From Kofleriaceae bacterium (GTDB taxonomy: Bacteria > Myxococcota_A > Polyangia > Haliangiales > Haliangiaceae), in contig JASNYD010000006.1 in NCBI GenBank assembly GCA_048500355.1, positions 544,211 to 608,210 on the forward strand: DNA of 64,000 bases, written 5' to 3'. Each line of letters opens with the position of its first letter. Positions within the stretch are counted from its first letter, which is position 1. This document shows, piece after piece, positions 1 through 64,000 of this stretch. A program made the position numbers and the translations under genes. Below the pieces are notes generated by a model. It was not told the origin of the DNA. It saw only the letters and a list, made by a program, of their open reading frames with translations, and made no database searches.

Positions 1-246
1 CGGCCAGCGCCGGATCGACGAAGGCCGGCGCGGCGCCCGGCGCGGCCGCGACCGCGGCGACCAGCGAGCGCGCCGCCCGCACCTCGGTGGCGGCGTAGGC
101 GACCCGCTCGACGACGACCTGGTGGTCGTCGATGCGCTCGCCGCGAGCGGTGAGCTCGGTGGTGCGGGTCAGCGCGGCGGCGGTCAGCGCCTCGGCGGCG
201 GCCAGGACCGCGCGCGCGTCGTCGAGCACAGGACGTGGATCGCTCA
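1..246 (-). CDS. 5' end of a gene running off the window start; N-terminal 82 aa protein-like (MSDPRPVLDDARAVLAAAEALTAAALTRTTELTARGERIDDHQVVVERVAYAATEVRAARS...), possibly an acyl-CoA dehydrogenase-type N-terminus
   Basis: Reverse-complement of 1-246 gives an ATG at 246..244 followed by an open, non-Arg-rich frame to the window edge. The functional guess rests only on general resemblance. Confidence 0.3.
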
Positions 247-398
247 TGGGTGGTGGAGCGTACGTCACGCTCCCGCGACGGGGGATGGAATCTCGTGCGC
301 TGAATCACGTACAACCAGGGTCGCGTCAACCGGCCGCACCCGTGACGGCTCCATCATCGTGGGGGCGAGTGGCCGCGTCCCCCACCCCGAGGATCATC

Positions 399-752
399 AT
401 GCGCATGAACAAGCTTCTCTCGCTCCTGGTCGTCTCGCTCGTCGCCCTGCCGGTCGCGGCGTGGGCCGACGCTCCCCGTCACGTCATCAACGACAGCGGG
501 GTCACCACCACCCTCGACTGCGGGGCCGGCGGCGACGTGGTCCTGAACGGCAGCGCCGCCGAGCTGACCATCACCGGCGCCTGCGCCAAGATCGTCGTCA
601 ACGGCAGCCGCAACACGGTGGCCCTCGACGCCGTCGACAAGGTCCAGCTCAACGGCAGCGCCAACACCGTGACGTGGAAGAAGGGCTGGAAGAAGAAGGC
701 GCCCAAGGTGGTCAAGCTCGGCACCGGCAACAAGACCGGCAAGGTGAAGTGA
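399..752 (+). CDS. small secreted protein (DUF3060-like fold suggested by repeated VxNGSxNTV motifs)
   Basis: ATG at 399 (MRMNKLLSLLVVSLVALPVAAWA signal peptide). Lys-rich C-terminus and repeated (V)(L/V)NGS(A/R)N(T)V motifs. The longer upstream extension of ORF 132..752 is not protein-like. Confidence 0.6.
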   Translation: MRMNKLLSLLVVSLVALPVAAWADAPRHVINDSGVTTTLDCGAGGDVVLNGSAAELTITGACAKIVVNGSRNTVALDAVDKVQLNGSANTVTWKKGWKKKAPKVVKLGTGNKTGKVK

Positions 753-785
753 CCGCCGCCGGCGCCGCCGGCGTCCTCGCCGTGG

Positions 786-1835
786 TCAGGGCCCGGGCGG
801 TCGCGGACAGCCGCGGACGCCGACCACGCCGCGCCGGGTGGTCGGCATCGGCGCGTTGAAGTTGCCGCCGACGACCCAGGCCCGGCCGGCGGGGTCGAGC
901 CACGCGCCGTGGAGATCGACGCCGGTGGGCGCGGCGGCGCGCTCGTCGCGCCACGCCCCGGTCGCGCGATCCCAGCGCAGCTTGAGGCCGGCGTTGCCGA
1001 CGACGAGGACGCCGGGGTCGCCGCAGGTCACGCCGCTGGCGACGCTGCCCAGCGCCGGCTCGGCGCGGCGGGCCCAGCGCGCGCCGTCCCAGGCGTACAG
1101 GCCCTGCCCGGCCACGGCGTAGACCTCGTCGCGGGCGCAGCCGTGGACGGTGAGCGCCGGCGCCGGCGTCGCCAGCTCGGCCGAGTGATCGACGAAGGCG
1201 GCGCCGTCCCAGCGCAGCATCGTCCCGCCCTCGCCCGAGATCCAGACGTCGTCGGCGCCGCTGCCCCAGACCTTGAACAGGGTCGCGCCGCGGGCCGGGA
1301 CGCCGGGCGGCGCGGCGAAGGCGGCGCCGTCCCAGCGCAGCACCAGGTCGTCCTCGGCGTCGGCGCCGCCGCCGGGTACGCCGCCGACCAGCCACACGTC
1401 GTCGCCGGCGCTGCCCCACACGCCGTAGAGGGTGGCGGCGGTGGCCACCCGATCGACCGCGACCGCCTCGCCGCGGAGGCGCACCACCAGGCCGCGCTCC
1501 CCCACCATCCAGGTCGTGCCGTCGGGCGCGCTCCACACCCACCACAGACTGTCGTCGCCGGCGGCGGCGAGCGACGGGCGGGTCCAGCGCGCGCCGTCCC
1601 AGCGCGCGGCCAGCGGTCCACCCAGGCCGAGGCCGCCGCCCACCACCCACACGTCGTCGGCGGTGGTGCCCTGCACCGCCAGCACCGCCGCGTCGAGCTC
1701 GGCCACGGTCGCCCACCCGGCGCAGTCGTCGTCGCCGGGGCAGCCGGCGCTGCCCAGGCCGAGCCCGAGCGCCACCGCCAGCGCGCGCGGGCGGCCGCCG
1801 GCGCGCCGTGTCCGGCCCGCGGGCGCCGGCCTCAC
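786..1835 (-). CDS. beta-propeller-type repeat lipoprotein (repeated DDVW(V/L/I)(V/S)GG / LRWDGA motifs)
   Basis: GTG start at 1835..1833 overlaps the TGA stop of the upstream gene (GTGA). Signal peptide VRPAPAGRTRRAGGRPRALAVALGLGLGSAGC with a lipobox Cys. At least 5 repeats of xxDDVWxVGxxG...RWDG(A)xW; stop at 786. Confidence 0.55.
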   Translation of the reverse strand: MRPAPAGRTRRAGGRPRALAVALGLGLGSAGCPGDDDCAGWATVAELDAAVLAVQGTTADDVWVVGGGLGLGGPLAARWDGARWTRPSLAAAGDDSLWWVWSAPDGTTWMVGERGLVVRLRGEAVAVDRVATAATLYGVWGSAGDDVWLVGGVPGGGADAEDDLVLRWDGAAFAAPPGVPARGATLFKVWGSGADDVWISGEGGTMLRWDGAAFVDHSAELATPAPALTVHGCARDEVYAVAGQGLYAWDGARWARRAEPALGSVASGVTCGDPGVLVVGNAGLKLRWDRATGAWRDERAAAPTGVDLHGAWLDPAGRAWVVGGNFNAPMPTTRRGVVGVRGCPRPPGP

Positions 1836-2472
1836 GCCCCGGGCCCCGGCGCCACCCCGGCGTCGCCCGGCTCCGGGTCGGTCGGGCACGCGCCGCCGAG
1901 CTCGTAGTCGCTGTCGCACTCGCACTCGCACTCGTCGAGCTGCTCGGCCAGGCCGCAGCGCGGACGCACCGTCAGGCTGGTCTCGGCCATCCGCCCACCC
2001 GGCTCCTCGAGGCGCAGCTCGAGGCGCCAGCTCGCGCCGTCGACGTCGCGGGCGGCGGCGGCGTTGGGGCACGCCGGCACGTTGGCCAGGTCGTCGAAGG
2101 GCGAGGCGACGTGGCCCCAGCCGTCGCTGCCGGCGACCAGCCGCGCCGGTCGCTGCTCGAGCGCGATCACCTGCATCGTCGCCGGATCGCGGAGCGCGGC
2201 GGTGAGCTGCAGGGCGCAGCCGTCGACGTTGCGGGCGCGCACGCCGACGAAGATCACCTTGCCGCCCTGGAGCGGCCGCACCAGGTCGACCGCGCCGCCG
2301 TCGACCAGCTCGACCACGGCGCCGCCGTCGGCCGGCCAGTGCACCGCCACCACCTCGATCGGCAGCGCGCGGTCGCCGATGGGGCAGCTCGTCGGGGCGT
2401 CGTCGCCGCAGGCCACGGCCGCCGCCCCGGCCGCGAGGAGCGCGGCGCCGCGCCCCGGTCGGCTCAGAAGCA
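1832..2472 (-). CDS. lipoprotein with Cys-rich C-terminus (ECECECDSDYELGGAC)
   Basis: Only a TTG (2472..2470) gives a lipoprotein signal, MLLSRPGRGAALLAAGAAAVAC-GDD; there is no in-frame ATG. Ends TGA at 1832, overlapping the next gene start. The start codon is uncertain. Confidence 0.45.
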
Positions 2473-3516
2473 AGCGATGTCCTCGGTCCGCGGGTAGTAG
2501 TACAGGAAGACGTTGCAGTGCTCGCTGGTCTCGACGATGGGACCGAACGTGTAGCAGCAGTCGTTGGCCTGCAGCGGATCCCGGGCGTCGACCTCGGCGC
2601 AGCCGAGCTCGGGCTCGCGCCACCGATACTCGCACGTCCACCAGATCCCGCCGCCGCGCGGCAGGAGCAGCTCGAGGCCGTTCGCCATCTCGGGCTCGGC
2701 CCAGTCGTCGCTGACGTAGAAGCGGTCGGCGTCGGGCGGCCGCGTCGTCGACTGGCCGTCCCAGGCGTAGACGCTGAAGCGGCGGCCGCGCGAGTGGAAG
2801 TGACCGTTGACCGCGGCCACCCAGTGGTTGCCGTCGGGCATCGAGCAGGTCCCGGAGAAGGTCGGCGGCGGCGTCGACCGGCAGATGCGGATGTTCTGCT
2901 GGGTCGCGAACAGCGTCCCCATCTCGATCGTGTCGTCGCGGCTGCGGTGGAGGTTGACGCCGGCGCGGCCGCGGAACGGCGTCTCCTGGGTGCTGGCGTT
3001 GACGTAGTGGACCTGCAGCATGAGGCGCTCGCCGGCGGTGAAGCGGGTGGCGACGTCGTCGGGCAGGCGCCACTCGTAGACCGGGCTCTCCACCGACGAC
3101 TGCTGGGAGTTGGCGACCAGCGGCCAGGTCGCCCAGTTGGCCGAGTTCCAGCACGGGCCGCCGCGGATGACGGTGCCGGCGACGCCGCCCAGATCCACCG
3201 GCTCGCCGGCGGCGGGATCGAGGCCGACCACGGTGCCGACCCGGAACAGGTTGAGGTGGTGGCTGCCCGGGTTGAGCGCGAGCGCGAAGCGATCGACCCA
3301 CAGCGTGTCCGCGGCCTGGGGCGGGACCTCGAAGAAGTAGCAGTCCTGGAGCTCGGCGCCGGCCGCCACCTCGAACTCGGGCGTGCGCACCCACACCCCC
3401 TCGTCGGCGGTGAGCGGTTCGAGGTACCAGGGCTCGAAGCCGGAGAGGTTGTCGCCGCAGGCGGCGACGAGGCCGGCCGCGGCAACCGCAGCCGCGAGGA
3501 CGGAGGCGCGCACCAT
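2464..3516 (-). CDS. lipoprotein with copper type II ascorbate-dependent monooxygenase-like (PHM/DBH-like) His motifs
   Basis: Clean 350-aa ORF with normal amino-acid composition and signal MVRASVLAAAVAAAGLVAAC-GDN. His spacing GSHHLNLF ... QVHYVN ... NGHFHSRG ... EPEMANG resembles CuH (HH..H) and CuM (HxH..M) sites of PHM/DBH-family monooxygenases. The family assignment is inferred. Confidence 0.65.
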   Translation of the reverse strand: MVRASVLAAAVAAAGLVAACGDNLSGFEPWYLEPLTADEGVWVRTPEFEVAAGAELQDCYFFEVPPQAADTLWVDRFALALNPGSHHLNLFRVGTVVGLDPAAGEPVDLGGVAGTVIRGGPCWNSANWATWPLVANSQQSSVESPVYEWRLPDDVATRFTAGERLMLQVHYVNASTQETPFRGRAGVNLHRSRDDTIEMGTLFATQQNIRICRSTPPPTFSGTCSMPDGNHWVAAVNGHFHSRGRRFSVYAWDGQSTTRPPDADRFYVSDDWAEPEMANGLELLLPRGGGIWWTCEYRWREPELGCAEVDARDPLQANDCCYTFGPIVETSEHCNVFLYYYPRTEDIACF

Positions 3517-3592
3517 GATGGCCGAGCGTACCAGGGACCGACCCGCGCCCGCGACCGGGCCCCGCGCGCGACCGCGGGGGCGGTGGCGACGA

Positions 3593-4438
3593 TCACAGGC
3601 AGGCGACGAAGGCCCGCTCCACCGAGCCGGCGTAGCCGCCGCCGAAGAGGACGACGTGAACGAGCAGCGGGTAGAGCTGCCACAGCGGCACGCGCTCGTC
3701 CCAGCCCGGCTCGAGGGGGAAGGCCTCGTCGTAGGCGGCGAGGGTCCGCGGCTCGAGGCCGCCGAACAGCGCCAGCATCGCCAGGTCGACCTCGCGCGGG
3801 CCGCCGTAGACCGCCGGGTCGATCAGCGCCGGCGCGCCGCCGCTGACCAGCACGTTGCCGCTCCACAGGTCGCCGTGCAGCCGCGCCGGCGGCTCGGCCG
3901 GCGCCAGCGCGTCGGCGCGCGCGGCCAGCTCGTCCACCGCGCGCCGCCAGCGGGCGGGCCCACGGCCCAGCGCGATCGCGCGCTCGACCATCGGCGCCAG
4001 CCGGCGCTGGAACCACAGCTCGTCCCAGGTCGCGGCCGGCGCGTTGTCCTGGGGCAGGGTGGCGATGAAGCTCGGCGCGTCGAGGCCGAAGCGCGGCGCG
4101 CCGGCGCGATGGAGCGCGGCCAGGCCGCGACCGAGGGCGGCCGCGGTGTCGGCGCCGGCCGGCCCCGGCGCGAGCCACTCGAGGACCAGCGCGTGCGCGT
4201 CGTGGCCGAGCACGGCGGGCACCCGCAGCGCGCCGGCCGCCGCCAGCCAGGCCAGGCCGTGGGCCTCGGCGGCGAACAGGCCCGCGGGCGGCGCCGGGTC
4301 GTGCTTCACGAAGACGGTGCGGCCGTCGGTGAGCTCGGCGCGGAACGCCTGGTTGATGTCGCCGCCGTGGACCCGCTCGAGCCGCCGCGCCGCGGTGCCG
4401 GTGATCGCGACCAGCGACGCCTCGACGGCGGCGCTCAC
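3593..4438 (-). CDS. fructosamine kinase family protein (aminoglycoside phosphotransferase-like kinase)
   Basis: GTG start 4438..4436 overlaps the TGA stop of the upstream LMW-PTP (GTGA). Motifs LHGDLWSGNVL and DPAVYGGPREVDLAML are typical of the fructosamine-3-kinase/APH fold. Confidence 0.75.
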   Translation of the reverse strand: MSAAVEASLVAITGTAARRLERVHGGDINQAFRAELTDGRTVFVKHDPAPPAGLFAAEAHGLAWLAAAGALRVPAVLGHDAHALVLEWLAPGPAGADTAAALGRGLAALHRAGAPRFGLDAPSFIATLPQDNAPAATWDELWFQRRLAPMVERAIALGRGPARWRRAVDELAARADALAPAEPPARLHGDLWSGNVLVSGGAPALIDPAVYGGPREVDLAMLALFGGLEPRTLAAYDEAFPLEPGWDERVPLWQLYPLLVHVVLFGGGYAGSVERAFVACL

Positions 4439-4926
4439 GACCCGGATCCGGCGCCGGCCAGCCGCGGGTGCAGCGCGGCGACCAGCCCGGCGCACGCGGC
4501 CTCGCAGATGTCGAGGACGCGCTCGAAGCCGTCGTCGCCGCCGTAGTACGGGTCGGGCACCTCGGCGCCGTCGGGCGCGTCGGGGTCGTAGCTGCGGAGC
4601 AGCCGGACCCGGGCGCGGGCCGCGGCGTCGGGCGCCAGCCCCAGCACCGCGCGCTGGTTGGCGGCGTCCATGGTCAGGATGAGGTCGAAGCGCTCGAAGT
4701 CCACGCGCTGGAACTGGCGAGCGCGGTGCGCGAGCTCGATCCCGCGCGCCCGCGCCGCCGCCCGGGTCCGCGGGTCCGGCAGCTCGCCGACGTGCCAGCC
4801 GCCGGTGCCGGCGCTGTCGACGGTCACCCGCCCGGCGAGCCCGGCGCGCTCCAGGGTGAGGCGCATCACCCCCTCGGCGGTGGGCGAGCGACAGATGTTG
4901 CCCAGGCAGACGAAGCAGATCCTCAC
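4435..4926 (-). CDS. low-molecular-weight protein-tyrosine phosphatase
   Basis: N-terminus [20 protein letters not shown] carries the P-loop CX5R(S) signature. A DPYYG motif lies near the C-terminus. Confidence 0.85.
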
Positions 4927-4943
4927 GTCGCTGCCGGTGTACC

Positions 4944-6314
4944 ATGGCGGCGATGCGCCGAGCCGCCCTCTCCCTGCTCGTGCTCTGGCTCGGCGCCTGC
5001 GCCTTCGAGCCGCGCGGCGGCGATCCCGACGCCACCGCCACCGACGCCGCCACCGACGCGCCGGACGACGACGGCGACGCCGCCGTCCCCGACGCCGCCA
5101 CCGACGCCGCCGTCCCCGACGCCGCCGTCCCCGACGCCGCCGTCCCCGACGCCGCCGTCCCCGACGCCGCCACCGACGCCGCCGTCCCCGACGCCGCCAC
5201 CGACGCCGCCGTCGACGCCAGTCCCGACGCGCCGCCGCTGGTCGACATCGCCTACCTGCCGCCGGCGGCCGAGGTGCCCGGCACCGGCGACGTGACCATC
5301 AGCGGGCTGATCACGATCGACACCTCGCCCACCGGCTCGCGCCCGAACCTCGGCGCCGGCACGTCGTACTCGGTGGCGACCCCGACCGGGGGCGGCGCCG
5401 ACATCGTCGTCCTCCACGTCGACGACCTGACCATCACCGCCGCCGGCACGCTGCGCGTGGTCGGCGCCCGACCGTTCGCGATCGTCGCCGGTGGCGCGGT
5501 CGTGATCAGCGGCAGGCTCGACGCCAGCGCCACCGGCACCACCGTCGCTGGCCCCGGCGGCGGCGGCCCCAGCGCCGGCACCGGCGAGGGCGGCGACGGC
5601 AGCCACGCCGGCACGCGCACCGACAGCGGCGGCGGCGGCGCTGGCCACGGGACGAGCGGCGCGCGCGGCGGCAACGCCACCTGCAACCTCGGCTGCCTCC
5701 CGAACGTCGTGACCGCCGGCGGCGCCGGCGGCGTCGCGTACAACGCCGGGCTCACCCAGCTCGTCGGCGGCTCGGGCGGCGGCAACGCGGCGGCGGCCAG
5801 CGGCACCTGCCCCGGCCAGCCCGGCGGCGCCGGCGGCGGCGCCGTGCTGATCTACGCCGCGGGCTCGATCACCGTCGCCGGCGTCATCGCCGCGCACGGC
5901 GGCGGCGGCGGCCGCGGCGTCGCCTGCTCGGGCACGGTGTCGACCGCCGGGGCCGGCGGCGGCTCGGGCGGTCAGCTCGACCTGCAGTCGCCGTCGATCA
6001 CGGTCAGCGGTCAGATCGGCGCCAACGGCGGCGGCGGCGGCGGTGGCTCCGACGGCAGCGACGGCGACGGCCAGCCCGGCCAGGACGGGCGCGACGACGG
6101 CAACCAGGCCAGCGGCGGCGCCGGCAGCGGCAACGTGGGCGGCGACGGCGGCGCGGGCGGTGCCGGCGCCTCCGGTCCCGGCCAGGGCGAGGACATGGGC
6201 AACGATCAGAACGGCGGGGGCGGCGGCGGCGCGGTCGGACGGGTCACGATCCGCCACCGCGGCGCCCAGCCCACCGTCGCCTCGAGTCCGCCTCCCACCT
6301 ACATCCCCTACTGA
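4944..6314 (+). CDS. glycine-rich lipoprotein, paralog A of a tandem triplicated family (Cys-AFEPRG N-terminus, D/A pentapeptide-repeat linker, GGA(V/I/L) motifs)
   Basis: [26 protein letters not shown] lipobox. An in-frame 15-nt repeat encodes (AAVPD/AATD)n at 5085-5230. Conserved block [15 protein letters not shown] ... [15 protein letters not shown] ... [22 protein letters not shown] ... GRVTIRHRG. Confidence 0.7.
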
Positions 6315-6365
6315 CCCGGCCGCGAACGCTCGCCACGAGCGCCTCCCGGGGCGATACTCGGCCCG

Positions 6366-7784
6366 ATGTGGCCGTACCGCGTCGCCCCGGCGATCCTGGC
6401 CCTGGCGCTCCTGGCGCCCGCCTGCGCCTTCGAGCCCCGCGGCGAGGAGCTCGCGGCCGACGCCGCCCTGGCCGACGGCGCGGTCGACGCGCGCCCCGAC
6501 GACGGCGGAGGCGACGACGACGCGGCGGCCATCGACGCGAGCGTGATCGACGCCGGCCTCACCGACGCCCGCCCCGACGCCGCGATCGTCGACGCCGCGA
6601 TCACCGACGCCCGCCCCGACGCCGCGATCGTCGACGCCGGGGTCACCGACGCCCGGCCGCCCGACGCCGGCGTCACCGACGCCCGGCCGCCCGACGCCGG
6701 CGTCGACGCCGGCGCGGTCGACGACATCGTCCACGTCCGGGCGATCGACGAGCACCTCGGCACCGGCGACTGGACCCTGACCGCGAACGCGAGCGTGCGG
6801 ACGTTCGGCACCGGCGCTGGCTTCGACGTCCCGCTACCGGCCGGGGTGACCTTCGAGAACGCGCCCCAGGATCCGAGCGAGCCGACGCTCGCGATCCTCC
6901 GCGTCCGCCACCTCACGATCGCCAGCGGGGTCACCCTGCGCGTGGTCGGCGCCGCGCCGTTCGTCGTCATCGCCGAGAGCGTGACGCTCTCCGGCGTCAT
7001 CGACGCCGGCGCCCGCCTCGGCGTGGCCGGCGGCGGCGCCACGGCCGGGATCGGCGTCGGCGGCGACGGCGCGCACCGCGGCCTCTACTCCGACGGCGGC
7101 GGCGGCGGCGGCAGCTTCGCCACCAGCGGCGGCCGCGGCGGTAACGCCTTCTGCGACACCGGCTGCACCCCGAACACGACCGCGCCCGGCGGCGCCGGCG
7201 GCGCGCTCCACGGCGACGCCATGCTGACCACGCTCCAGGGCGGCTCGGCCGGCGGACGAGGAGCGGCCCCCGCCGGCTGCACGATGGGGCCCGTCGGCGC
7301 CGGCGGCGGCGCGGTCCAGCTCTACGCCCGCACGTCGATCGTCATCGGCGCGGGTGGCGGCGTCAACGCCGGCGGGGGTGGCGGCGCCCGGGGCGAGCAG
7401 TGCCTCGGCAACTGGGGCGCGGCCCACGGCGGCGGCGCCGGCGGCGCCATCTACCTGCAGTCGCCGAGCGTGGTCAGCGGCGGCGTCCTCGCCGCCAACG
7501 GCGGCGGCGGCGGCGGCAGCGCCGGGCAGGGCGGCCCGGGCCGGAGCGGCAGCGACGGCGCGCTCGGCACCACGCCCGCGCCCGGCGGCGCCGGCAACGG
7601 CAACCTGAGCGCGCGCGGCGGCGACGGCGCCGCGGGCACGACCGCCGCGGGCAACGGCGGCGACGTCGGCAACGCCGGCAACGGCGGCGGCGGCGGCGGC
7701 GGGGCCGGCCGCATCGTCATCCGCCACCGCGGCACGGTCATCGCCGGCACCACCAGCCCCCCCGCGGTGACGGCGGCCTACTGA
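6366..7784 (+). CDS. glycine-rich lipoprotein, paralog B
   Basis: [27 protein letters not shown]; linker (DARPDAAIVDA)n. Shares [57 protein letters not shown] and GRIVIRHRG with paralogs A and C. Confidence 0.7.
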   Translation: MWPYRVAPAILALALLAPACAFEPRGEELAADAALADGAVDARPDDGGGDDDAAAIDASVIDAGLTDARPDAAIVDAAITDARPDAAIVDAGVTDARPPDAGVTDARPPDAGVDAGAVDDIVHVRAIDEHLGTGDWTLTANASVRTFGTGAGFDVPLPAGVTFENAPQDPSEPTLAILRVRHLTIASGVTLRVVGAAPFVVIAESVTLSGVIDAGARLGVAGGGATAGIGVGGDGAHRGLYSDGGGGGGSFATSGGRGGNAFCDTGCTPNTTAPGGAGGALHGDAMLTTLQGGSAGGRGAAPAGCTMGPVGAGGGAVQLYARTSIVIGAGGGVNAGGGGGARGEQCLGNWGAAHGGGAGGAIYLQSPSVVSGGVLAANGGGGGGSAGQGGPGRSGSDGALGTTPAPGGAGNGNLSARGGDGAAGTTAAGNGGDVGNAGNGGGGGGGAGRIVIRHRGTVIAGTTSPPAVTAAY

Positions 7785-9004
7785 TGCGGCGGCGCGGCTC
7801 GTCCACGATCGTGGCGCCCGGCCTCGCGCTGGCGCTCACGCTCACCGGGGGGTGCGCCTTCGAGCCGCGGGGCGCGCTCGACGACGACGCGGCCGCGCCC
7901 GACGCGCCGGGGGACGACGTCGACGCCGCGACCACCGACGCGCTCGAACCCGACGCCGCGCCGCACCAGGTCGCCCACGTCGCCAGCGCCGACGCCACCC
8001 TGGGCAGCGAGGATCTGGTCTTCGACGCCGCGGCCACGATCGACACCGGCGCGCTCACGGTCACCGGGATCACGCTGCCGGTCGGGGTCGAGCTGGTCGC
8101 GGCCGCCCAGAGCCCGAGCGGCCCCGAGCTCGCCCTCCTGCGCGTGCGCGGCCTGACCCTCGCCGAGGGCGTGGTCGTCCGCGCGATCGGCTCGCGCCCC
8201 CTGGTGATCCTCGCCGAGACCGCGAGCATCGCCGGCACCCTCGACGCCGGCGCCCGCCGCGATCAACCCGGCGCCGGTGGCTCCGGACCGCGCGGTGGCA
8301 TCGGCCGCGGCGGCGACGGCGTGCGCGACGGCAGCTACGCCGACAGCGGCGGCGGCGGCGGCGGCTTCGGTCAGCCCGGCGCCAAGGGTGGCGACGCCAG
8401 CGGCGCCGCCGGCGGCGAGGGCGGCCTGGCCTTCGGCGACCCCAACCTCGACCTCCTGCTCGGCGGCGCCGGGGGCGGCGGCGCGTCGTCGAGCGGCTGC
8501 GACGCCACCACCGCCGGCGCCGGCGGCGGCGCGCTCCAGATCTACGCCCGCACGTCGATCGAGATCACCACCACCGGCGCGATCAACGCCGGCGGCGGCG
8601 GCGGCGGCGGCGGCCGGAGCTGCTCGTTGCAGTACCTGGCCGGGACCGGCGGCGGCTCCGGCGGCGCCATCTACCTGCAGTCGCCGGTCATCGCCAGCGC
8701 GGGCATCCTCGCCGCCAACGGCGGCGGCGGCGGCGGCGGCGCCAGCAACGACCACGGCGGCCCCGGCGGCGACGGCACCGCGACCACCGCCCGCGCCACC
8801 GGCGGCACCTCCGGCGGCGCCACCTACGGCGCGGTCGGCGGCCGGGGCGCCGCCCAGGTCGGCGACGCCACCGCCGGCGACAACGGGCCCAGCCTCGGCA
8901 ACGGCGGCGGCGGCGGGGGCGGCGGCGGCCGCATCGTCGTCAGCTACCGCGACACGCTCGAGGAGGGCACCGTCAGCCCGTCGGCCGTCAAGCGGCAGTT
9001 CTGA
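7784..9004 (+). CDS. glycine-rich lipoprotein, paralog C
   Basis: ATG 7784 overlaps the TGA stop of paralog B (TGATG). [30 protein letters not shown]; shares [59 protein letters not shown] and GRIVVSYR. Confidence 0.7.
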
Positions 9005-9053
9005 CCTGGCGTCCGGGGTCCGAGGCCCGACGGCCGACGGCCCTTCGACCGCG

Positions 9054-9486
9054 GAACCCGAGCCCGGAGCCGAACCCGAGCCCGAGCCCGAATCCGAATC
9101 CGAACCCGAGCCCGAATCCAGGCCCGAATCCGAATCCGAACCCGAGCCCGAATCCGAGCCCGAATCCGAACCCGAATCCGAGCCCGAACCCGGATCCGAA
9201 CCCGAGCCCGAATCCGAACCCGAGCCCGAGCCCGAATCCGAATCCGAACCCGGATCCGAACCCGAACCCGAACCCGAACCCGGATCCGAATCCGAACCCG
9301 AATCCGAATCCGAACCCGAGCCCGGAGCCGAACCCGAACCCGAATCCGAATCCGAACCCGAATCTGAGCCCGAGCCCGGAGCCGAACCCGAACCCGAATC
9401 CGAATCCGAACCCGAATCCGAACCCGAACCCGAGCCCGAACCCGAATCCGAACCCGAGTCCGAGTCCGAGCCCGAGCCCGAACCCG
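9054..9486. repeat. tandem hexanucleotide array (GARNCC)n, about 72 units (gaaccc/gagccc/gaatcc/ggatcc/ggagcc/gagtcc)
   Basis: Read directly: the array lies between convergent genes (paralog C stop 9004, HNH stop 9514). Every frame translates to low-complexity dipeptide runs (EP/SE/PN/GS/DS) with no credible start codon. Confidence 0.85.
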
Positions 9487-9513
9487 ATCGTCCGTCTCCC
9501 GGACGCCCCCAGC

Positions 9514-10056
9514 TCAGTCCGACAGCTCGCCGGTCCAGTACAGGTAGTCGCGCCAGGCGTCGGGCACCGACCGCAGGCTGACCCGGATCGTCACCGCCGG
9601 CACCCAGTCGGGCTGGACCGGCTGCGCGCGCAGCGCCATGCCGGCCTGGCGCGGCGTGCGCCCGCCCTTCCTGCGGTTGCAGTCGTGGCACGCCGTGACG
9701 ATGTTCGTCCACTCGGTGCGGCCCCCCTGCGAGCGCGGCACGACGTGATCGTAGGTGAGCTCGTCGACGCCCAGCTTGTCGCCGCAGTACTGGCAGGCGT
9801 AGCCATCGCGGGCGTAGATGTTGACCCGCGAGAACTTCACCGGCCGGTGGTGGCGGCGGAAGGCGCGCAGGAGCCGGACCACGCTCGGGATCTTGATGAT
9901 GAACGTCACCGAGCGGACGGCGTCGCCGTACTCCTCCACCACCTCGACCTTGCCGAGGAACAGGAGCGTGATCGCTCGCTGCCACGAGATGACCTTGATG
10001 GGCTCGTAGCTCTGCGACAGGAGAAGGGTCTTGTGACCCGGTGCCGTGGCCTCCAT
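9514..10056 (-). CDS. HNH endonuclease
   Basis: [47 protein letters not shown] contains the two CxxC pairs plus the H-N-H core. The start is placed at the internal ATG ([25 protein letters not shown]); the upstream ATG at 10113 is also possible. Confidence 0.75.
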
Positions 10057-10157
10057 CGGGAACAGTCCAGACGATAGCATCTCCGTCCGACGACGCACCG
10101 CGCCGCCGATCACGGCCAGGACGCCGGCGGGGACGGCACGACGCGACGACGCCGAAG

Positions 10158-10174
10158 TTGAAAGCGGCTTTCAA
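10158..10174. promoter_or_regulatory. perfect 8-1-8 inverted repeat TTGAAAGC-G-GCTTTCAA about 18 nt upstream of the feoA start; candidate metalloregulator (Fur-like) operator
   Basis: An AT-rich palindrome in a 70+% GC context, positioned over the expected feoAB promoter in the divergent HNH/feoA intergenic region. Confidence 0.4.
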
Positions 10175-10191
10175 TGTGATAGCGTGCCGCC

Positions 10192-10416
10192 GTGTCGTCA
10201 CTCGCCGACGTCGGGCGTCACGTCCCCGTCACCATCGCCTCGGTCGACGGCGAGCGGAGCTTCCGCAGGCGTCTCCTGGAGATGGGCCTCGTCCCCGGCA
10301 CCCGGGTGACCGTCACCAACGTGGCCCCGCTCGGCGACCCGCTCGAGATCGAGGTCCGCCGCGGCCGGCTGTCGATCCGGCGCCACGAGGCCGCTCACAT
10401 CCTGGTCACGCGCTAG
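10192..10416 (+). CDS. feoA: ferrous iron transport protein A
   Basis: 74 aa with the SH3-like FeoA motif pattern (VPVTIASVDGERSFRRRLLEMGLVPGTRVTV ... LEIEVRRGRLSIRR). GTG start; sits immediately upstream of feoB. Confidence 0.8.
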   Translation: MSSLADVGRHVPVTIASVDGERSFRRRLLEMGLVPGTRVTVTNVAPLGDPLEIEVRRGRLSIRRHEAAHILVTR

Positions 10417-10427
10417 GTCCGCCCCGG

Positions 10428-12563
<2,136 letters not shown>

Positions 12564-12658
12564 CGCCGGGGTCGCCCTCCGGCTGCGGCCCCGGCCGGCG
12601 CGGCCGGGCCGAACCGGTCGGCCTGGTCGAGTCGGCGCCGCGATGCTATGAGCACCAA

Positions 12659-14500
12659 GTGCTCGGGTGGAGGATCCCACGCGCCGCCGCGCTCGTCGCG
12701 GCGACCGGCGGCCTGCTCGCGGCCTGCGGTCGCGCCCCCGACGCCGCCGAGCCGACGCCCGCGTTCGCGCCCCCGCCCCCGCCGCGGGTCGCCAGCAACA
12801 TCCTGCGCGCCGACTACGCCGGCTCGGCGGCGTGCGCCGACTGCCACGCCGACCTCGCCGCGGCCTGGGCCGGCTCGCCGATGCACCTCATGACCCGCGA
12901 CGCCGCCACCGCCCACGTCGAGGCCCCGTTCGACGGCGCCACCTTCCGCGTCCACGACGACACCGTGACCATGGAGACCGCGGGCGGCCACCGCTTCGTC
13001 CACCTGTCGTCGACCAGCGCCGGCGAGCGCCGGTACCGCGTCACCAAGATCATCGGCGGCCGCTACCGCGAGGACTTCGCCGGCGTCGAGGTCACCCACG
13101 CCCGCGACCCCTTCACCGCCGGCGGCCGCGAGCGGGTCATGCCGATGTCGTTCGTGTACTCGACCCGGTCGTGGCGCTACAAGGGCTACTCGGTCATGAC
13201 CCCGGAGCGGCCGGGCATGCGCCCGGGCGCGGCGTGGGCGCAGAAGTGCATCGGCTGCCACAACACGCTGCCCTACCTGGCGCTCCTGTTCGACGACCTG
13301 CTGGGGCCCGGCGCGCCCAGCTACCAGGGCACGATGTCGGATCGCCTGCTGCCCCCGGCGCGGACGTGGCCGGTCGAGATCGCCGACGCCGAGGCGCTGC
13401 GGACGGCGCTGGTCGACGAGCTGACCTTCCTGCGCGGCGCGCCGCCCGAGGCCGCCGGCGGGCCCCTGCCGGCGCTCCTGGCCGAGGCCATCTCCACGGC
13501 GCGCCGCCACCTCGACGGCGATCGCGTGGTCGAGCTCGGCATCGGCTGCGAGTCCTGCCACAACGGCGCCCGCGCCCACGTCGACGATCCCGACGTCCTC
13601 CCCAGCTTCGAGGTCCGCAGCGCCGCGCTCCGGATCGGCCCGCGCCCCGGCGCCCGCGCCCCGACCGAGGCCGAGCGGATCAACCGCGTCTGCGCCCGCT
13701 GTCACACCGTCCTGTTCTCGGCCTACCCCCACACCTGGGAGGGCGGCCGGCGCGACCAGCCGACGCCGGGCGGCAGCACGACCAACTCCGGCGAGGCCCG
13801 CGACTTCCTGCTCGGCGGCTGCGCCAGCGAGCTGGCCTGCACCGCCTGCCACGATCCCCACGCCCGCGATCGCGACGACCGGCTGGCCGCGCTCGCGGGC
13901 GCGGGCGGCGACGCGCTGTGCACCTCGTGCCACCCGGCGCTCGCCGACGCCGCCGCGGCCGCCGCCCACACCCACCACCCGGCCGACAGCGCCGGCGCGC
14001 GCTGCCTCAACTGCCACATGCCGCGCAAGAACATGGGCCTCGGCTACGAGCTGGTCCGCTACCACCGCATCGGCTCGCCCACCGAGCGCGCGCGGGTCGA
14101 GGGCGACCGCCCGCTCGAGTGCGCGCTGTGCCACCCCGACCGCAGCGTCGCCGAGCTGGTGACGACGATGGAGGCCTGGTGGCCGGTGCGCTTCGACCGC
14201 GTCGCCCTGCGCCGGCTGTACGGCGACGATCTGGGCGTGAACGCGCTCGCCGCCACCGTCGCGCGGGGCAAGGCCCACGAGCAGGCGGCCGCGATCGGCG
14301 CGCTCGGCGAGCACCGCGTTCGCGCCGCCGTGCCGGCGCTGGTGCCGCACCTCGCCCACGAGTACCCGCTGGTCCGCTACTACGCCCACCACGCGCTCGA
14401 GCAGATCGTCGGCCGGCCGGTGCCGCTCGACGTCGGGCTGCCGGCGGCCGAGATCCGCGCCGCGGCGGAGCGCTGGCTCGCCCTCGACGCCGCGCCCTGA
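12659..14500 (+). CDS. multiheme c-type cytochrome lipoprotein (8 CxxCH) with C-terminal HEAT-like repeats
   Basis: GTG start gives MLGWRIPRAAALVAATGGLLAAC-G. Heme motifs CADCH, CIGCH, CESCH, CARCH, CTACH, CTSCH, CLNCH, CALCH. The C-terminus AVPALVPHLAHEYPLVRYYAHHALEQI is HEAT/PBS-lyase-like. Confidence 0.8.
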   Translation: MLGWRIPRAAALVAATGGLLAACGRAPDAAEPTPAFAPPPPPRVASNILRADYAGSAACADCHADLAAAWAGSPMHLMTRDAATAHVEAPFDGATFRVHDDTVTMETAGGHRFVHLSSTSAGERRYRVTKIIGGRYREDFAGVEVTHARDPFTAGGRERVMPMSFVYSTRSWRYKGYSVMTPERPGMRPGAAWAQKCIGCHNTLPYLALLFDDLLGPGAPSYQGTMSDRLLPPARTWPVEIADAEALRTALVDELTFLRGAPPEAAGGPLPALLAEAISTARRHLDGDRVVELGIGCESCHNGARAHVDDPDVLPSFEVRSAALRIGPRPGARAPTEAERINRVCARCHTVLFSAYPHTWEGGRRDQPTPGGSTTNSGEARDFLLGGCASELACTACHDPHARDRDDRLAALAGAGGDALCTSCHPALADAAAAAAHTHHPADSAGARCLNCHMPRKNMGLGYELVRYHRIGSPTERARVEGDRPLECALCHPDRSVAELVTTMEAWWPVRFDRVALRRLYGDDLGVNALAATVARGKAHEQAAAIGALGEHRVRAAVPALVPHLAHEYPLVRYYAHHALEQIVGRPVPLDVGLPAAEIRAAAERWLALDAAP

Positions 14501-14690
14501 CCTCGAGGCCACGTTGATGTCGGTTCAGGCAGCGGCCGCGCGCGGTTAGCCCGCCGCCGTCGGCCGCGAGCCGGCGTCGTCGACGGCGCGCGCGAGCACG
14601 GCTCAGCGCGCGCACCGGAACATTAGCGTCCAGGAAACATGCCGGAGCCTTTCGGTCGATAGGGTGCGGTCACACCTGGAGGACACGCAC

Positions 14691-15575
14691 ATGATCCGCT
14701 TCGCATCCAAGCTCGGCCTGCTCGCCGCCACGCTGTTCGCCCTCGCGCCTGCCTCGGCCCGCGCCGAGGAGCCGGACGCGCTGCCCGGCTCCGAGGAGGG
14801 CGAGGAGCCGGCCGGGGCCGCCCCCGCGCCCGCGGCCGACGCCGCGTCCACGACCGCGGCCGTCGACGCCAGTGCCCCGACGCGCTGGCCGCGCGACGTC
14901 ATCATGCGGCCCCTGACCCTGCCGTCGGGCGTGGTCATGGTCGGGATGGATCCCGCCGCCAACAACGACTTCTCGGCGGTGTCGACGACGCTGGTCGCCG
15001 GCTACGGCATCTCCGACAAGCTCGAGGCCGTGCTGTTCTACGGCTACGGGCTCAAGGACTTCGAGGTCAAGGGTGACCTCAAGGCCGGCGTCGGCTACGC
15101 CGCCCTCCGCGGCGCCGCCGGCGGCAAGCTGGAGGTCGTGCCCCGCGCCGTGGTCGGCTACAGCCTCCTGGGCGAGGCCCTCACCCCGCTCGGCCTCGGC
15201 GCTCAGGTCCAGTACAACATCAGCGACAAGCTCGCCGTGATCACGCCCGGCGGTCAGCTCGCGGTGAGCCTGGCCGAGGACGCCACCATGGCCACGCCGA
15301 TCACCTTCGGCCTCCCGGTCGCGGTCGGCTTCCAGCCGACCCCCGAGCTCTACCTGCAGCTCGACACCAACCTGGCGACCTTCAGCATCGCCGACTCCGC
15401 CAACGCCTTCATCTTCGCCGATCGCACGCCCGCGTCGCTGCTGGCGGTCTACAACGCGATCCCCGCCCTCGACGTCGCCGCCGGCATCGGCCTCGACCTG
15501 ACGCCGGCCGCCGGCGGGGTCGCCGACACCCTGGCCTTCCTGCTCGGCGTCCGCTACTACGCCGGCTCGCTCTGA
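14691..15575 (+). CDS. secreted hypothetical protein (signal peptide; Gly/Ala-rich beta-type composition)
   Basis: ATG 14691 is preceded by ggagga. MIRFASKLGLLAATLFALAPASARA signal; unremarkable codon usage. Confidence 0.6.
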   Translation: MIRFASKLGLLAATLFALAPASARAEEPDALPGSEEGEEPAGAAPAPAADAASTTAAVDASAPTRWPRDVIMRPLTLPSGVVMVGMDPAANNDFSAVSTTLVAGYGISDKLEAVLFYGYGLKDFEVKGDLKAGVGYAALRGAAGGKLEVVPRAVVGYSLLGEALTPLGLGAQVQYNISDKLAVITPGGQLAVSLAEDATMATPITFGLPVAVGFQPTPELYLQLDTNLATFSIADSANAFIFADRTPASLLAVYNAIPALDVAAGIGLDLTPAAGGVADTLAFLLGVRYYAGSL

Positions 15576-15585
15576 CGCGTGGTTC

Positions 15586-16640
15586 GCCCGACCGCGGTCG
15601 GAGCTCGCGGGAACCGAACGGCGAGCCCCATCGCTCCGGTCGCCCTGAGCCCATCGCTCCGGTCGCCCTGAGCCCATCGCTCCGGTCGCCCTGAGCCCAT
15701 CGCTCCGGTCGCCCTGAGCCCATCGCTCCGGTCGCCCTGAGCCCATCGCTCCGGTCGCCCTGAGCCCATCGCTCCGGTCGCCCTGAGCCCATCGCTCCGG
15801 TCGCCCTGAGCCCATCGCTCCGGTCGCCCTGAGCCGCCCGAGCGCCAGCGAGGGCGTGTCGAAGGGCGACAAGCCGCGGCCGTCGCGCGAACGATGTCGG
15901 GCGCGTGCCGGAGGCCGTTCGTCGGGAGCCCTTCACCGACCGCGGTCGGAGACTGCGCGAACGAACGGCGAGCCCCTGCTCTCCGGTCGCCCTGAGCCCA
16001 TCGCTCCGGTCGCCCTGAGCCCATCGCTCCGGTCGCCCTGAGCCCATCGCTCCGGTCGCCCTGAGCCCATCGCTCCGGTCGCCCTGAGCCCATCGCTCCG
16101 GTCGCCCTGAGCCGCCCGAGCGCCAGCGAGGGCGTGTCGAAGGGCGACAAGCCGCGGCCGTCGCGCGAACGATGTCGGGCGCGTGCCCGAGGCCGTTCGT
16201 CGGGAGCCCTTCACCGACCGCGGTCGGAGACTGCGCGAACGAACGGCGAGCCCCTGCTCTCCGGTCGCCCTGAGCCCATCGCTCCGGTCGCCCTGAGCCC
16301 ATCGCTCCGGTCGCCCTGAGCCCATCGCTCCGGTCGCCCTGAGCCGCCCGAGCGCCAGCGAGGGCGTGTCGAAGGGCGACAAGCCGCGGCCGTCGCGCGA
16401 ACGATGTCGGGCGCGTGCCGGAGGCCGTTCGTCGAGAGCCCTTCACCGACCGCGGTCGGAGACTGCGCGAACGAACGGCGAGCCCCTGCTCTCCGGTCGC
16501 CCTGAGCCCATCTCTCCGGTCGCCCTGAGCCCATCGCTCCGGTCGCCCTGAGCCCATCGCTCCGGTCGCCCTGAGCCGCCCGAGCGCCAGCGAGGGCGTG
16601 TCGAAGGGCGACAAGCCGCGGCCGTCGCGCGAGCGATGAC
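15586..16640 (+). repeat. composite intergenic repeat: 4 macro-units, each an about 170-nt module followed by 4-10 copies of a 23-nt tandem repeat (cccatcgctccggtcgccctgag); the module contains the perfect palindrome ccgaccgcggtcgg
   Basis: Read directly: 23-nt periodicity (for example 15671/15694). Module copies begin near 15836, 16115, 16347 and 16577. The near-identical 61-aa ORFs at 15856, 16134 and 16366 are repeat artefacts. Confidence 0.85.
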
Positions 16641-16654
16641 GGCCGACGAGCCGG

Positions 16655-18265
<1,611 letters not shown>

Positions 18266-18300
18266 CGCCCCGCCATCATGGGGCCCGCCATCGCCGGACT

Positions 18301-19242
18301 TCAGGGCGTCGGGATCGAGATCACCACGGGGAGGTGATCGGAGACGTTGGGGTCGTAGCGCGGGAGCTGGGCGTCGAGGGGCGGGATGACGGCGCGGGCG
18401 GCGCCCAGCTCGTCGGCGAGCCCGGCGCTGGTGACGACGTGATCGATCACCCGGCCGCCGGGGAGGAACGTGGCCTCGCCGGCGGCGGCCGCCTCCGCGG
18501 TGCGGAAGCGGTAGCGCTCGGGGGCGGCGAGCATCGGCGCCAGCACCGCCATCCCGGCGGTGGTGGTCAGCACCTCGTTGAAGTCGCCGAGCACGATCAC
18601 CTCGTCCTCGCCGCCGCCGTCGACCTGGGCGCGGACGTGGGCCTCGAGCTGGCGCATCGCCGCCGCCCGGCGCTCGCCGTCGTCGCTGGCGGTCCCGGCC
18701 TTGAGGTGGACGCCGATGGCGTCGAACGCGAGCGCGCCGGCGGTGACCCGGACCTTGAGCGGCGGGCGGGGGAAGGCGTAGGTCTCGCCGACGAACAAGA
18801 GCTCGGGCTGGCCGAGGACGACCCGATCGGGGCGGTAGAGGACGCCGAGCTTCTGGTACTCGGTGGGCGTGTAGCGGTGCGACGACAGCACGCCGTCGTG
18901 ATCGGGCAGCCGCTCGACCAGCTCGTCCCAGGCGACGACCGAGGCCACCTCCTGGACCACCACGACGTCGAGGTCGAGGCTCGTGATGAGATCGGCGACC
19001 AGCCCGATCGTGCGCACGTCCTTGGGGAAGTTCTCCAGGTTCCAGCAGGCGACGTCGAGGGTGGTCGCGCTGCCCACCGCCGGCACCAGGTCGGCGCGTG
19101 GCGCCGGCCAGCCGTCGAGCCCGGCGTCGACCGGGGCGGCGTCGGTGCCGAGATCGCAGGCGCCGGCCGTGACGGCGAGGCCGACGAGGACGAGGGCGCG
19201 ACGCACGTCTCCCCGGGTAGCACGGACCACGACCCGTGTCAC
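18301..19242 (-). CDS. endonuclease/exonuclease/phosphatase (EEP) family lipoprotein
   Basis: Signal with Cys ([16 protein letters not shown]). VACWNLENF ... VVVVQEV ... GDFNE ... SDHLPVV are EEP catalytic-motif equivalents. Confidence 0.8.
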
Positions 19243-19350
19243 CGCCGTTCGAGGGCGGAGCCGGGCTCGACACGCGAGGCCCGAGGGCCCGAGACCCTGC
19301 GACGTCGCCCCTTCGGGGCTTCGCTCGGGGTGTGCGGGGGGAGGAGGTCG

Positions 19351-19816
19351 AGCCCGGGGCCGGATCCGGACCCGAGTCCGGATCCGAACCCGAACCCGAG
19401 TCCGGATCCGAACCCGGACCCGAGTCCGGATCCGAACCCGAACCCGAGTCCGGATCCGAGCCCGAGTCCGGATCCGAACCCGAACCCGAACCCGAACCCG
19501 AGTCCGGATCCGAGCCCGAGTCCGAGTCCGGATCCGAGCCCGAGCCCGAGTCCGGATCCGAGCCCGAGTCCGAGTCCGGATCCGAGCCCGAACCCGAGTC
19601 CGGATCCGAACCCGAGCCCGAGTCCGGATCCGAGCCCGAGCCCGAGTCCGGATCCGAACCCGAGTCCGGATCCGAACCCGAGTCCGGATCCGAACCCGAG
19701 CCCGAGTCCGAGCCCGAACCCGAGTCCGGATCCGAACCCGAACCCGAGTCCGGATCCGAGCCCGAGTCCGGATCCGAACCCGAGTCCGGATCCGAACCCG
19801 AGCCCGAGTCCGAGCC
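19351..19816. repeat. tandem hexanucleotide array (GARNCC)n with a gagtccggatcc 12-mer superstructure, about 77 units
   Basis: Same repeat family and the same + strand orientation as 9054-9486. Lies between the FAD-oxidoreductase stop (19820) and the EEP start (19242), both on the minus strand. Confidence 0.85.
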
Positions 19817-19819
19817 CGC

Positions 19820-21436
19820 TCACGCCACCGGCGGCAGTCCCCGCGCGCGCACGATCGCCCGCGCCAGCCGCACGCCGTCCATCGCCGCCGACACGATCCC
19901 CCCGGCGTAGCCCGCGCCCTCGCCGCCCGGATAGAGCCCGGCCAGATCGGGGCTCTCCAGCGTCGACGGATCGCGCGGTATCCGGACCGGGCTCGAGGTC
20001 CGCGACTCGACGCCGACCAGCACCCCCTCCTCGGAGCCGAAGCCGCGGATGGTGCCCGCGAACGCGCGCAGCGCGACGCGCAGCCGCGCGGCCAGGTCGA
20101 GGCCGCTGGCGTCGAGGACCGCCGCGACGTCGCCGGCGGCCAGCCCCGGCTGGTAGCTCGAGCGCGGGACCGTCGACGAGGCGCGCCCGGCGACGAAGTC
20201 GGTGACCCGGGTGGCCGGCGCCGCCAGCGCGCCGCCGCCGGCGGCGGCCGCCGCCTCCTCGAGGCGGCGCTGCAGCGTGACCCCGGCCAGCGGCCCGGCG
20301 AGCCCGAGCCGGGCCAGGTCGGCGAGCTCGACGCCGACCACCAGGCCGGAGTTGGCGAACGGCGAGTCGCGGCGCGACAGGCTCATGCCGTTGACCACCA
20401 CCCCCTCGGGCTCGGTCGCCGCCGGCACGATCCACCCGCCCGGGCACATGCAGAACGAGAACACGCCGCGCCGTCCTCCGTCGCCGTCGCTCTGGTGGAC
20501 CAGCTTGTAGGCCGCGGCCCGCAGCCGCGGGTGGCCGGCGTGGCGGCCGTACTGGGCCTGATCGATGAGCGGTTGCGGGTGCTCGACCCGGACCCCGACC
20601 GCGAACGGCTTGGCCTCGAGCCCGACCCCGGCCGCCGCCAGCCAGCCCCAGACGTCGCGCGCCGAGTGTCCGGTCGCCACCACCACCTCGCGCGCCGCCA
20701 GCTCCCGGCCGTCCGCCAGCCGGACACCGGCCACCACCGGGCGGCCGCCGCGGCTCGCCACCAGCAGGCCCTCGGCACGCGCCGGCAGCTCGAAGCCGAC
20801 CCCGCACCCGGTCAGGCGCTCGCGCAGCGAGGTGATCACCCGCGGCAGCTTGTTGGAGCCGATGTGAGGCCGGGCGTCGACCAGGATGTCGGCGGGCGCG
20901 CCGTGCACCACCAGCAGCTCGATCACGTCGCGGACGTCGCCGCGCTTGTGGGCCCGGGTGTAGAGCTTGCCGTCGCTGTACGTGCCCGCGCCGCCCTCGC
21001 CGAAACAGTAGTTGCTGTCGCGGTCGACGGTGCCGTGCTGGGTCAGGCCCTTGAGATCGCGCCGCCGCGCCTGCACCAGCTTGCCGCGGTCGAGGACGAT
21101 CGAGGCCACGCCGTGGCGCGCCAGCTCGTGGGCACAGAACAGCCCGGCCGGGCCGGCGCCGACGATGATCACCGGCGCGCCCGCGACCTCGCGCGGCGGC
21201 GGTCCGCCCAGGGCCGGCGCCACCGCCGGCCGCGGCCCGACGGTGAGGTGGAGCCGGACCCGGTGGCGTCGGGCGTCGATCGCGCGGCGCCGGATCTCGA
21301 GCGGCGGCAGCGCCGCCGGCGCCACCCCCAGGCGCGCCCCCACGGCCGCCGCCAGCGCGGCGTCGTCGAGCGCGGCGTCGAGGTCGAGATCCAGCTCGAG
21401 CTCGTCGTCGGGAGACATCATCCCGGGCCCCATCAT
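19820..21436 (-). CDS. FAD-dependent oxidoreductase (uncharacterised FAD-dependent dehydrogenase family, COG2509-like)
   Basis: Dinucleotide-binding [21 protein letters not shown], ... DRG, and [18 protein letters not shown] near the C-terminus. Start at ATG 21436 ([11 protein letters not shown]). Confidence 0.75.
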
Positions 21437-21649
21437 CCTGGGGACCGGGTCGCTGGCATGGTTCCGCGCCGCAACGTCGCCGATAGTGCCACGCGTCCTG
21501 CCGACGGAGGGCCCGACGGGGCTCCCGGCGCGCTCGGCGGAGGGAGCGAGCCCGGCGCGGGCGACGGGCCAGCCGCGGGCGGGGACGCCGACGCTCCTCA
21601 CGAACGGCGTCGGCAAGAGCCCGTCATCACTCGCGCGGGGCCGCGGCCT

Positions 21650-22128
21650 GTCGGCCTTCGACACGCCCTCGCTCGCGCTCGGGCGGCTCAGGCCGACCGG
21701 AGAGATGGGCTCGGAGCGACTCGCTCGCGCTCGGGCGGCTCGGGCCGACCGGAGAATGGGCTCAGGGCGACTCGCTCGCGCTCGGGCGGCTCAGGCCGAC
21801 CGGAGAGATGGGCTCAGAGCGACTCGCTCGCGCTCGGGCGGCTCGGGCCGACCGGCGTGATGGGCTCAGGGCGACTCGCTCGCGCTCGGGCGGCGCGGGC
21901 CGACCGGCGTGATGGGCTCGGGCCGACCGGCGTGATGGGCTCAGGCCGACTCGCTCGCGCTCGGGCGGCGCGGGCCGACCGGCGTGATGGGCTCGGGCCG
22001 ACCGGAGAGACGGGGCTCGCCGTTCGTTTCCCGCGAGCTCCGACCGCGGTCGGTGAAGGGCTCAGGCCGACCGGAGAGACTGGCTCGCCGTTCGTTTCTC
22101 GCGATCGCCGGCCGCGGTCGGTGAAGGG
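21650..22128 (-). repeat. second, inverted copy of the composite repeat element (reverse complement of the 15586-16640 modules plus 23-nt repeat variants)
   Basis: gacacgccctcgctcgcgctcgggcggctc is the reverse complement of gagccgcccgagcgccagcgagggcgtgtc. gccgttcgtttcccgcgagctccgaccgcggtcggtgaagggctc is the reverse complement of the 15590-15630 module. ctcaggccgaccggagagatggg is a variant of the reverse-complemented 23-mer. Confidence 0.8.
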
Positions 22129-22129
22129 T

Positions 22130-22942
22130 TCAGGGCAAGCGCAGCTCGCCGCGCGCGACCAGCACGCCGTGGCCACCGAGGCGCACGCGGTCGCCGGCCA
22201 CGGTGACCGCCAGCTCGCCGCCGCGGCGGCTGACCTGGCGCGCCGCCAGCGTGGTCCGCCCCAGCCGCGCCGCCCAGTACGGCCCGAGGGTGCAGTGGGC
22301 GGAGCCGGTGACCGGATCCTCGTCGACGCCGTGCTGGGGGGTGAAGTAGCGCGACACCAGGTCGACGTCGCCGTCGCGATCGCCGGCGCCGGGCGCGGTG
22401 ACGATCAGGCCCTCGGTCGGCAGCGCGCCGACCCGCCGCAGCTCGGGGGCGAGGGCGCGGACGGCGGCGGCGTCGGCGACCACCGCCATCAGGTTGCGCG
22501 ACCGCCACAGCTCGACCACCGGCACGCCGATCGCCTCGGCCACCGCCGCCACCAGCGCCGGGTCGGCGACCGGCTCGGCGACCCGCGCCGGCAGATCGAG
22601 CACCAGCCGCTCGCCGTCGCGCTCGACCTCGAGCGGGCCGCTGCGGGTCGCGAAGCGGACGCGCGTGGTCCCGGGCTCGACCTCGTCCATCCACACCAGG
22701 GCGCTGGCCAGGGTGGCGTGACCGCACAGGTCGACCTCGGTGGTGGGGGTGAGCCAGCGCAGGCGGAGGCCGTCGGCCTCGCGCATGACGAACGCGGTCT
22801 CCGACAGCGCCAGCTCGCCGGCGATCTGCTGCAGGAGCTCGTCGGGCAACCAGCCCGCGAGCGGGATGACCGCCGCCGGGTTGCCGGCGAACGGGCGGGT
22901 GGTGAAGGCGTCGACGACGTAGTACGGCAGCGTGCGGGGCAT
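22130..22942 (-). CDS. PhzF family phenazine-biosynthesis-like isomerase
   Basis: MPRTLPYYVVDAFTTRPFAGNPAAV N-terminus; DLCGHATLASA and TGSAHCTLGPYW catalytic regions are typical of the PhzF/DAP-epimerase fold. 270 aa. Confidence 0.85.
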   Translation of the reverse strand: MPRTLPYYVVDAFTTRPFAGNPAAVIPLAGWLPDELLQQIAGELALSETAFVMREADGLRLRWLTPTTEVDLCGHATLASALVWMDEVEPGTTRVRFATRSGPLEVERDGERLVLDLPARVAEPVADPALVAAVAEAIGVPVVELWRSRNLMAVVADAAAVRALAPELRRVGALPTEGLIVTAPGAGDRDGDVDLVSRYFTPQHGVDEDPVTGSAHCTLGPYWAARLGRTTLAARQVSRRGGELAVTVAGDRVRLGGHGVLVARGELRLP

Positions 22943-23001
22943 GGGCTCCTCGAGGTGGGCGCGCGGGCGGAGCGCGGCGGCGGCGCCCCGCGCTCGCGGG
23001 G

Positions 23002-24465
23002 TCAGGCGCTGGCGCGGGCGGCGCGCTGGCCGCGGGCGAGCTGATCGTGGGCGAGGTGGGCGAGCAGGTCGAGGGCGCCCGTCACCCGCGGCGTCAGCGG
23101 CGCGCCGCACGACAGGCGCACGCAGCTCGCGAAGCGCTGCTGGCGGGCCGAGAAGATGGGGCCGGGGGCGATCGCGACGCCGCGGGCCAGCGCCCGCTCC
23201 TGCAGGGTCAGGGCGTCGACCGCCGGCGGCAGCTCGACCCACAGGACGAAGCCGCCGCGCGGCGCGGACACCCGCGTGCCCTCGGGGAAGCGGGCGAGGA
23301 CCGCGTCGCGGTACGTGGCGACCTGGCCGGCGACGGCGTGGCGCAGCCGGCGGAGGTGGCGATCGTAGCCGCCCGAGGCCAGCATCTCGGCGACCGCCAT
23401 GCACGGCAGGGTCGGGCATGCCAGCGACTGCGAGAACTTGAGGCGCTCGACGGCGTCCTGCCAGCGCCCGGCGGCGATCCAGCCCACGCGGTAGCCGGGC
23501 GCCAGGGTCTTGGACACCGAGCCGCACAGGAGCACCCGCCCGTCGCGGTCGAAGGCCTTGAGCGGGCGCGGCCGGGTGCCGTCGAAGCACAGGTCGCCGT
23601 AGACGTCGTCCTCGATGATCGGCAGGTCGTGGCGCACCGCCAGATCGTAGAGGCGGGCGCGGGCGTCGTCGGGCATGACCGAGCCCAGCGGGTTGGCGGC
23701 GGTCGGCATGCACACGATGGCGCGGACCGGCGTGGCGCGCAGGGTCGCCGCCAGGGCGTCGAGATCGAAGCCGGTGCGGGGGTGGGCCGGGACCTCGACG
23801 ACCTTCATCCCCAGGCCCTCGATCGCCTGCAGGATGCCGAAGTAGGTCGGCGACTCGACCAGGATGGCGTCGCCCGGCCGCGCCACCGCGCGCAGGCCGA
23901 GGGTGATGGCCTCGGTCGCGCCGATCGTGGTCACGAAGTCGTCCTCGGTGAGCGGGCTGCCCCATGCCACCGACCGCCGCGCCAGCGCCCGGCGCAGGGT
24001 CGGCAGGCCGGGCGGCGCGTCGTCGCGCGCGCCCAGCGTCGAGACCTCACGCGCCAGCGCCGCCGCGATCCGGTTGAGCGCCGCCACCCGCAGGGTCGCC
24101 GGGTCGAGGTAGGCCGCGGCCAGCGGCACGACGCCGGGATCGCGCAACGCGGCGATCAGCCGCCCGACGCCGTCGGACACCGCCGGCCGGGTCGCGGTCA
24201 TCGCCTTGCGCGGCGGCCGCGGCGTCGCGCCCTCCGCCGCCTTGCGGCGGACGAAGAACCCCGACTTCGGCCGGGCCTCGACCAGCCCGGCGCCCTCGAG
24301 CACGCCGTAGGCCTGGACCACGGTCGCGACGCTGACGTCGCGATCCTCGGCCAGCCGCCGCACCGACGGCATGCGCTCGCCGGGCCTGAGCGCGCCGCGC
24401 TCGATCGCGTCGCCGAGCTCGGCGGCGAGCTGCTCGTAGAGAAAGTCGGTGGCGGCGGCGGGCAC
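23002..24465 (-). CDS. MocR/PdxR-type GntR-family transcriptional regulator with fused PLP aminotransferase domain
   Basis: N-terminal winged HTH (LPSVRRLAEDRDVSVATVVQAYGVLEGAGLV) plus an aminotransferase class I fold (SVSKTLAPGYRVGW PLP-lysine region). Confidence 0.85.
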   Translation of the reverse strand: MPAAATDFLYEQLAAELGDAIERGALRPGERMPSVRRLAEDRDVSVATVVQAYGVLEGAGLVEARPKSGFFVRRKAAEGATPRPPRKAMTATRPAVSDGVGRLIAALRDPGVVPLAAAYLDPATLRVAALNRIAAALAREVSTLGARDDAPPGLPTLRRALARRSVAWGSPLTEDDFVTTIGATEAITLGLRAVARPGDAILVESPTYFGILQAIEGLGMKVVEVPAHPRTGFDLDALAATLRATPVRAIVCMPTAANPLGSVMPDDARARLYDLAVRHDLPIIEDDVYGDLCFDGTRPRPLKAFDRDGRVLLCGSVSKTLAPGYRVGWIAAGRWQDAVERLKFSQSLACPTLPCMAVAEMLASGGYDRHLRRLRHAVAGQVATYRDAVLARFPEGTRVSAPRGGFVLWVELPPAVDALTLQERALARGVAIAPGPIFSARQQRFASCVRLSCGAPLTPRVTGALDLLAHLAHDQLARGQRAARASA

Positions 24466-24677
24466 GGCGGGACGAATTGTACCTGTCGCCTGGTGGCTCG
24501 ACCATCACAGTCGTGTGGTCGGCGGGCGGTTCACTGTACTGGCTCATATTTCCACTCCTCTCTTCTGTGCTGGTCCGGGTCGTTCGCTCTGTCGCTGGGC
24601 GACGGGCGGCGGCGTGCCAAGCTTGCTCGCCGTGCCCCCCGCCGCCGCCGGTCCGCTGCCCGTCGAGACCTCACCCG

Positions 24678-25546
24678 TGCCCGCCCTCGGCGACCGTCGC
24701 CTGGCGCTGTTCGCCGCCCTGGCCGCGGTCTACGTGATCTGGGGCTCGACCTACCTGGTGATGCGGATCGCGGTCGAGACCCTGCCGCCGCTGCTCATGG
24801 GCGCGGTCCGGTTCTCGATCGCGGGCGCGATCCTCCTGGTGATCGCGGCGGCTCGCGGCGCCGCGTGGCCGACGGCGCGGCAGTGGCTGCTCGCGCTGCC
24901 GGTGGGCGCGCTCCTGTTCGTCGGCGGCAACGGCCTGGTGGCGATCGCCGAGACCGAGGTCAGCTCGGGGGCGGCGGCGCTGGTGTGCGCGACGATGCCG
25001 CTGTGGATGGCGGTGTTCGCGGCGATCGCCGGCGAGCGCCCCACCGCCCGCGAGTGGCTGGGCGTCGCCGTCGGCATCGGCGGCGTCGCCGTGCTGGTGT
25101 CGGGCGCCGAGCTGTCGGCGGCGCCGGCGGCGGCGGCGGTCCTGGCCGGGGCGCCGGTGGCGTGGGCGCTGGGCTCGCTGCTCGCCCGCCGCCTGCCGCT
25201 GGCCACCGGGCTGATGGCGGCCGCCAGCCAGCAGCTCGCCGGCGGCGTCGCCCTCGCCGCCGTCGGCCTGATCCGCGGCGAGCGGCTGCCCACGAGCTGG
25301 ACCTTCGACGCGCTGTGGTCGGTGGCGTACCTCATCGTCCTCGGCTCGCTGGTGGCCTTCACCGCGTACTCGTGGTTGCTCCGCAACGCGCGGCCGGCGG
25401 TGGCCACCAGCTACTCGTTCGTCAATCCGCCGCTGGCGGTGCTGCTGGGCGCGCTGCTCGGCGCCGAGCAGGTCGGGGCCGCCACGCTGATCGCGACGCC
25501 GCTGGTGATCGCGGCGGTGGCGCTGGTGGTCAGCGGGAAGCGCTGA
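24678..25546 (+). CDS. yedA: EamA/DMT-family transporter (YedA-like)
   Basis: Ten-TM DMT protein. The VIWGSTYLVMRIAVETLPPLLMGAVRF block aligns well with E. coli YedA (IIWGSTYFVIRIGVESWPPLMMAGVRF). GTG 24678 is chosen to match the YedA N-terminal length; GTG 24614 is an alternative. Divergent from the MocR regulator. Confidence 0.8.
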
Positions 25547-25556
25547 CGGGCGCGGG

Positions 25557-26423
25557 TCAGGCCGGCGGGCCGGGCGTCGCGGCGCGGGCGACCTCGGCGC
25601 GGGCGGCCTCGGCGCGGGCGAGGAGCTCGCCGGCGAGGTGGTAGTTGTCGTTGCGGTCGGGGTGGAAGTCGCGGCGCAGGTACTCGCGGATGCCGCGCGC
25701 GAACACGCGCTGGAAGACGGGCCGCGGCGTGCGGACCCCGGCGGCGGCCGCGGCCTGGCGCATCGCGCGCAGCCGGCGCACCGCCGCGACGGGGCCGATG
25801 CCGTCCTGGCGCAGCAGCATGAGCGCGGCCACCGCCCACCACGTCGACAGCATCACGGTCGCCACCGCCAGGCCGGCGACGCGCCGCGCGTACGACGGGT
25901 CGACCGCCTGCAGCACGTCGAACGCCACCGACTTGTGCTCGAGCTCCTCGGCGGCGTGCCACAGGAGCAGCTCGCGCATCGCCGGGTGGACGAGGTCGTA
26001 CGGCATCTCGGTGGCCGCGCCCTCGGCCATGATCGCCGTGAAGTGCTCGGCGGCGGCGGTGGCGGCCAGGCGCAGCTCCGGCGACTGCAGCTTCTCGAGC
26101 CGCGACGTCACCCAGGCGTACGCCTTCAGGAAGCGATCGATCTCGTAGCCGTGGGCGCGCAGGGTGTCGAAGTAGTCCTCGTGGGCGCGGGCGTGGCGTC
26201 CCTCCTGGTGGCCGAAGCCCTTGATGGCGGCGCGCAGCTCCGGGTCCTCGATGCGATCGAGGAAGTGGTAGACCGAGCGCACGAAGAAACGCTCGCCGTG
26301 GGGGAACAGCAGGTTCACCCCGTTGGCGATCTGGGTGGGGACCGGCAGGCCGCCGAACCAGTGGCGCGGCACCTGCTCGAAGCCGAGGGGTGGCTTGCGC
26401 GGGGTGATGGCGGGGCGGGTCAT
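25557..26423 (-). CDS. predicted metal-dependent hydrolase family protein
   Basis: ATG 26423 follows a strong SD (ggaggcaacccc). His/Glu-rich motifs (HQEGRHARAHEDYF, HAAEELEHKS) are typical of that family. Confidence 0.65.
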   Translation of the reverse strand: MTRPAITPRKPPLGFEQVPRHWFGGLPVPTQIANGVNLLFPHGERFFVRSVYHFLDRIEDPELRAAIKGFGHQEGRHARAHEDYFDTLRAHGYEIDRFLKAYAWVTSRLEKLQSPELRLAATAAAEHFTAIMAEGAATEMPYDLVHPAMRELLLWHAAEELEHKSVAFDVLQAVDPSYARRVAGLAVATVMLSTWWAVAALMLLRQDGIGPVAAVRRLRAMRQAAAAAGVRTPRPVFQRVFARGIREYLRRDFHPDRNDNYHLAGELLARAEAARAEVARAATPGPPA

Positions 26424-26457
26424 GGGGTTGCCTCCATGACCTCCAGCCTGGATCTGT

Positions 26458-26492
26458 ATTGACCACAAGTCAATAGCAGATCGGTCAATAGC
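26458..26492. promoter_or_regulatory. candidate TetR operator: ATTGAC-cacaa-GTCAAT perfect inverted repeat plus a second GTCAATAGC half-site copy
   Basis: An AT-rich palindrome in the divergent intergenic region between the hydrolase gene and the TetR gene. The direct repeat gtcaatagc occurs twice. Confidence 0.5.
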
Positions 26493-26529
26493 CGAAAGTT
26501 CCTTCGATCGTGGACACTTCCCTGTTCCC

Positions 26530-27264
26530 TTGCATGGGGCGCGAGGAACGCGGTATCGGTTCGGGATGGCCGTGATCCGCGGGCTCCGTCGCCGCCGCCG
26601 CGCCGCCGCCAGCGGCGACGAGCCGGCGCGCCCGCGCCGCCCGCGCCGCCGGATCCGGCTCGAGAACGACCAGCGCAAGGCCCAGCTCCTCGCGCTGGGC
26701 CAGCAGGCGTTCTCCGAGCGCACCTACGACGAGGTGTCGATCGACGACATCGCGCGCGCCGCCGGCATCTCCAAGGGCCTCCTCTATCACTACTTCCCGA
26801 CCAAGCGCGACCTCTACCTCGCCGGCCTGCGCGCCACCGCCGCCGATCTGATCGAGCGCACGACCGCGGCGGCCTCCCCCGAGCTGCCGCCGCTCGATCG
26901 GATGCGGGCCGGCCTCGACGCCTACCTCGACCACGTCTCGCGCCAGGCCCGCCCGTTCGTCGCGCTGATGCGCGGCGGCATCGGCTCCGATCCGGAGGTC
27001 GTCGGGGTCATCGAGGGGGTGCGGGCGACGTACGTCGAGCACTTCCTCGACAACGCCGAGGGCACGCCGCTGGCCGGCCTGGCGCTGGCCAACCGGCCGC
27101 TGCTGCGGATCGCGGTGCGCGGGTGGATCGGCTTCGTCGAGGCCGCCAGCCTGGAATGGCTGTCGCGCAAGGACGTCGAGCGGACGACCTTGCGCGACCT
27201 CCTGGTCGACGCGCTGCTGGCCTCGCTGCGGCTGGGCGCGGCGGCTGGCCCCGCGCCGAGCTGA
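26530..27264 (+). CDS. TetR/AcrR family transcriptional regulator
   Basis: HTH YDEVSIDDIARAAGISKGLLYHYFPTKRDLY. The internal ATG at 26566 is an alternative start. Confidence 0.8.
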   Translation: MHGARGTRYRFGMAVIRGLRRRRRAAASGDEPARPRRPRRRIRLENDQRKAQLLALGQQAFSERTYDEVSIDDIARAAGISKGLLYHYFPTKRDLYLAGLRATAADLIERTTAAASPELPPLDRMRAGLDAYLDHVSRQARPFVALMRGGIGSDPEVVGVIEGVRATYVEHFLDNAEGTPLAGLALANRPLLRIAVRGWIGFVEAASLEWLSRKDVERTTLRDLLVDALLASLRLGAAAGPAPS

Positions 27265-27284
27265 GCTGCGGCGCGGCGGGACGG

Positions 27285-27806
27285 TCAACGGCGCTCGTAG
27301 GTGAGGAGCAGGCCCGGCTCGCCGCGGTGGCGGGTCTCGATGCACGAGATCCGGGTGAAGCCGGCGCGCTCGGCGACGCGGAGGGAGGCGGTGTTCTGGC
27401 CCTCCATCACCGCGATCACGCGGGCGAGCCGGCGCGGGCCCAGGAGCCAGTGGCAGATGCCGTCGACGGCGGCGGTGGCCAGCCCCTGGCGCTGGTGGGC
27501 GGGGGCGATCGTGTAGCCGATCTCGGCGGAGGCGGCGTCCACCAGGCGCACGCCGAGGTCGCCGACCAGCGCGCCGTCGGCGGCGCGCTCGATCGCGAGC
27601 TGGAACCAGGGGCCGGGCGCGTCGCACGGCTCGCGCGCGGTCATCGCCTGCAGGTCGCGCTCGATCTCGCCCGGATCGACCACGCCCCAGCCCTGGTAGC
27701 GGGCCACCTCCGGCAGGCGGCGGTAGGCGACCACCGCCGGGACCTCCGCCATCGCCAGCCGTCGCAGTCGCACCGGCCCGGCTGCCAGGGGGTCGCTCCA
27801 GGTCAT
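27285..27806 (-). CDS. GNAT family N-acetyltransferase
   Basis: 173 aa. IGYTIAPAHQRQGLATAAVDGICHW is acetyl-CoA binding motif A (Q/RxxGxG/A). Confidence 0.8.
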   Translation of the reverse strand: MTWSDPLAAGPVRLRRLAMAEVPAVVAYRRLPEVARYQGWGVVDPGEIERDLQAMTAREPCDAPGPWFQLAIERAADGALVGDLGVRLVDAASAEIGYTIAPAHQRQGLATAAVDGICHWLLGPRRLARVIAVMEGQNTASLRVAERAGFTRISCIETRHRGEPGLLLTYERR

Positions 27807-27971
27807 GGCTGATGGTCGGCCGTCGGGGGCCCGACCGCAACCCGGGGACGCCGAGCGAGCGCCGCGCGAACCGCAACCCCGGGCGGCCACCCGGGCCCGT
27901 GGCCCGGCAACGGACTGTTGCGCCGCCACGCCCTTCCCTGGCGACGACCGCGGACGCACCATCGCTCCATC

Positions 27972-28676
<705 letters not shown>

Positions 28677-28959
28677 CGGGACGGGACGGCACGGGACGGG
28701 ACGGCACGGGGAGCGGACGTGCGCGGAGGCGCGGAGGCGCGGGGCCGTGGCGGCCGGCATCGCCGGCGCGGGCGCGCGTCACCCCGGTCGGGTGATCGTC
28801 GCGCGCCGCGGCCCATCACCCGGACGCTAGTACGTCGCCGCTCGCCGCGACCTTCCCTGCGCGGCCGCACGATCGGATCGATCGCGCGCGTCGCCCGATC
28901 TCCGGCGAAAAGTGCGCGCGCGTCCGGTCCAGATCGCGGCGCTCGTCGTACGCGGCGCC

Positions 28960-31785
28960 ATGCACCTCCCACGCTGCTCCTCCCTGGTCGCGGTGCTCGT
29001 CACCGCGCTCACGTTCTCCGCCTGCGCCGATCGGCCACCGGGCGCCGAGCCCGACGCCGACGCCGGTGACGGCGCCGCGTCGCCGTCCGCCGCCGCGACC
29101 GCGACCGATCCTGCGCTCGCCGCGGTCGGCCACCACTTCGCCCCCGGCCAGGTCATCGTCAAGCTGACGCGCGCGATCGATCCGGCCGCGCCGCTCGACC
29201 TCGCCGGCCTCACGCTGCGGCCGCTGAAGCCGCTGCCGTCCGGCACCTGGCTCATGCAGCTCGATGACGGCCACCTCGCCCGTCGCGCCGACGTGGCGGC
29301 CGCCACGCTCGACGCCCTCGATCAGCTCCGCGCCGATCCCGCCGTCGAGTACGCGCACGAGAACGCCGCCTTCGCGCTGTCGCTCGCCCCCAGCGATCCC
29401 GAGGCGCACCCGGTGAGCGGGCGCCAGGCCTGGGCGCTCCACCAGACCAACCTGTACGCGGCCTGGGACGTGACCCAGGGGTCGACCGGCGTGCGCATCG
29501 CCCTCATCGACTCCGGCCGGCGCGAGCACCCCGACCTCGTCGGCCGCTGGGCCCCGGGCTACGACTTCATCTGGGACGACGCCGACCCCACCGACGATCC
29601 GGCCACCCACCCCGGAGGCTTCGACTGGGCCCACGGCGTCCACGTCGCCGGGATCGCCGGCGCCCGCGCCAACAACGCCACCGGCGGCGCCGGCGTGTGC
29701 TGGAACTGTCCGCTCGTCCCGCTGCGCGTGACCCCGTCGTTCAGCACCGCGCTCAACCCGATCGGGATCGCCTACGTCGCCGAGCTCGAGCTGGCCGTGG
29801 CCTGGGCCGCCGGGCCCGACGGCGGTCCCCGCCGGGCCGAGGTCATCAACTTCAGCCTCAACCACCAGACCCTCACCGACTGCCACGACCCGCTGTTCAC
29901 CGGCTTCCGCCAGCAGGTCGAGCGCGCGATCGCGCGCGGCGTCGTGGTCGTGAGCTCGGCTGGCAACCTGCCCACGCAGAACGGCGTCACCGCGCCGCGG
30001 GTGCCGGCGACCTGCCCCGGCGTGATCGCGGTGATCGCCAGCGCACCCGGCGGCACGATCCCGGCGTACTCGGCGCGCGGCGCCGGCACCGACCTGGTGG
30101 CGCCCGGCGGCGGCCTCGACCTGGAGATGCACTACGGCGCGGGCGTGGGCTGCCCGACCCCGATCTACGGCGATGGCACCCAGGGCGTGTTCGCGCCGTG
30201 GTCGTACCGGGACGGCGGCCCGGACCTGCACTGCTACCGTCACCTGTCGGGGACGTCGATGGCCGCGCCCCACGTCAGCGGCGTGGTGGCGCTGATGCGG
30301 TCGGTCAACGCGTCCCTGACCCCGGCCCAGATCGAGCAGTACCTCCTGGCCACCGCCCGCCTCGATCGGGTCACCTGTCCGGCTCCCGGACAGTGCGGTG
30401 CCGGCATGATCGACGCCCACGCCGCGGTGCTGGCCGCCCGCGACGGGCTCGGCCCCGATCTCGTGGTCACGCCGACCGCGCTCGCCTTCCCGCCGACGCG
30501 CCTGACCACGACCTCGGCGCCGCTCGCGCTCGCCGTGCGCAACGCCGCCGCCGGCACCCTCACCGCCCAGATCGGGGCCCCGCCCCAGCTCCTCCTGGCC
30601 TGCGCCGGCGGCCCCTGCTCGTGCAGCTCGGCGGCGGCCTGCACCGTGTCGGCCGGCGGCGGCCAGCAGGCGACCCTGCACGTGCGCTACGCCCCCACCG
30701 CCGCCGGCCCGTTCGCGGCCAACCTCACCGTGCAGTCGAACGATCCCGGCGAGCCGTCGGTGGTGGTCCCGGTCACCGGCACCGGCACCGTCAGCGTGGC
30801 CAGCATCTCGCCCGACGTCATGCACTTCGGCTTCGTCCCGGTCGGCACGACGTCGCCGGCGCAGACCGTGACCCTGGTCAACGCCGGCACCGCGCCGCTG
30901 ACGCTCACCGCGCTGTCGCCCACCGGCCACGTCGGGGACTACGTGATCACGCCGGTGACGCCGGTGCCGACCACGGTCGCGCCCGGCGGCTCGGCCACGG
31001 TCGCCGTCCGCTGCGCGCCGACCTCGGCCGGCCGCAAGACGATCATGCTCGCGCTGGTCAACGACGCCAACGTCCCGGGCCAGCCGGTCGACATCCGCTG
31101 CGAGGCGGTCGCCCCCGAGGCCCGGCTGGTCGTCGCCGACCCCGGCCCGCACTTCGGCGGCGTCCCGGTCGGGACGGCCGCGAGCCGCGCCGTGTACGTC
31201 CTCAACGTCTCGCCGGGCACCACGACGCTGGCGTTCACCCTGAGCCGACCGGCCGCGCCGTTCCGCCTCACCTGCACCTCGGGCTGCGCGTGCACGACCA
31301 CCGCGTGCGCCGGCACGGTCACCAGCGGCCAGGGCGAGGCGCGCCTGACCCTGGAGTACGCGCCGACCGCGATCACCAGCCACGCCGCGACCCTGGCCTT
31401 CACCTCGACCGCCCCCAACCTGCCCACCGCGTCGATCGCGACGACCGGCACCGGCGTCCCCGGGCGGCTCGAGGTGCTCCAGCCGACGAGCGGCGCCCTC
31501 GAGCTCACCGACGGGGCGCTCACGGGATCCGTGATCGTCCGCAACCCCGGCGCCCTGCCGGTCGCGCTCGGGGGCTGGACCGTCGAGCCCGCGACGAAGG
31601 CGGACGACGTCTTCACGGTGTCCGGTCCCAAGCTCGCCTCGCTGGCGCCGGGCGCGGTGACGAGCTGGAGCGTCACCTGCGCGCCGACCCTCCGCACCGG
31701 CGTCCACCGGGGGCGGCTCCTCCTCGTGGTCGACGGCACCAAGTACAACCTCGTCGAGCTGGTCTGCCGGGTGGGCCCGTCCTGA
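28960..31785 (+). CDS. S8 family serine peptidase (subtilase) lipoprotein with long C-terminal Cys-containing beta-domain repeats
   Basis: Signal [22 protein letters not shown]. Catalytic triad regions IALIDSGR (Asp), [11 protein letters not shown] (His), [15 protein letters not shown] (Ser). About 500 aa of repeated Thr/Ala-rich PapD-like/choice-of-anchor-type domains follow. Confidence 0.85.
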
Positions 31786-31827
31786 CGCGCCGCCGCGCCC
31801 CCGCCGCCCCGGACCGCCGCGCCGCCG

Positions 31828-34260
<2,433 letters not shown>

Positions 34261-34520
34261 GCGGCTACTCTATGCCCACCCCCCGGGGAAGCAAGTTCCG
34301 GGCAAGCCCTGGAGGCCCGGGTAGGTGATCCGCGCGGCTCCGGATCCGGAGCGGATCTGGTTGGAGACTCAAGGGTTTTGTCGTGGTAGTTCTGCCATAC
34401 CCACCGTGGCATCTGAGCCATATCGCCCGCTCGGGGTGGATCGGCTAACGCCGCGCGGCGGCCCAGATCCGCACCGGACCCGCGTGAGGCTCCATACGGT
34501 CGGCAGGGACGGTATGGCTG

Positions 34521-36188
34521 GTGCTCTATCTGATGGCGCCCCCCATGGTCACCCACGCACCCGAGGTCTATCTCGTCGTCGACAACGCCCGGGCGCAGGC
34601 GCTGACCCGCGCGTGGGACCGCTACGACGATCCCTCGATCGCCGCGGTCGACGTCTACTTCCGCCCCACCACCGACGTCGCGCTGGTCGCCGTCCACCTC
34701 CACAGCGGGCGTGACCGCGGGCGCTGGATCGGCCAGGTGGTGGCGAGCGGCGTGGCGGTGATCGATCCCGCGCGCATGGGCGACGGCGATCGGCGCGCGT
34801 TCTTCGCGACCTACCTGCAGTCGTACGAGGTCGTCGCGCGCGGGTGCCCCGGCGTGGCGCGAGCGATGAGCGCGCTGCGGGCTCGCACCGGCGCGCGCGG
34901 CACCGGGCCCGCCCTGGCGATCCCCGACGTGCCGGGGCCCCGCCGCCTGGGATCGGAGCCGCCGCCGGCGCGGCCGGCGACCGAGCCGCCGGCGCTGCCG
35001 CCGATCCCGCCGGGCCCGGCGAGCCGGCGCGCCACCACCCTCGGCCTGGGCGCGATCCGCGAGCCGGCGGAGGCGAGCGCCGACGACGCCGGGCGGCCCG
35101 AGCGCTGGCCGGGCGCGAGCGAGCCGCGGCCCGACGACGAGGGCGAGGACGCGGCCCAGGCCCGGGAGCGGGCGCCCACGGTCGAGTACCGCGGCCGCGA
35201 CACCGAGCCGCTCGCGCCGCCGCCGGCGACCGAGCCGACGGAGCCGGTCACCGTGCGCTTCCTGCGCGGCGGCTCGTGGGCGCCGGCGCGCCTGCGCTCG
35301 CTGTCGGCGCGCGGCGCCTACCTGGTCACCGGCGCGCCGCCGCGGCTCGGCGACGAGGTCCACATCGCCCTCGACCTCGCCGAGGTCTCGGCGGTCGTGA
35401 AGGGCACCGTCTACCACGTGACCACGGCCCGCGACGCCGCCGAGACCGGCTCGAGCGGCTTCGCGGTCCGCTTCGCCACCGAGCCCGGGCCCGCGCGCGA
35501 TCGGCTCGTCGAGCTCCTGCAGCGCGCGCGCGGCGCGGGCATCGTGATCCGGCCGCCGCCGTCGCGGACGTCGGTGCGCTTCCCGGTGCGCTGCCCGGTG
35601 GCGCTGCGCGGCGGCGACGGCATCGAGGGCGACGTCCTCGACGTCTCGCTGGGCGGCCTGTTCATCAGCCCGCGCCGGCCGCTGCGCGATCCGGTGGTGA
35701 CCGCGGTCGTGCCCATCGACGTCGGCGATCCGCCGATCGAGCTGCGGGCGCGGGTGGCGCGCGCGATCAGCTCGGCCGACGCGGTCAAGCGCGGCCTCAC
35801 CGCCGGCTACGGCCTCGAGATCGTCGACATGAGCGAGGGCGACCGCGTGCGCTGGAGCCGCTTCCTGTCGCGGGTGGAGCGCCGCGCCGGCAAGTCGGTG
35901 CTGGTGGGGGCGGCGCCGCGCCGGCTCGAGGCCATCGCCCGCGCCCTCACCGACGCCGGCTACGCCGTGACCTCGAGCGCCGACGCCGGCGCCCTGGTCC
36001 GCCTCGCCGACGGCCCCACCCTCCCCGACGTCGCGGTCATCGACGAGAGCCTGCTCGACCAGGGGGTGAGCGCGGTCTGGCTCGAGCAGATGTTCACGCA
36101 GCGCCAGGTGCCGTGCATCACGGTGCGCGGCGACGCCGCCCGCGCCCGCATGGTCGTCGATCGGTTGCTGGCGGTCGCGGCGAGCTGA
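34521..36188 (+). CDS. tandem PilZ-domain protein with C-terminal receiver(CheY)-like domain
   Basis: Two blocks with the PilZ pattern (RxxxR ... D/NxSxGG: RFLRGG...DEVHIAL and [13 protein letters not shown]...[13 protein letters not shown]). C-terminal KSVLVGAAP...VAVIDESL is receiver-like. A long Pro/Ala-rich linker separates the domains. Confidence 0.65.
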
Positions 36189-36216
36189 CGCGGACTGTGG
36201 GCCACTGGCCGCGGGT

Positions 36217-36366
36217 GCGAGGCCGGGGCCGGGGCCGAGGCCGGGGCCGAGCCCGGGGCCGAGGCCGGATCCGAGCCCGAGCCCGGATCCGAGCCCGAGC
36301 CCGGATCCGAGGGGGCCGAGCCCGAGACCGAGCCCGAGGCCGGGTCCGAACCCGAGTCCGAGGCCA
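36217..36366. repeat. short (GRRNCC)n hexanucleotide array (gaggcc/ggggcc/gagccc/ggatcc), about 25 units
   Basis: Same family and orientation as the other two arrays. Lies between the PilZ gene stop (36188) and the next gene start (36486). Confidence 0.8.
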
Positions 36367-36485
36367 CGCTCACCAGGCTTTGCCACTCCCCGCCACCCGC
36401 GGCGGGCAACCGCGGCGGCTACGATGGGTCTCCTTCGCAGCCGACCTCCCTCCCCGGCTGCGCGCGCGTCGCGCGAGGTGATGGC

Positions 36486-39400
36486 ATGAACCGACGACTC
36501 CTCCTCGTCCTGGGGCTGGCCGCGCTCGCGGCCGCGCTCGCGATCTACGTCCTGCGGAGCGATCGCGGTCGCGGCGACCGCGCGGCCTCCACGACCGCGA
36601 GCGGCCCCGCCGCCGGCGCGGCGGCGGGGCGCGGCGGCGCCCGCGCCGGCACCGGCGTCGTCGATCCGCGCACGCAGCGGCCGGCGTCGATCGCGGGCAC
36701 GATCCGCACCGACGGCGGCGGGCCGCTCGCCGGCGCGCGGGTGTGCACGTCCTGGTTCGCCGAGGGCGCCACCGACGACGACCGGCGCGAGCCCACCTGC
36801 ACCAGCAGCGGCGGCGACGGCGCGTACCTCCTGCGCGCCGTCGTCCCCGGCACCCACCGCGTCTTCGCCTTCGCCGACGGCCACCTGCCGGCGGCGTGGC
36901 GCGACCCCGATCCCGAGCGCGACCGGGCGTGGTTCGAGCTCGCCCCCGGCCAGGCGCGTACCGGCGTCGACCTCGCGCTGGCGCCGGGCGGCGCGGCGGT
37001 GAGCGGCGTGGTCGAGGACGTGAGCGGCGGGCCGGTGGCCGACGCCGTGGTGGAGATCCGGGCCGACCGCGGGTGGTGGTCGCGGGGCGAGGCGCGGACG
37101 ATCACCCGCAGCGACGAGCACGGGCGCTTCACGACCTGGACCCGCGCCGGGCAGATCACGGTCTCGGCGGCGGCCGACGGCTACGCCCCGGGCAACGCCA
37201 GCGCGGTGGCGCCGTCGACCCAGATCGTCGTCCTGCTGACGCCGGAGTCGGTGCTGGCCGGGCGCGTGATCGAGGCCGGCAGCGGCGCCCCGGTGCCCGA
37301 CGCCATCGTCAGCGTCGGCGACTGGCGCGCCGGCGACGAGAGCAGCGACGCCAGCACCCGCACCGACGCCGACGGCCGCTTCCGCCTGACCCGCCTCAGC
37401 CCCGGCCGCTACAAGCCGGGCGCGACCGCGCGCGGCCGCTTCGGCGAGCCGGGCGAGAGCGTGCTGCTGGGGCTGGGGCAGACCATCGAGGACGTGGTGA
37501 TCGAGGTCCACGCCGCCGCCGCGGTCCGCGGCCGGGTCGTGATCGAGGACGGCGCCGCCACCCGGCCGTGCGCCGACGCCTGGGTCAGCCTGCGCGACGC
37601 CACCGCCGACCGCTGGCAGGGCGACAGCGCCGACGACGACGGCCGGGTCGAGCTGATCTCGGTGCTGCCCGGCCGCTACGAGGTGAGCATCCACTGCGAG
37701 GGCTACCTGGCGCGCGACCGCTACGACGCCGTGGTGGTGGCGTCCGCCGACCTCGACGGCCTGGTGTGGACGGTCGGCCCCGGCGGTCGCATCCGCGGCA
37801 CGGTCCGCACCTCCGGCGGCGAGCCGGTCGCCGACGCCAGCGTGTCGGCGCGGGTCGCGGACGGCGCCGCCCGCGCCCAGCGGAGCTGGGGACACGACAC
37901 CAGCCGCGCCGACGGCACGTTCCGCATGAAGGGCCTCGCCGCCGGCGACTACGCCGTCGAGGTCCAGGCCAGCGGTCAGCGCGGGCCCGACGAGGCGCCG
38001 CGGGTGACGGTGCCGCCCGGCGGCGAGGGGACGCTCGACGTGGTCCTGCCCGCCGGCGGCACGATCGCCGGCGCCGTCGTCGACACCGACGGCAAGCCGG
38101 TGAGCGGCGCCCGGGTCCGGGTCGCCAACGACGGCTGGAGCTGGGGCGCCGGCGAGGGCCGCACCGACGACGACGGCCGCTTCGCGATCGAGGGCGTGCG
38201 CCCGGGCGAGCGCCGGGTGGTCGCCAGCCGCGGCTGGTCGCAGACGATGCGCCGGCCCGGCTCGAGCGACGACGACGTGCAGGGCGAGCGGGTGACGTGG
38301 CCGCCGGCGCCACCGCCACGGTGCGGCTGGTGGTCGAGGCCCGCTCCGGCGTCATCCGCGGCGCGGTCACCGACGAGCGCGGCCAGCCGGTGGGCGACGC
38401 CTGGGTGATCGCGTCGCGGGTGTCGGAGGCCAGCGGTCGCCTCGCCAGCAGCGCCGCCCGCGACACGCGGTGGAGCTGGGGCCGCGACGACCGCCCGGTC
38501 ATCACCGGCCCCGACGGCCGCTTCGCCGTGCGCGAGCTGGCGCCCGGCCGCTACGCCGTGCGCGCCTACCGCCGCGGCGGCGGCGAGGCGGTGGCCGAGC
38601 AGGTCGAGGTCGGCGCGACGGTGTCCCTGGTGATCCGCGCCACCGGCAGCCTCGCCGGCACCGTCGCCGTCGCCGGCGGCGGCGCGCCGCCCGACGAGCT
38701 GCACGTCGCGGTCAGCGACGAGCAGACCGGGTTCTCGCGACGCGAGCGCTTCTTCCGGACCGGCGGCGCGTTCGCGCTCCACGACCTGCCGGCCGGCACC
38801 TTCGTCGTGAGCGTCGACGCCGCCGGCGGGCGCGGCCTGGCCACCGTCGCGCTCGCCACCGGCGAGCGCAAGACCGGGCTGACGCTGGTGCTCGAGCGCA
38901 AGGTCCGGGTGCGCGGGCGCATGGTCGAGCTCGGCACGACCACGCCGGTGGCCGGGCTGCAGGCGATCGTGCAGCCCGTCCGGGGAGTGAGCACGAGCAC
39001 CTTCGTCATGAGCGAGAGCGGTGACCGCCAGCACATCAGCGGCGACGACGGCCGCTTCGAGCTCGCCGACGTCCCGACCGGCAAGAGCTGGCTCGTGGCG
39101 TGGCCGCTCGCCTGGGACAGCTCGCCGTGGGCCGGCAGCCGCACCTACGTCGAGCTCGACGCCGCGGCCGGCGCGGTGATCGACGTCGGCGACGTCGAGG
39201 TCCTGCGCCGGCGCAAGCGGACGAGCGAGCCCGACGGCGATCTGGGGTTCACGCTGGTCCAGCAGCCGCCCGGTCAGGATCCACCGCTGACCCGGCTCGA
39301 GGTCGCGCTGGTGCGGCCGCAGGGTCCGGCGGCGCGCGCGGGGCTGGCGGTCGGCGACGTGATCGTGTCGGTCGACGGCCACGACGTGCGGGGCGCGCTC

Positions 39401-39505
39401 AGCAGCCGCGCCCGGCCGCTGTGGAACGTGCTCGAGGGCACGGAGGTGACGCTGGGCCTGGCCCGCGGCGCCTCGGTCCGGATCAAGGCCGGACCGCCCC
39501 TGTGA
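36486..39505 (+). pseudogene. membrane-anchored protein with about 9 carboxypeptidase-regulatory-like (transthyretin-like) repeats and a C-terminal PDZ domain; reading frame broken by an apparent -1 nt frameshift near 38296
   Basis: N-terminal [25 protein letters not shown]; repeated (I/V)xGxVxDxxGxPVxxAxVxV...DxDGRF...PGxY modules. Frame 36486 is protein-like to about 38295 and then turns Arg/Pro junk. The +1 frame (ORF 36743..39505) is protein-like only after about 38295 and carries the last repeats plus PDZ (GLAVGDVIVSVDG). gtgacgtggccgcc versus expected gtgacgGtggccgcc. Confidence 0.6.
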
Positions 39506-39752
39506 CCCGGATCGCCCGCGCGCCGCCGGCGAAGCGGATGAGGTGAACGCGCGGGCCCTGCGACGCGCGCGGCTTGCGCGGTCCCGGGGCCCCTGCGCAA
39601 CACCCCCAACGGGCGTTCACGCCTGGTGGCCGGACCTCCTGGGTTCGCACCTCTCCAAGCGGCTGATCTTGCACACCTCAGGGCCGCCTCACGGGTCCGG
39701 ACCGGAGGATGCAATCGCCAGACGGTGTACGATCAAGCCCAGAGGAAACCCC

Positions 39753-40406
39753 ATGAAGCGTAGCCACCTCGTTGCCCTCGCCGCCGTCACCCTCGCCCCG
39801 GCCGCCGCCGCCGCTCAGCCTGGCTACGGGGCGCCCCCGCCCCCGCCGCCACCGCAGGGCTATTACTCGCAGCCGCCGACGATCCCCGGCGGCTTCCACG
39901 ACCGCACCGGCCGCATGGCCCTCGGCTTCTCGCTCGGCCTGGGCGGGCTGAACGTCGGCGGCGAGGAGGTGACCTGCCCGTCGTGCGACTACGATCCGCT
40001 CGCGGTCGAGTTCGACTTCCACATCGGCGGCATGCTGTCGCCGCGCTTCGCGCTCCTGTTCGAGGTCCAGGCCAACGGCCAGACCATCGCCGAGAACGCG
40101 TACGGCGCCGCCAGCCTGGTCCAGGCCACCGCCATGGTCGCCGGCCAGTACTGGCTGACCCCGCAGCTCTGGGTCAAGGGCGGCATCGGCGCCGCCAGCC
40201 TGTCGTACAGCTACGACGACGGCTACGCCTCGGACAGCGAGAACATCGGCGAGGGCATGGCGGTCATGGGCGCCATCGGCTACGAGGTGCTGAGCGCGCC
40301 CACGTTCTCGATCGACCTGCAGGGCCGCATCATCTCGGGCAGCTACGACTCGTTCGACGAGAACGTCACCGCGGGCTCGATCGGCGTCGGCTTCAACTGG
40401 TACTGA
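39753..40406 (+). CDS. outer-membrane beta-barrel-like protein with Pro-rich N-terminal linker
   Basis: SD aggaa; signal MKRSHLVALAAVTLAPAAAAA. Alternating hydrophobic beta-strand pattern and C-terminal aromatic (GVGFNWY). Confidence 0.6.
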   Translation: MKRSHLVALAAVTLAPAAAAAQPGYGAPPPPPPPQGYYSQPPTIPGGFHDRTGRMALGFSLGLGGLNVGGEEVTCPSCDYDPLAVEFDFHIGGMLSPRFALLFEVQANGQTIAENAYGAASLVQATAMVAGQYWLTPQLWVKGGIGAASLSYSYDDGYASDSENIGEGMAVMGAIGYEVLSAPTFSIDLQGRIISGSYDSFDENVTAGSIGVGFNWY

Positions 40407-40441
40407 CGCGACGTCTGGGCGCCGCACGGCGACGCGGTGAC

Positions 40442-40476
40442 GACGGCCGGCCTCGCGCCGGCCGTCGCGTTTTCGG
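40442..40476. terminator. rho-independent terminator-like hairpin (gacggccgg-cctcgcg-ccggccgtc followed by gcgTTTTcgg) between convergent genes
   Basis: A 9-bp GC stem with a 7-nt loop followed by a T-run, a rare feature in this GC-rich DNA. Located between the stops at 40406 (+) and 40504 (-). Confidence 0.55.
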
Positions 40477-40503
40477 CGCCCGCGGCCCCGCGGACCGCCC
40501 TCG

Positions 40504-41094
40504 TCACGGCGTCGCCGCGGCGATGGACGGCGCGATCGGGTCGGGCACGCGGTTCTTGACCGGCGGGATCGACCGCAGGTAGGCGAACATCGCGCGCAGG
40601 TCGTCGTCGGTCAGCGTGGCGATCAGCTCGGCCGGCATCGGCGGCAGGAGCGGCCGGCCCTTGCCCATGTGGCGCGCGTTGCGGATCGTGTCGATGAAGG
40701 TCTGGGCGTCCCACGTGCCGAGACCGGTCTCCGGGTCCGGCGTCAGGTTGGCGGTGAAGCTCACGCCCCACGGCCCGCTCCACGCCGTCATGGTGTCGGT
40801 CGTCGACACGTTCCACGGCCCCTGCGCGGCAGGGGGCGGCGGGACCACGACGTCCTGCGGATGCCCGGCGAGGAGGTGGGCCTCGTCGCGCTCGGGGCCG
40901 TTCGGCCCCAGCTTCATCGGCGTGTGGCAGTCGTTGCACAGCGCGGCGGTGACGAGGTACTTGCCGCGCGCCACGGGATCGTCGGCGGCCGGCGCCGGCT
41001 CGCGCGAGCCGCAGGCGGCCAGCGCGCCGGCGGCCAGCGCGAGCGCGGCGCCGAGGTAGCGGGGGGAGGGGATCGAGGCAAGACGGATCGTCAT
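40504..41094 (-). CDS. c-type cytochrome lipoprotein (single CxxCH)
   Basis: Signal and lipobox (GALALAAGALAAC-GS); heme motif CNDCH. Confidence 0.7.
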   Translation of the reverse strand: MTIRLASIPSPRYLGAALALAAGALAACGSREPAPAADDPVARGKYLVTAALCNDCHTPMKLGPNGPERDEAHLLAGHPQDVVVPPPPAAQGPWNVSTTDTMTAWSGPWGVSFTANLTPDPETGLGTWDAQTFIDTIRNARHMGKGRPLLPPMPAELIATLTDDDLRAMFAYLRSIPPVKNRVPDPIAPSIAAATP

Positions 41095-41155
41095 CTGGGT
41101 CTCCTGGTTGGCGGGCGAGCGTTGCGAGGGCGGTGGTCCAGCGCGCGGGCGCCGG

Positions 41156-42193
41156 TCAGTCGAGCTCCGTGATCCAGCGCGCGAGGAGCGCGACGGCGGC
41201 GGCGTCGGTCCGCCGCGTGCCGAGCGGCGGCATCTGGTGCTGCGGGTCGCGCGAGCGGACCCGGGCGAGGAGGACGCTGGCGTCGGGGGCGCCGGGCGCG
41301 ATCCGGACCCGCGCGGCGTCGGGATCGCCGGGCAAGGGCGCGCGGCCGATCCGACCGAGGGTGGTGCGCACCGCGGGATCGGTGGCGCCGCCGGGCTCGT
41401 CGAGGGCATGGCGCAGGTCGAGGCCGAGCTCGGCCAGCGCGCCGCGGTCGTCGTGGCAGCCGCCGCAGTTGCCGTGCAGGTAGCCGAGGGCGGCCCGCTC
41501 GGTGGGCGAGCGGGCCGCGATGCGCGGCGGCGTGACGAGGTACGCCGGCGGCAGGCCGACGAGCTGTCCGGAGGCGGCCAGCGCGGGGAGGTCGACGGCG
41601 CCGGCCGGCACGGGCTCGGCGTTAGGCGCCGCCGGATCGCGATCCGGCGAGAGCTGGAGCGCCGCGAAGCCGAGCACCGGCGTCGGCCCGTCGTGGCAGA
41701 GGCGACAGTCGCCGACCGCCGGCACCTCGTGCGGCGGCCCGCCGCCGACGTCGACGGCGGCGCCGCCCGGGACGAGCACCGCGTCGGCGCCGTCGCCGTC
41801 CCACAGGTAGGCGGCGAAGCGCCACGAGCCGTCGGCGACCCGCTCGATCATGCGGGTCTCCACCGGCCGGTCGAACGCGAACTCCTTCCACAGGCGCGTG
41901 CCGACCGGGAACACCCAGGCGTCCGGATCCGTCGCGTCGATCGCGGCGCCGGGCGGCAGGTAGATCCAGCGGCGCTTGGTGGCGCCGTCGGTCCACAGCG
42001 GATACTGGGGCGAGAACGGCCGCACGCCGGCGGCGAGGACGTCGACGGCGCCCGCGGCGTGGAGCCCGGTGTCGGCCAGGCGCACCGGCAGCGGCGCCAC
42101 GTCGGCGTGGTCGGCGCCGGCGGTGGGCGCGCAGGCCTGGCCCGAGGCCACCAGGCCCGCGGCGAGGACGAGAGCGGAGGCGCGCGGCGTCAT
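41156..42193 (-). CDS. diheme c-type cytochrome lipoprotein
   Basis: Signal MTPRASALVLAAGLVASGQAC; heme motifs CRLCH and CGGCH. Confidence 0.7.
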   Translation of the reverse strand: MTPRASALVLAAGLVASGQACAPTAGADHADVAPLPVRLADTGLHAAGAVDVLAAGVRPFSPQYPLWTDGATKRRWIYLPPGAAIDATDPDAWVFPVGTRLWKEFAFDRPVETRMIERVADGSWRFAAYLWDGDGADAVLVPGGAAVDVGGGPPHEVPAVGDCRLCHDGPTPVLGFAALQLSPDRDPAAPNAEPVPAGAVDLPALAASGQLVGLPPAYLVTPPRIAARSPTERAALGYLHGNCGGCHDDRGALAELGLDLRHALDEPGGATDPAVRTTLGRIGRAPLPGDPDAARVRIAPGAPDASVLLARVRSRDPQHQMPPLGTRRTDAAAVALLARWITELD

Positions 42194-42275
42194 GCGCCCA
42201 CCATGCCCACGATCGCGTCGCCGCGTTGCTAAGGGTTCGCTGTGCCTTCGCTAAATGTTCCCTAAGCGGAACCGA

Positions 42276-43634
42276 TCAGTCGCGCTCGACCAGCTCGAGC
42301 GGGCGCACGACGCTGAGGACGAAGCGCCCGCGGCCGGCCGGGATCATCCGGATCTCCTGGCACTTCTCCTCCAGGCGCTTGCGGAGGAGGATGAGCCGGC
42401 TCTCGAGGTTGTCGCGCAGCTCCGGCAGCCCGAGCCACGGGTCGAGGCGCAGCTCGCGGTTCGAGAACTGGGTGCGGCCGTCGCGGGTGAAGGCGTTCAC
42501 CAGCTTCCACAGGATCTTGCCGGGGACGTTGCGCACCAGGTAGTCGTCGCCGACGAAGACGCAATCGTCGCCGCGGTAGAACGTGAGGCGGAGCGGCGCC
42601 GCCGCGGCCGCGGTCGCGGCCGCCGCTCCGGACGCCTCGTCCGGATCGTCGTCGTCGTCCGACAGGTGGTCGATGGCCATCGCCACCTGGGTCGCCACGA
42701 TCTGCAGGAACGCCTCGTGCCAGTCGTCGAACGCCAGCGGGTCCCGGCTCTCGAGCGCGAGCACGCCGTGCAGCCGGTCCGAGGCGACGAGCGGCAGCGC
42801 GAGCTGCGCCGCGGCGTCGGGGAGCCCGGGCAGCGGGATCTCGGGCCGCAGGGTGGCGCCGCCGCCGGCGGCGACCACCCGATCGCGGATGGCGCGGCCG
42901 TAGCTGAGGTCGCGGGCGCCGCCGGCGCGCGCCACCTGCCGCCCGGCGGCGACGGCGCCGATCAAGCCCTCGCCGAACGCCACCTCGGCGCCGACGCCGG
43001 TGCGGCCGTAGCCGCGGCTGGCGATGGTCACCAGGCGGCCCCCGCCGTCGGGGACCAGCACCATGGCGTGGCCGAAGCCGAAGATCGCCTCGAACGCGTC
43101 GAGGGTGGCGTCGAGCAGCTCGTCGAGCCGGGTGGCGCGCGAGATGCGCGCCGACAGGCACTGCAGCGCGCGCAGCTCGTTGAGCGGCCCGCCCTCGGGC
43201 TCGAGGGTCGCGAGCGCGGGCGGGGCGCCGGCGAGGTAGCCCTCGACCTCCGCGAAGCGCGTCACCTCGCAGACGTCCGCCGACAGCAGCGCGAAGACCC
43301 CGGTCATGCCGGTCTGGGAGGCGATCGCCTGGATGCGCATCGCCATCGAGTCGAAGAGCGGACCGCTGGTCTCGGCCCGCAGGAACCGGAGGTCGAGCCG
43401 GAAGCACTCGTAGGTGAGCGGGTCCCAGAGCTCGACCTGCGCCCACGGATGCTCGGCGAGGTTGCGCCGCGTCTTGTTGAAGAACTGGCACGACAGCGCG
43501 ACGTGTCGATCGTCGACGAAGTAGACCTGACTCACGAAGGTCACGTTGGGCGTGCCGTCGCGCGCGCAGGTGGCGAGGGCCGACGGCAGGACACCCTGGA
43601 AGCAGCGGGCGAAGCGCGACAGCCGCGGGATCAC
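42276..43634 (-). CDS. GAF-domain protein with N-terminal PPOX-class (FMN-binding split-barrel-like) domain
   Basis: GTG 43634..43632 overlaps the TGA stop of the upstream gene (GTGA). N-terminal CARDGTPNVTFVSQVYFVDDRHVALSCQFFNKT; central GAF-like block (LVPDGGGRLVTIASRGYGRTGVGAEVAFGEGLIG). Domain calls are inferred. Confidence 0.6.
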   Translation of the reverse strand: MIPRLSRFARCFQGVLPSALATCARDGTPNVTFVSQVYFVDDRHVALSCQFFNKTRRNLAEHPWAQVELWDPLTYECFRLDLRFLRAETSGPLFDSMAMRIQAIASQTGMTGVFALLSADVCEVTRFAEVEGYLAGAPPALATLEPEGGPLNELRALQCLSARISRATRLDELLDATLDAFEAIFGFGHAMVLVPDGGGRLVTIASRGYGRTGVGAEVAFGEGLIGAVAAGRQVARAGGARDLSYGRAIRDRVVAAGGGATLRPEIPLPGLPDAAAQLALPLVASDRLHGVLALESRDPLAFDDWHEAFLQIVATQVAMAIDHLSDDDDDPDEASGAAAATAAAAAPLRLTFYRGDDCVFVGDDYLVRNVPGKILWKLVNAFTRDGRTQFSNRELRLDPWLGLPELRDNLESRLILLRKRLEEKCQEIRMIPAGRGRFVLSVVRPLELVERD

Positions 43635-44101
43635 GACGCCCCCATCGGTCGGCCGGCCCCGGGTCCCGGGGTCTGCTCGAAGACGGCGTCGAGGCGGACC
43701 TCGACCGCGGTCGCCGGCCAGGTCACGAGCCGGCGCACCACCGGCAGCGGCAGGCCGATGCCGGCGAGGCTCCCGGTGTAGCCGCCGGCCTGGGTCTCGA
43801 TCGCGGCGCGCTCGTCGGCGCGCGCCGGGCGCACGGCGGTGACCACGCCCTTGAGCTGGACGGTGCGGTGGGTGGCCACCTCGCAGGCGGTGACCGCCAG
43901 CGGCGCGTCGGGGGCGAGCACCGCCAGGAGCGCGGCGCCCGCCTGGTCGGCGACGAACACCGTGAACGTCCGACGATCGGCGCCGGGCCGCAGCCCCACC
44001 GCCCGCGATACCCGCGGCCGCAGCTCGGCGTCGCGCCCGGCGGCGATGAACGACATGCCCGCGCTCAGGAACGCGACCAGGTCCGCGGTCAGCTCGTGCA
44101 C
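43631..44101 (-). CDS. pyridoxamine 5'-phosphate oxidase-like (FMN-binding split barrel) family protein
   Basis: GTG 44101 start ([24 protein letters not shown]...FTVFVADQ...[17 protein letters not shown]), about 156 aa with the composition and length of the PPOX class. Weak. Confidence 0.5.
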
Positions 44102-44198
44102 CCTGCCCCATCCTACCGGATCTCGCCGGCGGCGGGCCCGGGCGGCGCGGAGCGCGGCGGCCACCCGGAACTTGCTATGTTCGCGCGCGATGCGAGCG

Positions 44199-45443
44199 AA
44201 CCCGCACTTCCAGAAGCTGCCCGCCGGCTACCTGTTCCCCGAGATCGGCCGGCGCGTGCGCGCCTACGCCGCCGCCCACCCCGCGGCCAAGGTCATCCGC
44301 CTCGGCATCGGCGACGTCACCGAGCCGCTGGCGCCGGCGATCGTCGCCGCCATGCACGGCGCGGTCGACGAGCTGGCCCGCCGCGAGACCTTCCGCGGCT
44401 ACGGCCCGGAGCAGGGCTACGACTTCCTCGTCGACGCCATCCGCGCCCACGACTACCAGGCCCACGGCCTCGACGTCGCCGCCGACGAGATCTTCGTCTC
44501 CGACGGCAGCAAGTGCGACAGCGGCAACTTGCAGGAGCTGTTCGCCGCCGACGCGGTGATCGCCGTGACCGATCCGGTGTACCCGGTCTACGTCGACTCC
44601 AACGTCATGGCCGGCCGCACCGGCGCCCCCGACGCCGACGGCCGCTACCCCGGCCTGGTCTACCTGCCGGCGACCGCGGCCAACGGCTTCTGCCCGCCGC
44701 CGCCCGAGGTCATGGACGCCCACGGGATCGACGTGGTCTACCTGTGCTCGCCCAACAACCCGACCGGCGCGGTCATGACCCGCGACCAGCTCGCGGCCTG
44801 GGTGGCGTGGGCGCGCGCCCACCAGGCCCTCATCGTCTTCGACGCCGCCTACGAGGCCTACATCCAGGATCCGTCCCTGCCCCGCTCGATCTACGAGCTG
44901 CCGGGCGCGCGCGAGGTCGCGGTCGAGCTGCGCAGCTTCTCCAAGCGCGCCGGCTTCACCGGCGTGCGCTGCGGCTTCATGGTGGTGCCCCGGGAGCTGC
45001 GCGCCACCGGCGCCGGCGGCGAGGAGGTGTCGCTGCACGCGATGTGGTCGCGCCGGCACACCACCAAGTTCAACGGCGCGTCGTACGTGGTCCAGCGCGG
45101 CGCCGCCGCGGTCTACACCGCCGACGGCCTGGCCCAGACCGGGGCCCAGATCGCGTTCTACATGGAGAACGCCCGCATCCTGCGCGCCGGCCTCGCCCGC
45201 GCCGGCTTCACCGTGTACGGCGGCGAGCACGCGCCGTACATCTGGCTGGAGACGCCGACCCGGGACGGCCGCCGGCTGACCTCGTGGGAGCTGTTCGATC
45301 TGCTCCTCGACAAGGCCCACCTGGTGGGCACGCCGGGCTCGGGCTTCGGGCCCGCCGGCGAGGGCTACTTCCGGCTGTCGGCGTTCAACTCGCGCGACAA
45401 CGTCGAGGAGGCGGTGGCGCGGCTGGGGCGGGTCTTCGCCTGA
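44199..45443 (+). CDS. dapL: LL-diaminopimelate aminotransferase
   Basis: The N-terminus [16 protein letters not shown] is the hallmark of DapL. The PLP-lysine region [14 protein letters not shown] is present. 414 aa. Confidence 0.85.
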
Positions 45444-45483
45444 TGCCGAGGCCGGCGCGGCGGGCCGTGCTACGAAGGCGTCC

Positions 45484-45741
45484 ATGAGCGAGCACCCCAC
45501 CGACTTCGTCGGCTCCGTCCACGACGCCATCCGGCAGGCCGTCCGCGAGCGCCTGCCCGACGCCGAGGTCGAGGTCACCGGCGGCGGCGGTCACTACACG
45601 ATCGGGGTGGTGTCGACCGCGTTCGACGGCAAGTCGCTGCTGGAGCGCCAGCGCCTGGTGCTGGGCGCGATCAAGCACCTGCTGTCCGGCGATCGCGCGC
45701 CGGTGCACGCGGTCGACTCGCTGACCACGCGCACGCCCTAG
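45484..45741 (+). CDS. bolA: BolA family protein
   Basis: 85 aa with a BolA/YrbA-like pattern (HxxxxxxxS...GGGHYTIGVVS...FDGKSLLERQRLV). Confidence 0.7.
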   Translation: MSEHPTDFVGSVHDAIRQAVRERLPDAEVEVTGGGGHYTIGVVSTAFDGKSLLERQRLVLGAIKHLLSGDRAPVHAVDSLTTRTP

Positions 45742-45827
45742 CGCTCGCCCGGGCGCCGTCCGGTTTCCCACGACGCGGCGTCGACGCGCGGCGCGATCGG
45801 CCCGCCGCGGGGTAGACTGCGCCGGCG

Positions 45828-47474
<1,647 letters not shown>

Positions 47475-47690
47475 GCGGCCGACGCGCGGGCGGCCGCGCG
47501 CGGTGGCGGCCGCCCTGGCGACGCGCGCGGTGGCGGCGGTGGGGCGAGCGGCGGGTGCGCGGCGGCGGGGTGGCGGCCGGGAGAGCGACGGGTGAACGGC
47601 GGCGGGGTGGCCGGGGGCCGCGCGGACGGCGCGCGGCGCGGTGGCGGCCGGGCGAATGCGGCGCCCGCGGTCCGCGTTATCCTCGGACCG

Positions 47691-48467
47691 ATGCCCAGCC
47701 CGAAGCTCAGCACCCTGCCCAGCCCGGCGCCCGGCGCCGGCGCCCGCGTCGCCATCGTCCTCGGCCTGGCCGCCTTCGGCCTCGGCTGCGGCGGCGCCTC
47801 CGGCCGCGGCGTCGAGCACCGCGGCGGCGCGGCGGCCCGCGGCGACACCCCGCCCTGCCCCACCGCCGACGCCTTGACCGCGCTGGCGCGGGGCGCCTGG
47901 GAGCTCGCCGACGGCACCGTCCACGTCGAGTGCGCCGCGCTGTGGGCCGAGGGCCAGGCCTGGTGGTACCTCGACGGCGCCGTCGAGCGCGAGGATCCGG
48001 ACGAGGGCTGGAGCGTGGACATGGGGCGCGCGCTGGTCGCCGCCGCCTCGGGCGCGACCGCGTGGCGCGAGGTCGACACCGGCATGCCACCGGCGACGCT
48101 CGACCGGTCGATCTCGGGCGACTTCACCGCCGTCGATCTCGACGGCGACGGCAGCGACGAGCTCCTGACCGTGAGCGGCTACAGCCACGGCGGTCACGAG
48201 GAGACCGCGCTCCACGTCTACCGCGTGGCCAGCGGCGCGGTGGTGGCCGCCGGCCGCCTGCCGCTGTCCGCCGACAACGCCGCCGCGGTCGAGGACGAGG
48301 CCGACATGATCCTGTGCCGGGGCGAGCACCGCCTGGTGGCAGGCCCGGGCGGCGCGACCCGGATCGAGATCACCGCCACCTGGATCGGCGCGGTCGAGCC
48401 CGACGCCTGCCCGCCCGAGGGGCGCCGCGTCTACCGCTGGACCGGCGAGGCGCTGGTGGCGGAGTGA
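47691..48467 (+). CDS. hypothetical lipoprotein
   Basis: MPSPKLSTLPSPAPGAGARVAIVLGLAAFGLGC-GG lipobox; the body is protein-like (DLDGDGSDELLTVSGYSHGGHEETALHVYRV). Flanked on both sides by G-rich direct repeats. Confidence 0.5.
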   Translation: MPSPKLSTLPSPAPGAGARVAIVLGLAAFGLGCGGASGRGVEHRGGAAARGDTPPCPTADALTALARGAWELADGTVHVECAALWAEGQAWWYLDGAVEREDPDEGWSVDMGRALVAAASGATAWREVDTGMPPATLDRSISGDFTAVDLDGDGSDELLTVSGYSHGGHEETALHVYRVASGAVVAAGRLPLSADNAAAVEDEADMILCRGEHRLVAGPGGATRIEITATWIGAVEPDACPPEGRRVYRWTGEALVAE

Positions 48468-48640
48468 CGGCGGTGGGCCGCGGGCGCGCGGCGCGCGTGG
48501 CGGCGTGACGGCGGTGGGCCGGCGGGCTCGCGGCGTGCGGCGTGACGGCGGTGGCGGGGCCCGCCAACCGTGGCCGGATTCCGGACGGGTGGCCGGAATC
48601 CGGCCGGGCGGTGGCCGGATCCCGGCCACGGCGCGCGGCG
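48468..48640. repeat. REP-like region: 3 direct copies of gtgacggcggtgggccg (about 38-nt spacing) followed by three GC hairpins (ccggattccgg / ccggaatccgg / ggccggatcccggcc)
   Basis: Read directly; sits immediately upstream of the RAYT-like transposase gene. Confidence 0.7.
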
Positions 48641-48689
48641 GATCGCGGGCTTGGCGCTGGCGCGCGGCTTGCTCCGGCAGGGTCGCGAG

Positions 48690-49589
48690 ATGTCGCTCCC
48701 GCGCCCCATCTACCCCGGCAGCTTCTACCTGCTGAGCCGCCGGTGCGTGCAGCGGATGTTCCTGCTGCGGCCGGACGCGGTGACGAACAACAACCTCGCG
48801 TACTGCCTGTTCGAGGCGGCGCAGCGCTTCGGCATCGTCGTGATCTTGCCGCTGGCGATGTCCAACCACCAGCACACGGTCCTGTACGACCCGTGGGGCA
48901 ACATCGTCGCGTTCATGGAGCGCTTCCACGGCATGTTCGCCCGGGTACAGAACGCGCGGCTCGGCCGCTGGGAGAACCTGTGGGCCGCGGAGCCGCCGTC
49001 GCTGGTGCGGCTCGAGGGTCGCGACGACGTGCTCGACAAGCTGGTCTACGTCGCGACCAACCCGGTTGCCGCCGGCCTCGTCGAGCGGTCGCACCAGTGG
49101 CCGGGCGTCAACGGCCTGCCGGCGCTGCTCGCAGGGCGGGCGATGGTGGCGCGCCGGCCCGAGCACTTCTTCGGGCCCGACAGCGCGCTGCCCGAGGTGG
49201 TGTCGCTCGAGCCGACCATCCCGCCCGAGCTCGGCGACGCCGCCGCCGTCAAGCGCGAGCTACGCGAGCGCGTCCGCGCCGCCGAGGACCGCCTCGCCCG
49301 CGAGCGCGCCGCCGCCGGCGTCCCGGTGATGGGCGTCCGCGCGGTGCTGGCCCAGGCCTTCACCGACTCGCCGCGGACCCACGAGCCGCGCCGCGTCCTC
49401 AGCCCGCGCGTCGCCGCCCGCAACGTCTGGCTGCGCATCGAGGCCCTGCGCCGCAACCGCGCCTTCCTCGACGCCTACCGCGCCGCCCGCGCCCTCTGGC
49501 TCGCCGGCCTCGACGTCGTCTTCCCCGCCGGCACCTACTGGCTCCACCGCTTCGCCGGCGTCCCCGTCGCGCCCCTCGTCAAATCCTGA
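48690..49589 (+). mobile_element. REP-associated tyrosine transposase (RAYT) / IS200-like Y1 transposase gene
   Basis: HUH-type motif region LPLAMSNHQHTVL and the catalytic-Tyr motif LVYVATNPVAAGLV (Y-x-x-x-N-P-V as in RAYT/IS200 TnpA). No IS inverted repeats; flanked by hairpin repeats instead. Confidence 0.6.
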
Positions 49590-49900
49590 CGCCCCGCCCC
49601 CGGCCCTCGCGCGTGCCCACCGGCACGCGCCGTCGCGGCGTGGCCGCGCGCGGCTCGGCGAGCGGTCCGCACGGCTGCCGTGCGGCCGGTCGGAGCGGAC
49701 GCCGCGCCTCCCTTCCGCCGTAACCCCGGTACGAGCTCGGACCGTAACCCCGGTACGAGCTCCGAGTACGAGCTCCGCGCCGGTATGCCGTCGCGGCGTG
49801 GCCGCGCGCGGCCGGGCGACCGGTCCACGCGGTCGCCGCGCGGTCGGTTGGAGCGGCCGCCGTAACCCCGGTGACCTGCTGGTCGCTCCAACCAGCGCAC
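49590..49900. repeat. downstream repeat block: two about 100-nt direct repeats (gccgtcgcggcgtggccgcgcgcggc...ccgtaaccccggt), internal 22-nt tandem ccgtaaccccggtacgagctcg, and GC hairpins (gcgtgcc-cacc-ggcacgc; ccgcacggc-t-gccgtgcgg)
   Basis: Read directly. Confidence 0.7.
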
Positions 49901-50202
49901 CGACGACGAGAGCTCCGACAAGGAGTGCAGGTGTTGTTGCATGATCGAGGGGCACACAACTGCGAGGCCAGGAGCCAAAGGGGGGACGGCAGCTTCAGGG
50001 GCGAGCGTGCGCAGGACTGGCCCAGCGAGTGCGCGTGCTCAGCGCACTCTGCGCCGAATGCACCCGCTGCCTTCCTGATCCGGGTGCGGGCTTCCACTCC
50101 CTCGAACGCGGCGAGCTCGAGGTAGACCGGGCGGCCACGCGCGGGCATCGAGTAACCCGCATGTTACGCAGCCGGGGGCGGCGCTCGGCTAGCGTGGAGT
50201 CG

Positions 50203-51741
50203 ATGCCCGGCGCCGCTCCCGCCTCCGTGCTAGCCACGCTCGCGCGGCGCGCCATGCTCGCCGTCCTCGCCGGGCTACCGGCCGTGGCCGTCGCGCAGGC
50301 CGCGCCCGCCTCGACGCCCGCCCCCGCCTCGACGCCCGCCTCCGCCTCGACGCCCGCACCCGCGGCGCCGCAGGCCGCGCCCGCCTCGACGCCCGCCCCG
50401 CCCGCCTCGACGCCCGCCCCGCCCGCCGCCCGGGCCGAGCCGTGGACGCTCGCCCGCGCCGCGGGGCTGCCGAGCTGGCTCCGCCTCGAGCTCGAGCACC
50501 AGGCCCGCTACGAGCACCTCGCGAACGACTTCCGCAGCGGCGCCGACGGCGACGCCCGCGGCGCGTCGATGCGGACCCTGGTCCGCGTCGAGGTGTGGCG
50601 CGGCGCCGCCCGCCTCGGCCTCGAGCTCCAGGACGCGCGCGCCTACGTCGCGGACGGCACCCCGGTCAACTCGACGCTGTCGAACCCGATCGAGCTGCTC
50701 CAGCTCCACGTCGGGTGGAAGGCCGCCGGCCTGCTCCGCCCCGGCGACGGCTTCGACGCGCGGGCCGGGCGCATCACGATCGACCTCGGCACCCGCCGCC
50801 TCGTCGCCCGCAACCGGTTCCGCAACACCCTCAACGGCTTCACCGGCGTCGACGCCACCTGGACCAGCGCCGGCAAGCACGTCGCCCGCGCCCTCGCGGC
50901 GGTGCCGGTGACGCGGCTGCCCGCGGACGCCGACGCCCTGCGCGCCAACGAGGTCGAGCTCGACGAAGAGAACCTCGACGCCGTGGTGTGGGCCGCCGCC
51001 TACGGCTCGCCCGCCCGCCTGGCCGGCGGCCAGCTCGAGCTGCAGGTGGTCGGCTACCACGAGCGGGACGGCGACGTCGCCAGCCGCGACCGCCAGCTCG
51101 TCACGCTGGTCGCCCGATGGGTGCGCAAGCCGGCGCCCGGCGCGCTGGACGTCGACCTCGAGCTGATGCCGCAGGCCGGCACCTCGCGCGCGACCACCGC
51201 CGCCACCGACGCCACCGATCTCGACCACCGCGCCCTGTCCTGGCATGCCGAGGTCGGCCTCAGCGCGCCCATGCCGTGGCGGCCCCGGTTCGCGCTCCAG
51301 CACGACTTCGCCAGCGGCGACGGCGACCCGGCCGACGGCCGGATGGGGCGCTTCGACCCGCTCTTCGCGGCACGCCGCTTCGACTTCGGCCCGACCGGGC
51401 TCTACGGGCCGTTCGCCCGCAGCAACCTGCAGTCGCCAGGGCTGCGCGTCAGCGTGGTCCCCGGCGCGCGGCTCGACGCGGTCGCCGCCTACCGGCTGGT
51501 CTGGCTGGCCTCGGCGCGCGACGCGTGGACCACCGCCGGCCTCCGCGATCCCGACGGCGACTCGGGCACGTTCCTCGGCCAGCACGGCGAGCTCCAGGTG
51601 CGGTGGAGCCCCCTCGGCAAGACCCTCGCGGTCGAGGCCGGCGCCGCCCACCTGCGGCGCGGCCAGTTCGCGCGCTCGGCGCCCGGCGCTCGCCGCGAGG
51701 CGGCGACCTACGGGTACTTGCAGCTCAACGTATCGATCTGA
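50203..51741 (+). CDS. alginate-export-family outer-membrane beta-barrel protein (AlgE-like)
   Basis: Signal ...RRAMLAVLAGLPAVAVAQA and a Pro/Ala/Thr-rich linker. The body has the AlgE-like pattern (WLRLELEHQARYEH, FRNTLNGFTG, C-terminal YGYLQLNVSI). The start is ambiguous (50161, 50203 or 50221). Confidence 0.7.
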   Translation: MPGAAPASVLATLARRAMLAVLAGLPAVAVAQAAPASTPAPASTPASASTPAPAAPQAAPASTPAPPASTPAPPAARAEPWTLARAAGLPSWLRLELEHQARYEHLANDFRSGADGDARGASMRTLVRVEVWRGAARLGLELQDARAYVADGTPVNSTLSNPIELLQLHVGWKAAGLLRPGDGFDARAGRITIDLGTRRLVARNRFRNTLNGFTGVDATWTSAGKHVARALAAVPVTRLPADADALRANEVELDEENLDAVVWAAAYGSPARLAGGQLELQVVGYHERDGDVASRDRQLVTLVARWVRKPAPGALDVDLELMPQAGTSRATTAATDATDLDHRALSWHAEVGLSAPMPWRPRFALQHDFASGDGDPADGRMGRFDPLFAARRFDFGPTGLYGPFARSNLQSPGLRVSVVPGARLDAVAAYRLVWLASARDAWTTAGLRDPDGDSGTFLGQHGELQVRWSPLGKTLAVEAGAAHLRRGQFARSAPGARREAATYGYLQLNVSI

Positions 51742-51871
51742 TGGCGCCGCGCGTCGACGCCCTGCGCTGACACGCGTCAAGTCGCGGCCGGTGGCGTGGC
51801 CGCGGTTAACCCACCGCTGACCGACGCCGCGAGCAGGGGACACGTCGCGACGCGTACGATCGATCGTACAG

Positions 51872-53506
51872 ATGACGTCCCGACGCCTCGACGGTCCGGC
51901 CGCCGTCGCCCTCGTCCTCGCCGCGCTCGCCGCCGCCACCGCGGCTCCCGCCCGCGCCGAGGAGGTGCAGCTCTCCGACGGCTCGCGATGGGAGATCCGC
52001 GACCTCGTCCTCACCCGGATCGCGCCATCCCCCGCGATCCAGATCCGCACCGCGGTCTTCAACGTCGGCATCGGCTGTGCCGAAGGGCTGGATCGAAGGT
52101 ACCGCGTTGGACACCGCGCGTACGTCCCGCCGTCTGCCTACCCCGTCGCGGTCGAGGAACCCGACGGCGGACGGGTCCGCGGCGTGGTGTGCGCCGACCT
52201 CGATGGCGCCGCCGTCGTCACCACGATCACCTGGACCGGGGCGCCGACGCCATCCGATCACGCGTCGGTGAGGGGAGTGCTGGAGGCGCTGTTCACCGAC
52301 CTGAAGGGGTTCGCGTGGCCGGCAAGCTCGCTCTCGCTGTTTCAGCCCTCGATCCTGGCGGTGCCGCTGGACGCCCGCACCGGGACCTGGAACTTCGTCT
52401 CCGGCAAGGTCGATGCCATGTCGACCCTCCTGTTCATGCTGTGGCCGCAGGGGCCGCCCGCAGCCATCAGCATGAACCGCCCCCGCGTACGGCAGCGCTG
52501 CGACGAGGTCGGGCTGCGACAGCCTCGGCCGTCGTGGGCGCCAGCGAGCTTCTACCCGCTCGGCGCCACACGCGGCGACTCGGCGCTGGCCTGCCTCGAC
52601 CCCGCCGATGGTCACGCACTCATCGTCCAGGTCCGGCTCGCCGACCCGGCCGACGGATCGCGGGTGCGCGCCCTGCTCGAGGCGATCGCCGCCGCCGCCG
52701 GCGCCGCGCGCCCGCCCGCCACGGCGCCACCGCCGCCGTCGCCGGCGCCCCCTGCCCCCCCGGCGGTGAGGCCATCGCCGGCGGCGACCCCGACGCCGCG
52801 GCCCGCGACGTCCGCCCCGCTGGCCGCGGCCGCGACGACGGCCGCGCCGCCCTACGACGGGTCGACCGCCCCGTACCTCCGCGCCAGCCGCCGCCACGAC
52901 GACGAGGCTGACGACCTGGCGCCCTACGCCGGTCGGCGCGACCACGCGCTCGGGCTCGGGCGCCGGCACTGGCGCGTCGAGCTCCACCAGCTCGCGCCGG
53001 GGACGGCGGTCGCTGCCACCGAGACCGCGCTCGGCGCCGGCGCCGGCGTCGGCGCGCTGCGTCTGTGGGGGCGTCCGTGGAACGCGCTGGCCGGCGGCCT
53101 CGAGTACGACGCCAGCGCCGCCGTCGAGCGCTCGTCGAGCGTCACCTTCGACACCCACGCCGGCGCGATGCTCGGCCTGCGGCCGGGCCCGACGCTGGTG
53201 ATCCTGGGCGGCTTCGGGGTCGGCCTCGACGGGCTCGGGCTCGGCGCCGCCGACGACCGGCCGGCGCTCGACGCCGGCCTCTACGGCTACGCCGGCATCC
53301 GCGCCCGGCTCGCGCTCGGTCGCCGCCTCGGCCTCGACGCCTGGGCCCGCCGGCTCGATCGCGCCGGCGACGTCGGCGAGACCCGGTACGGCGCCGAGCT
53401 GACGATCCACCGCCGCCGCGGCGCGTCGGTGGTGGTGGGCGCGCAGCGCACGACCTACGACGACCTCGCCGATCGGGTCGGGGTCTCCCTGGGCGTCCGC
53501 CGCTGA
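51872..53506 (+). CDS. secreted hypothetical protein (signal peptide; Pro/Ala-rich central linker)
   Basis: [29 protein letters not shown] signal. N-terminal half protein-like; the C-terminal half is Gly/Ala/Leu-rich and possibly a beta-barrel. Confidence 0.55.
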
Positions 53507-53571
53507 GCGACGACCGACCGCCGGTCGCGACCCGGTCGCGCCACCACCGCCGGCGACGTACCATCGCGCCG

Positions 53572-54141
53572 ATGCCGCTGTCCCGCGACGAGGCCTGGGC
53601 CCTGTTCACCACCTGGACCACCGGCGACGCGCTGCGCCGCCACGGCCGCGCCGTCGAGCTGGTGATGCGCGCCGCCGCGCCGCGCTACGGCGGCGCCGAC
53701 GCCGACGTCGAGCAGTGGGGCCTCGCCGGCCTCCTGCACGACGCCGACTACGAGGCCTGGCCCGACGAGCACCCCCACCGCGTCGTCGGCTGGCTGCGCG
53801 AGCGCGGCGAGGCCGCCCTGGCCCACGCCATCAGCGCCCACTACACGCGGTGGGGCGTGCCGTACGAGAGCGCGCTCGACCGCGCGCTGCTCGCCTGTGA
53901 CGAGCCCACCGGCTTCGTCATGGCCTGCTGCCTGGTCCGCCCCGACGGCATCGCCACCCTCGAGGTCGCCAGCGTCAGGAAGCGCCTCAAGGACAAGCGC
54001 TTCGCCGCCACCGTCGACCGCGGCGAGGTCACCGCGGGCGCGGAGCTGCTCGGCGTCTCGCTCGACGCGCACCTCGCGTTCATCATCGGCGCGCTCCGCG
54101 CCCACGCCACCGAGCTCGGCCTCACCGGCCGCGCGACCTGA
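53572..54141 (+). CDS. HD-domain metal-dependent phosphohydrolase
   Basis: H...HD motif (RHGRAVE ... [11 protein letters not shown]) and downstream conserved His/Asp residues. 189 aa. Confidence 0.7.
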
Positions 54142-54230
54142 CGGCTCGTCGCCCGTCGCCACCGGCGACCGGACAGGGTGGGCTCGAATCCGGGCGCGGG
54201 TTCGGATCCGGGCCGCGGGGCCACCACCGA

Positions 54231-55490
<1,260 letters not shown>

Positions 55491-55523
55491 GGGGCTACCG
55501 GGACGCCGCGGACGAGGCCAGGA

Positions 55524-56159
<636 letters not shown>

Positions 56160-56313
56160 GGCCTGACCCGACTGTACGAGCCCCCGGGGGATGGCGCAAC
56201 GCGATCGCCCGGCAAGGGCGGGGCACCTGCCCGAAAGACCGGGCCGACTCCCGGACCGCGCGCCGACCCGATCACGGCCCGATCACGGCCCGATCGCCGG
56301 CCCGATCGCCGGT

Positions 56314-57702
56314 TCAGTGGTTGCAGTCGGGGCCGTGGACGTGCCCCTCGTCGCCGTGGTCGGGCGCGGTGGCGATCGGCCCGCCGGTGCCGAGACCGGC
56401 CTCGGCCGGCTCGCTGAGCGTGTCGACCTCGGTCACGCTGGCCCGCTCGACCAGGAGGTCGAGGACCTTGTCCTGGCGGAGCGACCAGCGCGCCGAGTCG
56501 AGGCGGCCGTCGCGATCCCACTCGGCGCGCAGGCGCGCCGGCGGGACGTTGCGGGCCTTCGCCGCCTGGGTGACGTGGACCATGATCTCGTCGTCGCTGA
56601 CCGCGATCTGCTCGCCGTCGGCGATGGCCTCGAGCAGGAGCTGGCCGCGGACCTCGTCGGCGCCGGCCGGCTTCATCTTCTCGCGCAGCTCGGCGGTGAG
56701 CCCGGTGCCTTCGCGATCCGGGGGCATGCCGATCATCTGGCGCAGGCGGTTGTACTGCATCTCGACCGCGCGATCGACGAGCGACGACGCCACCGGGATC
56801 TGGAACTTCTTGACCAGCGCGCGCAGCGCGGCCTGCCGGGCCTCGCTCTTGATGACCGCCGCCTCGCGATCCTCGAGCTCCTTGCGCACGGCGGCGCGCA
56901 GGCCGTCGAAGGTGTCGGCCTTGCCGGTGTCCTTGGCGAAGTCGTCGTCGAGCCCCGGCACGTCCTTGGCCCGGGCCTCGACCACCGACATCGTGAGGTG
57001 GGCGTGACGGCCGCGCAGGCTCTCGTCGGCGTGATCGGCGGGGATGTCGACCTCGAACACCTGGTCCTTGGTGTCGAGGGGCACGCCGGTGAGGGCGGCG
57101 CGCAGGCCGGGCACCGGCTCGCGCTCGGGGTCGTCGAGGTCGACGCCGAAGCGGGGCTGATCGATCGGGTGCTCGCCGATCGAGCCGACGACGTGGACGA
57201 TCACGACGTCGCCGGGGGCGGTCTCGGTGCGGCCCTCGATCGGCACCAGCTCGGTGTGCTCCTTGCGCAGGGCCTCGATCGCCTTGTCGACCTCGGCGTC
57301 CTCGACCTTCAGGCGGCGGCGCTCGATGGCGAGCCCCTGCCAGCCGTCGACCACGACCTCGCCCTTGATCTCGACGATGGCGGCGAACGCGAAGGGCTCG
57401 CCCTTCTTGATCTGCCCGCCCTCCTCGAGCCGGGGCTCGGCCACCGCGCCGAGCTGGTGCTGCTGGTTGGCGGTGAAGAACGACTCGCGCACGAGCTGGT
57501 ACGCGACCTCGGCGTGGACGCGCGGCGCGTAGATCTGCTCGAGCACCGAGCGGGGCGCCTTGCCCTTGCGGAAGCCCTTGAGGGCGACGCCCTTGCCGAG
57601 CTCGCGGTACGCGACGCCGAGGCGGTCGGCCACGGTCGCCCACGGGATCTCGACGATGAGCTTCTTCTCGACGGGAGAGACGTCTTCGATGCGCAGCTGC
57701 AT
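56314..57702 (-). CDS. tig: trigger factor (with unusual His/Cys-rich C-terminal tail ...[15 protein letters not shown])
   Basis: Ribosome-binding GFRKGKAP motif, FKBP-like middle domain and C-terminal chaperone domain. ATG 57702 is chosen to match the conserved trigger-factor N-terminus [15 protein letters not shown] (upstream ATG 57765 is an alternative). Gene order tig-clpP-clpX. Confidence 0.9.
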
Positions 57703-57853
57703 GGGAGCGCCGAGTGGTAGCACACGACCCGCGCGCGGCACCACCCCGCGCGACCCAGGTGACACGAGCGATTTCGGCGAGTTGCGAACATCGGCCCCGC
57801 GCGTGGCGGGCGCCCGCGCCCCCGTGGCCCCCGCCCGGCGATAGAGTCGGGGC

Positions 57854-58885
57854 GTGAGCCATCCCCGGGTCCTCGTCGTCGGCGCCGGTGCGGTCGGGCA
57901 GGTGTTCGCGCACCACTACCAGCGCGGCGGCGCCGAGGTGACGTTCCTCGTCCGCGAGAAGTACCGGGCCGACGTCGCCCGCGGCTTCGATCTCTACCCG
58001 CTCAACCAGCGGCGCCGGCGCCGGCCCGGCGCCGAGCCGGTGCGCTTCGACGGCTTCGCGGTGGTGAGCGCGGCGGCCGAGGTCGCGGCCCGCGCCTTCG
58101 ATCAGGTGGTGCTGACCGTGGCCTCGCCGGCCTTGCGCGGGCCGTGGCTGCCCGAGCTGGTGGCCGCCGCCGGCGACGCCACCGTGGTCGCGCTCCAGCC
58201 CGGCCTCGACGATCGCGCCCTCGTCCTCGCCGCCGGCGTGCCCGAGGACCGCCTGGTCCAGGGCATGATCTCGCTCGTCAGCTACCACGCGCCGCTGCCC
58301 GGCGAGACCCGCTTCGCGCGCCCGGGCATGGCCTACTGGTTCCCGCCGCTGTCGCCGTCGCCGTTCTCCGGCCCGGCCGCGCGGACCGCCGCGGTGGTGG
58401 CGGCCCTGCGCGCCGGCGGGCTGCCGGCGAAGCGCCACCGGGACGTGCCGCGCCTCGCCGGCTTCCCGACCGCGGTCATGATGCCGTACCTGGTCGCGCT
58501 CGAGCTCGGCGGCTGGACGGTGCGCGGCGCCGCCCGCGCCGGCACGCTGACCGTGGGCGGCCGCGGCGGGCGCGAGGCGGTGGCGGTGGTGCGGAGCCTC
58601 CTCGGCAAGCCGCCCCTCGGCCTCGGCGCCCTGACCCGCCCCTGGCTCCTGCGCGCCGGCCTGTGGGCGGCGCGGCCGCTCATCCCCCTGCCGCTCGAGA
58701 TCTACCTGCGCGAGCACTTCACCAAGGTCGGCGAGCAGACCAGCGAGCTCCTCGACGGCTACATCGCCAAGGGCCAGGCCGCCGGCCTGCCGGTGACCGC
58801 GCTCGAGGAGCTGGCGGCCGGCCTGCGCCAGGCCCGGGCCGGCGCCGCCGCGTCCGCGCCCGCCGCCGCCCGGGGCGCGTCGTGA
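57854..58885 (+). CDS. ketopantoate reductase (ApbA/PanE) family oxidoreductase
   Basis: N-terminal Rossmann VLVVGAGAVGQVFA plus the KPR-family architecture. Confidence 0.7.
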   Translation: MSHPRVLVVGAGAVGQVFAHHYQRGGAEVTFLVREKYRADVARGFDLYPLNQRRRRRPGAEPVRFDGFAVVSAAAEVAARAFDQVVLTVASPALRGPWLPELVAAAGDATVVALQPGLDDRALVLAAGVPEDRLVQGMISLVSYHAPLPGETRFARPGMAYWFPPLSPSPFSGPAARTAAVVAALRAGGLPAKRHRDVPRLAGFPTAVMMPYLVALELGGWTVRGAARAGTLTVGGRGGREAVAVVRSLLGKPPLGLGALTRPWLLRAGLWAARPLIPLPLEIYLREHFTKVGEQTSELLDGYIAKGQAAGLPVTALEELAAGLRQARAGAAASAPAAARGAS

Positions 58886-61206
58886 GCCCCGCCGCCCGCA
58901 CCGCCGGCCGCCCCGCCCGCCTCGCCGGCGCCCTCGCCGTCGCGCTCGCGCTCGGGGCCTGCGACGTCCACGTCGAGCGGCCGCCGCCGCCGGCCCACGA
59001 CGGCGTCCACGGCTTCGTCGGCGGCTGCTACGCCGTCGACGCGACGACGCCTGGCAGCACCAACACCCGCTGGCTGGCCGCCGCCCGCCGCGGCGCGGCC
59101 TTCGCCTTCGCCGCCACCGAGGTCCGCGCCGGCGCCCGCTTCCGGCTGCAGCCGGCCGACCTCGCCACCTACCTCCTCTACGACGCCGAGCGTCGCTTCC
59201 TCGCCGCCGACGACGACGGCGCGCTGATCCGCCCGGCCGAGCTCGACTCCGACGTCGCGCTGCTCGACGACACGTTCGTCTCGCCGGCGGAGTGGGTGAT
59301 CGAGCCGAGCGCCCACGACCCCGACCGCCTGCAGCTCCGCCACCGCCGCAGCGGGCGCTACCTCGCTCCCGGCGGGTTGTCCGACGGGCTCGACGACGCC
59401 GGCGTGATCGCGCTCTACCCGACCGACGGCTGCGTCGACTTCCCCGAGCTGTCGCTCGACGCCGAGGGGGCGGTGGTGCCGCGGCGATGGGACGACGGCG
59501 CGGTCTTCGGCATCGTCGACACCCACGCCCACCTCTTCACCAACATGGGCTTCGGCGGCGGCGGCATCTTCCACGGCGCGCCCTTCCACCGCCTCGGCGT
59601 CGAGCACGCCCTGCCGAGCTGCGCGCGCTTCCACGGCGACGAGGGGCGCAAGGATCTGGTCGGCTTCGCCTTCTCGGGCCTGACCGACCTCGACCGCTCC
59701 GCCCTGATCAGCGTGTTCGTCGCCGGCATGACCCCGACCTTCGATCACCACCCCGACGGCTACCCCACCTTCACCGACTGGCCCAACAGCTGGAAGCGCG
59801 CCACCCACCAGACCCAGTACTACCGCTGGCTGGAGCGCGCCCATCGCGCCGGCCTCCGCCTGGTGGTCCAGCACGCCACCACCAACCAGGTCCTGTGCGA
59901 GCTGATGGTCGGGCTCGGGGCGCACCAGGTCCGCTACGCCTGCGACGACATGGTCGCCGTCGAGCGCACGATCGACGAGGTGCGGGCGCTCGAGCGCTAC
60001 GTCGACGCCCACGCCGGCGGCCCCGGCCGCGGATGGTTCCGCGTGGTGACGAGCCCGGCCGAGGCCCGGGCCGTGATCGACGCCGGCAAGCTGGCGGTGG
60101 TCCTCGGCATCGAGACCTCCAACCTGTTCGAGTGCCACCTCACGCCGCGGCCCGGCGCGCCGGTGTGCGACGAGGCCCACCTCCGCGCCCAGCTCGACCA
60201 CTACCAGGCCCGCGGCGTGCGCGCGATCTTCCCCGTGCACAAGTTCGACAACGCGTTCTCCGCCGGCGACGGTGACCGCAACGTCGGTCAGATCGGCAGC
60301 TTCGTCAACAGCGGCCACTGGTCGAACCTGGTCCTCGACTGCCCCGACGTGCCGTCGGTGTTCGATCGCGGCCCGGTGACCTTCGGCGGCATCAACATGC
60401 CCCGCGCCGACTACCTGGCGCCGGCGCCCAACGACATGAGCGGCTTCGCCCTCGATCCGCTGCGCACGATCTCGCCCTTCCTCGGCCGCCTCATGGAGCC
60501 GGCGCTGGCCGGTGACCACTGCCAGAACGCGGGGCTGACCGCGCTCGGCGAGACGCTCCTCGACGAGCTGATGCGGCGCGGCCTCATCGTCGAGGTGGAT
60601 CACCTGCCGCGGCGCGCCCACGTCCGCGCCTACGAGCTGCTCACCGCCGCCGACTACCCGCCGGCGGCCACCCACGGCAACGTCAACCGCGGCCGGGTCT
60701 ACGAGCTGGGCGGGGTGTCGATGACCCACCTCGGCCGCTGCGCCGATCCGACTCGCCCCGGCGCGATGGGCGACGCGCTGCGCGAGCGGATCGCCCTCAT
60801 CGCCGCCCACGGCGGCTACCCGGCCGAGGGCTTCGGCTTCGACTTCAACGGCTTCGCCGGCGGCCCGCGGCCGCGCTTCGGGGCCGACAGCCCGTGCACC
60901 ACGCCCCAGGCCAACCCGATCACCTACCCGTTCACGTCCTACGCCGGCGACGTCACCTTCACCCCGCCCCGGCTCGGCGAGCGCGCCGTCGACTTCAACA
61001 CCGAGGGCATGCTGCACCTCGGGCTCCTGCCCGAGCTGATCGAGGACGCGCGCCGCGACGGCGTCACCGACGCCGAGCTCGAGCCGCTGTTCCGCTCCGC
61101 CGAGGCCTACCTGCGGATGTGGGAGAAGGCGGAGGCGCGGGGCGCCGCCCTGCGCGCGACGCCCCGGTCGCCCGCCCGCCCGGGCGCGCTATCCTCGGAC
61201 CGATGA
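58882..61206 (+). CDS. large lipoprotein with metal-dependent amidohydrolase/dipeptidase-like His motifs
   Basis: GTG 58882 overlaps the TGA stop of the upstream gene (GTGA). Signal VSPAARTAGRPARLAGALAVALALGAC-D. FGIVDTHAHLF ... HGDEGRKD ... IFPVHKFDN ... HLPRRAH metal-ligand-like motifs. Family assignment is tentative. Confidence 0.6.
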   Translation: MSPAARTAGRPARLAGALAVALALGACDVHVERPPPPAHDGVHGFVGGCYAVDATTPGSTNTRWLAAARRGAAFAFAATEVRAGARFRLQPADLATYLLYDAERRFLAADDDGALIRPAELDSDVALLDDTFVSPAEWVIEPSAHDPDRLQLRHRRSGRYLAPGGLSDGLDDAGVIALYPTDGCVDFPELSLDAEGAVVPRRWDDGAVFGIVDTHAHLFTNMGFGGGGIFHGAPFHRLGVEHALPSCARFHGDEGRKDLVGFAFSGLTDLDRSALISVFVAGMTPTFDHHPDGYPTFTDWPNSWKRATHQTQYYRWLERAHRAGLRLVVQHATTNQVLCELMVGLGAHQVRYACDDMVAVERTIDEVRALERYVDAHAGGPGRGWFRVVTSPAEARAVIDAGKLAVVLGIETSNLFECHLTPRPGAPVCDEAHLRAQLDHYQARGVRAIFPVHKFDNAFSAGDGDRNVGQIGSFVNSGHWSNLVLDCPDVPSVFDRGPVTFGGINMPRADYLAPAPNDMSGFALDPLRTISPFLGRLMEPALAGDHCQNAGLTALGETLLDELMRRGLIVEVDHLPRRAHVRAYELLTAADYPPAATHGNVNRGRVYELGGVSMTHLGRCADPTRPGAMGDALRERIALIAAHGGYPAEGFGFDFNGFAGGPRPRFGADSPCTTPQANPITYPFTSYAGDVTFTPPRLGERAVDFNTEGMLHLGLLPELIEDARRDGVTDAELEPLFRSAEAYLRMWEKAEARGAALRATPRSPARPGALSSDR

Positions 61207-62315
61207 GCGAGCTCGATCGCCGCGACGCCCTCCGCCTGCTCGCCGTCGGCGGCGCCTCGGCCGCGGTCGCCTGCGCGTCGGCGCGGCGCGGCGCCGGCCC
61301 CGAGCCGGTGGTCGCCACCCGGCCGCTGGGCGCGCCGCCGTGGCCGACGCTCGATCCGTTCCTGTTCTGCGTCCACCACGACGATCACTACCCGGCGGGC
61401 GACGAGCGCCTGGGCCCGGCGGCGTCCCTGGCCGGGCGCCGCCTCGGCAACGACTTCGCGGGCAAGGACGGCTGGCGCATGTACCACGGCCGCACCGTGC
61501 CCGGCTTCCCGCAGCACCCGCACCGCGGCTTCGAGACCGTGACCGTGGTGCGGCGCGGCCTGCTCGACCACAGCGACTCGCTGGGCGCCGCCGCCCGCTA
61601 CGGCGGCGGCGACGTGCAGTGGCTCACCGCCGGCGCCGGCATCCTGCACGCCGAGATGTTCCCGCTCCTCGAGCGCGCGGCGCCCAACCCGGTCGAGCTG
61701 TTCCAGATCTGGCTCAACCTGCCGCGGGCCGACAAGTTCGCGCCGCCGCACTTCTCGATGCTGTGGCAGGACGTCGTCCCTCGCCAGCGCATCGCCGACG
61801 GCGACGGCCGCGCCGTCGACGTCACCGTGGTCGCCGGCCGCCTGGGCGCGGCGGTCGCGCCGCCGCCGCCGCCGTCGTCGTGGGCGGCCCGCCCCGACAG
61901 CGACGTGGCGATCTGGACCCTGCGTCTGGCGCCCGGCGCGCGCTTCACCCTGCCCGCGGCCGCACCCGACGCCAGCCGCGCCCTCTACGTCTTCCGCGGC
62001 GACCGCCTGCGCGTCGGCGCGACGGTGGTCGCCGCCGGCACGATGGTCGAGCTCCACGCCGGGCTCGAGGCGCCGCTGGTCGCCGGCGGCGCCGAGGTCG
62101 AGGCCCTCCTGCTGCAGGGCCGTTCGATCGGCGAGCCGGTGGTGGCCCACGGCCCGTTCGTGATGAACAGCCGCGAGGAGATCCAGGACGCGATCGCCGA
62201 CTACCAGCGCACCCGCTTCGGCGGCTGGCCGTGGCCCGACGACGGCCACGTCCACGACCGCGACGAGGGCCGCTTCGCCCGCCACGCCGACGGCCGCGTC
62301 GAGCGCCCGGCCTGA
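61203..62315 (+). CDS. Tat-secreted pirin-like cupin protein
   Basis: ATG 61203 overlaps the stop of the upstream gene (ATGA). Twin-arginine signal MSELDRRDALRLLAVGGASAAVACASA. Pirin motifs HPHRGFETVTVVRRG ... VQWLTAGAGILHAEM. Confidence 0.8.
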   Translation: MSELDRRDALRLLAVGGASAAVACASARRGAGPEPVVATRPLGAPPWPTLDPFLFCVHHDDHYPAGDERLGPAASLAGRRLGNDFAGKDGWRMYHGRTVPGFPQHPHRGFETVTVVRRGLLDHSDSLGAAARYGGGDVQWLTAGAGILHAEMFPLLERAAPNPVELFQIWLNLPRADKFAPPHFSMLWQDVVPRQRIADGDGRAVDVTVVAGRLGAAVAPPPPPSSWAARPDSDVAIWTLRLAPGARFTLPAAAPDASRALYVFRGDRLRVGATVVAAGTMVELHAGLEAPLVAGGAEVEALLLQGRSIGEPVVAHGPFVMNSREEIQDAIADYQRTRFGGWPWPDDGHVHDRDEGRFARHADGRVERPA

Positions 62316-62369
62316 GCCCCTCCCGCGCCCCGAGCGCATCCCGCCGGCGCCGCGCGGCGAGACCCGCGG

Positions 62370-64000
62370 TCAGCGCAGGACGACCGGGAACAGCGCGACG
62401 GTCTGCACGCGCTCGCGGCGGAAGCGCGCCACCTGGCGCAGCGTCCGCACCATGACGGTCGCGACCTCGGGCGAGACCTCGCGCACCGCCCGGGCCACCA
62501 CCGTCGACAGGCCGAGCGGGGCCTGGACCTCGCCGAAGCCCGAGACCAGGTCGCGCAGGGTCAGCTCGGGCGGGTAGACCTCGAGCGCGGCGCCGGCGTC
62601 GACCTGGCCCAGGGTCCGGGCCTCGGTCAGCGCGGCGTCGAGGCCGCCCAGGGCGTCGACCAGGCCGAGGCGCAGGGCGTCGCTGCCGGTCCACACCCGG
62701 CCCTGGGCGATGGCGTGGATCTCGTCCCGGCTCTTGCCGCGGCCGGCGGCGACGCGGCCGACGAAGACGTCGTAGATCGACTGCATCGACGCCTGGACCG
62801 CGGCCCGCTCGTCGGCGGTCCACGGCCCGAGGCTGGCCATCATCGTCGCCCGCTTGCCGCGGCCCATCGGGTAGGTGGTGACGCCGACCTTGGCCAGCGC
62901 GCCCCCCGGCGCCAGCTTGCCGCCGACGACGCCGATCGAGCCGGTCAGGGTGTCGGGCTGGGCGAAGATCTTGGTGGCGCCGGCGGCGATGTAGTAGCCG
63001 CCCGAGGCCGCGAGGTCGCTCATCGACACCACGACCGGCTTCTTCGCCCGGACCTCGGCCACGGCGTGCCAGATGAGCTCGGACGCCAGGGCGCTGCCGC
63101 CGCCGGAGTCGATGCGCAGGACCACGGCCTTGACGCTGTCGTCGGCGGCGAGGACCCGCAGGGCGGGGACCAGCGTGCGCGAGGCGATCTCGCCGCCGGC
63201 GCCCATGATGCCGTCGCCGCTACCGTCGACGATGTCGCCGACCGCGTAGACCAGCGCGACCCGGGGGTGGCTCGGCCGCGGCGCCGGCATCGCGCCCAGG
63301 AAGCGCAGGACCTTGAGCATGCCGGCGGCGTCGTCGGCCTTCTCCTCGAGCGTCACCCGCGTCCACGGCCCGGCGGCGGCCGCGTCGCGGAAGGCCTCGA
63401 AGGGCTCGACGGCGTCGACCAGCCGCGCCGCCAGCGCGCGCTCGGCGGTGAACATGGCCTCGTCGATGAGGGCCTTGACCGCGTCGGGCGCGAGCCCGCG
63501 TCCGGCGGCGATGACCTCGACCATCGAGGCGTAGGCCCGATCGAGGATGGCGTCGAGGGTCTCGACCATCTCCTTCGACGGCCGGTCGCGGGTGAGCGGC
63601 TCGGCCGCGCCCTTGAAGGCGCCGACGTGGAGGAAGTCGGCGGTGACGCCGAGGTCGTCGAGCAGGCCCTTGAGGTGGACCGGCATGGCGGCCGGCCCCG
63701 ACACCACGACCTCGCCGTTGGGCGCCAGGCCGATGCGCTCGCACGCCGACATCACCAGGTACTGGGCGTTGGCCGCGCCCTCGGTGTGGCAGTGCAGCTT
63801 CTTGCCGGCGGCGCGGAACGCGTGGAGCGCGGCGTTGACCTCGGCGGCGTCGGGCAGCGACAGCGACAGGCCGTCGACCCGCAGCAGCAGCCCGGTGAGC
63901 TGGTCGTCGCCGGCCAGCGCCCGCAGGCGCTCGGTGAGGCGGCGGACCTGGATGGCGTCGCTCGGACCCGACATCCACGAGAAGCTCTCGAGCTCGGCGA
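62370..64000 (-). CDS. sppA: signal peptide peptidase SppA (protease IV), 5' end possibly beyond window
   Basis: Two ClpP/crotonase-like halves; the catalytic Ser region SMSDLAASGGYYIAAGA and a Lys region. ATG at 63974 exists but the frame stays open to the window edge. Confidence 0.85.
   Translation of the reverse strand, partial: AELESFSWMSGPSDAIQVRRLTERLRALAGDDQLTGLLLRVDGLSLSLPDAAEVNAALHAFRAAGKKLHCHTEGAANAQYLVMSACERIGLAPNGEVVVSGPAAMPVHLKGLLDDLGVTADFLHVGAFKGAAEPLTRDRPSKEMVETLDAILDRAYASMVEVIAAGRGLAPDAVKALIDEAMFTAERALAARLVDAVEPFEAFRDAAAAGPWTRVTLEEKADDAAGMLKVLRFLGAMPAPRPSHPRVALVYAVGDIVDGSGDGIMGAGGEIASRTLVPALRVLAADDSVKAVVLRIDSGGGSALASELIWHAVAEVRAKKPVVVSMSDLAASGGYYIAAGATKIFAQPDTLTGSIGVVGGKLAPGGALAKVGVTTYPMGRGKRATMMASLGPWTADERAAVQASMQSIYDVFVGRVAAGRGKSRDEIHAIAQGRVWTGSDALRLGLVDALGGLDAALTEARTLGQVDAGAALEVYPPELTLRDLVSGFGEVQAPLGLSTVVARAVREVSPEVATVMVRTLRQVARFRRERVQTVALFPVVLR

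Follow-up and report, generated by a model that had tools for sequence, protein, structure and literature searches.

The gene G1 of a Kofleriaceae-type myxobacterium (class Polyangia) encodes a true but very divergent, so far unannotated homologue of the catalytic core of PHM and DBH, animal copper enzymes which act in peptide-hormone amidation and noradrenaline synthesis. As judged from alignments, G1 displays a natural replacement of methionine by histidine at the CuM position of these enzymes. Together with two further genes, G2 and G3, it lies on the minus strand of a 64-kb stretch of DNA (referred to in full as the window), in which no paralogues of the three genes were found elsewhere. 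Our best explanation of the locus as a whole, held with moderate confidence, is an operon with translational coupling that encodes three lipoproteins of the cell envelope; of these, G1 is most likely an extracytoplasmic dicopper oxidative enzyme, and G2 and G3 its non-catalytic partners. The features of the locus are as follows.

G1, 2464..3516, minus strand: lipoprotein of 350 aa with divergent two-domain PHM/DBH fold, both copper sites being predicted as His3 (ORF, AF2, Foldseek, profile).
Signal peptide and lipobox of G1, 3457..3516, minus strand: MVRASVLAAAVAAAGLVAAC, Cys20 codon at 3459-3457 (read from the sequence).
H86-H87 of G1 (GSHH), 3256..3261, minus strand: equivalent of PHM CuH H107/H108 (alignments; 120/120 close homologues).
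H170 of G1 (LMLQVHY), 3007..3009, minus strand: equivalent of PHM CuH H172, with Q168 as equivalent of PHM Q170 (alignments).
H239-F-H241 of G1 (NGHFHSRG), 2794..2802, minus strand: equivalent of PHM CuM H242/H244, with N237 in place of PHM R240 (alignments).
H333 of G1 (EHCN), 2518..2520, minus strand: at the position of PHM CuM M314 (EMCN; alignments).
Overlap of G1 stop and G2 TTG, 2464..2473, minus strand: 10 nt, TTGCTTCTGA (sequence and public gene calls).
G2, 1832..2473, minus strand: lipoprotein of 213 aa with Ig-like beta-sandwich (aa 40-173) and Cys-rich C-terminal segment (ORF, AF2).
Tail of G2, 1886..1930, minus strand: C182-x-C184-x-C186...C196, CECECDSDYELGGAC, probably disulfide-bonded (sequence).
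Overlap of G2 stop and G3 start, 1832..1835, minus strand: GTGA, 4 nt (sequence and public gene calls).
G3, 786..1835, minus strand: lipoprotein of 349 aa, Ycf48-like seven-bladed beta-propeller (ORF, profile matches).

The structural model of G1 (AF2; pLDDT 86.6, pTM 0.84) has the fold of PHM and DBH. All of the top 31 Foldseek matches in the PDB are PHM or DBH (E 2e-13 to 2.5e-10, TM 0.45-0.67), and the next ones are unrelated viral jelly rolls (E >8e-6, TM <0.3). Similarly, a profile of the bacterial relatives of G1, built free of PHM, matched rat PHM at E = 1.1e-15 with every ligand motif aligned. Only this broader superfamily profile reached PHM by sequence; neither the G1 sequence nor the profile of its 42-member family (A1) retrieved anything meaningful from the PDB sequences. 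When A1 was aligned with a single PHM sequence by hhalign, the first five histidines came into the correct register, at a probability (3.8%) that is low because the template is a single sequence. Of the Pfam families for the copper type II monooxygenase superfamily (PF01082 + PF03712), Cu2_monooxygen did not match G1, while Cu2_monoox_C reached 16.6 bits over aa 323-350 only, short of its threshold of 23, with weak matches to the latter in 36 of the 42 family members; NCBIfam yielded no match for G1, G2 or G3. G1 thus remains below the Pfam thresholds and is nevertheless homologous, since the PHM-free profile reaches PHM and an intermediate bacterial protein, P0201, passes Pfam. The original prediction of a PHM/DBH-like two-domain protein is therefore upheld by the structural modelling that it had proposed, by profile similarity and by histidine conservation, the proposed Pfam search having been negative for Cu2_monooxygen and sub-threshold for Cu2_monoox_C. 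Further agreement comes from the cysteines: G1 possesses an even number (ten) outside the lipobox, and C59/C122, C224/C349 and C295/C334 align with the PHM disulfides C81-C126, C227-C334 and C293-C315, so that the three intradomain disulfides of PHM would be conserved if the cysteines pair as aligned.

The relatives of G1 form a superfamily of 971 clusters at 50% identity (E <=1e-3), and those in species-representative genomes occupy 230 stretches, mostly from Polyangia; among the carriers, Polyangium fumosum DSM 14668 and P. jinanense SDU13 are in culture and thereby open to genetics. Some MAGs harbour several paralogous cassettes (L031 and L034; L017 and L037). P0201 (E = 6e-31 to the G1 profile) exceeds the Pfam Cu2_monoox_C threshold and has the motif EHCN, and P0251 (E = 2e-20) likewise passes this threshold but retains, with six other cluster representatives, the canonical methionine (EMC). 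A fusion with cytochrome c, suggested by weak PSCyt1 matches in the distant relatives P0214 and P0221, was rejected because neither these nor any other long relative contains CxxCH. A comparative-genomics review places PHM and DBH among the cuproproteins restricted to eukaryotes (PMC7435645), and our literature search for a bacterial member of the PHM/DBH family found no paper.

Among 120 close homologues of G1, the CuH-type residues H86, H87 and H170 are retained in all, the CuM-type H239 and H241 in 119-120, and the position of H333 is a histidine in 119, so that each of the six histidines persists in 119-120 of the sequences, beyond what chance would give. Across the cluster representatives, 80 have His and 7 have Met at the position equivalent to M314; where full-length representatives (50% identity) have a residue at all six ligand positions, the pattern is HHHHHH in 51/67 and HHHHHM in 7/67. 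The pattern originally read from the sequence, HH...H / HxH...M, consequently stands except for its terminal methionine, the actual second half being HxH...H, with H333 aligned to PHM M314. As the CuM methionine of PHM is replaced by an invariant histidine, both predicted copper sites would be His3 sites; that H239, H241 and H333 form one spatial cluster is predicted from homology. Two methionines were considered as ligands and rejected: M277, the sole invariant Met downstream of HxH, is F, M or L across the wider superfamily and aligns with a PHM phenylalanine, and thus does not occupy a ligand position, and M166, which aligns with a PHM valine, lacks conservation across the wider superfamily, as does M277. 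Also missing are the residues by which PHM binds the peptide carboxylate, R240 and Y318, which correspond to an invariant N237 and an invariant F337 in G1. Engineered rat PHM M314H keeps at most about 5% activity (PMC12164859), hence a His3 CuM site may not support C-H hydroxylation of the PHM type and the chemistry of G1 could differ.

The three co-directional reading frames lie on the minus strand as originally described, and the products of 350, 213 and 349 aa are also found in independent public gene calls (identical contigs). G1 extends from an ATG at 3516 to a TGA at 2466-2464. For G2, the predicted TTG start at 2473 is confirmed: no other start yields a signal peptide, MLL/LLL also opens its homologues, and a GAGG is located 7 nt upstream. 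The overlap of G1 and G2, first given as 8 nt, measures 10 nt (TTGCTTCTGA, 2473-2464), while the embedding of the G2 TGA in the start of G3 is as predicted, the GTG at 1835-1833 having bases in common with the stop at 1834-1832 (GTGA). Each protein begins with a signal peptide and a lipobox readable from the sequence (LVAAC in G1, AVAC in G2, SAGC in G3), and the lipobox cysteine is invariant or nearly so among the homologues, many of which possess the canonical L-[AS]-[GA]-C: C20 of G1 is invariant in 42 homologues, and C22 of G2 is kept in at least 90%. This conservation supports the assignment of all three products as lipoproteins. A scan of the locus for promoters and terminators found nothing; the DNA has more than 75% G+C.

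G2 adjoins G1 in 69 of 77 related loci and is absent from the remaining eight, and three loci have G1-G3 without G2, which indicates that G2 is not strictly essential. G3 is linked to G1 in 34 of 66 loci. The proposed three-gene unit is accordingly conserved in relatives as far as the G1-G2 pair is concerned, with G3 present in about half. Around the homologues, a search for other conserved neighbours (electron donor, chaperone, regulator) revealed nothing beyond G2 and G3, and the genes near G1 include none for an electron donor (ascorbate system, cytochrome, cupredoxin, DOMON). On the short contigs of P0201 and P0251, no homologue of G2 or G3 is apparent beside these genes. G3 itself was correctly described as a DDVW-repeat beta-propeller: seven blades of the type [DE]-[DE]-V-[WY]-x-V-G can be read in its sequence, and the profile of its family (A3) matches the Ycf48-like structures 5ojp, 5ojr, 2xbg and 5oj5 (E = 7e-11 to 2e-9), with Pfam PSII_BNR being matched by one of 22 family members.

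We propose to count G1, as a divergent bacterial representative, among the non-coupled dicopper oxygenases of the PHM/DBH type. Each of its two jelly-roll domains would bind one copper, H86/H87/H170 forming the electron-transfer (CuH) site and H239/H241 together with H333 the site for O2 and substrate (CuM). Once exported by Sec, lipidated, cross-linked by five disulfides and supplied with copper, G1 would most likely oxidise or hydroxylate an extracytoplasmic substrate other than a glycine-extended peptide, with electrons from a periplasmic donor. In the putative complex, G2 would most likely be a stoichiometric subunit without catalytic activity that serves in docking, in stabilisation or in presenting the substrate, and G3 a facultative scaffold or assembly partner. 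As a tentative extension, which we consider possible though not probable, the G1 clade and most of the roughly 1,000-cluster superfamily may represent a form of the PHM/DBH dicopper fold that is naturally His3/His3 and performs oxygen chemistry on an envelope substrate without the CuM methionine; these proteins would work in lipoprotein complexes, each joined by an Ig-like subunit dedicated to it and, in many cases, by a propeller of the Ycf48 type.

The role of G2 could be conceived differently, along the lines of the original idea: the CxCxC...C tail would bind Cu(I) through thiolates, and G2 would serve G1 specifically, as a copper chaperone that loads it or as a redox partner that reduces it. 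The Cys-rich ECECECDSDYELGGAC tail is indeed present at the predicted place (C182 to C196; nt 1930-1886), the G2 gene keeps close to that of the putative cuproenzyme and is coupled to it in translation, and C173, C182 and C186 are invariant, with C184 and C196 kept in at least 90% of the homologues. Other invariant residues of G2 are D34, Q69, R79, N82, R95, D96, R108, E152 and R161. The model of G2 (AF2; pLDDT 88.8) is a generic Ig-like beta-sandwich, the fold matches of which are likewise generic beta-sandwiches only; CopC is among the weak ones (E = 1.5e-2), the DOMON-containing human DBH (4ZEL) is not, and neither cupredoxin His/Cys/His/Met ligands nor a DOMON fold were found in G2. Several features, however, speak against the thiolate site. 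Nearly all of about 65 homologues have an even number of cysteines after the lipobox (6, 8 or 10), and C184 and C196 were lost together in one subgroup of Kofleriaceae (L013-L029), a loss pattern typical of two cysteines that form a disulfide. The Glu between the tail cysteines is not conserved (CRCEC, CLCMC and CKCIC occur in homologues), no His or Met is invariant among these, and G2 is predicted to be Sec-exported to the envelope, where paired cysteines are usually oxidised. The ECECEC tail, initially taken for a metal-thiolate-like motif, thus behaves as disulfides would, and we regard a copper-handling G2 as quite improbable.

For G1, the two His3 sites could serve a copper chemistry other than that of a PHM-type hydroxylase, for example if the protein closes into a coupled binuclear (type-3-like) oxidase centre, or if, on the model of copper nitrite reductase, one site transfers electrons and a His3 site carries out catalysis. 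H333 replaces the methionine that is needed for PHM activity, the Cu(I)-CO frequencies of PHM M314H fall within the hemocyanin range, and a closed conformer is known for DBH (PMC12164859); moreover, the six-His pattern outnumbers the Met pattern 51 to 7 in the bacterial superfamily. Yet this reading is purely inferential, G1 shares the motif Q168-x-H170-Y and its overall architecture of two domains with the non-coupled enzymes, and no genes of the nitrogen cycle or of phenol oxidation are situated nearby, so that we consider it rather unlikely. More remote still is a non-enzymatic G1, either as a six-His lipoprotein sequestering copper or another metal or as a binding module with PNGase F/PHM fold, with G2 and G3 as structural partners in a surface complex. 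Such a role would agree with the lack of linked substrate, donor or pathway genes, with the generic interaction folds of the partners (Ig-like sandwich, beta-propeller) and with the multiple cassettes of some MAGs, but conservation falls precisely on the ligands of the PHM catalytic sites, together with Q168, N335 and E-x-C-N, and not just on scattered histidines, and copper-resistance genes are not adjacent, which makes it very unlikely in our view. We retain the dicopper oxidative enzyme with non-catalytic partners as the most likely reading of the locus.

Compared with known systems, G1 most closely resembles rat PHMcc (1PHM, 3MLL, 4E4Z), which has the same fold of two jelly rolls (Foldseek E = 2e-13, TM 0.59/0.66) at about 14% identity. 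The aligned residues comprise H107/H108/H172 and H242/H244 (G1 H86/H87/H170 and H239/H241), Q170 (Q168) and N316 (N335), and both proteins are extracytoplasmic or lumenal. They differ at M314 (H333) and R240/Y318 (N237/F337), and whereas PHM is part of the bifunctional PAM, G1 is a lipoprotein with two additional cysteine pairs, encoded with Ig-like and propeller partners and lacking an ascorbate or cytochrome b561 context. DBH, tyramine beta-monooxygenase and MOXD1 share the catalytic core fold of G1 (human DBH 4ZEL, E = 8e-12) and its His ligands, but DBH retains the CuM methionine, G1 is without a DOMON or dimerisation domain, and G2 is not DOMON-like. The bacterial proteins recognised by Pfam Cu2_monoox_C (P0201, P0251) are homologous to G1 and lie above the threshold below which the G1 clade remains; proteins of this kind have other lengths and extra domains (LTD in P0227, P0241 and P0267). 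G3 resembles the photosystem II assembly factor Ycf48/HCF136 (2XBG, 5OJP) in its seven-bladed propeller, but is lipidated as far as its lipobox indicates, occurs in a non-photosynthetic myxobacterium and is linked to a PHM-like gene instead of PSII genes.

The conservation of the partner genes suggests a machine of several subunits in the envelope, and the sizeable bacterial superfamily around G1 has as its dominant form a protein with His where animal PHM and DBH carry Met. The role of this CuM methionine in the animal enzymes has long been debated. A bacterial homologue that is soluble, stabilised by disulfides and naturally His3 at CuM would be tractable for studying both the part played by the methionine and His3/His3 chemistry. 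Should the His3/His3 reading prove true, the bacterial proteins would form a class of copper oxygenases or oxidases that is new in function; set beside their animal counterparts, they would offer a natural experiment on the methionine requirement of PHM and DBH.

The first 12 kb of the window (70-83% G+C) contain three consecutive open reading frames on the minus strand, here termed G1, G2 and G3 in the order of transcription, together with the following genes:

Genes in the first part of the window
3516-2464, minus strand: G1, ATG start, 350 aa
2473-1832, minus strand: G2, TTG start, 213 aa
1835-786, minus strand: G3, GTG start, 349 aa
3593-4441, minus strand: fructosamine kinase (Pfam E = 2e-59), upstream flank
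4435-4926, minus strand: low-molecular-weight phosphotyrosine phosphatase, upstream flank
399-752, plus strand: DUF3060 protein, downstream flank, convergent
4944-6314, 6366-7784 and ~7781-9004, plus strand: three tandem paralogous lipoprotein-like genes

The end of G1 and the start of G2 overlap by 10 nt (TTGCTTCTGA) rather than by the 8 nt of the original prediction; GAGG is located 7 nt 5' of the TTG start of G2, and the stop codon of G2 (TGA) and the start codon of G3 (GTG) share the sequence GTGA. The overlapping start and stop codons are corroborated by independent public gene calls, where three contigs with an identical G1 protein yield the same 350-, 213- and 349-aa products and the same overlaps. 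At 99% identity, isolate PRO4, the MAG of an uncultured deltaproteobacterium, is the nearest genome record; named relatives belong to Kofleriaceae, Haliangiales and Polyangiaceae. All three proteins are lipoproteins as predicted, with an N-terminal signal peptide and a lipobox cysteine (LVAAC in G1, AVAC in G2, SAGC in G3) that is invariant or almost so among homologues.

Each of the tandem paralogues has a lipobox ('...ACAFEPRG') at its N-terminus, repeats rich in Asp, Ala and Pro, and a long C-terminal half that is rich in glycine; none had a match in Pfam. At ~9000-9500 a simple short-period repeat (frame-dependent GS/DS, PN/PS or EP/ES runs) is accompanied by a local fall of G+C to 0.68, a GC skew of -0.27 and an AT skew of +0.54.

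G1 is, on the grounds of its sequence profile and predicted fold, a true and very divergent homologue of peptidylglycine alpha-hydroxylating monooxygenase (PHM) and dopamine beta-hydroxylase (DBH). Pfam recovers only a sub-threshold Cu2_monoox_C match at the extreme C-terminus (16.6 bits vs a cutoff of 23), an NCBIfam search gave no match, and all 120 homologues among those listed are named 'hypothetical' and lack a Pfam domain. Structural modelling agrees with the proposed relationship: the AlphaFold2 model, for which 42 aligned sequences were used, has high confidence (pLDDT 86.6, pTM 0.84), and rat PHM and human DBH account for every one of its best 31 Foldseek matches in the PDB (E 2e-13 to 2.5e-10, TM <=0.67), followed by unrelated viral jelly rolls (E >8e-6, TM <0.3). 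Moreover, an HMM built from G1 and 39 diverse relatives, with PHM left out, matches both domains of the rat PHM catalytic core with 60.9 bits (E = 1.1e-15 when scaled to a search space of PDB size; the PHM sequence used was confirmed to be identical to PDB 4e4z_A). With the G1 profile as query, HMMER matched 971 clusters (E <=1e-3) among 1.84 billion cluster representatives, including the relative P0201 (E = 6e-31 to G1), which lies above the Pfam threshold for Cu2_monoox_C.

Alignments provide the following residue equivalences between PHM and G1:

Equivalent residues of PHM and G1
H107/H108: H86/H87 (GSHH)
Q170: Q168
H172: H170 (LQVHY)
H242/H244: H239/H241 (NGHFHSRG)
M314, the CuM methionine (EMCN): H333 (EHCN)
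N316: N335

The predicted pattern HH...H / HxH...M thus holds for the five histidines and is wrong in one important detail, since H333 occupies the position of M314 and HHHHHH dominates the family (51 of the 67 50%-identity cluster representatives covering all six positions, vs seven with canonical HHHHHM). The six histidines of G1 are retained in 119-120 of 120 close homologues. M277, the sole invariant downstream methionine, was rejected as the missing ligand, because its position holds F, M or L across more distant members and aligns with a PHM Phe. The cysteines of three of the five PHM disulfides (C81-C126, C227-C334, C293-C315) align with cysteines of G1, which has ten non-lipobox cysteines in total. 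The peptide-carboxylate binders R240 and Y318 of PHM are replaced by N237 and F337, both invariant; judging from these residues, G1 does not belong to the peptidylglycine hydroxylases.

The canonical methionine (EMC) is kept in a minority of distant superfamily members (P0240, P0247, P0251, P0253, P0255, P0265, P0270), in which HMH often replaces HFH; several have an additional Cys-rich C-terminal extension, and P0251 is matched by Pfam Cu2_monoox_C. Three others (P0227, P0241, P0267) carry at the C-terminus a segment that resembles a Lamin Tail Domain, the Pfam LTD matches being below threshold. Weak PSCyt1 matches in P0214 and P0221 do not denote cytochromes, as a CxxCH motif is missing.

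Species-representative genomes were scanned and yielded 230 relatives of G1, of which 80 loci were examined. The association of G1 with G2 is widely conserved: among the loci with enough sequence downstream of G1, 69 of 77 have a G2 homologue immediately beside it (68 directly downstream, often overlapping, and one directly upstream). The three-gene unit is not universal, G3 being a neighbour in 34 of the 66 loci that could be assessed (downstream of G2 in 26, directly upstream of G1 in six and nearby in two). In three Polyangiaceae loci (L067, L069, L071) G3 directly follows G1 without G2, and several MAGs carry two cassettes. Neither the fructosamine kinase, phosphatase and DUF3060 genes nor any other neighbour, including an electron donor or copper-handling gene, is conserved in the G1 neighbourhoods checked. 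At locus L012 a different Cys/Asp-rich lipoprotein (~7117-7950) takes the place of G2. On the same contig past the left end of the window, ~2.3 kb beyond G3 and after the DUF3060 and acyl-CoA dehydrogenase genes, two large proteins of 931 and 810 aa (L081 15020-20247) show faint Cu-binding_MopE (PF11617) matches, a putative link to copper.

For G2, database searches detect 70 homologues; no Pfam domain is recognised in any of them, and those that carry a name are all 'hypothetical'. Its ECECEC tail had been read as a metal-thiolate motif, and CxCxC...C is indeed kept in most homologues; the intervening Glu, however, varies (CRCEC, CLCMC, CKCIC). In almost all of ~65 homologues the cysteines after the lipobox are even in number (6, 8 or 10), C184 and C196 are jointly absent in a Kofleriaceae subgroup (L013-L029), and no invariant His or Met was found among the homologues. 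This argues for disulfides, the tail bearing the sequence signature of the disulfide pairs of an exported protein, and against a metal-thiolate cluster, a cupredoxin or a Met/His copper chaperone. Because of this cysteine covariation we regard a role of G2 as Cu-thiolate chaperone as quite improbable. G3 is a DDVW-repeat beta-propeller, as anticipated: seven blades are readable in its sequence, and a profile of 22 homologues matches solved Ycf48-like seven-bladed propellers (E = 7e-11 to 2e-9); Pfam PSII_BNR is detected in only one of the 22.

The fold homology of G1 and the conservation of its ligands are demonstrated by these comparisons. Probably, G1 is a dicopper enzyme of PHM/DBH fold that is anchored by lipid outside the cytoplasm and has a natural His3 CuM site. 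G2 would be its Ig-like partner, near-obligate and non-catalytic, and G3 would serve as a facultative scaffold of propeller type. Such a system would bind copper, form a complex and act as an oxygenase or oxidase, supplied with a putative substrate and reductant. That G1 instead performs non-PHM copper chemistry, coupled binuclear or nitrite-reductase-like, seems unlikely, and a non-enzymatic metal-binding or structural protein is highly improbable, because the catalytic-site residues are precisely conserved.

Engineered rat PHM M314H binds copper but retains at most about 5% of activity (PMC12164859); by analogy, the natural His3 site of G1 suggests altered, not merely conserved, chemistry. 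PHM and DBM are given as eukaryote-only in a cuproproteome review (PMC7435645), and full-text searches retrieved no study of a bacterial PHM/DBH member, which, given their incomplete coverage, does not show that none exists. Since some bacterial relatives are already recognised by Pfam, the occurrence of the fold in bacteria is no novelty. The new elements, of moderate to high relevance for copper-enzyme specialists, are an unannotated clade of Polyangia lipoproteins, the predominance of the variant with His in place of the CuM Met, and the conserved partnership with G2 and G3.

Follow-up and report, generated by a model that had tools for sequence, protein, structure and literature searches.

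Three tandem genes of a Kofleriaceae bacterium encode paralogous proteins whose predicted heads are most like gp38, the receptor-binding adhesin of T-even-like phages, and on the strength of that likeness each protein probably belongs to an undescribed kind of cell-envelope binding protein. The more specific reading, in which each is a lipid-anchored, tethered and non-enzymatic binding module of an undescribed family, we consider about evenly balanced; the head is read as a non-enzymatic binding module because it shares the construction principle of gp38. The genes are located on the plus strand of the window, the whole 64,000-nucleotide stretch of DNA that was analysed, at 4944-6314 (gene 1, 456 aa), 6366-7784 (gene 2, 472 aa) and 7784-9004 (gene 3, 406 aa). 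A preliminary description had proposed a tandem triplication of one family, and the three co-oriented paralogues were indeed 45-50% identical over their full length and 43-50% identical in the core (alignment A1). Each protein began with a signal peptide that runs into Cys-AFEPRG, followed by an acidic linker and a glycine-rich core of ~345 aa. The stop codon of gene 2 (TGA, 7782-7784) and the start codon of gene 3 (ATG, 7784-7786) share one base to give TGATG. The ATG of gene 3 sits within a longer GTG ORF, and P0022, a close homologue of gene 3, begins at the identical Met. The three genes would form one transcription unit or a closely coupled set; a scan of 4300-9700 for promoter and terminator consensus sequences gave no match and is uninformative at such a GC content. 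As previously noted, a hexanucleotide array adjoins the triplet, 50 bp downstream of gene 3 (9054-9487), and this array was missing from the equivalent site in related genomes.

The N-termini had the sequence features of lipoproteins, namely a positively charged n-region, a hydrophobic h-region and a lipobox-like end at a conserved Cys. The signal peptide of gene 1 (4944-5000) ended in LGAC, with the codon for Cys19 at 4998-5000, and the lipoboxes of genes 2 and 3 were non-canonical (APAC and TGGC). Among 76 family members, the Cys that closes the hydrophobic N-terminal segment was more than 90% conserved, in line with the lipoprotein-like N-terminus first proposed. The residual Cys of each protein numbered 2 or 4, an even count compatible with disulfides formed outside the cytoplasm. 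The CAFEPRG tag was located by exact DNA pattern match at 4998-5018 in gene 1, at 6423-6443 in gene 2 (Cys20) and at 7853-7873 in gene 3 (Cys24), all on the plus strand, and the back-translated pattern occurred exactly three times in the window compared to 0.32 expected from shuffles. The assertion that the Cys is invariably followed by AFEPRG held for all three proteins and within the lineage, but the family-wide form was C-[SAGT]-F-x-P-x-G, present in about half of the members; CAFEPRG is, on the sequences compared, the local form of this C-x-F-x-P-x-G tag. Two unrelated lipoproteins, L026:1840 and L126, also carried the C-x-F-x-P-x-G tag, but the majority of the remaining lipoprotein candidates in these loci lacked it. 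A metagenome scan with back-translated CAFEPRG gave at least 120 stretches and is no gauge of tag frequency, as 119 of those listed were chance matches in other frames or contexts; the unrelated lipoprotein with the exact tag, L126, was among the matches listed, and a homologue search with its head domain returned only L126 itself and a fragment.

In Myxococcus xanthus, which belongs to a different order from the present lineage, Lys at +2 marks inner-membrane lipoproteins, and the residues at +2 and +7 decide between inner-membrane and matrix location, with Ala at +7 specifying the matrix (PMC3222651). Each of the present proteins would leave the cytoplasm through Sec, receive a lipid at the conserved Cys that closes the signal peptide and then be handed to the outer membrane, because the +2 residue is Ala, Ser or Gly and not Lys. 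FibA, an extracellular-matrix lipoprotein of M. xanthus that follows the +7 Ala rule, and the present proteins could both use the residues after the lipidated Cys for localisation, but the tag (+3 Phe, +5 Pro and +7 Gly) fits neither M. xanthus rule.

The acidic linkers, at 5019-5252 (gene 1), 6444-6731 (gene 2) and 7874-7975 (gene 3) on the plus strand, measured 85, 103 and 41 aa from the Cys, respectively. They contained 20-28% D/E and almost no K/R (21 D/E and 1 K/R in gene 1), and the repeat unit differed between orthologues. Tandem Repeats Finder (TRF) analysis placed in-frame arrays with periods of 15, 27 and 42 at 5025-5219 in gene 1, where the repeats were of the (AAVPD/AATD) type, and arrays with a period of 42 at 6547-6723 and of 30 at 6548-6704 in gene 2. 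The short linker of gene 3 was without a clear repeat and contained a single weak 2.7-copy array at 7921-7960. Thus, the in-frame linker repeats of the preliminary description were recovered in genes 1 and 2, but the 11-mer assigned to gene 2 was not; this linker instead carried two copies of a 14-aa unit, TDARPDAAIVDA(A/G)(I/V), followed by two copies of the 10-aa unit TDARPPDAGV. The rapid evolution suggested for the linkers was borne out as repeat turnover when strains were compared, with differing units across orthologues and with indels and rearrangements even between strains that were 97-99% identical, including a 4-aa indel in the gene 2 linker compared to the relative L016. In the structural model of gene 3, residues 1-60 were disordered (pLDDT 49-58), and the homologous residues of gene 1 belong to its linker. 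An acidic, disordered tether of 35-107 residues with fast-evolving xDAxx repeats would keep a rigid head of ~345 residues off the membrane.

We infer that these proteins are lipidated, reach the outer membrane, are exposed at the surface and function in binding. They may instead be envelope lipoproteins that face the periplasm, with a head that serves a structural or spacing role, for example by contacting peptidoglycan or an envelope machine, and we hold this to be a less probable but serious alternative. The outer-membrane lipoproteins of well-studied proteobacteria face the periplasm by default, Lol trafficking generally benefits from a flexible linker after Cys+1 (PMC11784454), and the +7 residue of the present proteins is Gly rather than the matrix-linked Ala of M. 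xanthus (PMC3222651). There was also no gene for surface-export machinery nearby. However, the family occurs in one to three copies at one locus with further loci per genome, and the fast-evolving loops and the repeat turnover of the tether would be unusual in housekeeping parts of the envelope. Furthermore, the core was repeated 11 times, with TSP3-like spacers between the copies, in a secreted 7,437-aa signal-peptide protein, and it was also found in Sec-signal proteins encoded beside PKD/TIG/RHS giants.

The cores, at 5253-6311 (gene 1, 30.7% Gly), 6732-7781 (gene 2) and 7976-9001 (gene 3) on the plus strand, were assigned to a glycine-rich beta-helix from alignment A1 and composition for genes 1 and 2, and from an AlphaFold2 (AF2) model for gene 3. 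This model had a core pLDDT of about 97 and a pTM of 0.83, and a truncated model gave 97 and 0.93, respectively. It showed stacked short strands that matched known right-handed parallel beta-helices, and half of the predicted domain was without a close solved analogue. The strand segments (residues 65-154, 250-268, 295-310 and 383-406) contained 4-10% Gly, and the excursions between them (residues 155-249, 269-294 and 311-382, or 95, 26 and 72 aa) contained 41-54% Gly. The core is thus predicted to be a beta-helix with three turns widened into glycine-rich excursions, and structure prediction and structural matches agree on the beta-helix-like fold that had been suspected. The LRVVGARPF-type block, the GGA(V/L/I)xx...ANGGGGGG motifs and the terminal GR(I/V)xxxxR noted earlier were all present in alignment A1, and the proteins ended directly behind the last beta-helix strands (GRIVxxxR...SPxAxxxY/F).

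Conserved Gly motifs alternated in the family alignment with variable, indel-prone segments. The invariant positions were almost all Gly, and the few conserved non-Gly residues (Asn before Gly runs, Gln and Pro) look structural; the conserved polar residues N312, N373 and Q252 adjoin Gly runs, like structural ladders. In the proposed head, a right-handed beta-helix, the Gly runs would act as scaffold and the variable segments as loops, and the three paralogues would present three different loop sets. The head may bind a polysaccharide, a matrix component or the surface of prey or of another cell. Alternatively, it could be a beta-helix enzyme, for example a polysaccharide lyase, hydrolase or epimerase, with exopolysaccharide or prey cell walls as its substrate. 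This is improbable given that the invariant positions are nearly all Gly, that the three polar residues adjoin Gly runs, that the top structural matches were non-enzymatic adhesin or secretion domains, and that no Pfam or NCBIfam enzyme family was matched, the three window proteins giving none even at E<=1. We consider it very unlikely that the head binds ice or acts like an antifreeze protein, or that it serves at the surface to bind minerals or Ca2+, since its long strands lack a regular TxT/TxN ladder and RTX GGxGxD repeats are absent. The RTX beta-roll (PF00353) was rejected: no protein had more than one loose GGxGx[DN] match, and none matched in Pfam.

A search of 1.84 billion cluster representatives gave at least 2,413 representatives at 50% identity that matched the family at E<=1e-30, and the family HMM matched genes 1, 2 and 3 with E-values of 1e-99, 1e-110 and 9e-118, respectively. 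The family is abundant in the class Polyangia, with members in MAGs of Kofleriaceae, Haliangium, Polyangia and Labilithrix. Its core extends to further phyla, and Gammaproteobacteria, Verrucomicrobiota and Planctomycetes have relatives. All 778 word-indexed homologues were labelled 'hypothetical', and the contig index searched held no record of the exact gene 2 product. The three window proteins had no match in Pfam or NCBIfam at E<=1 or in PHROGs at E<=0.1, and the 76 aligned members gave a single chance-level Pfam match (DUF1509, E 0.017, in one member). Searching PDB sequences with the family profile yielded nothing beyond a chance match (CBM74, E 0.55), and literature searches for Hoch_1213 and for myxobacterial glycine-rich beta-helix lipoproteins found nothing. 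The family is therefore undescribed, in that Pfam, NCBIfam and the literature searched do not contain it, as the preliminary description had supposed when it could not place the proteins.

The resemblance to chlamydial Pmp-type adhesins that was raised at the outset did not hold. In both, GGA(I/L/V) tetrapeptides stand at the start of long beta-helix strands and the genes form multigene families with tandem copies, but each of the present proteins contains only 2-3 GGA[ILV] and no FxxN, and a predicted N-terminal lipid anchor takes the place of the C-terminal barrel. Neither Chlam_PMP (PF02415) nor an autotransporter beta-barrel was matched in Pfam by the three proteins (E<=1) or by the 76 members (none to Chlam_PMP at E<=0.1), and homology to these autotransporters is effectively refuted.

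The locus had the order fructosamine-kinase-like / LMW-PTP / array / HNH / FeoB, and the syntenic loci in Kofleriaceae MAGs held 3, 3, 3, 2, 2, 2, 1 and 1 copies. In a neighbour-joining (NJ) tree, these copies fell into three clades specific to array position (c1, c2 and c3 for genes 1, 2 and 3), and gene 1 grouped with the first-position copies of L016, L003, L009, L004 and L030. The triplication is thus, as judged from the tree, ancient. Tandem arrays were also found at an unrelated locus (L002), and further family loci were present per genome; none of the loci examined had a conserved partner gene that hinted at a ligand. With a GC content of 79-80%, long open stretches occur in all frames, with overlapping ORFs of 500-800 aa on both strands, but the idea that the three ORFs are non-genes arising from extreme-GC, low-complexity sequence is already refuted by a GC3 of 0.96-0.98 restricted to the called frame (0.963 in gene 1 and 0.977 in gene 2, compared to 0.66-0.78 at the other two codon positions), a dN/dS of 0.20 for gene 1 and 0.15 for gene 2 against the near-identical (97-99%) locus L016, thousands of homologues that include low-GC organisms, and the confident structure model. 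Full-length orthologues with a core identity of 58-69% were present in other genomes. The frame, on whose conservation in relatives the earlier reading had been made to depend, is conserved, and the three ORFs are real genes under purifying selection.

The polyglycine-II lattice is a fold element so far known in a handful of proteins (phage gp38, the snow-flea antifreeze protein and, by prediction, PE_PGRS). It is conceivable, although we rather doubt it, that the excursions form such lattices and that, jointly, the C-x-F-x-P-x-G tag and the xDAxx tether constitute a portable N-terminal module. If the lattices are real, the present family, with thousands of members in Myxococcota, would be the first large group of cellular (non-phage) binding proteins built from a beta-helix and a polyglycine sandwich. 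A fold element so far known in few proteins would then prove to be common among soil myxobacteria, and would offer a common way to build variable binding surfaces on an all-glycine scaffold. If the module is portable, tag and tether would steer a subset of Polyangia lipoproteins to the surface or the matrix. We know of no lipoprotein sorting rules for Polyangia, and the tag beside the predicted lipidated Cys is a concrete and mutable candidate signal. Irrespective of these proposals, a large and conserved family (at least 2,400 clusters at 50% identity and E<=1e-30) under purifying selection is missing from Pfam, NCBIfam and the searched literature, and an ancient, position-stable triplet with variable copy number is a convenient system in which to follow the divergence of putative surface-protein paralogues.

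A comparison with known systems placed several at a distance. The TPS domains of the TpsA adhesins EtpA, HMW1, HxuA and FHA superposed on only about one third of the core, and TpsA proteins are secreted through a TpsB pore whereas lipid anchoring is predicted here; TPS-domain membership (PF05860) was rejected, with no Haemagg_act Pfam match, no NPNL or NPNGI motif and no TpsB-like neighbour. SitA-type lipoprotein toxins were rejected as well, with neither a toxin domain nor an immunity gene. The mycobacterial PE_PGRS proteins form a very glycine-rich, cell-envelope multigene family that tolerates indels (PMC10216338), and the present family is likewise very glycine-rich, multigene and indel-tolerant. 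In contrast to PE_PGRS, beta-helix strands are integral to the fold here and the N-terminus is a signal peptide with an acidic linker. Membership was rejected in the absence of a PE domain (Pfam), GGA/GGN triplet regularity and GRPLI. One H. ochraceum homologue is listed in UniRef as 'PE-PGRS family protein'. Also counted among the closest known systems were the ice-binding proteins with a beta-helix and PL002-1792, an antifreeze-like lipoprotein from Flavobacterium.

The closest likeness of the head was to gp38 (S16, PDB ID: 6F45 chain D; PP01, 9V85). Sequence homology was not detected: the family profile aligned to S16 gp38 with an hhalign probability of 1%, and the glycine-rich half had no tblastn match among 50,697 phage records with the low-complexity filter on. 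The present proteins would be cellular lipoproteins on an acidic tether, whereas gp38 caps a phage fibre and has a helical domain for attachment to gp37; the present core is also larger, with 345 aa, three excursions and an additional N-terminal beta-helix section. The shared feature is architectural: turns of 18 and 77 aa in gp38 contain >50% Gly (PMC6851490), and in the predicted model of gene 3 beta-helix turns are similarly widened into long glycine-rich excursions (26, 72 and 95 aa; 41-54% Gly). In both proteins a G8 run stands right behind a strand-turn-strand unit (local hhalign of P3 251-282 against gp38 133-163, probability 1%), and in both gp38 and the present family conserved Gly motifs alternate with variable segments.

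Genes 1, 2 and 3 (4944-6314, 456 aa; 6366-7784, 472 aa; 7784-9004, 406 aa) are co-oriented, with 51 bp between the first two, and the last base of the gene 2 stop codon is also the first base of the gene 3 start codon (TGATG). They had been described as three paralogues built from shared blocks, and all of these blocks were recovered when the three proteins were aligned, with an identity of 45-50% over the full length and 43-50% over the core of about 345 residues. The window is extremely GC-rich, and around the triplet the GC content was 79-80%, at which every frame is open; therefore, the coding quality of the three genes was checked. GC3 was 0.96-0.98 in the called frame only, and a comparison with L016, a contig 97-99% identical to the window, gave dN/dS ratios of 0.20 and 0.15. 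There are no lysine codons in genes 1 and 2 and two in gene 3, alongside 14-23 arginines, and the extreme GC content may be a simple cause of this scarcity. A divergent gene resembling LMW protein-tyrosine phosphatases (4435-4926, minus strand) starts 17 nt from the gene 1 start codon, and both promoters must therefore lie inside neighbouring coding sequences. A fructosamine-kinase-like gene (3593-4450, minus strand) differed from L016 by eight nonsynonymous and three synonymous changes (dN/dS ~1, from small numbers); the ratios for its neighbours were 0.04-0.2.

The order fructosamine-kinase-like gene, divergent LMW-PTP, family array, convergent HNH gene and FeoB is kept in eight other loci. 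At this syntenic site, the window, L003 and L004 each hold three family copies, L016 at least two before the contig ends, L005, L009 and L030 two each, and L033 and L011 one each. A neighbour-joining tree of the cores showed three clades that followed gene position, and core identity was 58-69% between orthologues compared to 43-50% between the window paralogues. The triplication is therefore older than the split of these lineages. All three copies are retained under constraint, with occasional loss, which argues for non-redundant functions. A separate tandem array of three family copies was found at an unrelated locus (L002), and more single copies were present elsewhere in the same genomes (L001/L015). 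No gene partner common to the different family loci was found.

The space between gene 3 (stop at 9004) and the convergent HNH-like gene (stop at 9514) is filled by a 434-bp imperfect hexanucleotide array (9054-9487). It consists of about 72 units with the consensus GAACCC, its variants are chiefly the transitions GAGCCC and GAATCC, and all six frames are open across it. The same space measures only 63, 6 and 41 bp in L003, L004 and L005, which marks the array as an insertion or expansion specific to this lineage. Hexamers of the same CCGA type (TRF periods 18/24/48) also build a second array of about 470 bp at 19349-19818. Other repeats in the window are a tandem 23-bp unit, CTCCGGTCGCCCTGAGCCCATCG, at 15627-16642, with 232- and 278-bp higher-order repeats of 98-99% identity, and separate arrays with periods of 52/103, 75 and 68 bp at 21668-22134.

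The preliminary description could not place the proteins in a described family, and the database searches agreed. The three window proteins had no match in Pfam or NCBIfam at E<=1 or in PHROGs at E<=0.1, a Pfam scan of 76 family members returned only DUF1509 in one member at chance level (E 0.017), and a PDB sequence search gave only a chance match. A word-indexed search found 778 homologues of 360-480 aa, every one of them named 'hypothetical protein'; their sources are Kofleriaceae, Haliangium ochraceum and other Myxococcales. In H. ochraceum, which like Kofleria flava is a relative available in culture, the family is represented by Hoch_1213 and its paralogues. When 1.84 billion cluster representatives were searched with a HMMER profile, 9,962 proteins passed E<=1e-3 and 2,413 passed E<=1e-30, and matches in species-representative genomes came from Kofleriaceae, Haliangium, Polyangia, Labilithrix and unclassified 'Deltaproteobacteria' MAGs. 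Beyond Myxococcota, 11 copies of the core were found in P0156, a 7,437-aa signal-peptide protein of a low-GC organism, where they are set apart by TSP3-like, Asp-rich DxDxDG spacers. Pfam PF18884 was assigned to fragments related to this protein (P0233/P0234), one of them from a Planctomycetes MAG. The proteins of another related family (P0235-P0328; about 450-500 aa), found in Gammaproteobacteria, Verrucomicrobiota, Planctomycetes and other phyla, carry a Sec signal peptide of the ordinary kind. Their mature N-terminus is conserved ('AFDSGSTGADGAFNPT', also written (A)FDSGSTGADGAFNPT), and a further domain (...GE(K/R)VE(K/R)V...ITxSGKEY) lies at the C-terminus. The Polyangia HMM matched the same motifs in 95 of 96 of these proteins, and two of their genes (loci L036 and L038) adjoin giant PKD/TIG/Beta_helix_4 or TIG/RHS-toxin genes. 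The homologues therefore form a broad unannotated extracytoplasmic domain superfamily, of which the window triplet belongs to the Polyangia lipoprotein branch.

Each of the three proteins starts with a signal-peptide-like segment ending in a Cys that is followed by AFEPRG. This Cys, which closes the hydrophobic segment, was kept in more than 90% of the 76 aligned members, and the back-translated tag pattern occurred three times in the 64-kb window compared to 0.32 expected. AFEPRG had been called invariable; this held for genes 1-3, and beyond them it turned out to be a local form of C-[SAGT]-F-x-P-x-G. C-x-F was present in 84 and C-x-F-x-P in 44 of the 163 members whose Cys was placed automatically, with a lipobox filter that missed many obvious cases. 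In one subfamily (P0026, P0032, P0036, P0048, P0049, P0089, P0098 and P0099), CxFxP is replaced by a small Cys-rich knot behind the lipobox, of the C..DDDC..GRCE..G.CSF.D..C type, and in another (P0008, P0009, P0011, P0017, P0056, P0077, P0078 and P0081) by a GC(R/A)xLLGI(D/E) start. Nearly all non-family lipoprotein candidates in about 463 kb of related loci start with CG, CS(D/S), CD or CT; the one with the tag is a small Cys-rich protein (L026:1840, plus strand) with CSFYPAESS and an acidic linker. Among the metagenome matches listed, which were mostly chance, an unrelated lipoprotein candidate (L126:574, plus strand) has the exact CAFEPRG followed by an Asp/Ala/Pro/Ser linker, and this 241-aa, Cys-containing protein (P0329) is found on 21 contigs. 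The tag thus marks mainly the glycine-rich family and can sit on other heads, and such a distribution is more in keeping with a signal for sorting or recognition than with a structural element of the head. In M. xanthus, Lys at +2 marks inner-membrane lipoproteins and Ala at +7 marks matrix lipoproteins (PMC3222651). The family has Ala, Ser or Gly at +2 and Gly at +7, so by this distant rule the outer membrane would be the default.

Just behind the tag are Asp/Ala/Pro-rich linkers made from in-frame tandem repeats, at 5025-5219 in gene 1 (periods 15/27/42) and at 6547-6723 (period 42) and 6548-6704 (period 30) in gene 2; the one array in gene 3 is weak. The in-frame arrays proposed earlier were thus present, and the 11-residue unit assigned to gene 2 was corrected to units of 14 and 10 residues. 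Tag and head are separated in every orthologue by a segment of 35-107 residues, which contains 20-28% Asp and Glu and almost no Lys or Arg. Its units are of the xDAxx type (AVPDA, IDAPP, AIDAA, MIDAA, TDAAA) and differ by orthologue. Even L016 differed from the window, by the arrangement of the units in gene 1 and by a 4-aa indel in gene 2, in support of the suggestion that the linkers turn over by slippage.

An AlphaFold2 model of the gene 3 protein, built with a 76-sequence alignment, had a mean pLDDT of 90.4 and a pTM of 0.83, with a pLDDT of about 97 over residues 61-406 and of 49-58 in the tag and linker, which were modelled as disordered. When residues 155-406 were modelled alone, the pLDDT was 97 and the pTM 0.93. 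The predicted fold was of the right-handed beta-helix class, as had been anticipated. DSSP assigned regular short rungs to residues 78-154, followed by only four long parallel strands (140-149, 250-261, 295-305 and 383-393), each with a short strand behind it. The segments 155-249, 269-294 and 311-382 (95, 26 and 72 aa) were without helix or regular strand, and Gly made up 41-54% of these excursions compared to 4-10% of the strand segments. The excursions may adopt polyglycine-II geometry, which is characterised by phi of about -75, psi of about +145, three residues per turn and N-H...O and C-alpha-H...O networks between helices. Column conservation showed invariant Gly motifs alternating with variable, indel-prone segments, with indel hot spots after residues 205, 235, 282 and 323 and a variable stretch at residues 342-372.

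Four considerations led to the preferred reading, to which we give about an even chance: the acidic tether, the variability of the loops that a rigid scaffold carries, the repeated use of the core in a giant multi-module secreted protein, and the likeness to gp38 and the TpsA adhesins. On this reading, each protein is a non-enzymatic binding module held by a lipid anchor and a tether, which would probably sit on the outer membrane and plausibly be exposed at the surface. The number of Cys residues besides the lipobox Cys is even (two or four), which would fit disulfides outside the cytoplasm. A structural role facing the periplasm is the leading alternative and is less probable; the variable loops speak against it. 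The proteins are improbable as carbohydrate-active enzymes: D187 and H65 are the only conceivable catalytic residues, the invariant positions are nearly all Gly, and the few conserved polar residues that adjoin Gly runs (N312 and N373, before the runs, and Q252, S398 and P399) resemble structural ladders. Ice or mineral binding is more doubtful still. The suggested resemblance to chlamydial Pmp proteins was not borne out, as the proteins do not belong to the Pmp family, and homology is very unlikely. That the genes are an artefact, which open frames at such GC content might invite, has a negligible chance given their GC3 and dN/dS.

The family was also compared with known systems. The proteins are not members of the TPS, PE_PGRS or RTX families or of the gp38 sequence family; the sole hhalign match to gp38 had a probability of 1%, which is not significant, and placed the gp38 G8 helix 3 region on residues 251-282 of the gene 3 protein. 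A Foldseek search with the head model returned nothing significant, and its best three matches, themselves not significant, were the gp38 receptor-binding proteins of phages PP01 and S16. In gp38, turns of 18 and 77 residues of a five-ring beta-helix extend into a polyglycine-II 'sandwich' with more than 50% Gly and ten conserved glycine-rich motifs, between which hypervariable loops bind the receptor (PMC6851490). This published topology agrees with that of the predicted family head. A more novel possibility, that polyglycine-sandwich proteins form a widespread cellular family whose lipoprotein sorting tag is portable, appears rather unlikely. The family itself is undescribed, and the kind of protein it would represent, beta-helical envelope binding proteins, is already known.

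Follow-up and report, generated by a model that had tools for sequence, protein, structure and literature searches.

Between the gene for a 294-aa secreted protein (14691-15575) and a convergent Ser/Thr kinase gene (stop at 16655-16657), the window, i.e., the whole 64,000-nt stretch of DNA analyzed here, contains a noncoding module array of ~1 kb (locus 1, 15577-16640). This raises the question of whether the array is a local duplication or one copy of a dispersed element and, if the latter, what kind of element it is. Our reading, to which we give a probability of roughly 0.7, is that locus 1 and a second locus in the window are copies of a lineage-specific, noncoding composite repeat that is selfish or near-neutral, is non-autonomous, and colonizes the 3' ends of genes.

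Locus 1 is built from modules P, Q, R, H, and T1-T2. R is the 23-mer CCCATCGCTCCGGTCGCCCTGAG; with up to 3 mismatches allowed, it occurs in 23 copies on the plus strand between 15627 and 16575 (0 in dinucleotide shuffles), and the copies form runs of 9 (a count taken from the window's assembly alone, short-read contigs breaking inside the repeat), 6 (1 variant plus 5), 4 (1 plus 3), and 4 (2 plus 2). P is the perfect 14-nt palindrome CCGACCGCGGTCGG, present at 15588-15601, 15936-15949, 16214-16227, and 16446-16459. TRF returned macro-periods of 278 and 232 nt at 98 to 99% identity, corresponding to a module of 163 nt together with 5 or 3 additional 23-mers, respectively. The composite tandem array of 23-mer runs and a perfect palindrome described in the initial annotation was thus confirmed, and its layout is as follows.

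15567-15576, plus strand: E-like sequence TCGCTCTGAC where the upstream gene ends; the TGA within it (15573-15575) is the stop codon of the secreted-protein gene
15577-15626, plus strand: degenerate first P-Q unit, with the palindrome at 15588-15601 and Q at 15611-15625
15627-15833, plus strand: run of 9 perfect R copies, unstructured on folding
15834-16111, plus strand: macro-unit 1, with H 15834-15852, T1 15853-15881, T2 15914-15929, P 15936-15949, Q 15958-15972, and a variant R (15974-15996) followed by five R copies
16112-16343, plus strand: macro-unit 2, with H 16112-16130, T1 16131-16159, T2 16192-16207, palindrome 16214-16227, Q 16236-16250, and a variant R followed by three R copies
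16344-16575, plus strand: macro-unit 3, with H 16344-16362, T1 16363-16391, T2 16424-16439, palindrome 16446-16459, Q 16468-16482, and two variant R copies followed by two R copies
16576-16640, plus strand: right end, with terminal H 16576-16594, T1 16595-16623, and a truncated linker

G+C content from 15600 to 16560 is ~0.75 and flat over all three codon phases, and the flanking genes have GC3 values of 0.95 to 0.99. Because the codon-phase G+C is flat, the 61-aa open reading frames (ORFs) that the array generates are artifacts, as had been suspected. The array is also, as previously stated, not a CRISPR: the 23-nt units follow one another head to tail and unique spacers are lacking, the larger periods also consist of repeats, and the arrays are mosaic.

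A second locus had been placed at 21650-22128 in reverse complement. It is real, lies on the opposite strand, and carries the same modules; however, homology runs through T1, linker, and T2, so the locus reaches ~21593 rather than 21650, and its architecture differs, with the modules in another order and only one full "module."

21593-22129, minus strand: locus 2, beginning directly after the phzF stop codon (22130-22132)
minus strand, first part: two P-Q-R units, with palindromes at 22108-22121 and 22040-22053
minus strand, middle part: R/23-mer variants alternating with a 29-mer of H plus E at a period of ~52 nt, with six H copies from 21968 to 21668
minus strand, terminal part: a single terminal H-T1-T2, with T1 at 21639-21667, a linker, and T2 at 21593-21608

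The modules are not confined to these two loci. In an exact-pattern scan of 185,579 species genomes, we found the family in at least 77 stretches of PRO4, a metagenome-assembled genome (MAG) of a sister strain that is 97.8 to 99.2% identical to the window where the two overlap; PRO4 is a fragmented short-read MAG, and copy numbers taken from it are lower bounds. Among the matches listed, 77 of 120 stretches belonged to this single MAG, and the other 43 (Streptomyces and others) contained a 22-mer only, with no P-Q unit, and were rejected as chance or coding matches. The earlier view that the element is dispersed rather than locally duplicated was therefore borne out by the genome scan. The PRO4 stretches share the grammar (P-Q-R)n-H-T1-T2, which is the usual one in the family, and all copies within one locus point the same way. 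R ends in the E motif, TCGSCCTGAG. These stretches contain at least 135 P-Q units and 89 H units; across 560 kb the counts were 139 and 89, all outside high-GC3 ORFs, and repeat periods among the modules were 7, 23, 52, 68, and 232 to 278 nt. The 170-nt "module" proposed initially is accordingly not the natural unit, which is (P-Q-R)n followed by H-T1-T2. This gives a worked-out module grammar for an undescribed composite family carried by an uncultured Myxococcota-like lineage of very high G+C content, and it accounts for the breaks at dozens of sites in short-read assemblies of this organism and for the spurious repeat "proteins" that gene callers report there. A further candidate remnant copy, with CGGCCTGAGCCCC at a stop codon (62308-62361), was too weak to be accepted.

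The family has a narrow phylogenetic range. A scan of viral contigs gave 0 matches, and a scan of JGI metagenomes gave 4, all in the JAANMX and JAANMY metagenome assemblies, the latter of which holds this organism. Six spurious "proteins" translating the same repeats were seen on long NCBI contigs (665, 220, and 808 kb). No Rfam family matched, either with the whole window at the gathering score or with both loci up to E = 1, and no description of the family was found in the literature on its motifs or on Anaeromyxobacter or myxobacterial REPs, in agreement with the initial failure to match it to a described element; the sole Rfam matches were spurious miRNA-hairpin matches in a neighboring hexamer array. 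The family is a lineage-specific, noncoding, composite interspersed repeat.

Individual copies differ considerably. Of 135 P-Q-R units, 127 were distinct, and across these 127 the P core was >90% conserved per position. Median identity between units was 94% within arrays versus 84% between loci. An "inverted-core" isoform with diagnostic substitutions is present at ~10 loci, indicating that this variant spread after it arose. The copies are old and diverse, which leaves current mobility conjectural.

Strain comparisons revealed extensive restructuring. In the sister strain L147, which is 96.5 to 98.5% identical to the window, locus 1 is 452 nt long (window, 1,080 nt) and differs in the order of its modules and in the type of E, while the left junction is kept and the right flank, GGCCGACGAGCCGGTCACC, is common to both. 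Locus 2, of 518 nt in the window, is empty in L147, where it measures 34 nt and the phzF stop has a native CCTGAG. PRO4 carries ~780 nt of repeats at a site with 52 nt in the window. Arrays as variable as these can serve as markers separating strains that are 97 to 99% identical. When the filled locus 2 allele of the window was compared with the empty allele (L137/L147), CCTGAG was found on the left only, and 34 to 47 nt of the empty allele had been replaced. The pair thus reflects replacement rather than clean insertion, and transposition explains it no better than do recombination or gene conversion at microhomology. A 20-nt P-like similarity in the empty allele was too weak to be called a remnant.

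Position relative to genes was strongly biased. The left-flank gene was co-oriented with the element in 38 of 47 cases (P = 2.5e-5), which places the 3' end of that gene next to the element's left end; for the right-flank gene, 39 of 63 cases were convergent. Of the 25 copies with both flanks known, only 2 lay in divergent regions, indicating that promoter regions are avoided; between tandem genes, 4 of 13 copies were antisense to both neighbors. CCTGAG occurs at essentially all left junctions, the shared left motif often extending to 8 to 9 nt (CGSCCTGAG). In at least 10 PRO4 loci and in locus 2 of the window, the TGA of the junction CCTGAG/CCCTTCA-CCGACCGCGGTCGG serves the upstream gene as its stop codon, and many copies begin no more than 8 nt after a stop codon. 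phzF ends with TTGCCCTGAG both in the sister strain's empty allele and in a 73%-identical orthologue, which argues that the CCTGAG motif is native to the target. The right end carries YAGGAG, similar to the left CCTGAG. Right ends are heterogeneous, stopping after T2, after T1, or inside T1, and the two ends are unlike each other (left, CCCTTCACCGACC...; right, ...GTTCGTCAGGAGC, ...GCCGTTCGTYAGGAGC, or ...GCCGCGGCC). That the left end repeatedly coincides with an upstream stop codon, as supported by one empty site with a native CCTGAG, gives a lead on target choice and on possible effects on termination.

On the reading that we prefer, the element would behave as a selfish or near-neutral, non-autonomous repeat colonizing intergenic DNA at gene 3' ends. 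New copies would land directly 3' of a native CGSCCTGAG-like sequence, often in the stop-codon context of a gene, and arrays would then grow, shrink, and homogenize by replication slippage and by unequal recombination or gene conversion between modules; at locus 1, such events would have given rise to three macro-units that are nearly identical and to 23-mer runs of 9, 6, 4, and 4 copies. Given their placement just after co-oriented genes, copies are probably transcribed as 3' untranslated regions (UTRs), where a role as 3' barriers or attenuators is conceivable for the hairpins E-H-T1 and T2-P-Q. Several observations sit less comfortably with a selfish element. No moving enzyme was found: an all-against-all BLASTP search of 607 predicted ORFs around copies (560 kb) revealed no recurrent mobile-element gene or transposase-like multicopy ORF, the recurrent ORFs being only ABC ATPases, kinases, and similar paralogue families. 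In addition, the locus 2 alleles differ by replacement, the right ends are heterogeneous, and the copies are old and diverse.

A bolder reading, of low but real probability, is that the family represents a new type of sequence-targeted non-autonomous element that inserts exactly 3' of CGSCCTGA(G), a motif found at the end of many genes in this 75% G+C genome, and is moved by an HUH-like hairpin-recognizing enzyme or by template switching. If so, a strong palindrome would be placed ~8 nt after the stop codon and could tune translation termination or mRNA decay at dozens of genes, by analogy with the stop-codon-proximal REPs of Escherichia coli, and the hypervariable arrays could be strain-specific expression switches.

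The initial annotation had also pointed to a RAYT transposase in the window, and a RAYT-like gene is present.

48690-49589, plus strand: gene for a 299-aa RAYT-like protein of the Y1/HUH transposase family, in which HUH and Tyr motifs are visible

Its product matched the NCBIfam model REP_Tyr_transpos at E = 2.4e-7 (30.8 bits, under the curated cutoff of 80), and homologues are named RayT by JGI; the protein had no Pfam match, Pfam found no Y1_Tnp anywhere in the window, and a PDB sequence search gave no meaningful match. We consider it unlikely that the repeat is the REP/REPIN partner of this enzyme, which would then bind and cut single-stranded P or E-H-T1 and so spread the family. Like REPs, the element is short, imperfectly palindromic, extragenic, and present in high copy number (P, 14 nt; E-H-T1, 48 nt); it has no terminal inverted repeats or target duplications and has a fixed short motif 5' of a hairpin, which fits HUH-type single-strand transposition, and tandemly repeated REPINs are known (PMC3337134). 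However, RAYTs are typically flanked by their own REPINs, each RAYT being specific to one REP type (PMC3337134), whereas the gene in the window has doublets of the GGTGGCCGGAATCCGGCC type on its upstream side and CCGTAACCCCGGTAC repeats on its downstream side, and a homologue locus in Kofleriaceae (L135) is flanked by its own inverted CACCGGGGTTG and CAACCCCGGT repeats. The GGTGGCCGGAATCCGGCC-type repeat recurs at other loci. No P, Q, H, or T module was found in the flanks of the RAYT-like gene, no P or H module was found within 26 kb of it, and none adjoined the Kofleriaceae homologue. Moreover, array units are direct rather than inverted doublets; a REPIN-type inverted REP pair was not found, inverted arrangement being limited to T2 and Q around P and to the inverted-core isoform. 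A tblastn search of 0.97 Mb of DNA with E. coli RayT and the RAYT-like protein detected no further copies or paralogue. The distance of 26 kb to the RAYT-like gene, together with the different REP-like repeats around that gene, leaves the implied link unsupported.

Another explanation, which we hold to be quite unlikely, is that selection maintains the element as a host-serving 3'-end structure (terminators, mRNA-stabilizing 3' structures, or stop-codon-proximal regulators) or that each unit is a small structured RNA. The strong bias to the 3' ends of co-oriented genes, with starts no more than 8 nt after many stop codons, would suit such a role, as would the conservation of the P core, and other composite repeats attenuate transcription or alter transcript stability (PMC3049150). 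Folding gave a mixed answer to the earlier claim that units form extended hairpins. The E-H-T1 hairpin (48 nt) clearly outperformed shuffled sequences (z = -2.9). Its GGCC/GGCC and GCCC/GGGC forms share one fold and one energy, and compensatory pairs occur at 11-50, 22-37, and 21-38; these compensatory changes also favor a host role. The T2-P-Q hairpin, in which T2 and Q are complementary around P, was marginal (z = -1.9). In contrast, whole units folded no better than shuffles (z = -0.4 to -0.8), and the 23-mer array gave z = 0. A possible helix pairing the start of R with the variable 7 nt that follow P (x7) seemed to covary in a few subfamilies but showed no consistent covariation in the full set of 96 units. 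Neither locus (15577-16640 and 21593-22129) contained a T-tract or a terminator-like site, and the lack of an Rfam match even at E = 1 likewise argues against a structured RNA. Furthermore, locus 2 is absent in a strain that is 97 to 98% identical, the number and order of modules at locus 1 vary freely, the copies antisense to both neighbors do not fit a 3'-end function, and the family is confined to a narrow lineage.

The initial suggestion of a MITE, i.e., a deletion derivative of an insertion sequence (IS) moved by the DDE transposase of that IS, did not hold and is very improbable: the element is short, noncoding, multicopy, and intergenic and its presence varies between strains, but its ends are unrelated rather than inverted repeats, the filled/empty pair at locus 2 shows no target-site duplication, the G+C content is 75% rather than AT rich, and no IS-like ORF with matching ends occurs in 560 kb. 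An assembly artifact or a purely local tandem duplication has a probability close to nil, and as regards the existence of the element it is already refuted: assemblers are prone to errors in near-perfect repeats and copy numbers in the 23-mer runs could not be checked independently, but an independent assembly (L001) reproduces locus 2 without differences, five other assemblies agree on the start of locus 1 (with at least four to five 23-mer copies in L004, L008, and L009), and the same modules recur in at least 77 other stretches and in the sister strain.

How, then, does the family compare with known systems? PATEs, which are non-autonomous IS200/IS605-type elements, are polar, with unlike ends, subterminal hairpins, and no terminal inverted repeats or target duplication, and they insert directly 3' of a short specific sequence, the targets of IS608 and ISDra2 being 4 to 5 nt long. 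The present element is similar in its unlike ends, its hairpins, and its lack of duplication, and its target would be CCTGAG at the left junction, with a similar YAGGAG at the right end; it differs in that the left motif is often 8 to 9 nt (CGSCCTGAG) and that the sole filled/empty pair is a replacement. No cognate TnpA with matching ends was found by tblastn in 0.97 Mb or among ORFs in 560 kb. Correia elements make a TA target duplication, whereas no duplication was seen at the locus 2 filled/empty pair. Like the NIMEs and Correia elements of Neisseria, which are transcribed with neighboring genes, the family is a composite intergenic repeat made from a small vocabulary of subrepeats (PMC3049150); there is no sequence relation, and the 26-bp inverted termini of Correia elements (PMC3049150) are absent here. 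With BIMEs and tandem REPIN arrays of Enterobacteria and Pseudomonas, the family shares a palindromic unit with fixed linker motifs in a mosaic, an extragenic, 3'-end-enriched, and tandem arrangement, and a RAYT-like gene in the genome (PMC3049150; PMC3337134). Unlike those units, which alternate in orientation and flank the RAYT gene, the units here are direct, the RAYT-like gene has a different flanking repeat, and E-H-T1 (48 nt) is longer than a REP.

The likeness to BOX of Streptococcus pneumoniae, boxA-(boxB)n-boxC, is one of architecture only, the hosts being a Firmicute of ~40% G+C and a Myxococcota-like organism of 75% G+C. Both combine dedicated terminal modules with tandem internal modules whose number varies, and both are intergenic, rich in secondary structure, and limited to a narrow lineage, with copy numbers that differ between strains (PMC3049150). 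BOX termini are inverted repeats resembling those of an IS (ISSpn2), whereas the present element has unlike ends and no known partner, several of its modules amplify, and its left junction is tied to the CCTGAG stop-codon context. [quoted passage not shown] Composite repeats consist of a few subsequences in regular patterns, dispersed in intergenic DNA, with a basic unit under a few hundred base pairs (PMC3049150), and the present family, with its grammar repeated in at least 77 stretches, is an undescribed member of this known class, of the BIME/BOX/NIME kind, rather than a new biological category.

Locus 1 consists of ~1.06 kb of repeats separating the stop codons of two convergent genes, in a window with a G+C content of 75%. 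Locus 2 carries the same sequences on the opposite strand, between the stop codon of a phzF-like gene (22130) and the gene for an FAD-dependent protein:

14691-15575, + strand, gene for a 294-aa secreted protein, left neighbor of locus 1
15577-16640, + strand, locus 1
16655-18250, - strand, Ser/Thr kinase gene, convergent right neighbor of locus 1
~21593-22129, - strand, locus 2

At locus 1, the 23-mer CCCATCGCTCCGGTCGCCCTGAG occurred 23 times on the + strand at ≤3 mismatches (chance expectation, none), the palindrome CCGACCGCGGTCGG occurred four times, and TRF reported periods of 23, 232, and 278 nt with 98 to 100% identity. The array and its opposite-strand counterpart, as first described in the initial annotation, were thereby confirmed; no further family copies were found in the window. 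G+C across the locus 1 array was flat, at ~0.75 in all three codon phases, whereas the GC3 of the flanking genes was 0.95 to 0.99; the array is therefore noncoding, as had been proposed. Six spurious “proteins” in NCBI assemblies, located on other long contigs, are translations of the family repeats (with motifs such as AFDTPSLALGRLRPTGE and APTAVGG). Independent metagenome assemblies recovered locus 2 exactly; at locus 1, they matched the first 40 to 170 nt, after which the contigs ended within the repeat.

Comparison of the two loci with related copies resolved the following modules:

P, CCCTTCA-CCGACCGCGGTCGG-AG, the palindrome module
variable stretch, 7 nt, between P and Q
Q, GAAACGAACGGCGAG
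R, the 23-mer, whose 3′ part is E (TCGSCCTGAG)
H, CCGCCCGAGCGCSAGCGAG
T1, GGCGTGTCGAAGGSCGACAAGCCGCGGCC
linker, ~27 nt, between T1 and T2
T2, GCCGTTCGTYAGGAGC

All modules start with CC and end with a GAG-type motif. Locus 1 reads P′-Q-R9 / H-T1-T2-P-Q-R6 / H-T1-T2-P-Q-R4 / H-T1-T2-P-Q-R4 / H-T1, and locus 2 reads (P-Q-R)2, next R in alternation with an H+E 29-mer, and finally H-T1-T2. The “170-nt module” initially taken as the unit thus does not represent the family's natural unit. Within T1, the heptamer AGCCGAC is present in 2 to 6 tandem copies at four loci (L109, L034, L095, and L025) of PRO4, a sister-strain MAG; this expansion is a further scale of slippage within the same element. Another hairpin module (CGAAGCCCCGAAGGGGCG...; window 19287-19326) follows a hexamer array and recurs as GAAGCCCCGAAGGGGCGGAGTCGAAGGGG in 12 PRO4 loci, typically directly after T2, so the mosaic vocabulary is larger than first described.

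An exact-pattern scan with GAGCCGCCCGAGCGCNAGCGAG, using one genome per species, returned at least 120 stretches. Among the matches listed, at least 77 stretches, each a contig, came from the MAG “uncultured delta proteobacterium PRO4.” The 43 from elsewhere, Streptomyces among them, had the 22-mer only, without a P-Q unit, and were discarded. PRO4 contig L023 is 97.8 to 99.2% identical to window positions 51926-56917, and by this measure PRO4 is the same species as the window organism or a sister species. After tokenizing, all PRO4 loci followed one grammar, (P-Q-R)n-H-T1-(linker)-T2, with 1 to 6 P-Q-R units each, sometimes repeated H-T blocks, and uniform module orientation within each locus, which bears out the earlier proposal of a dispersed family. 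PRO4 and the window together hold at least about 139 P-Q units and at least 89 true H units. Distinct sequences made up 127 of 135 P-Q-R units, and despite this diversity the P core was >90% conserved at every position. A scan of JGI metagenomes gave four matches, all in JAANMX/JAANMY assemblies (JAANMY contains this organism), and a viral scan gave none. As judged from these scans, the range of the family is narrow.

Copies are positioned nonrandomly relative to genes, which we called by GC3. In 38 of 47 cases (binomial P = 2.5e-5), the gene at the left (P) end had the same orientation as the element, so its 3′ end points toward the repeat; at the right end, 39 of 63 genes were convergent. 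Where both flanks were known (n = 25), 10 copies lay between convergent genes, 13 between tandem genes (9 co-oriented and 4 antisense), and 2 between divergent genes. At 10 or more PRO4 loci and at locus 2, the upstream gene's stop codon is the TGA in CCTGAG|CCCTTCA-CCGACCGCGGTCGG, and beyond the 8- to 9-nt CGSCCTGAG-like stretch the upstream DNA is unique coding sequence. The gene upstream of locus 1 terminates in an E variant, TCGCTCTGAC. Other left junctions have a longer R-like remnant, often preceded by GGGTTC/GGATTC/GGGCTC hexamer arrays. Right ends vary, falling after T2, after T1, or within T1, and sometimes continue into a GAAGCCCCGAAGGGGCG hairpin module and more hexamers. A pirin-like gene in a convergent intergenic region ends in ...GGCCTGAGCCCC (62308-62361), a motif abutted by the element elsewhere; this may be an unoccupied target or may be due to chance.

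Hexamer arrays (GGGTTC/GGATTC/GGGCTC/GGACTC/GGATCC, minus-strand sense) of 430 to 470 nt also occur in the window at 9054-9487 and 19349-19818, beginning within ~30 nt of the stop codons of the genes for an HNH endonuclease and the FAD-dependent protein, respectively. The second is only ~150 nt long in the sister-strain contig L147. Many PRO4 copies are flanked by the same arrays, on either side, and the arrays give spurious miRNA-hairpin matches in Rfam. Separately, three consecutive + strand open reading frames (4944-9004; 406 to 472 aa) without Pfam matches are packed with in-frame 12- to 42-nt repeats of the CCGACGCCGCCG type and probably encode low-complexity secreted or repeat proteins.

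L147 (22.9 kb), reached via a phzF protein 99% identical to that of the window, is collinear with the window from the protease gene to feoB at 96.5 to 98.5% nucleotide identity. Locus 2 is empty in L147 (...TTGCCCTGAG|CGCGCC...(34-47 nt)...|GTCGCTCGCCCCCGCC) and filled in the window (...TTGCCCTGAA|CCCTTCACCGACC...(518 nt)...GAGGAGC|GTCGGCGTCCCCGCC). Both the empty allele and a 73%-identical phzF orthologue from another genus end in TTGCCCTGAG, which makes CCTGAG a native part of the target. The element starts directly after CCTGAG, without target duplication, and in the filled allele takes the place of a short native segment. Locus 1 is filled in both strains with identical flanks, but its interior is rebuilt: in L147, it spans 452 nt (P′-Q-R / H-T1~Q-R / P-Q-R / P-Q-R / H-T1-T2 / H-T1′) with E of the GGCC type, compared with 1,080 nt and the GCCC type in the window. 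The interval between convergent HD-domain and clpX genes (window 54141-54231; L023:2741-3523) contains 52 nt of unique DNA in the window (54160-54212) and ~780 nt in PRO4, where an incomplete H-T element in reverse orientation is accompanied by a GGGCTCGGGTTCGGCTCC array, ~400 nt of unknown sequence, and a CCGCCGCCGCGAGCCG array.

Median unit identity was 94% within arrays versus 84% between loci, and units of the same array also shared private 7-nt and R variants; arrays thus grow in place. About 10 PRO4 loci (L013, L042, L056, L077, L088, L097, L103, L112, L113, and L124) carry an isoform whose R-H-T1 core is inverted with respect to the T2-linker and P-Q modules on its flanks, with diagnostic substitutions (CGCAAGCGAG in H and CTTTCCGG in R). 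The variant therefore spread after arising, and its private substitutions suggest that the inversion happened once.

Folding was compared with that of shuffled sequences:

whole units, z = -0.4 and -0.8
23-mer array, z = 0.0
P-Q-R unit, z = -0.8
T2-P-Q hairpin, z = -1.9
48-nt E-H-T1 hairpin, z = -2.9 (0 to 4 of 200 shuffles as good)

The fold and energy of the E-H-T1 hairpin were unchanged between allelic forms GTCGGCCT/AGGCCGAC and GTCGCCCT/AGGGCGAC. Across 64 distinct E-preceded copies, pairing held in 92 to 100% of cells, with compensatory double changes at three pairs that represent few independent events. A further candidate helix failed once the full data were used. Searches for T-tract terminators and Rfam matches found none.

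The initial annotation also reported a RAYT in the window and considered it a possible partner of the repeat:

48569-48627, 49629-49862, and 49718-49765, repeats flanking the RAYT-like gene
48690-49589, RAYT-like gene (299 aa), HUH motif NHQHTV and Tyr motif YVATNPV

A Pfam search of the window for Y1 transposases found none, missing this protein entirely. The gene itself was substantiated by its motifs, by a whole-profile match to NCBIfam REP_Tyr_transpos (E = 2.4e-7; 30.8 bits, below the cutoff of 80), and by its 1,223 homologues, many of which carry the JGI name “REP element-mobilizing transposase RayT”; among named organisms, Kofleriaceae MAGs are the closest. The protein is ~2 times the length of Escherichia coli RayT, has a conserved C-terminal extension, and belongs to a large family with ~60% identity across Myxococcota-like MAGs.

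The proposed link to the repeat was not supported, as other repeats flank this gene. Upstream are three GGTGGCCGGAATCCGGCC-type palindromes (GGTGGCCGGA(A/T)TCCGGCC, with AA/TT centers, REP-doublet-like), a type that two PRO4 loci (L068 and L076) also carry in their intergenic DNA; downstream are two copies of a 76-nt direct repeat along with CCGTAACCCCGGTAC repeats. CCGTAACCCCGGTACGAGCTC is present in two tandem copies, with its CCGTAACCCCGGT core once more at ~49860. These flanking repeats make better candidates for the cognate REPs of this RAYT. A Kofleriaceae homologue has inverted CACCGGGGTTG / CAACCCCGGT repeats on its flanks, the classic arrangement. Since RAYTs are specific for the flanking REP type (PMC3337134), the P/H family is not the evident partner of the gene, and no other transposase-like genes recurred near family copies in 560 kb of sequence. 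G-rich 37- to 41-nt tandem repeats (GTGACGGCGGTGGGCCG, GGTGGCGGCCG...; 47474-47652 and 48445-48557) fill the intergenic regions on either side of a nearby unannotated gene (47592-48467), and a few PRO4 loci contain related 17-mers.

Most likely, a basic P-Q-R-H-T unit would disperse to sites with CGSCCTGAG-like sequence, often TGA stop codons in this genome, where insertion would be harmless; slippage and unequal recombination would then amplify, contract, and homogenize arrays locally. As for how units move, the polar ends and fixed 5′ motif, together with the absence of inverted termini and of duplications, are reminiscent of HUH-type single-strand transposition; the sole filled/empty pair is a replacement, which microhomology-mediated recombination fits equally well. 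The MITE option raised initially is not supported, as inverted termini and target duplication are both absent. Given the position of the copies and the known behavior of similar repeats, the element could plausibly affect upstream transcripts at their 3′ ends. Two features merit further attention: the coupling of the junction to stop codons and the extreme plasticity between strains.

As the term is applied to BIMEs, NIMEs, and BOX elements (PMC3049150), the family is a composite interspersed repeat; it appears to be undescribed, although this kind of repeat is already known. Its closest analogue in architecture is BOX, boxA-(boxB)n-boxC, and tandem REPIN arrays (PMC3337134) are also comparable.
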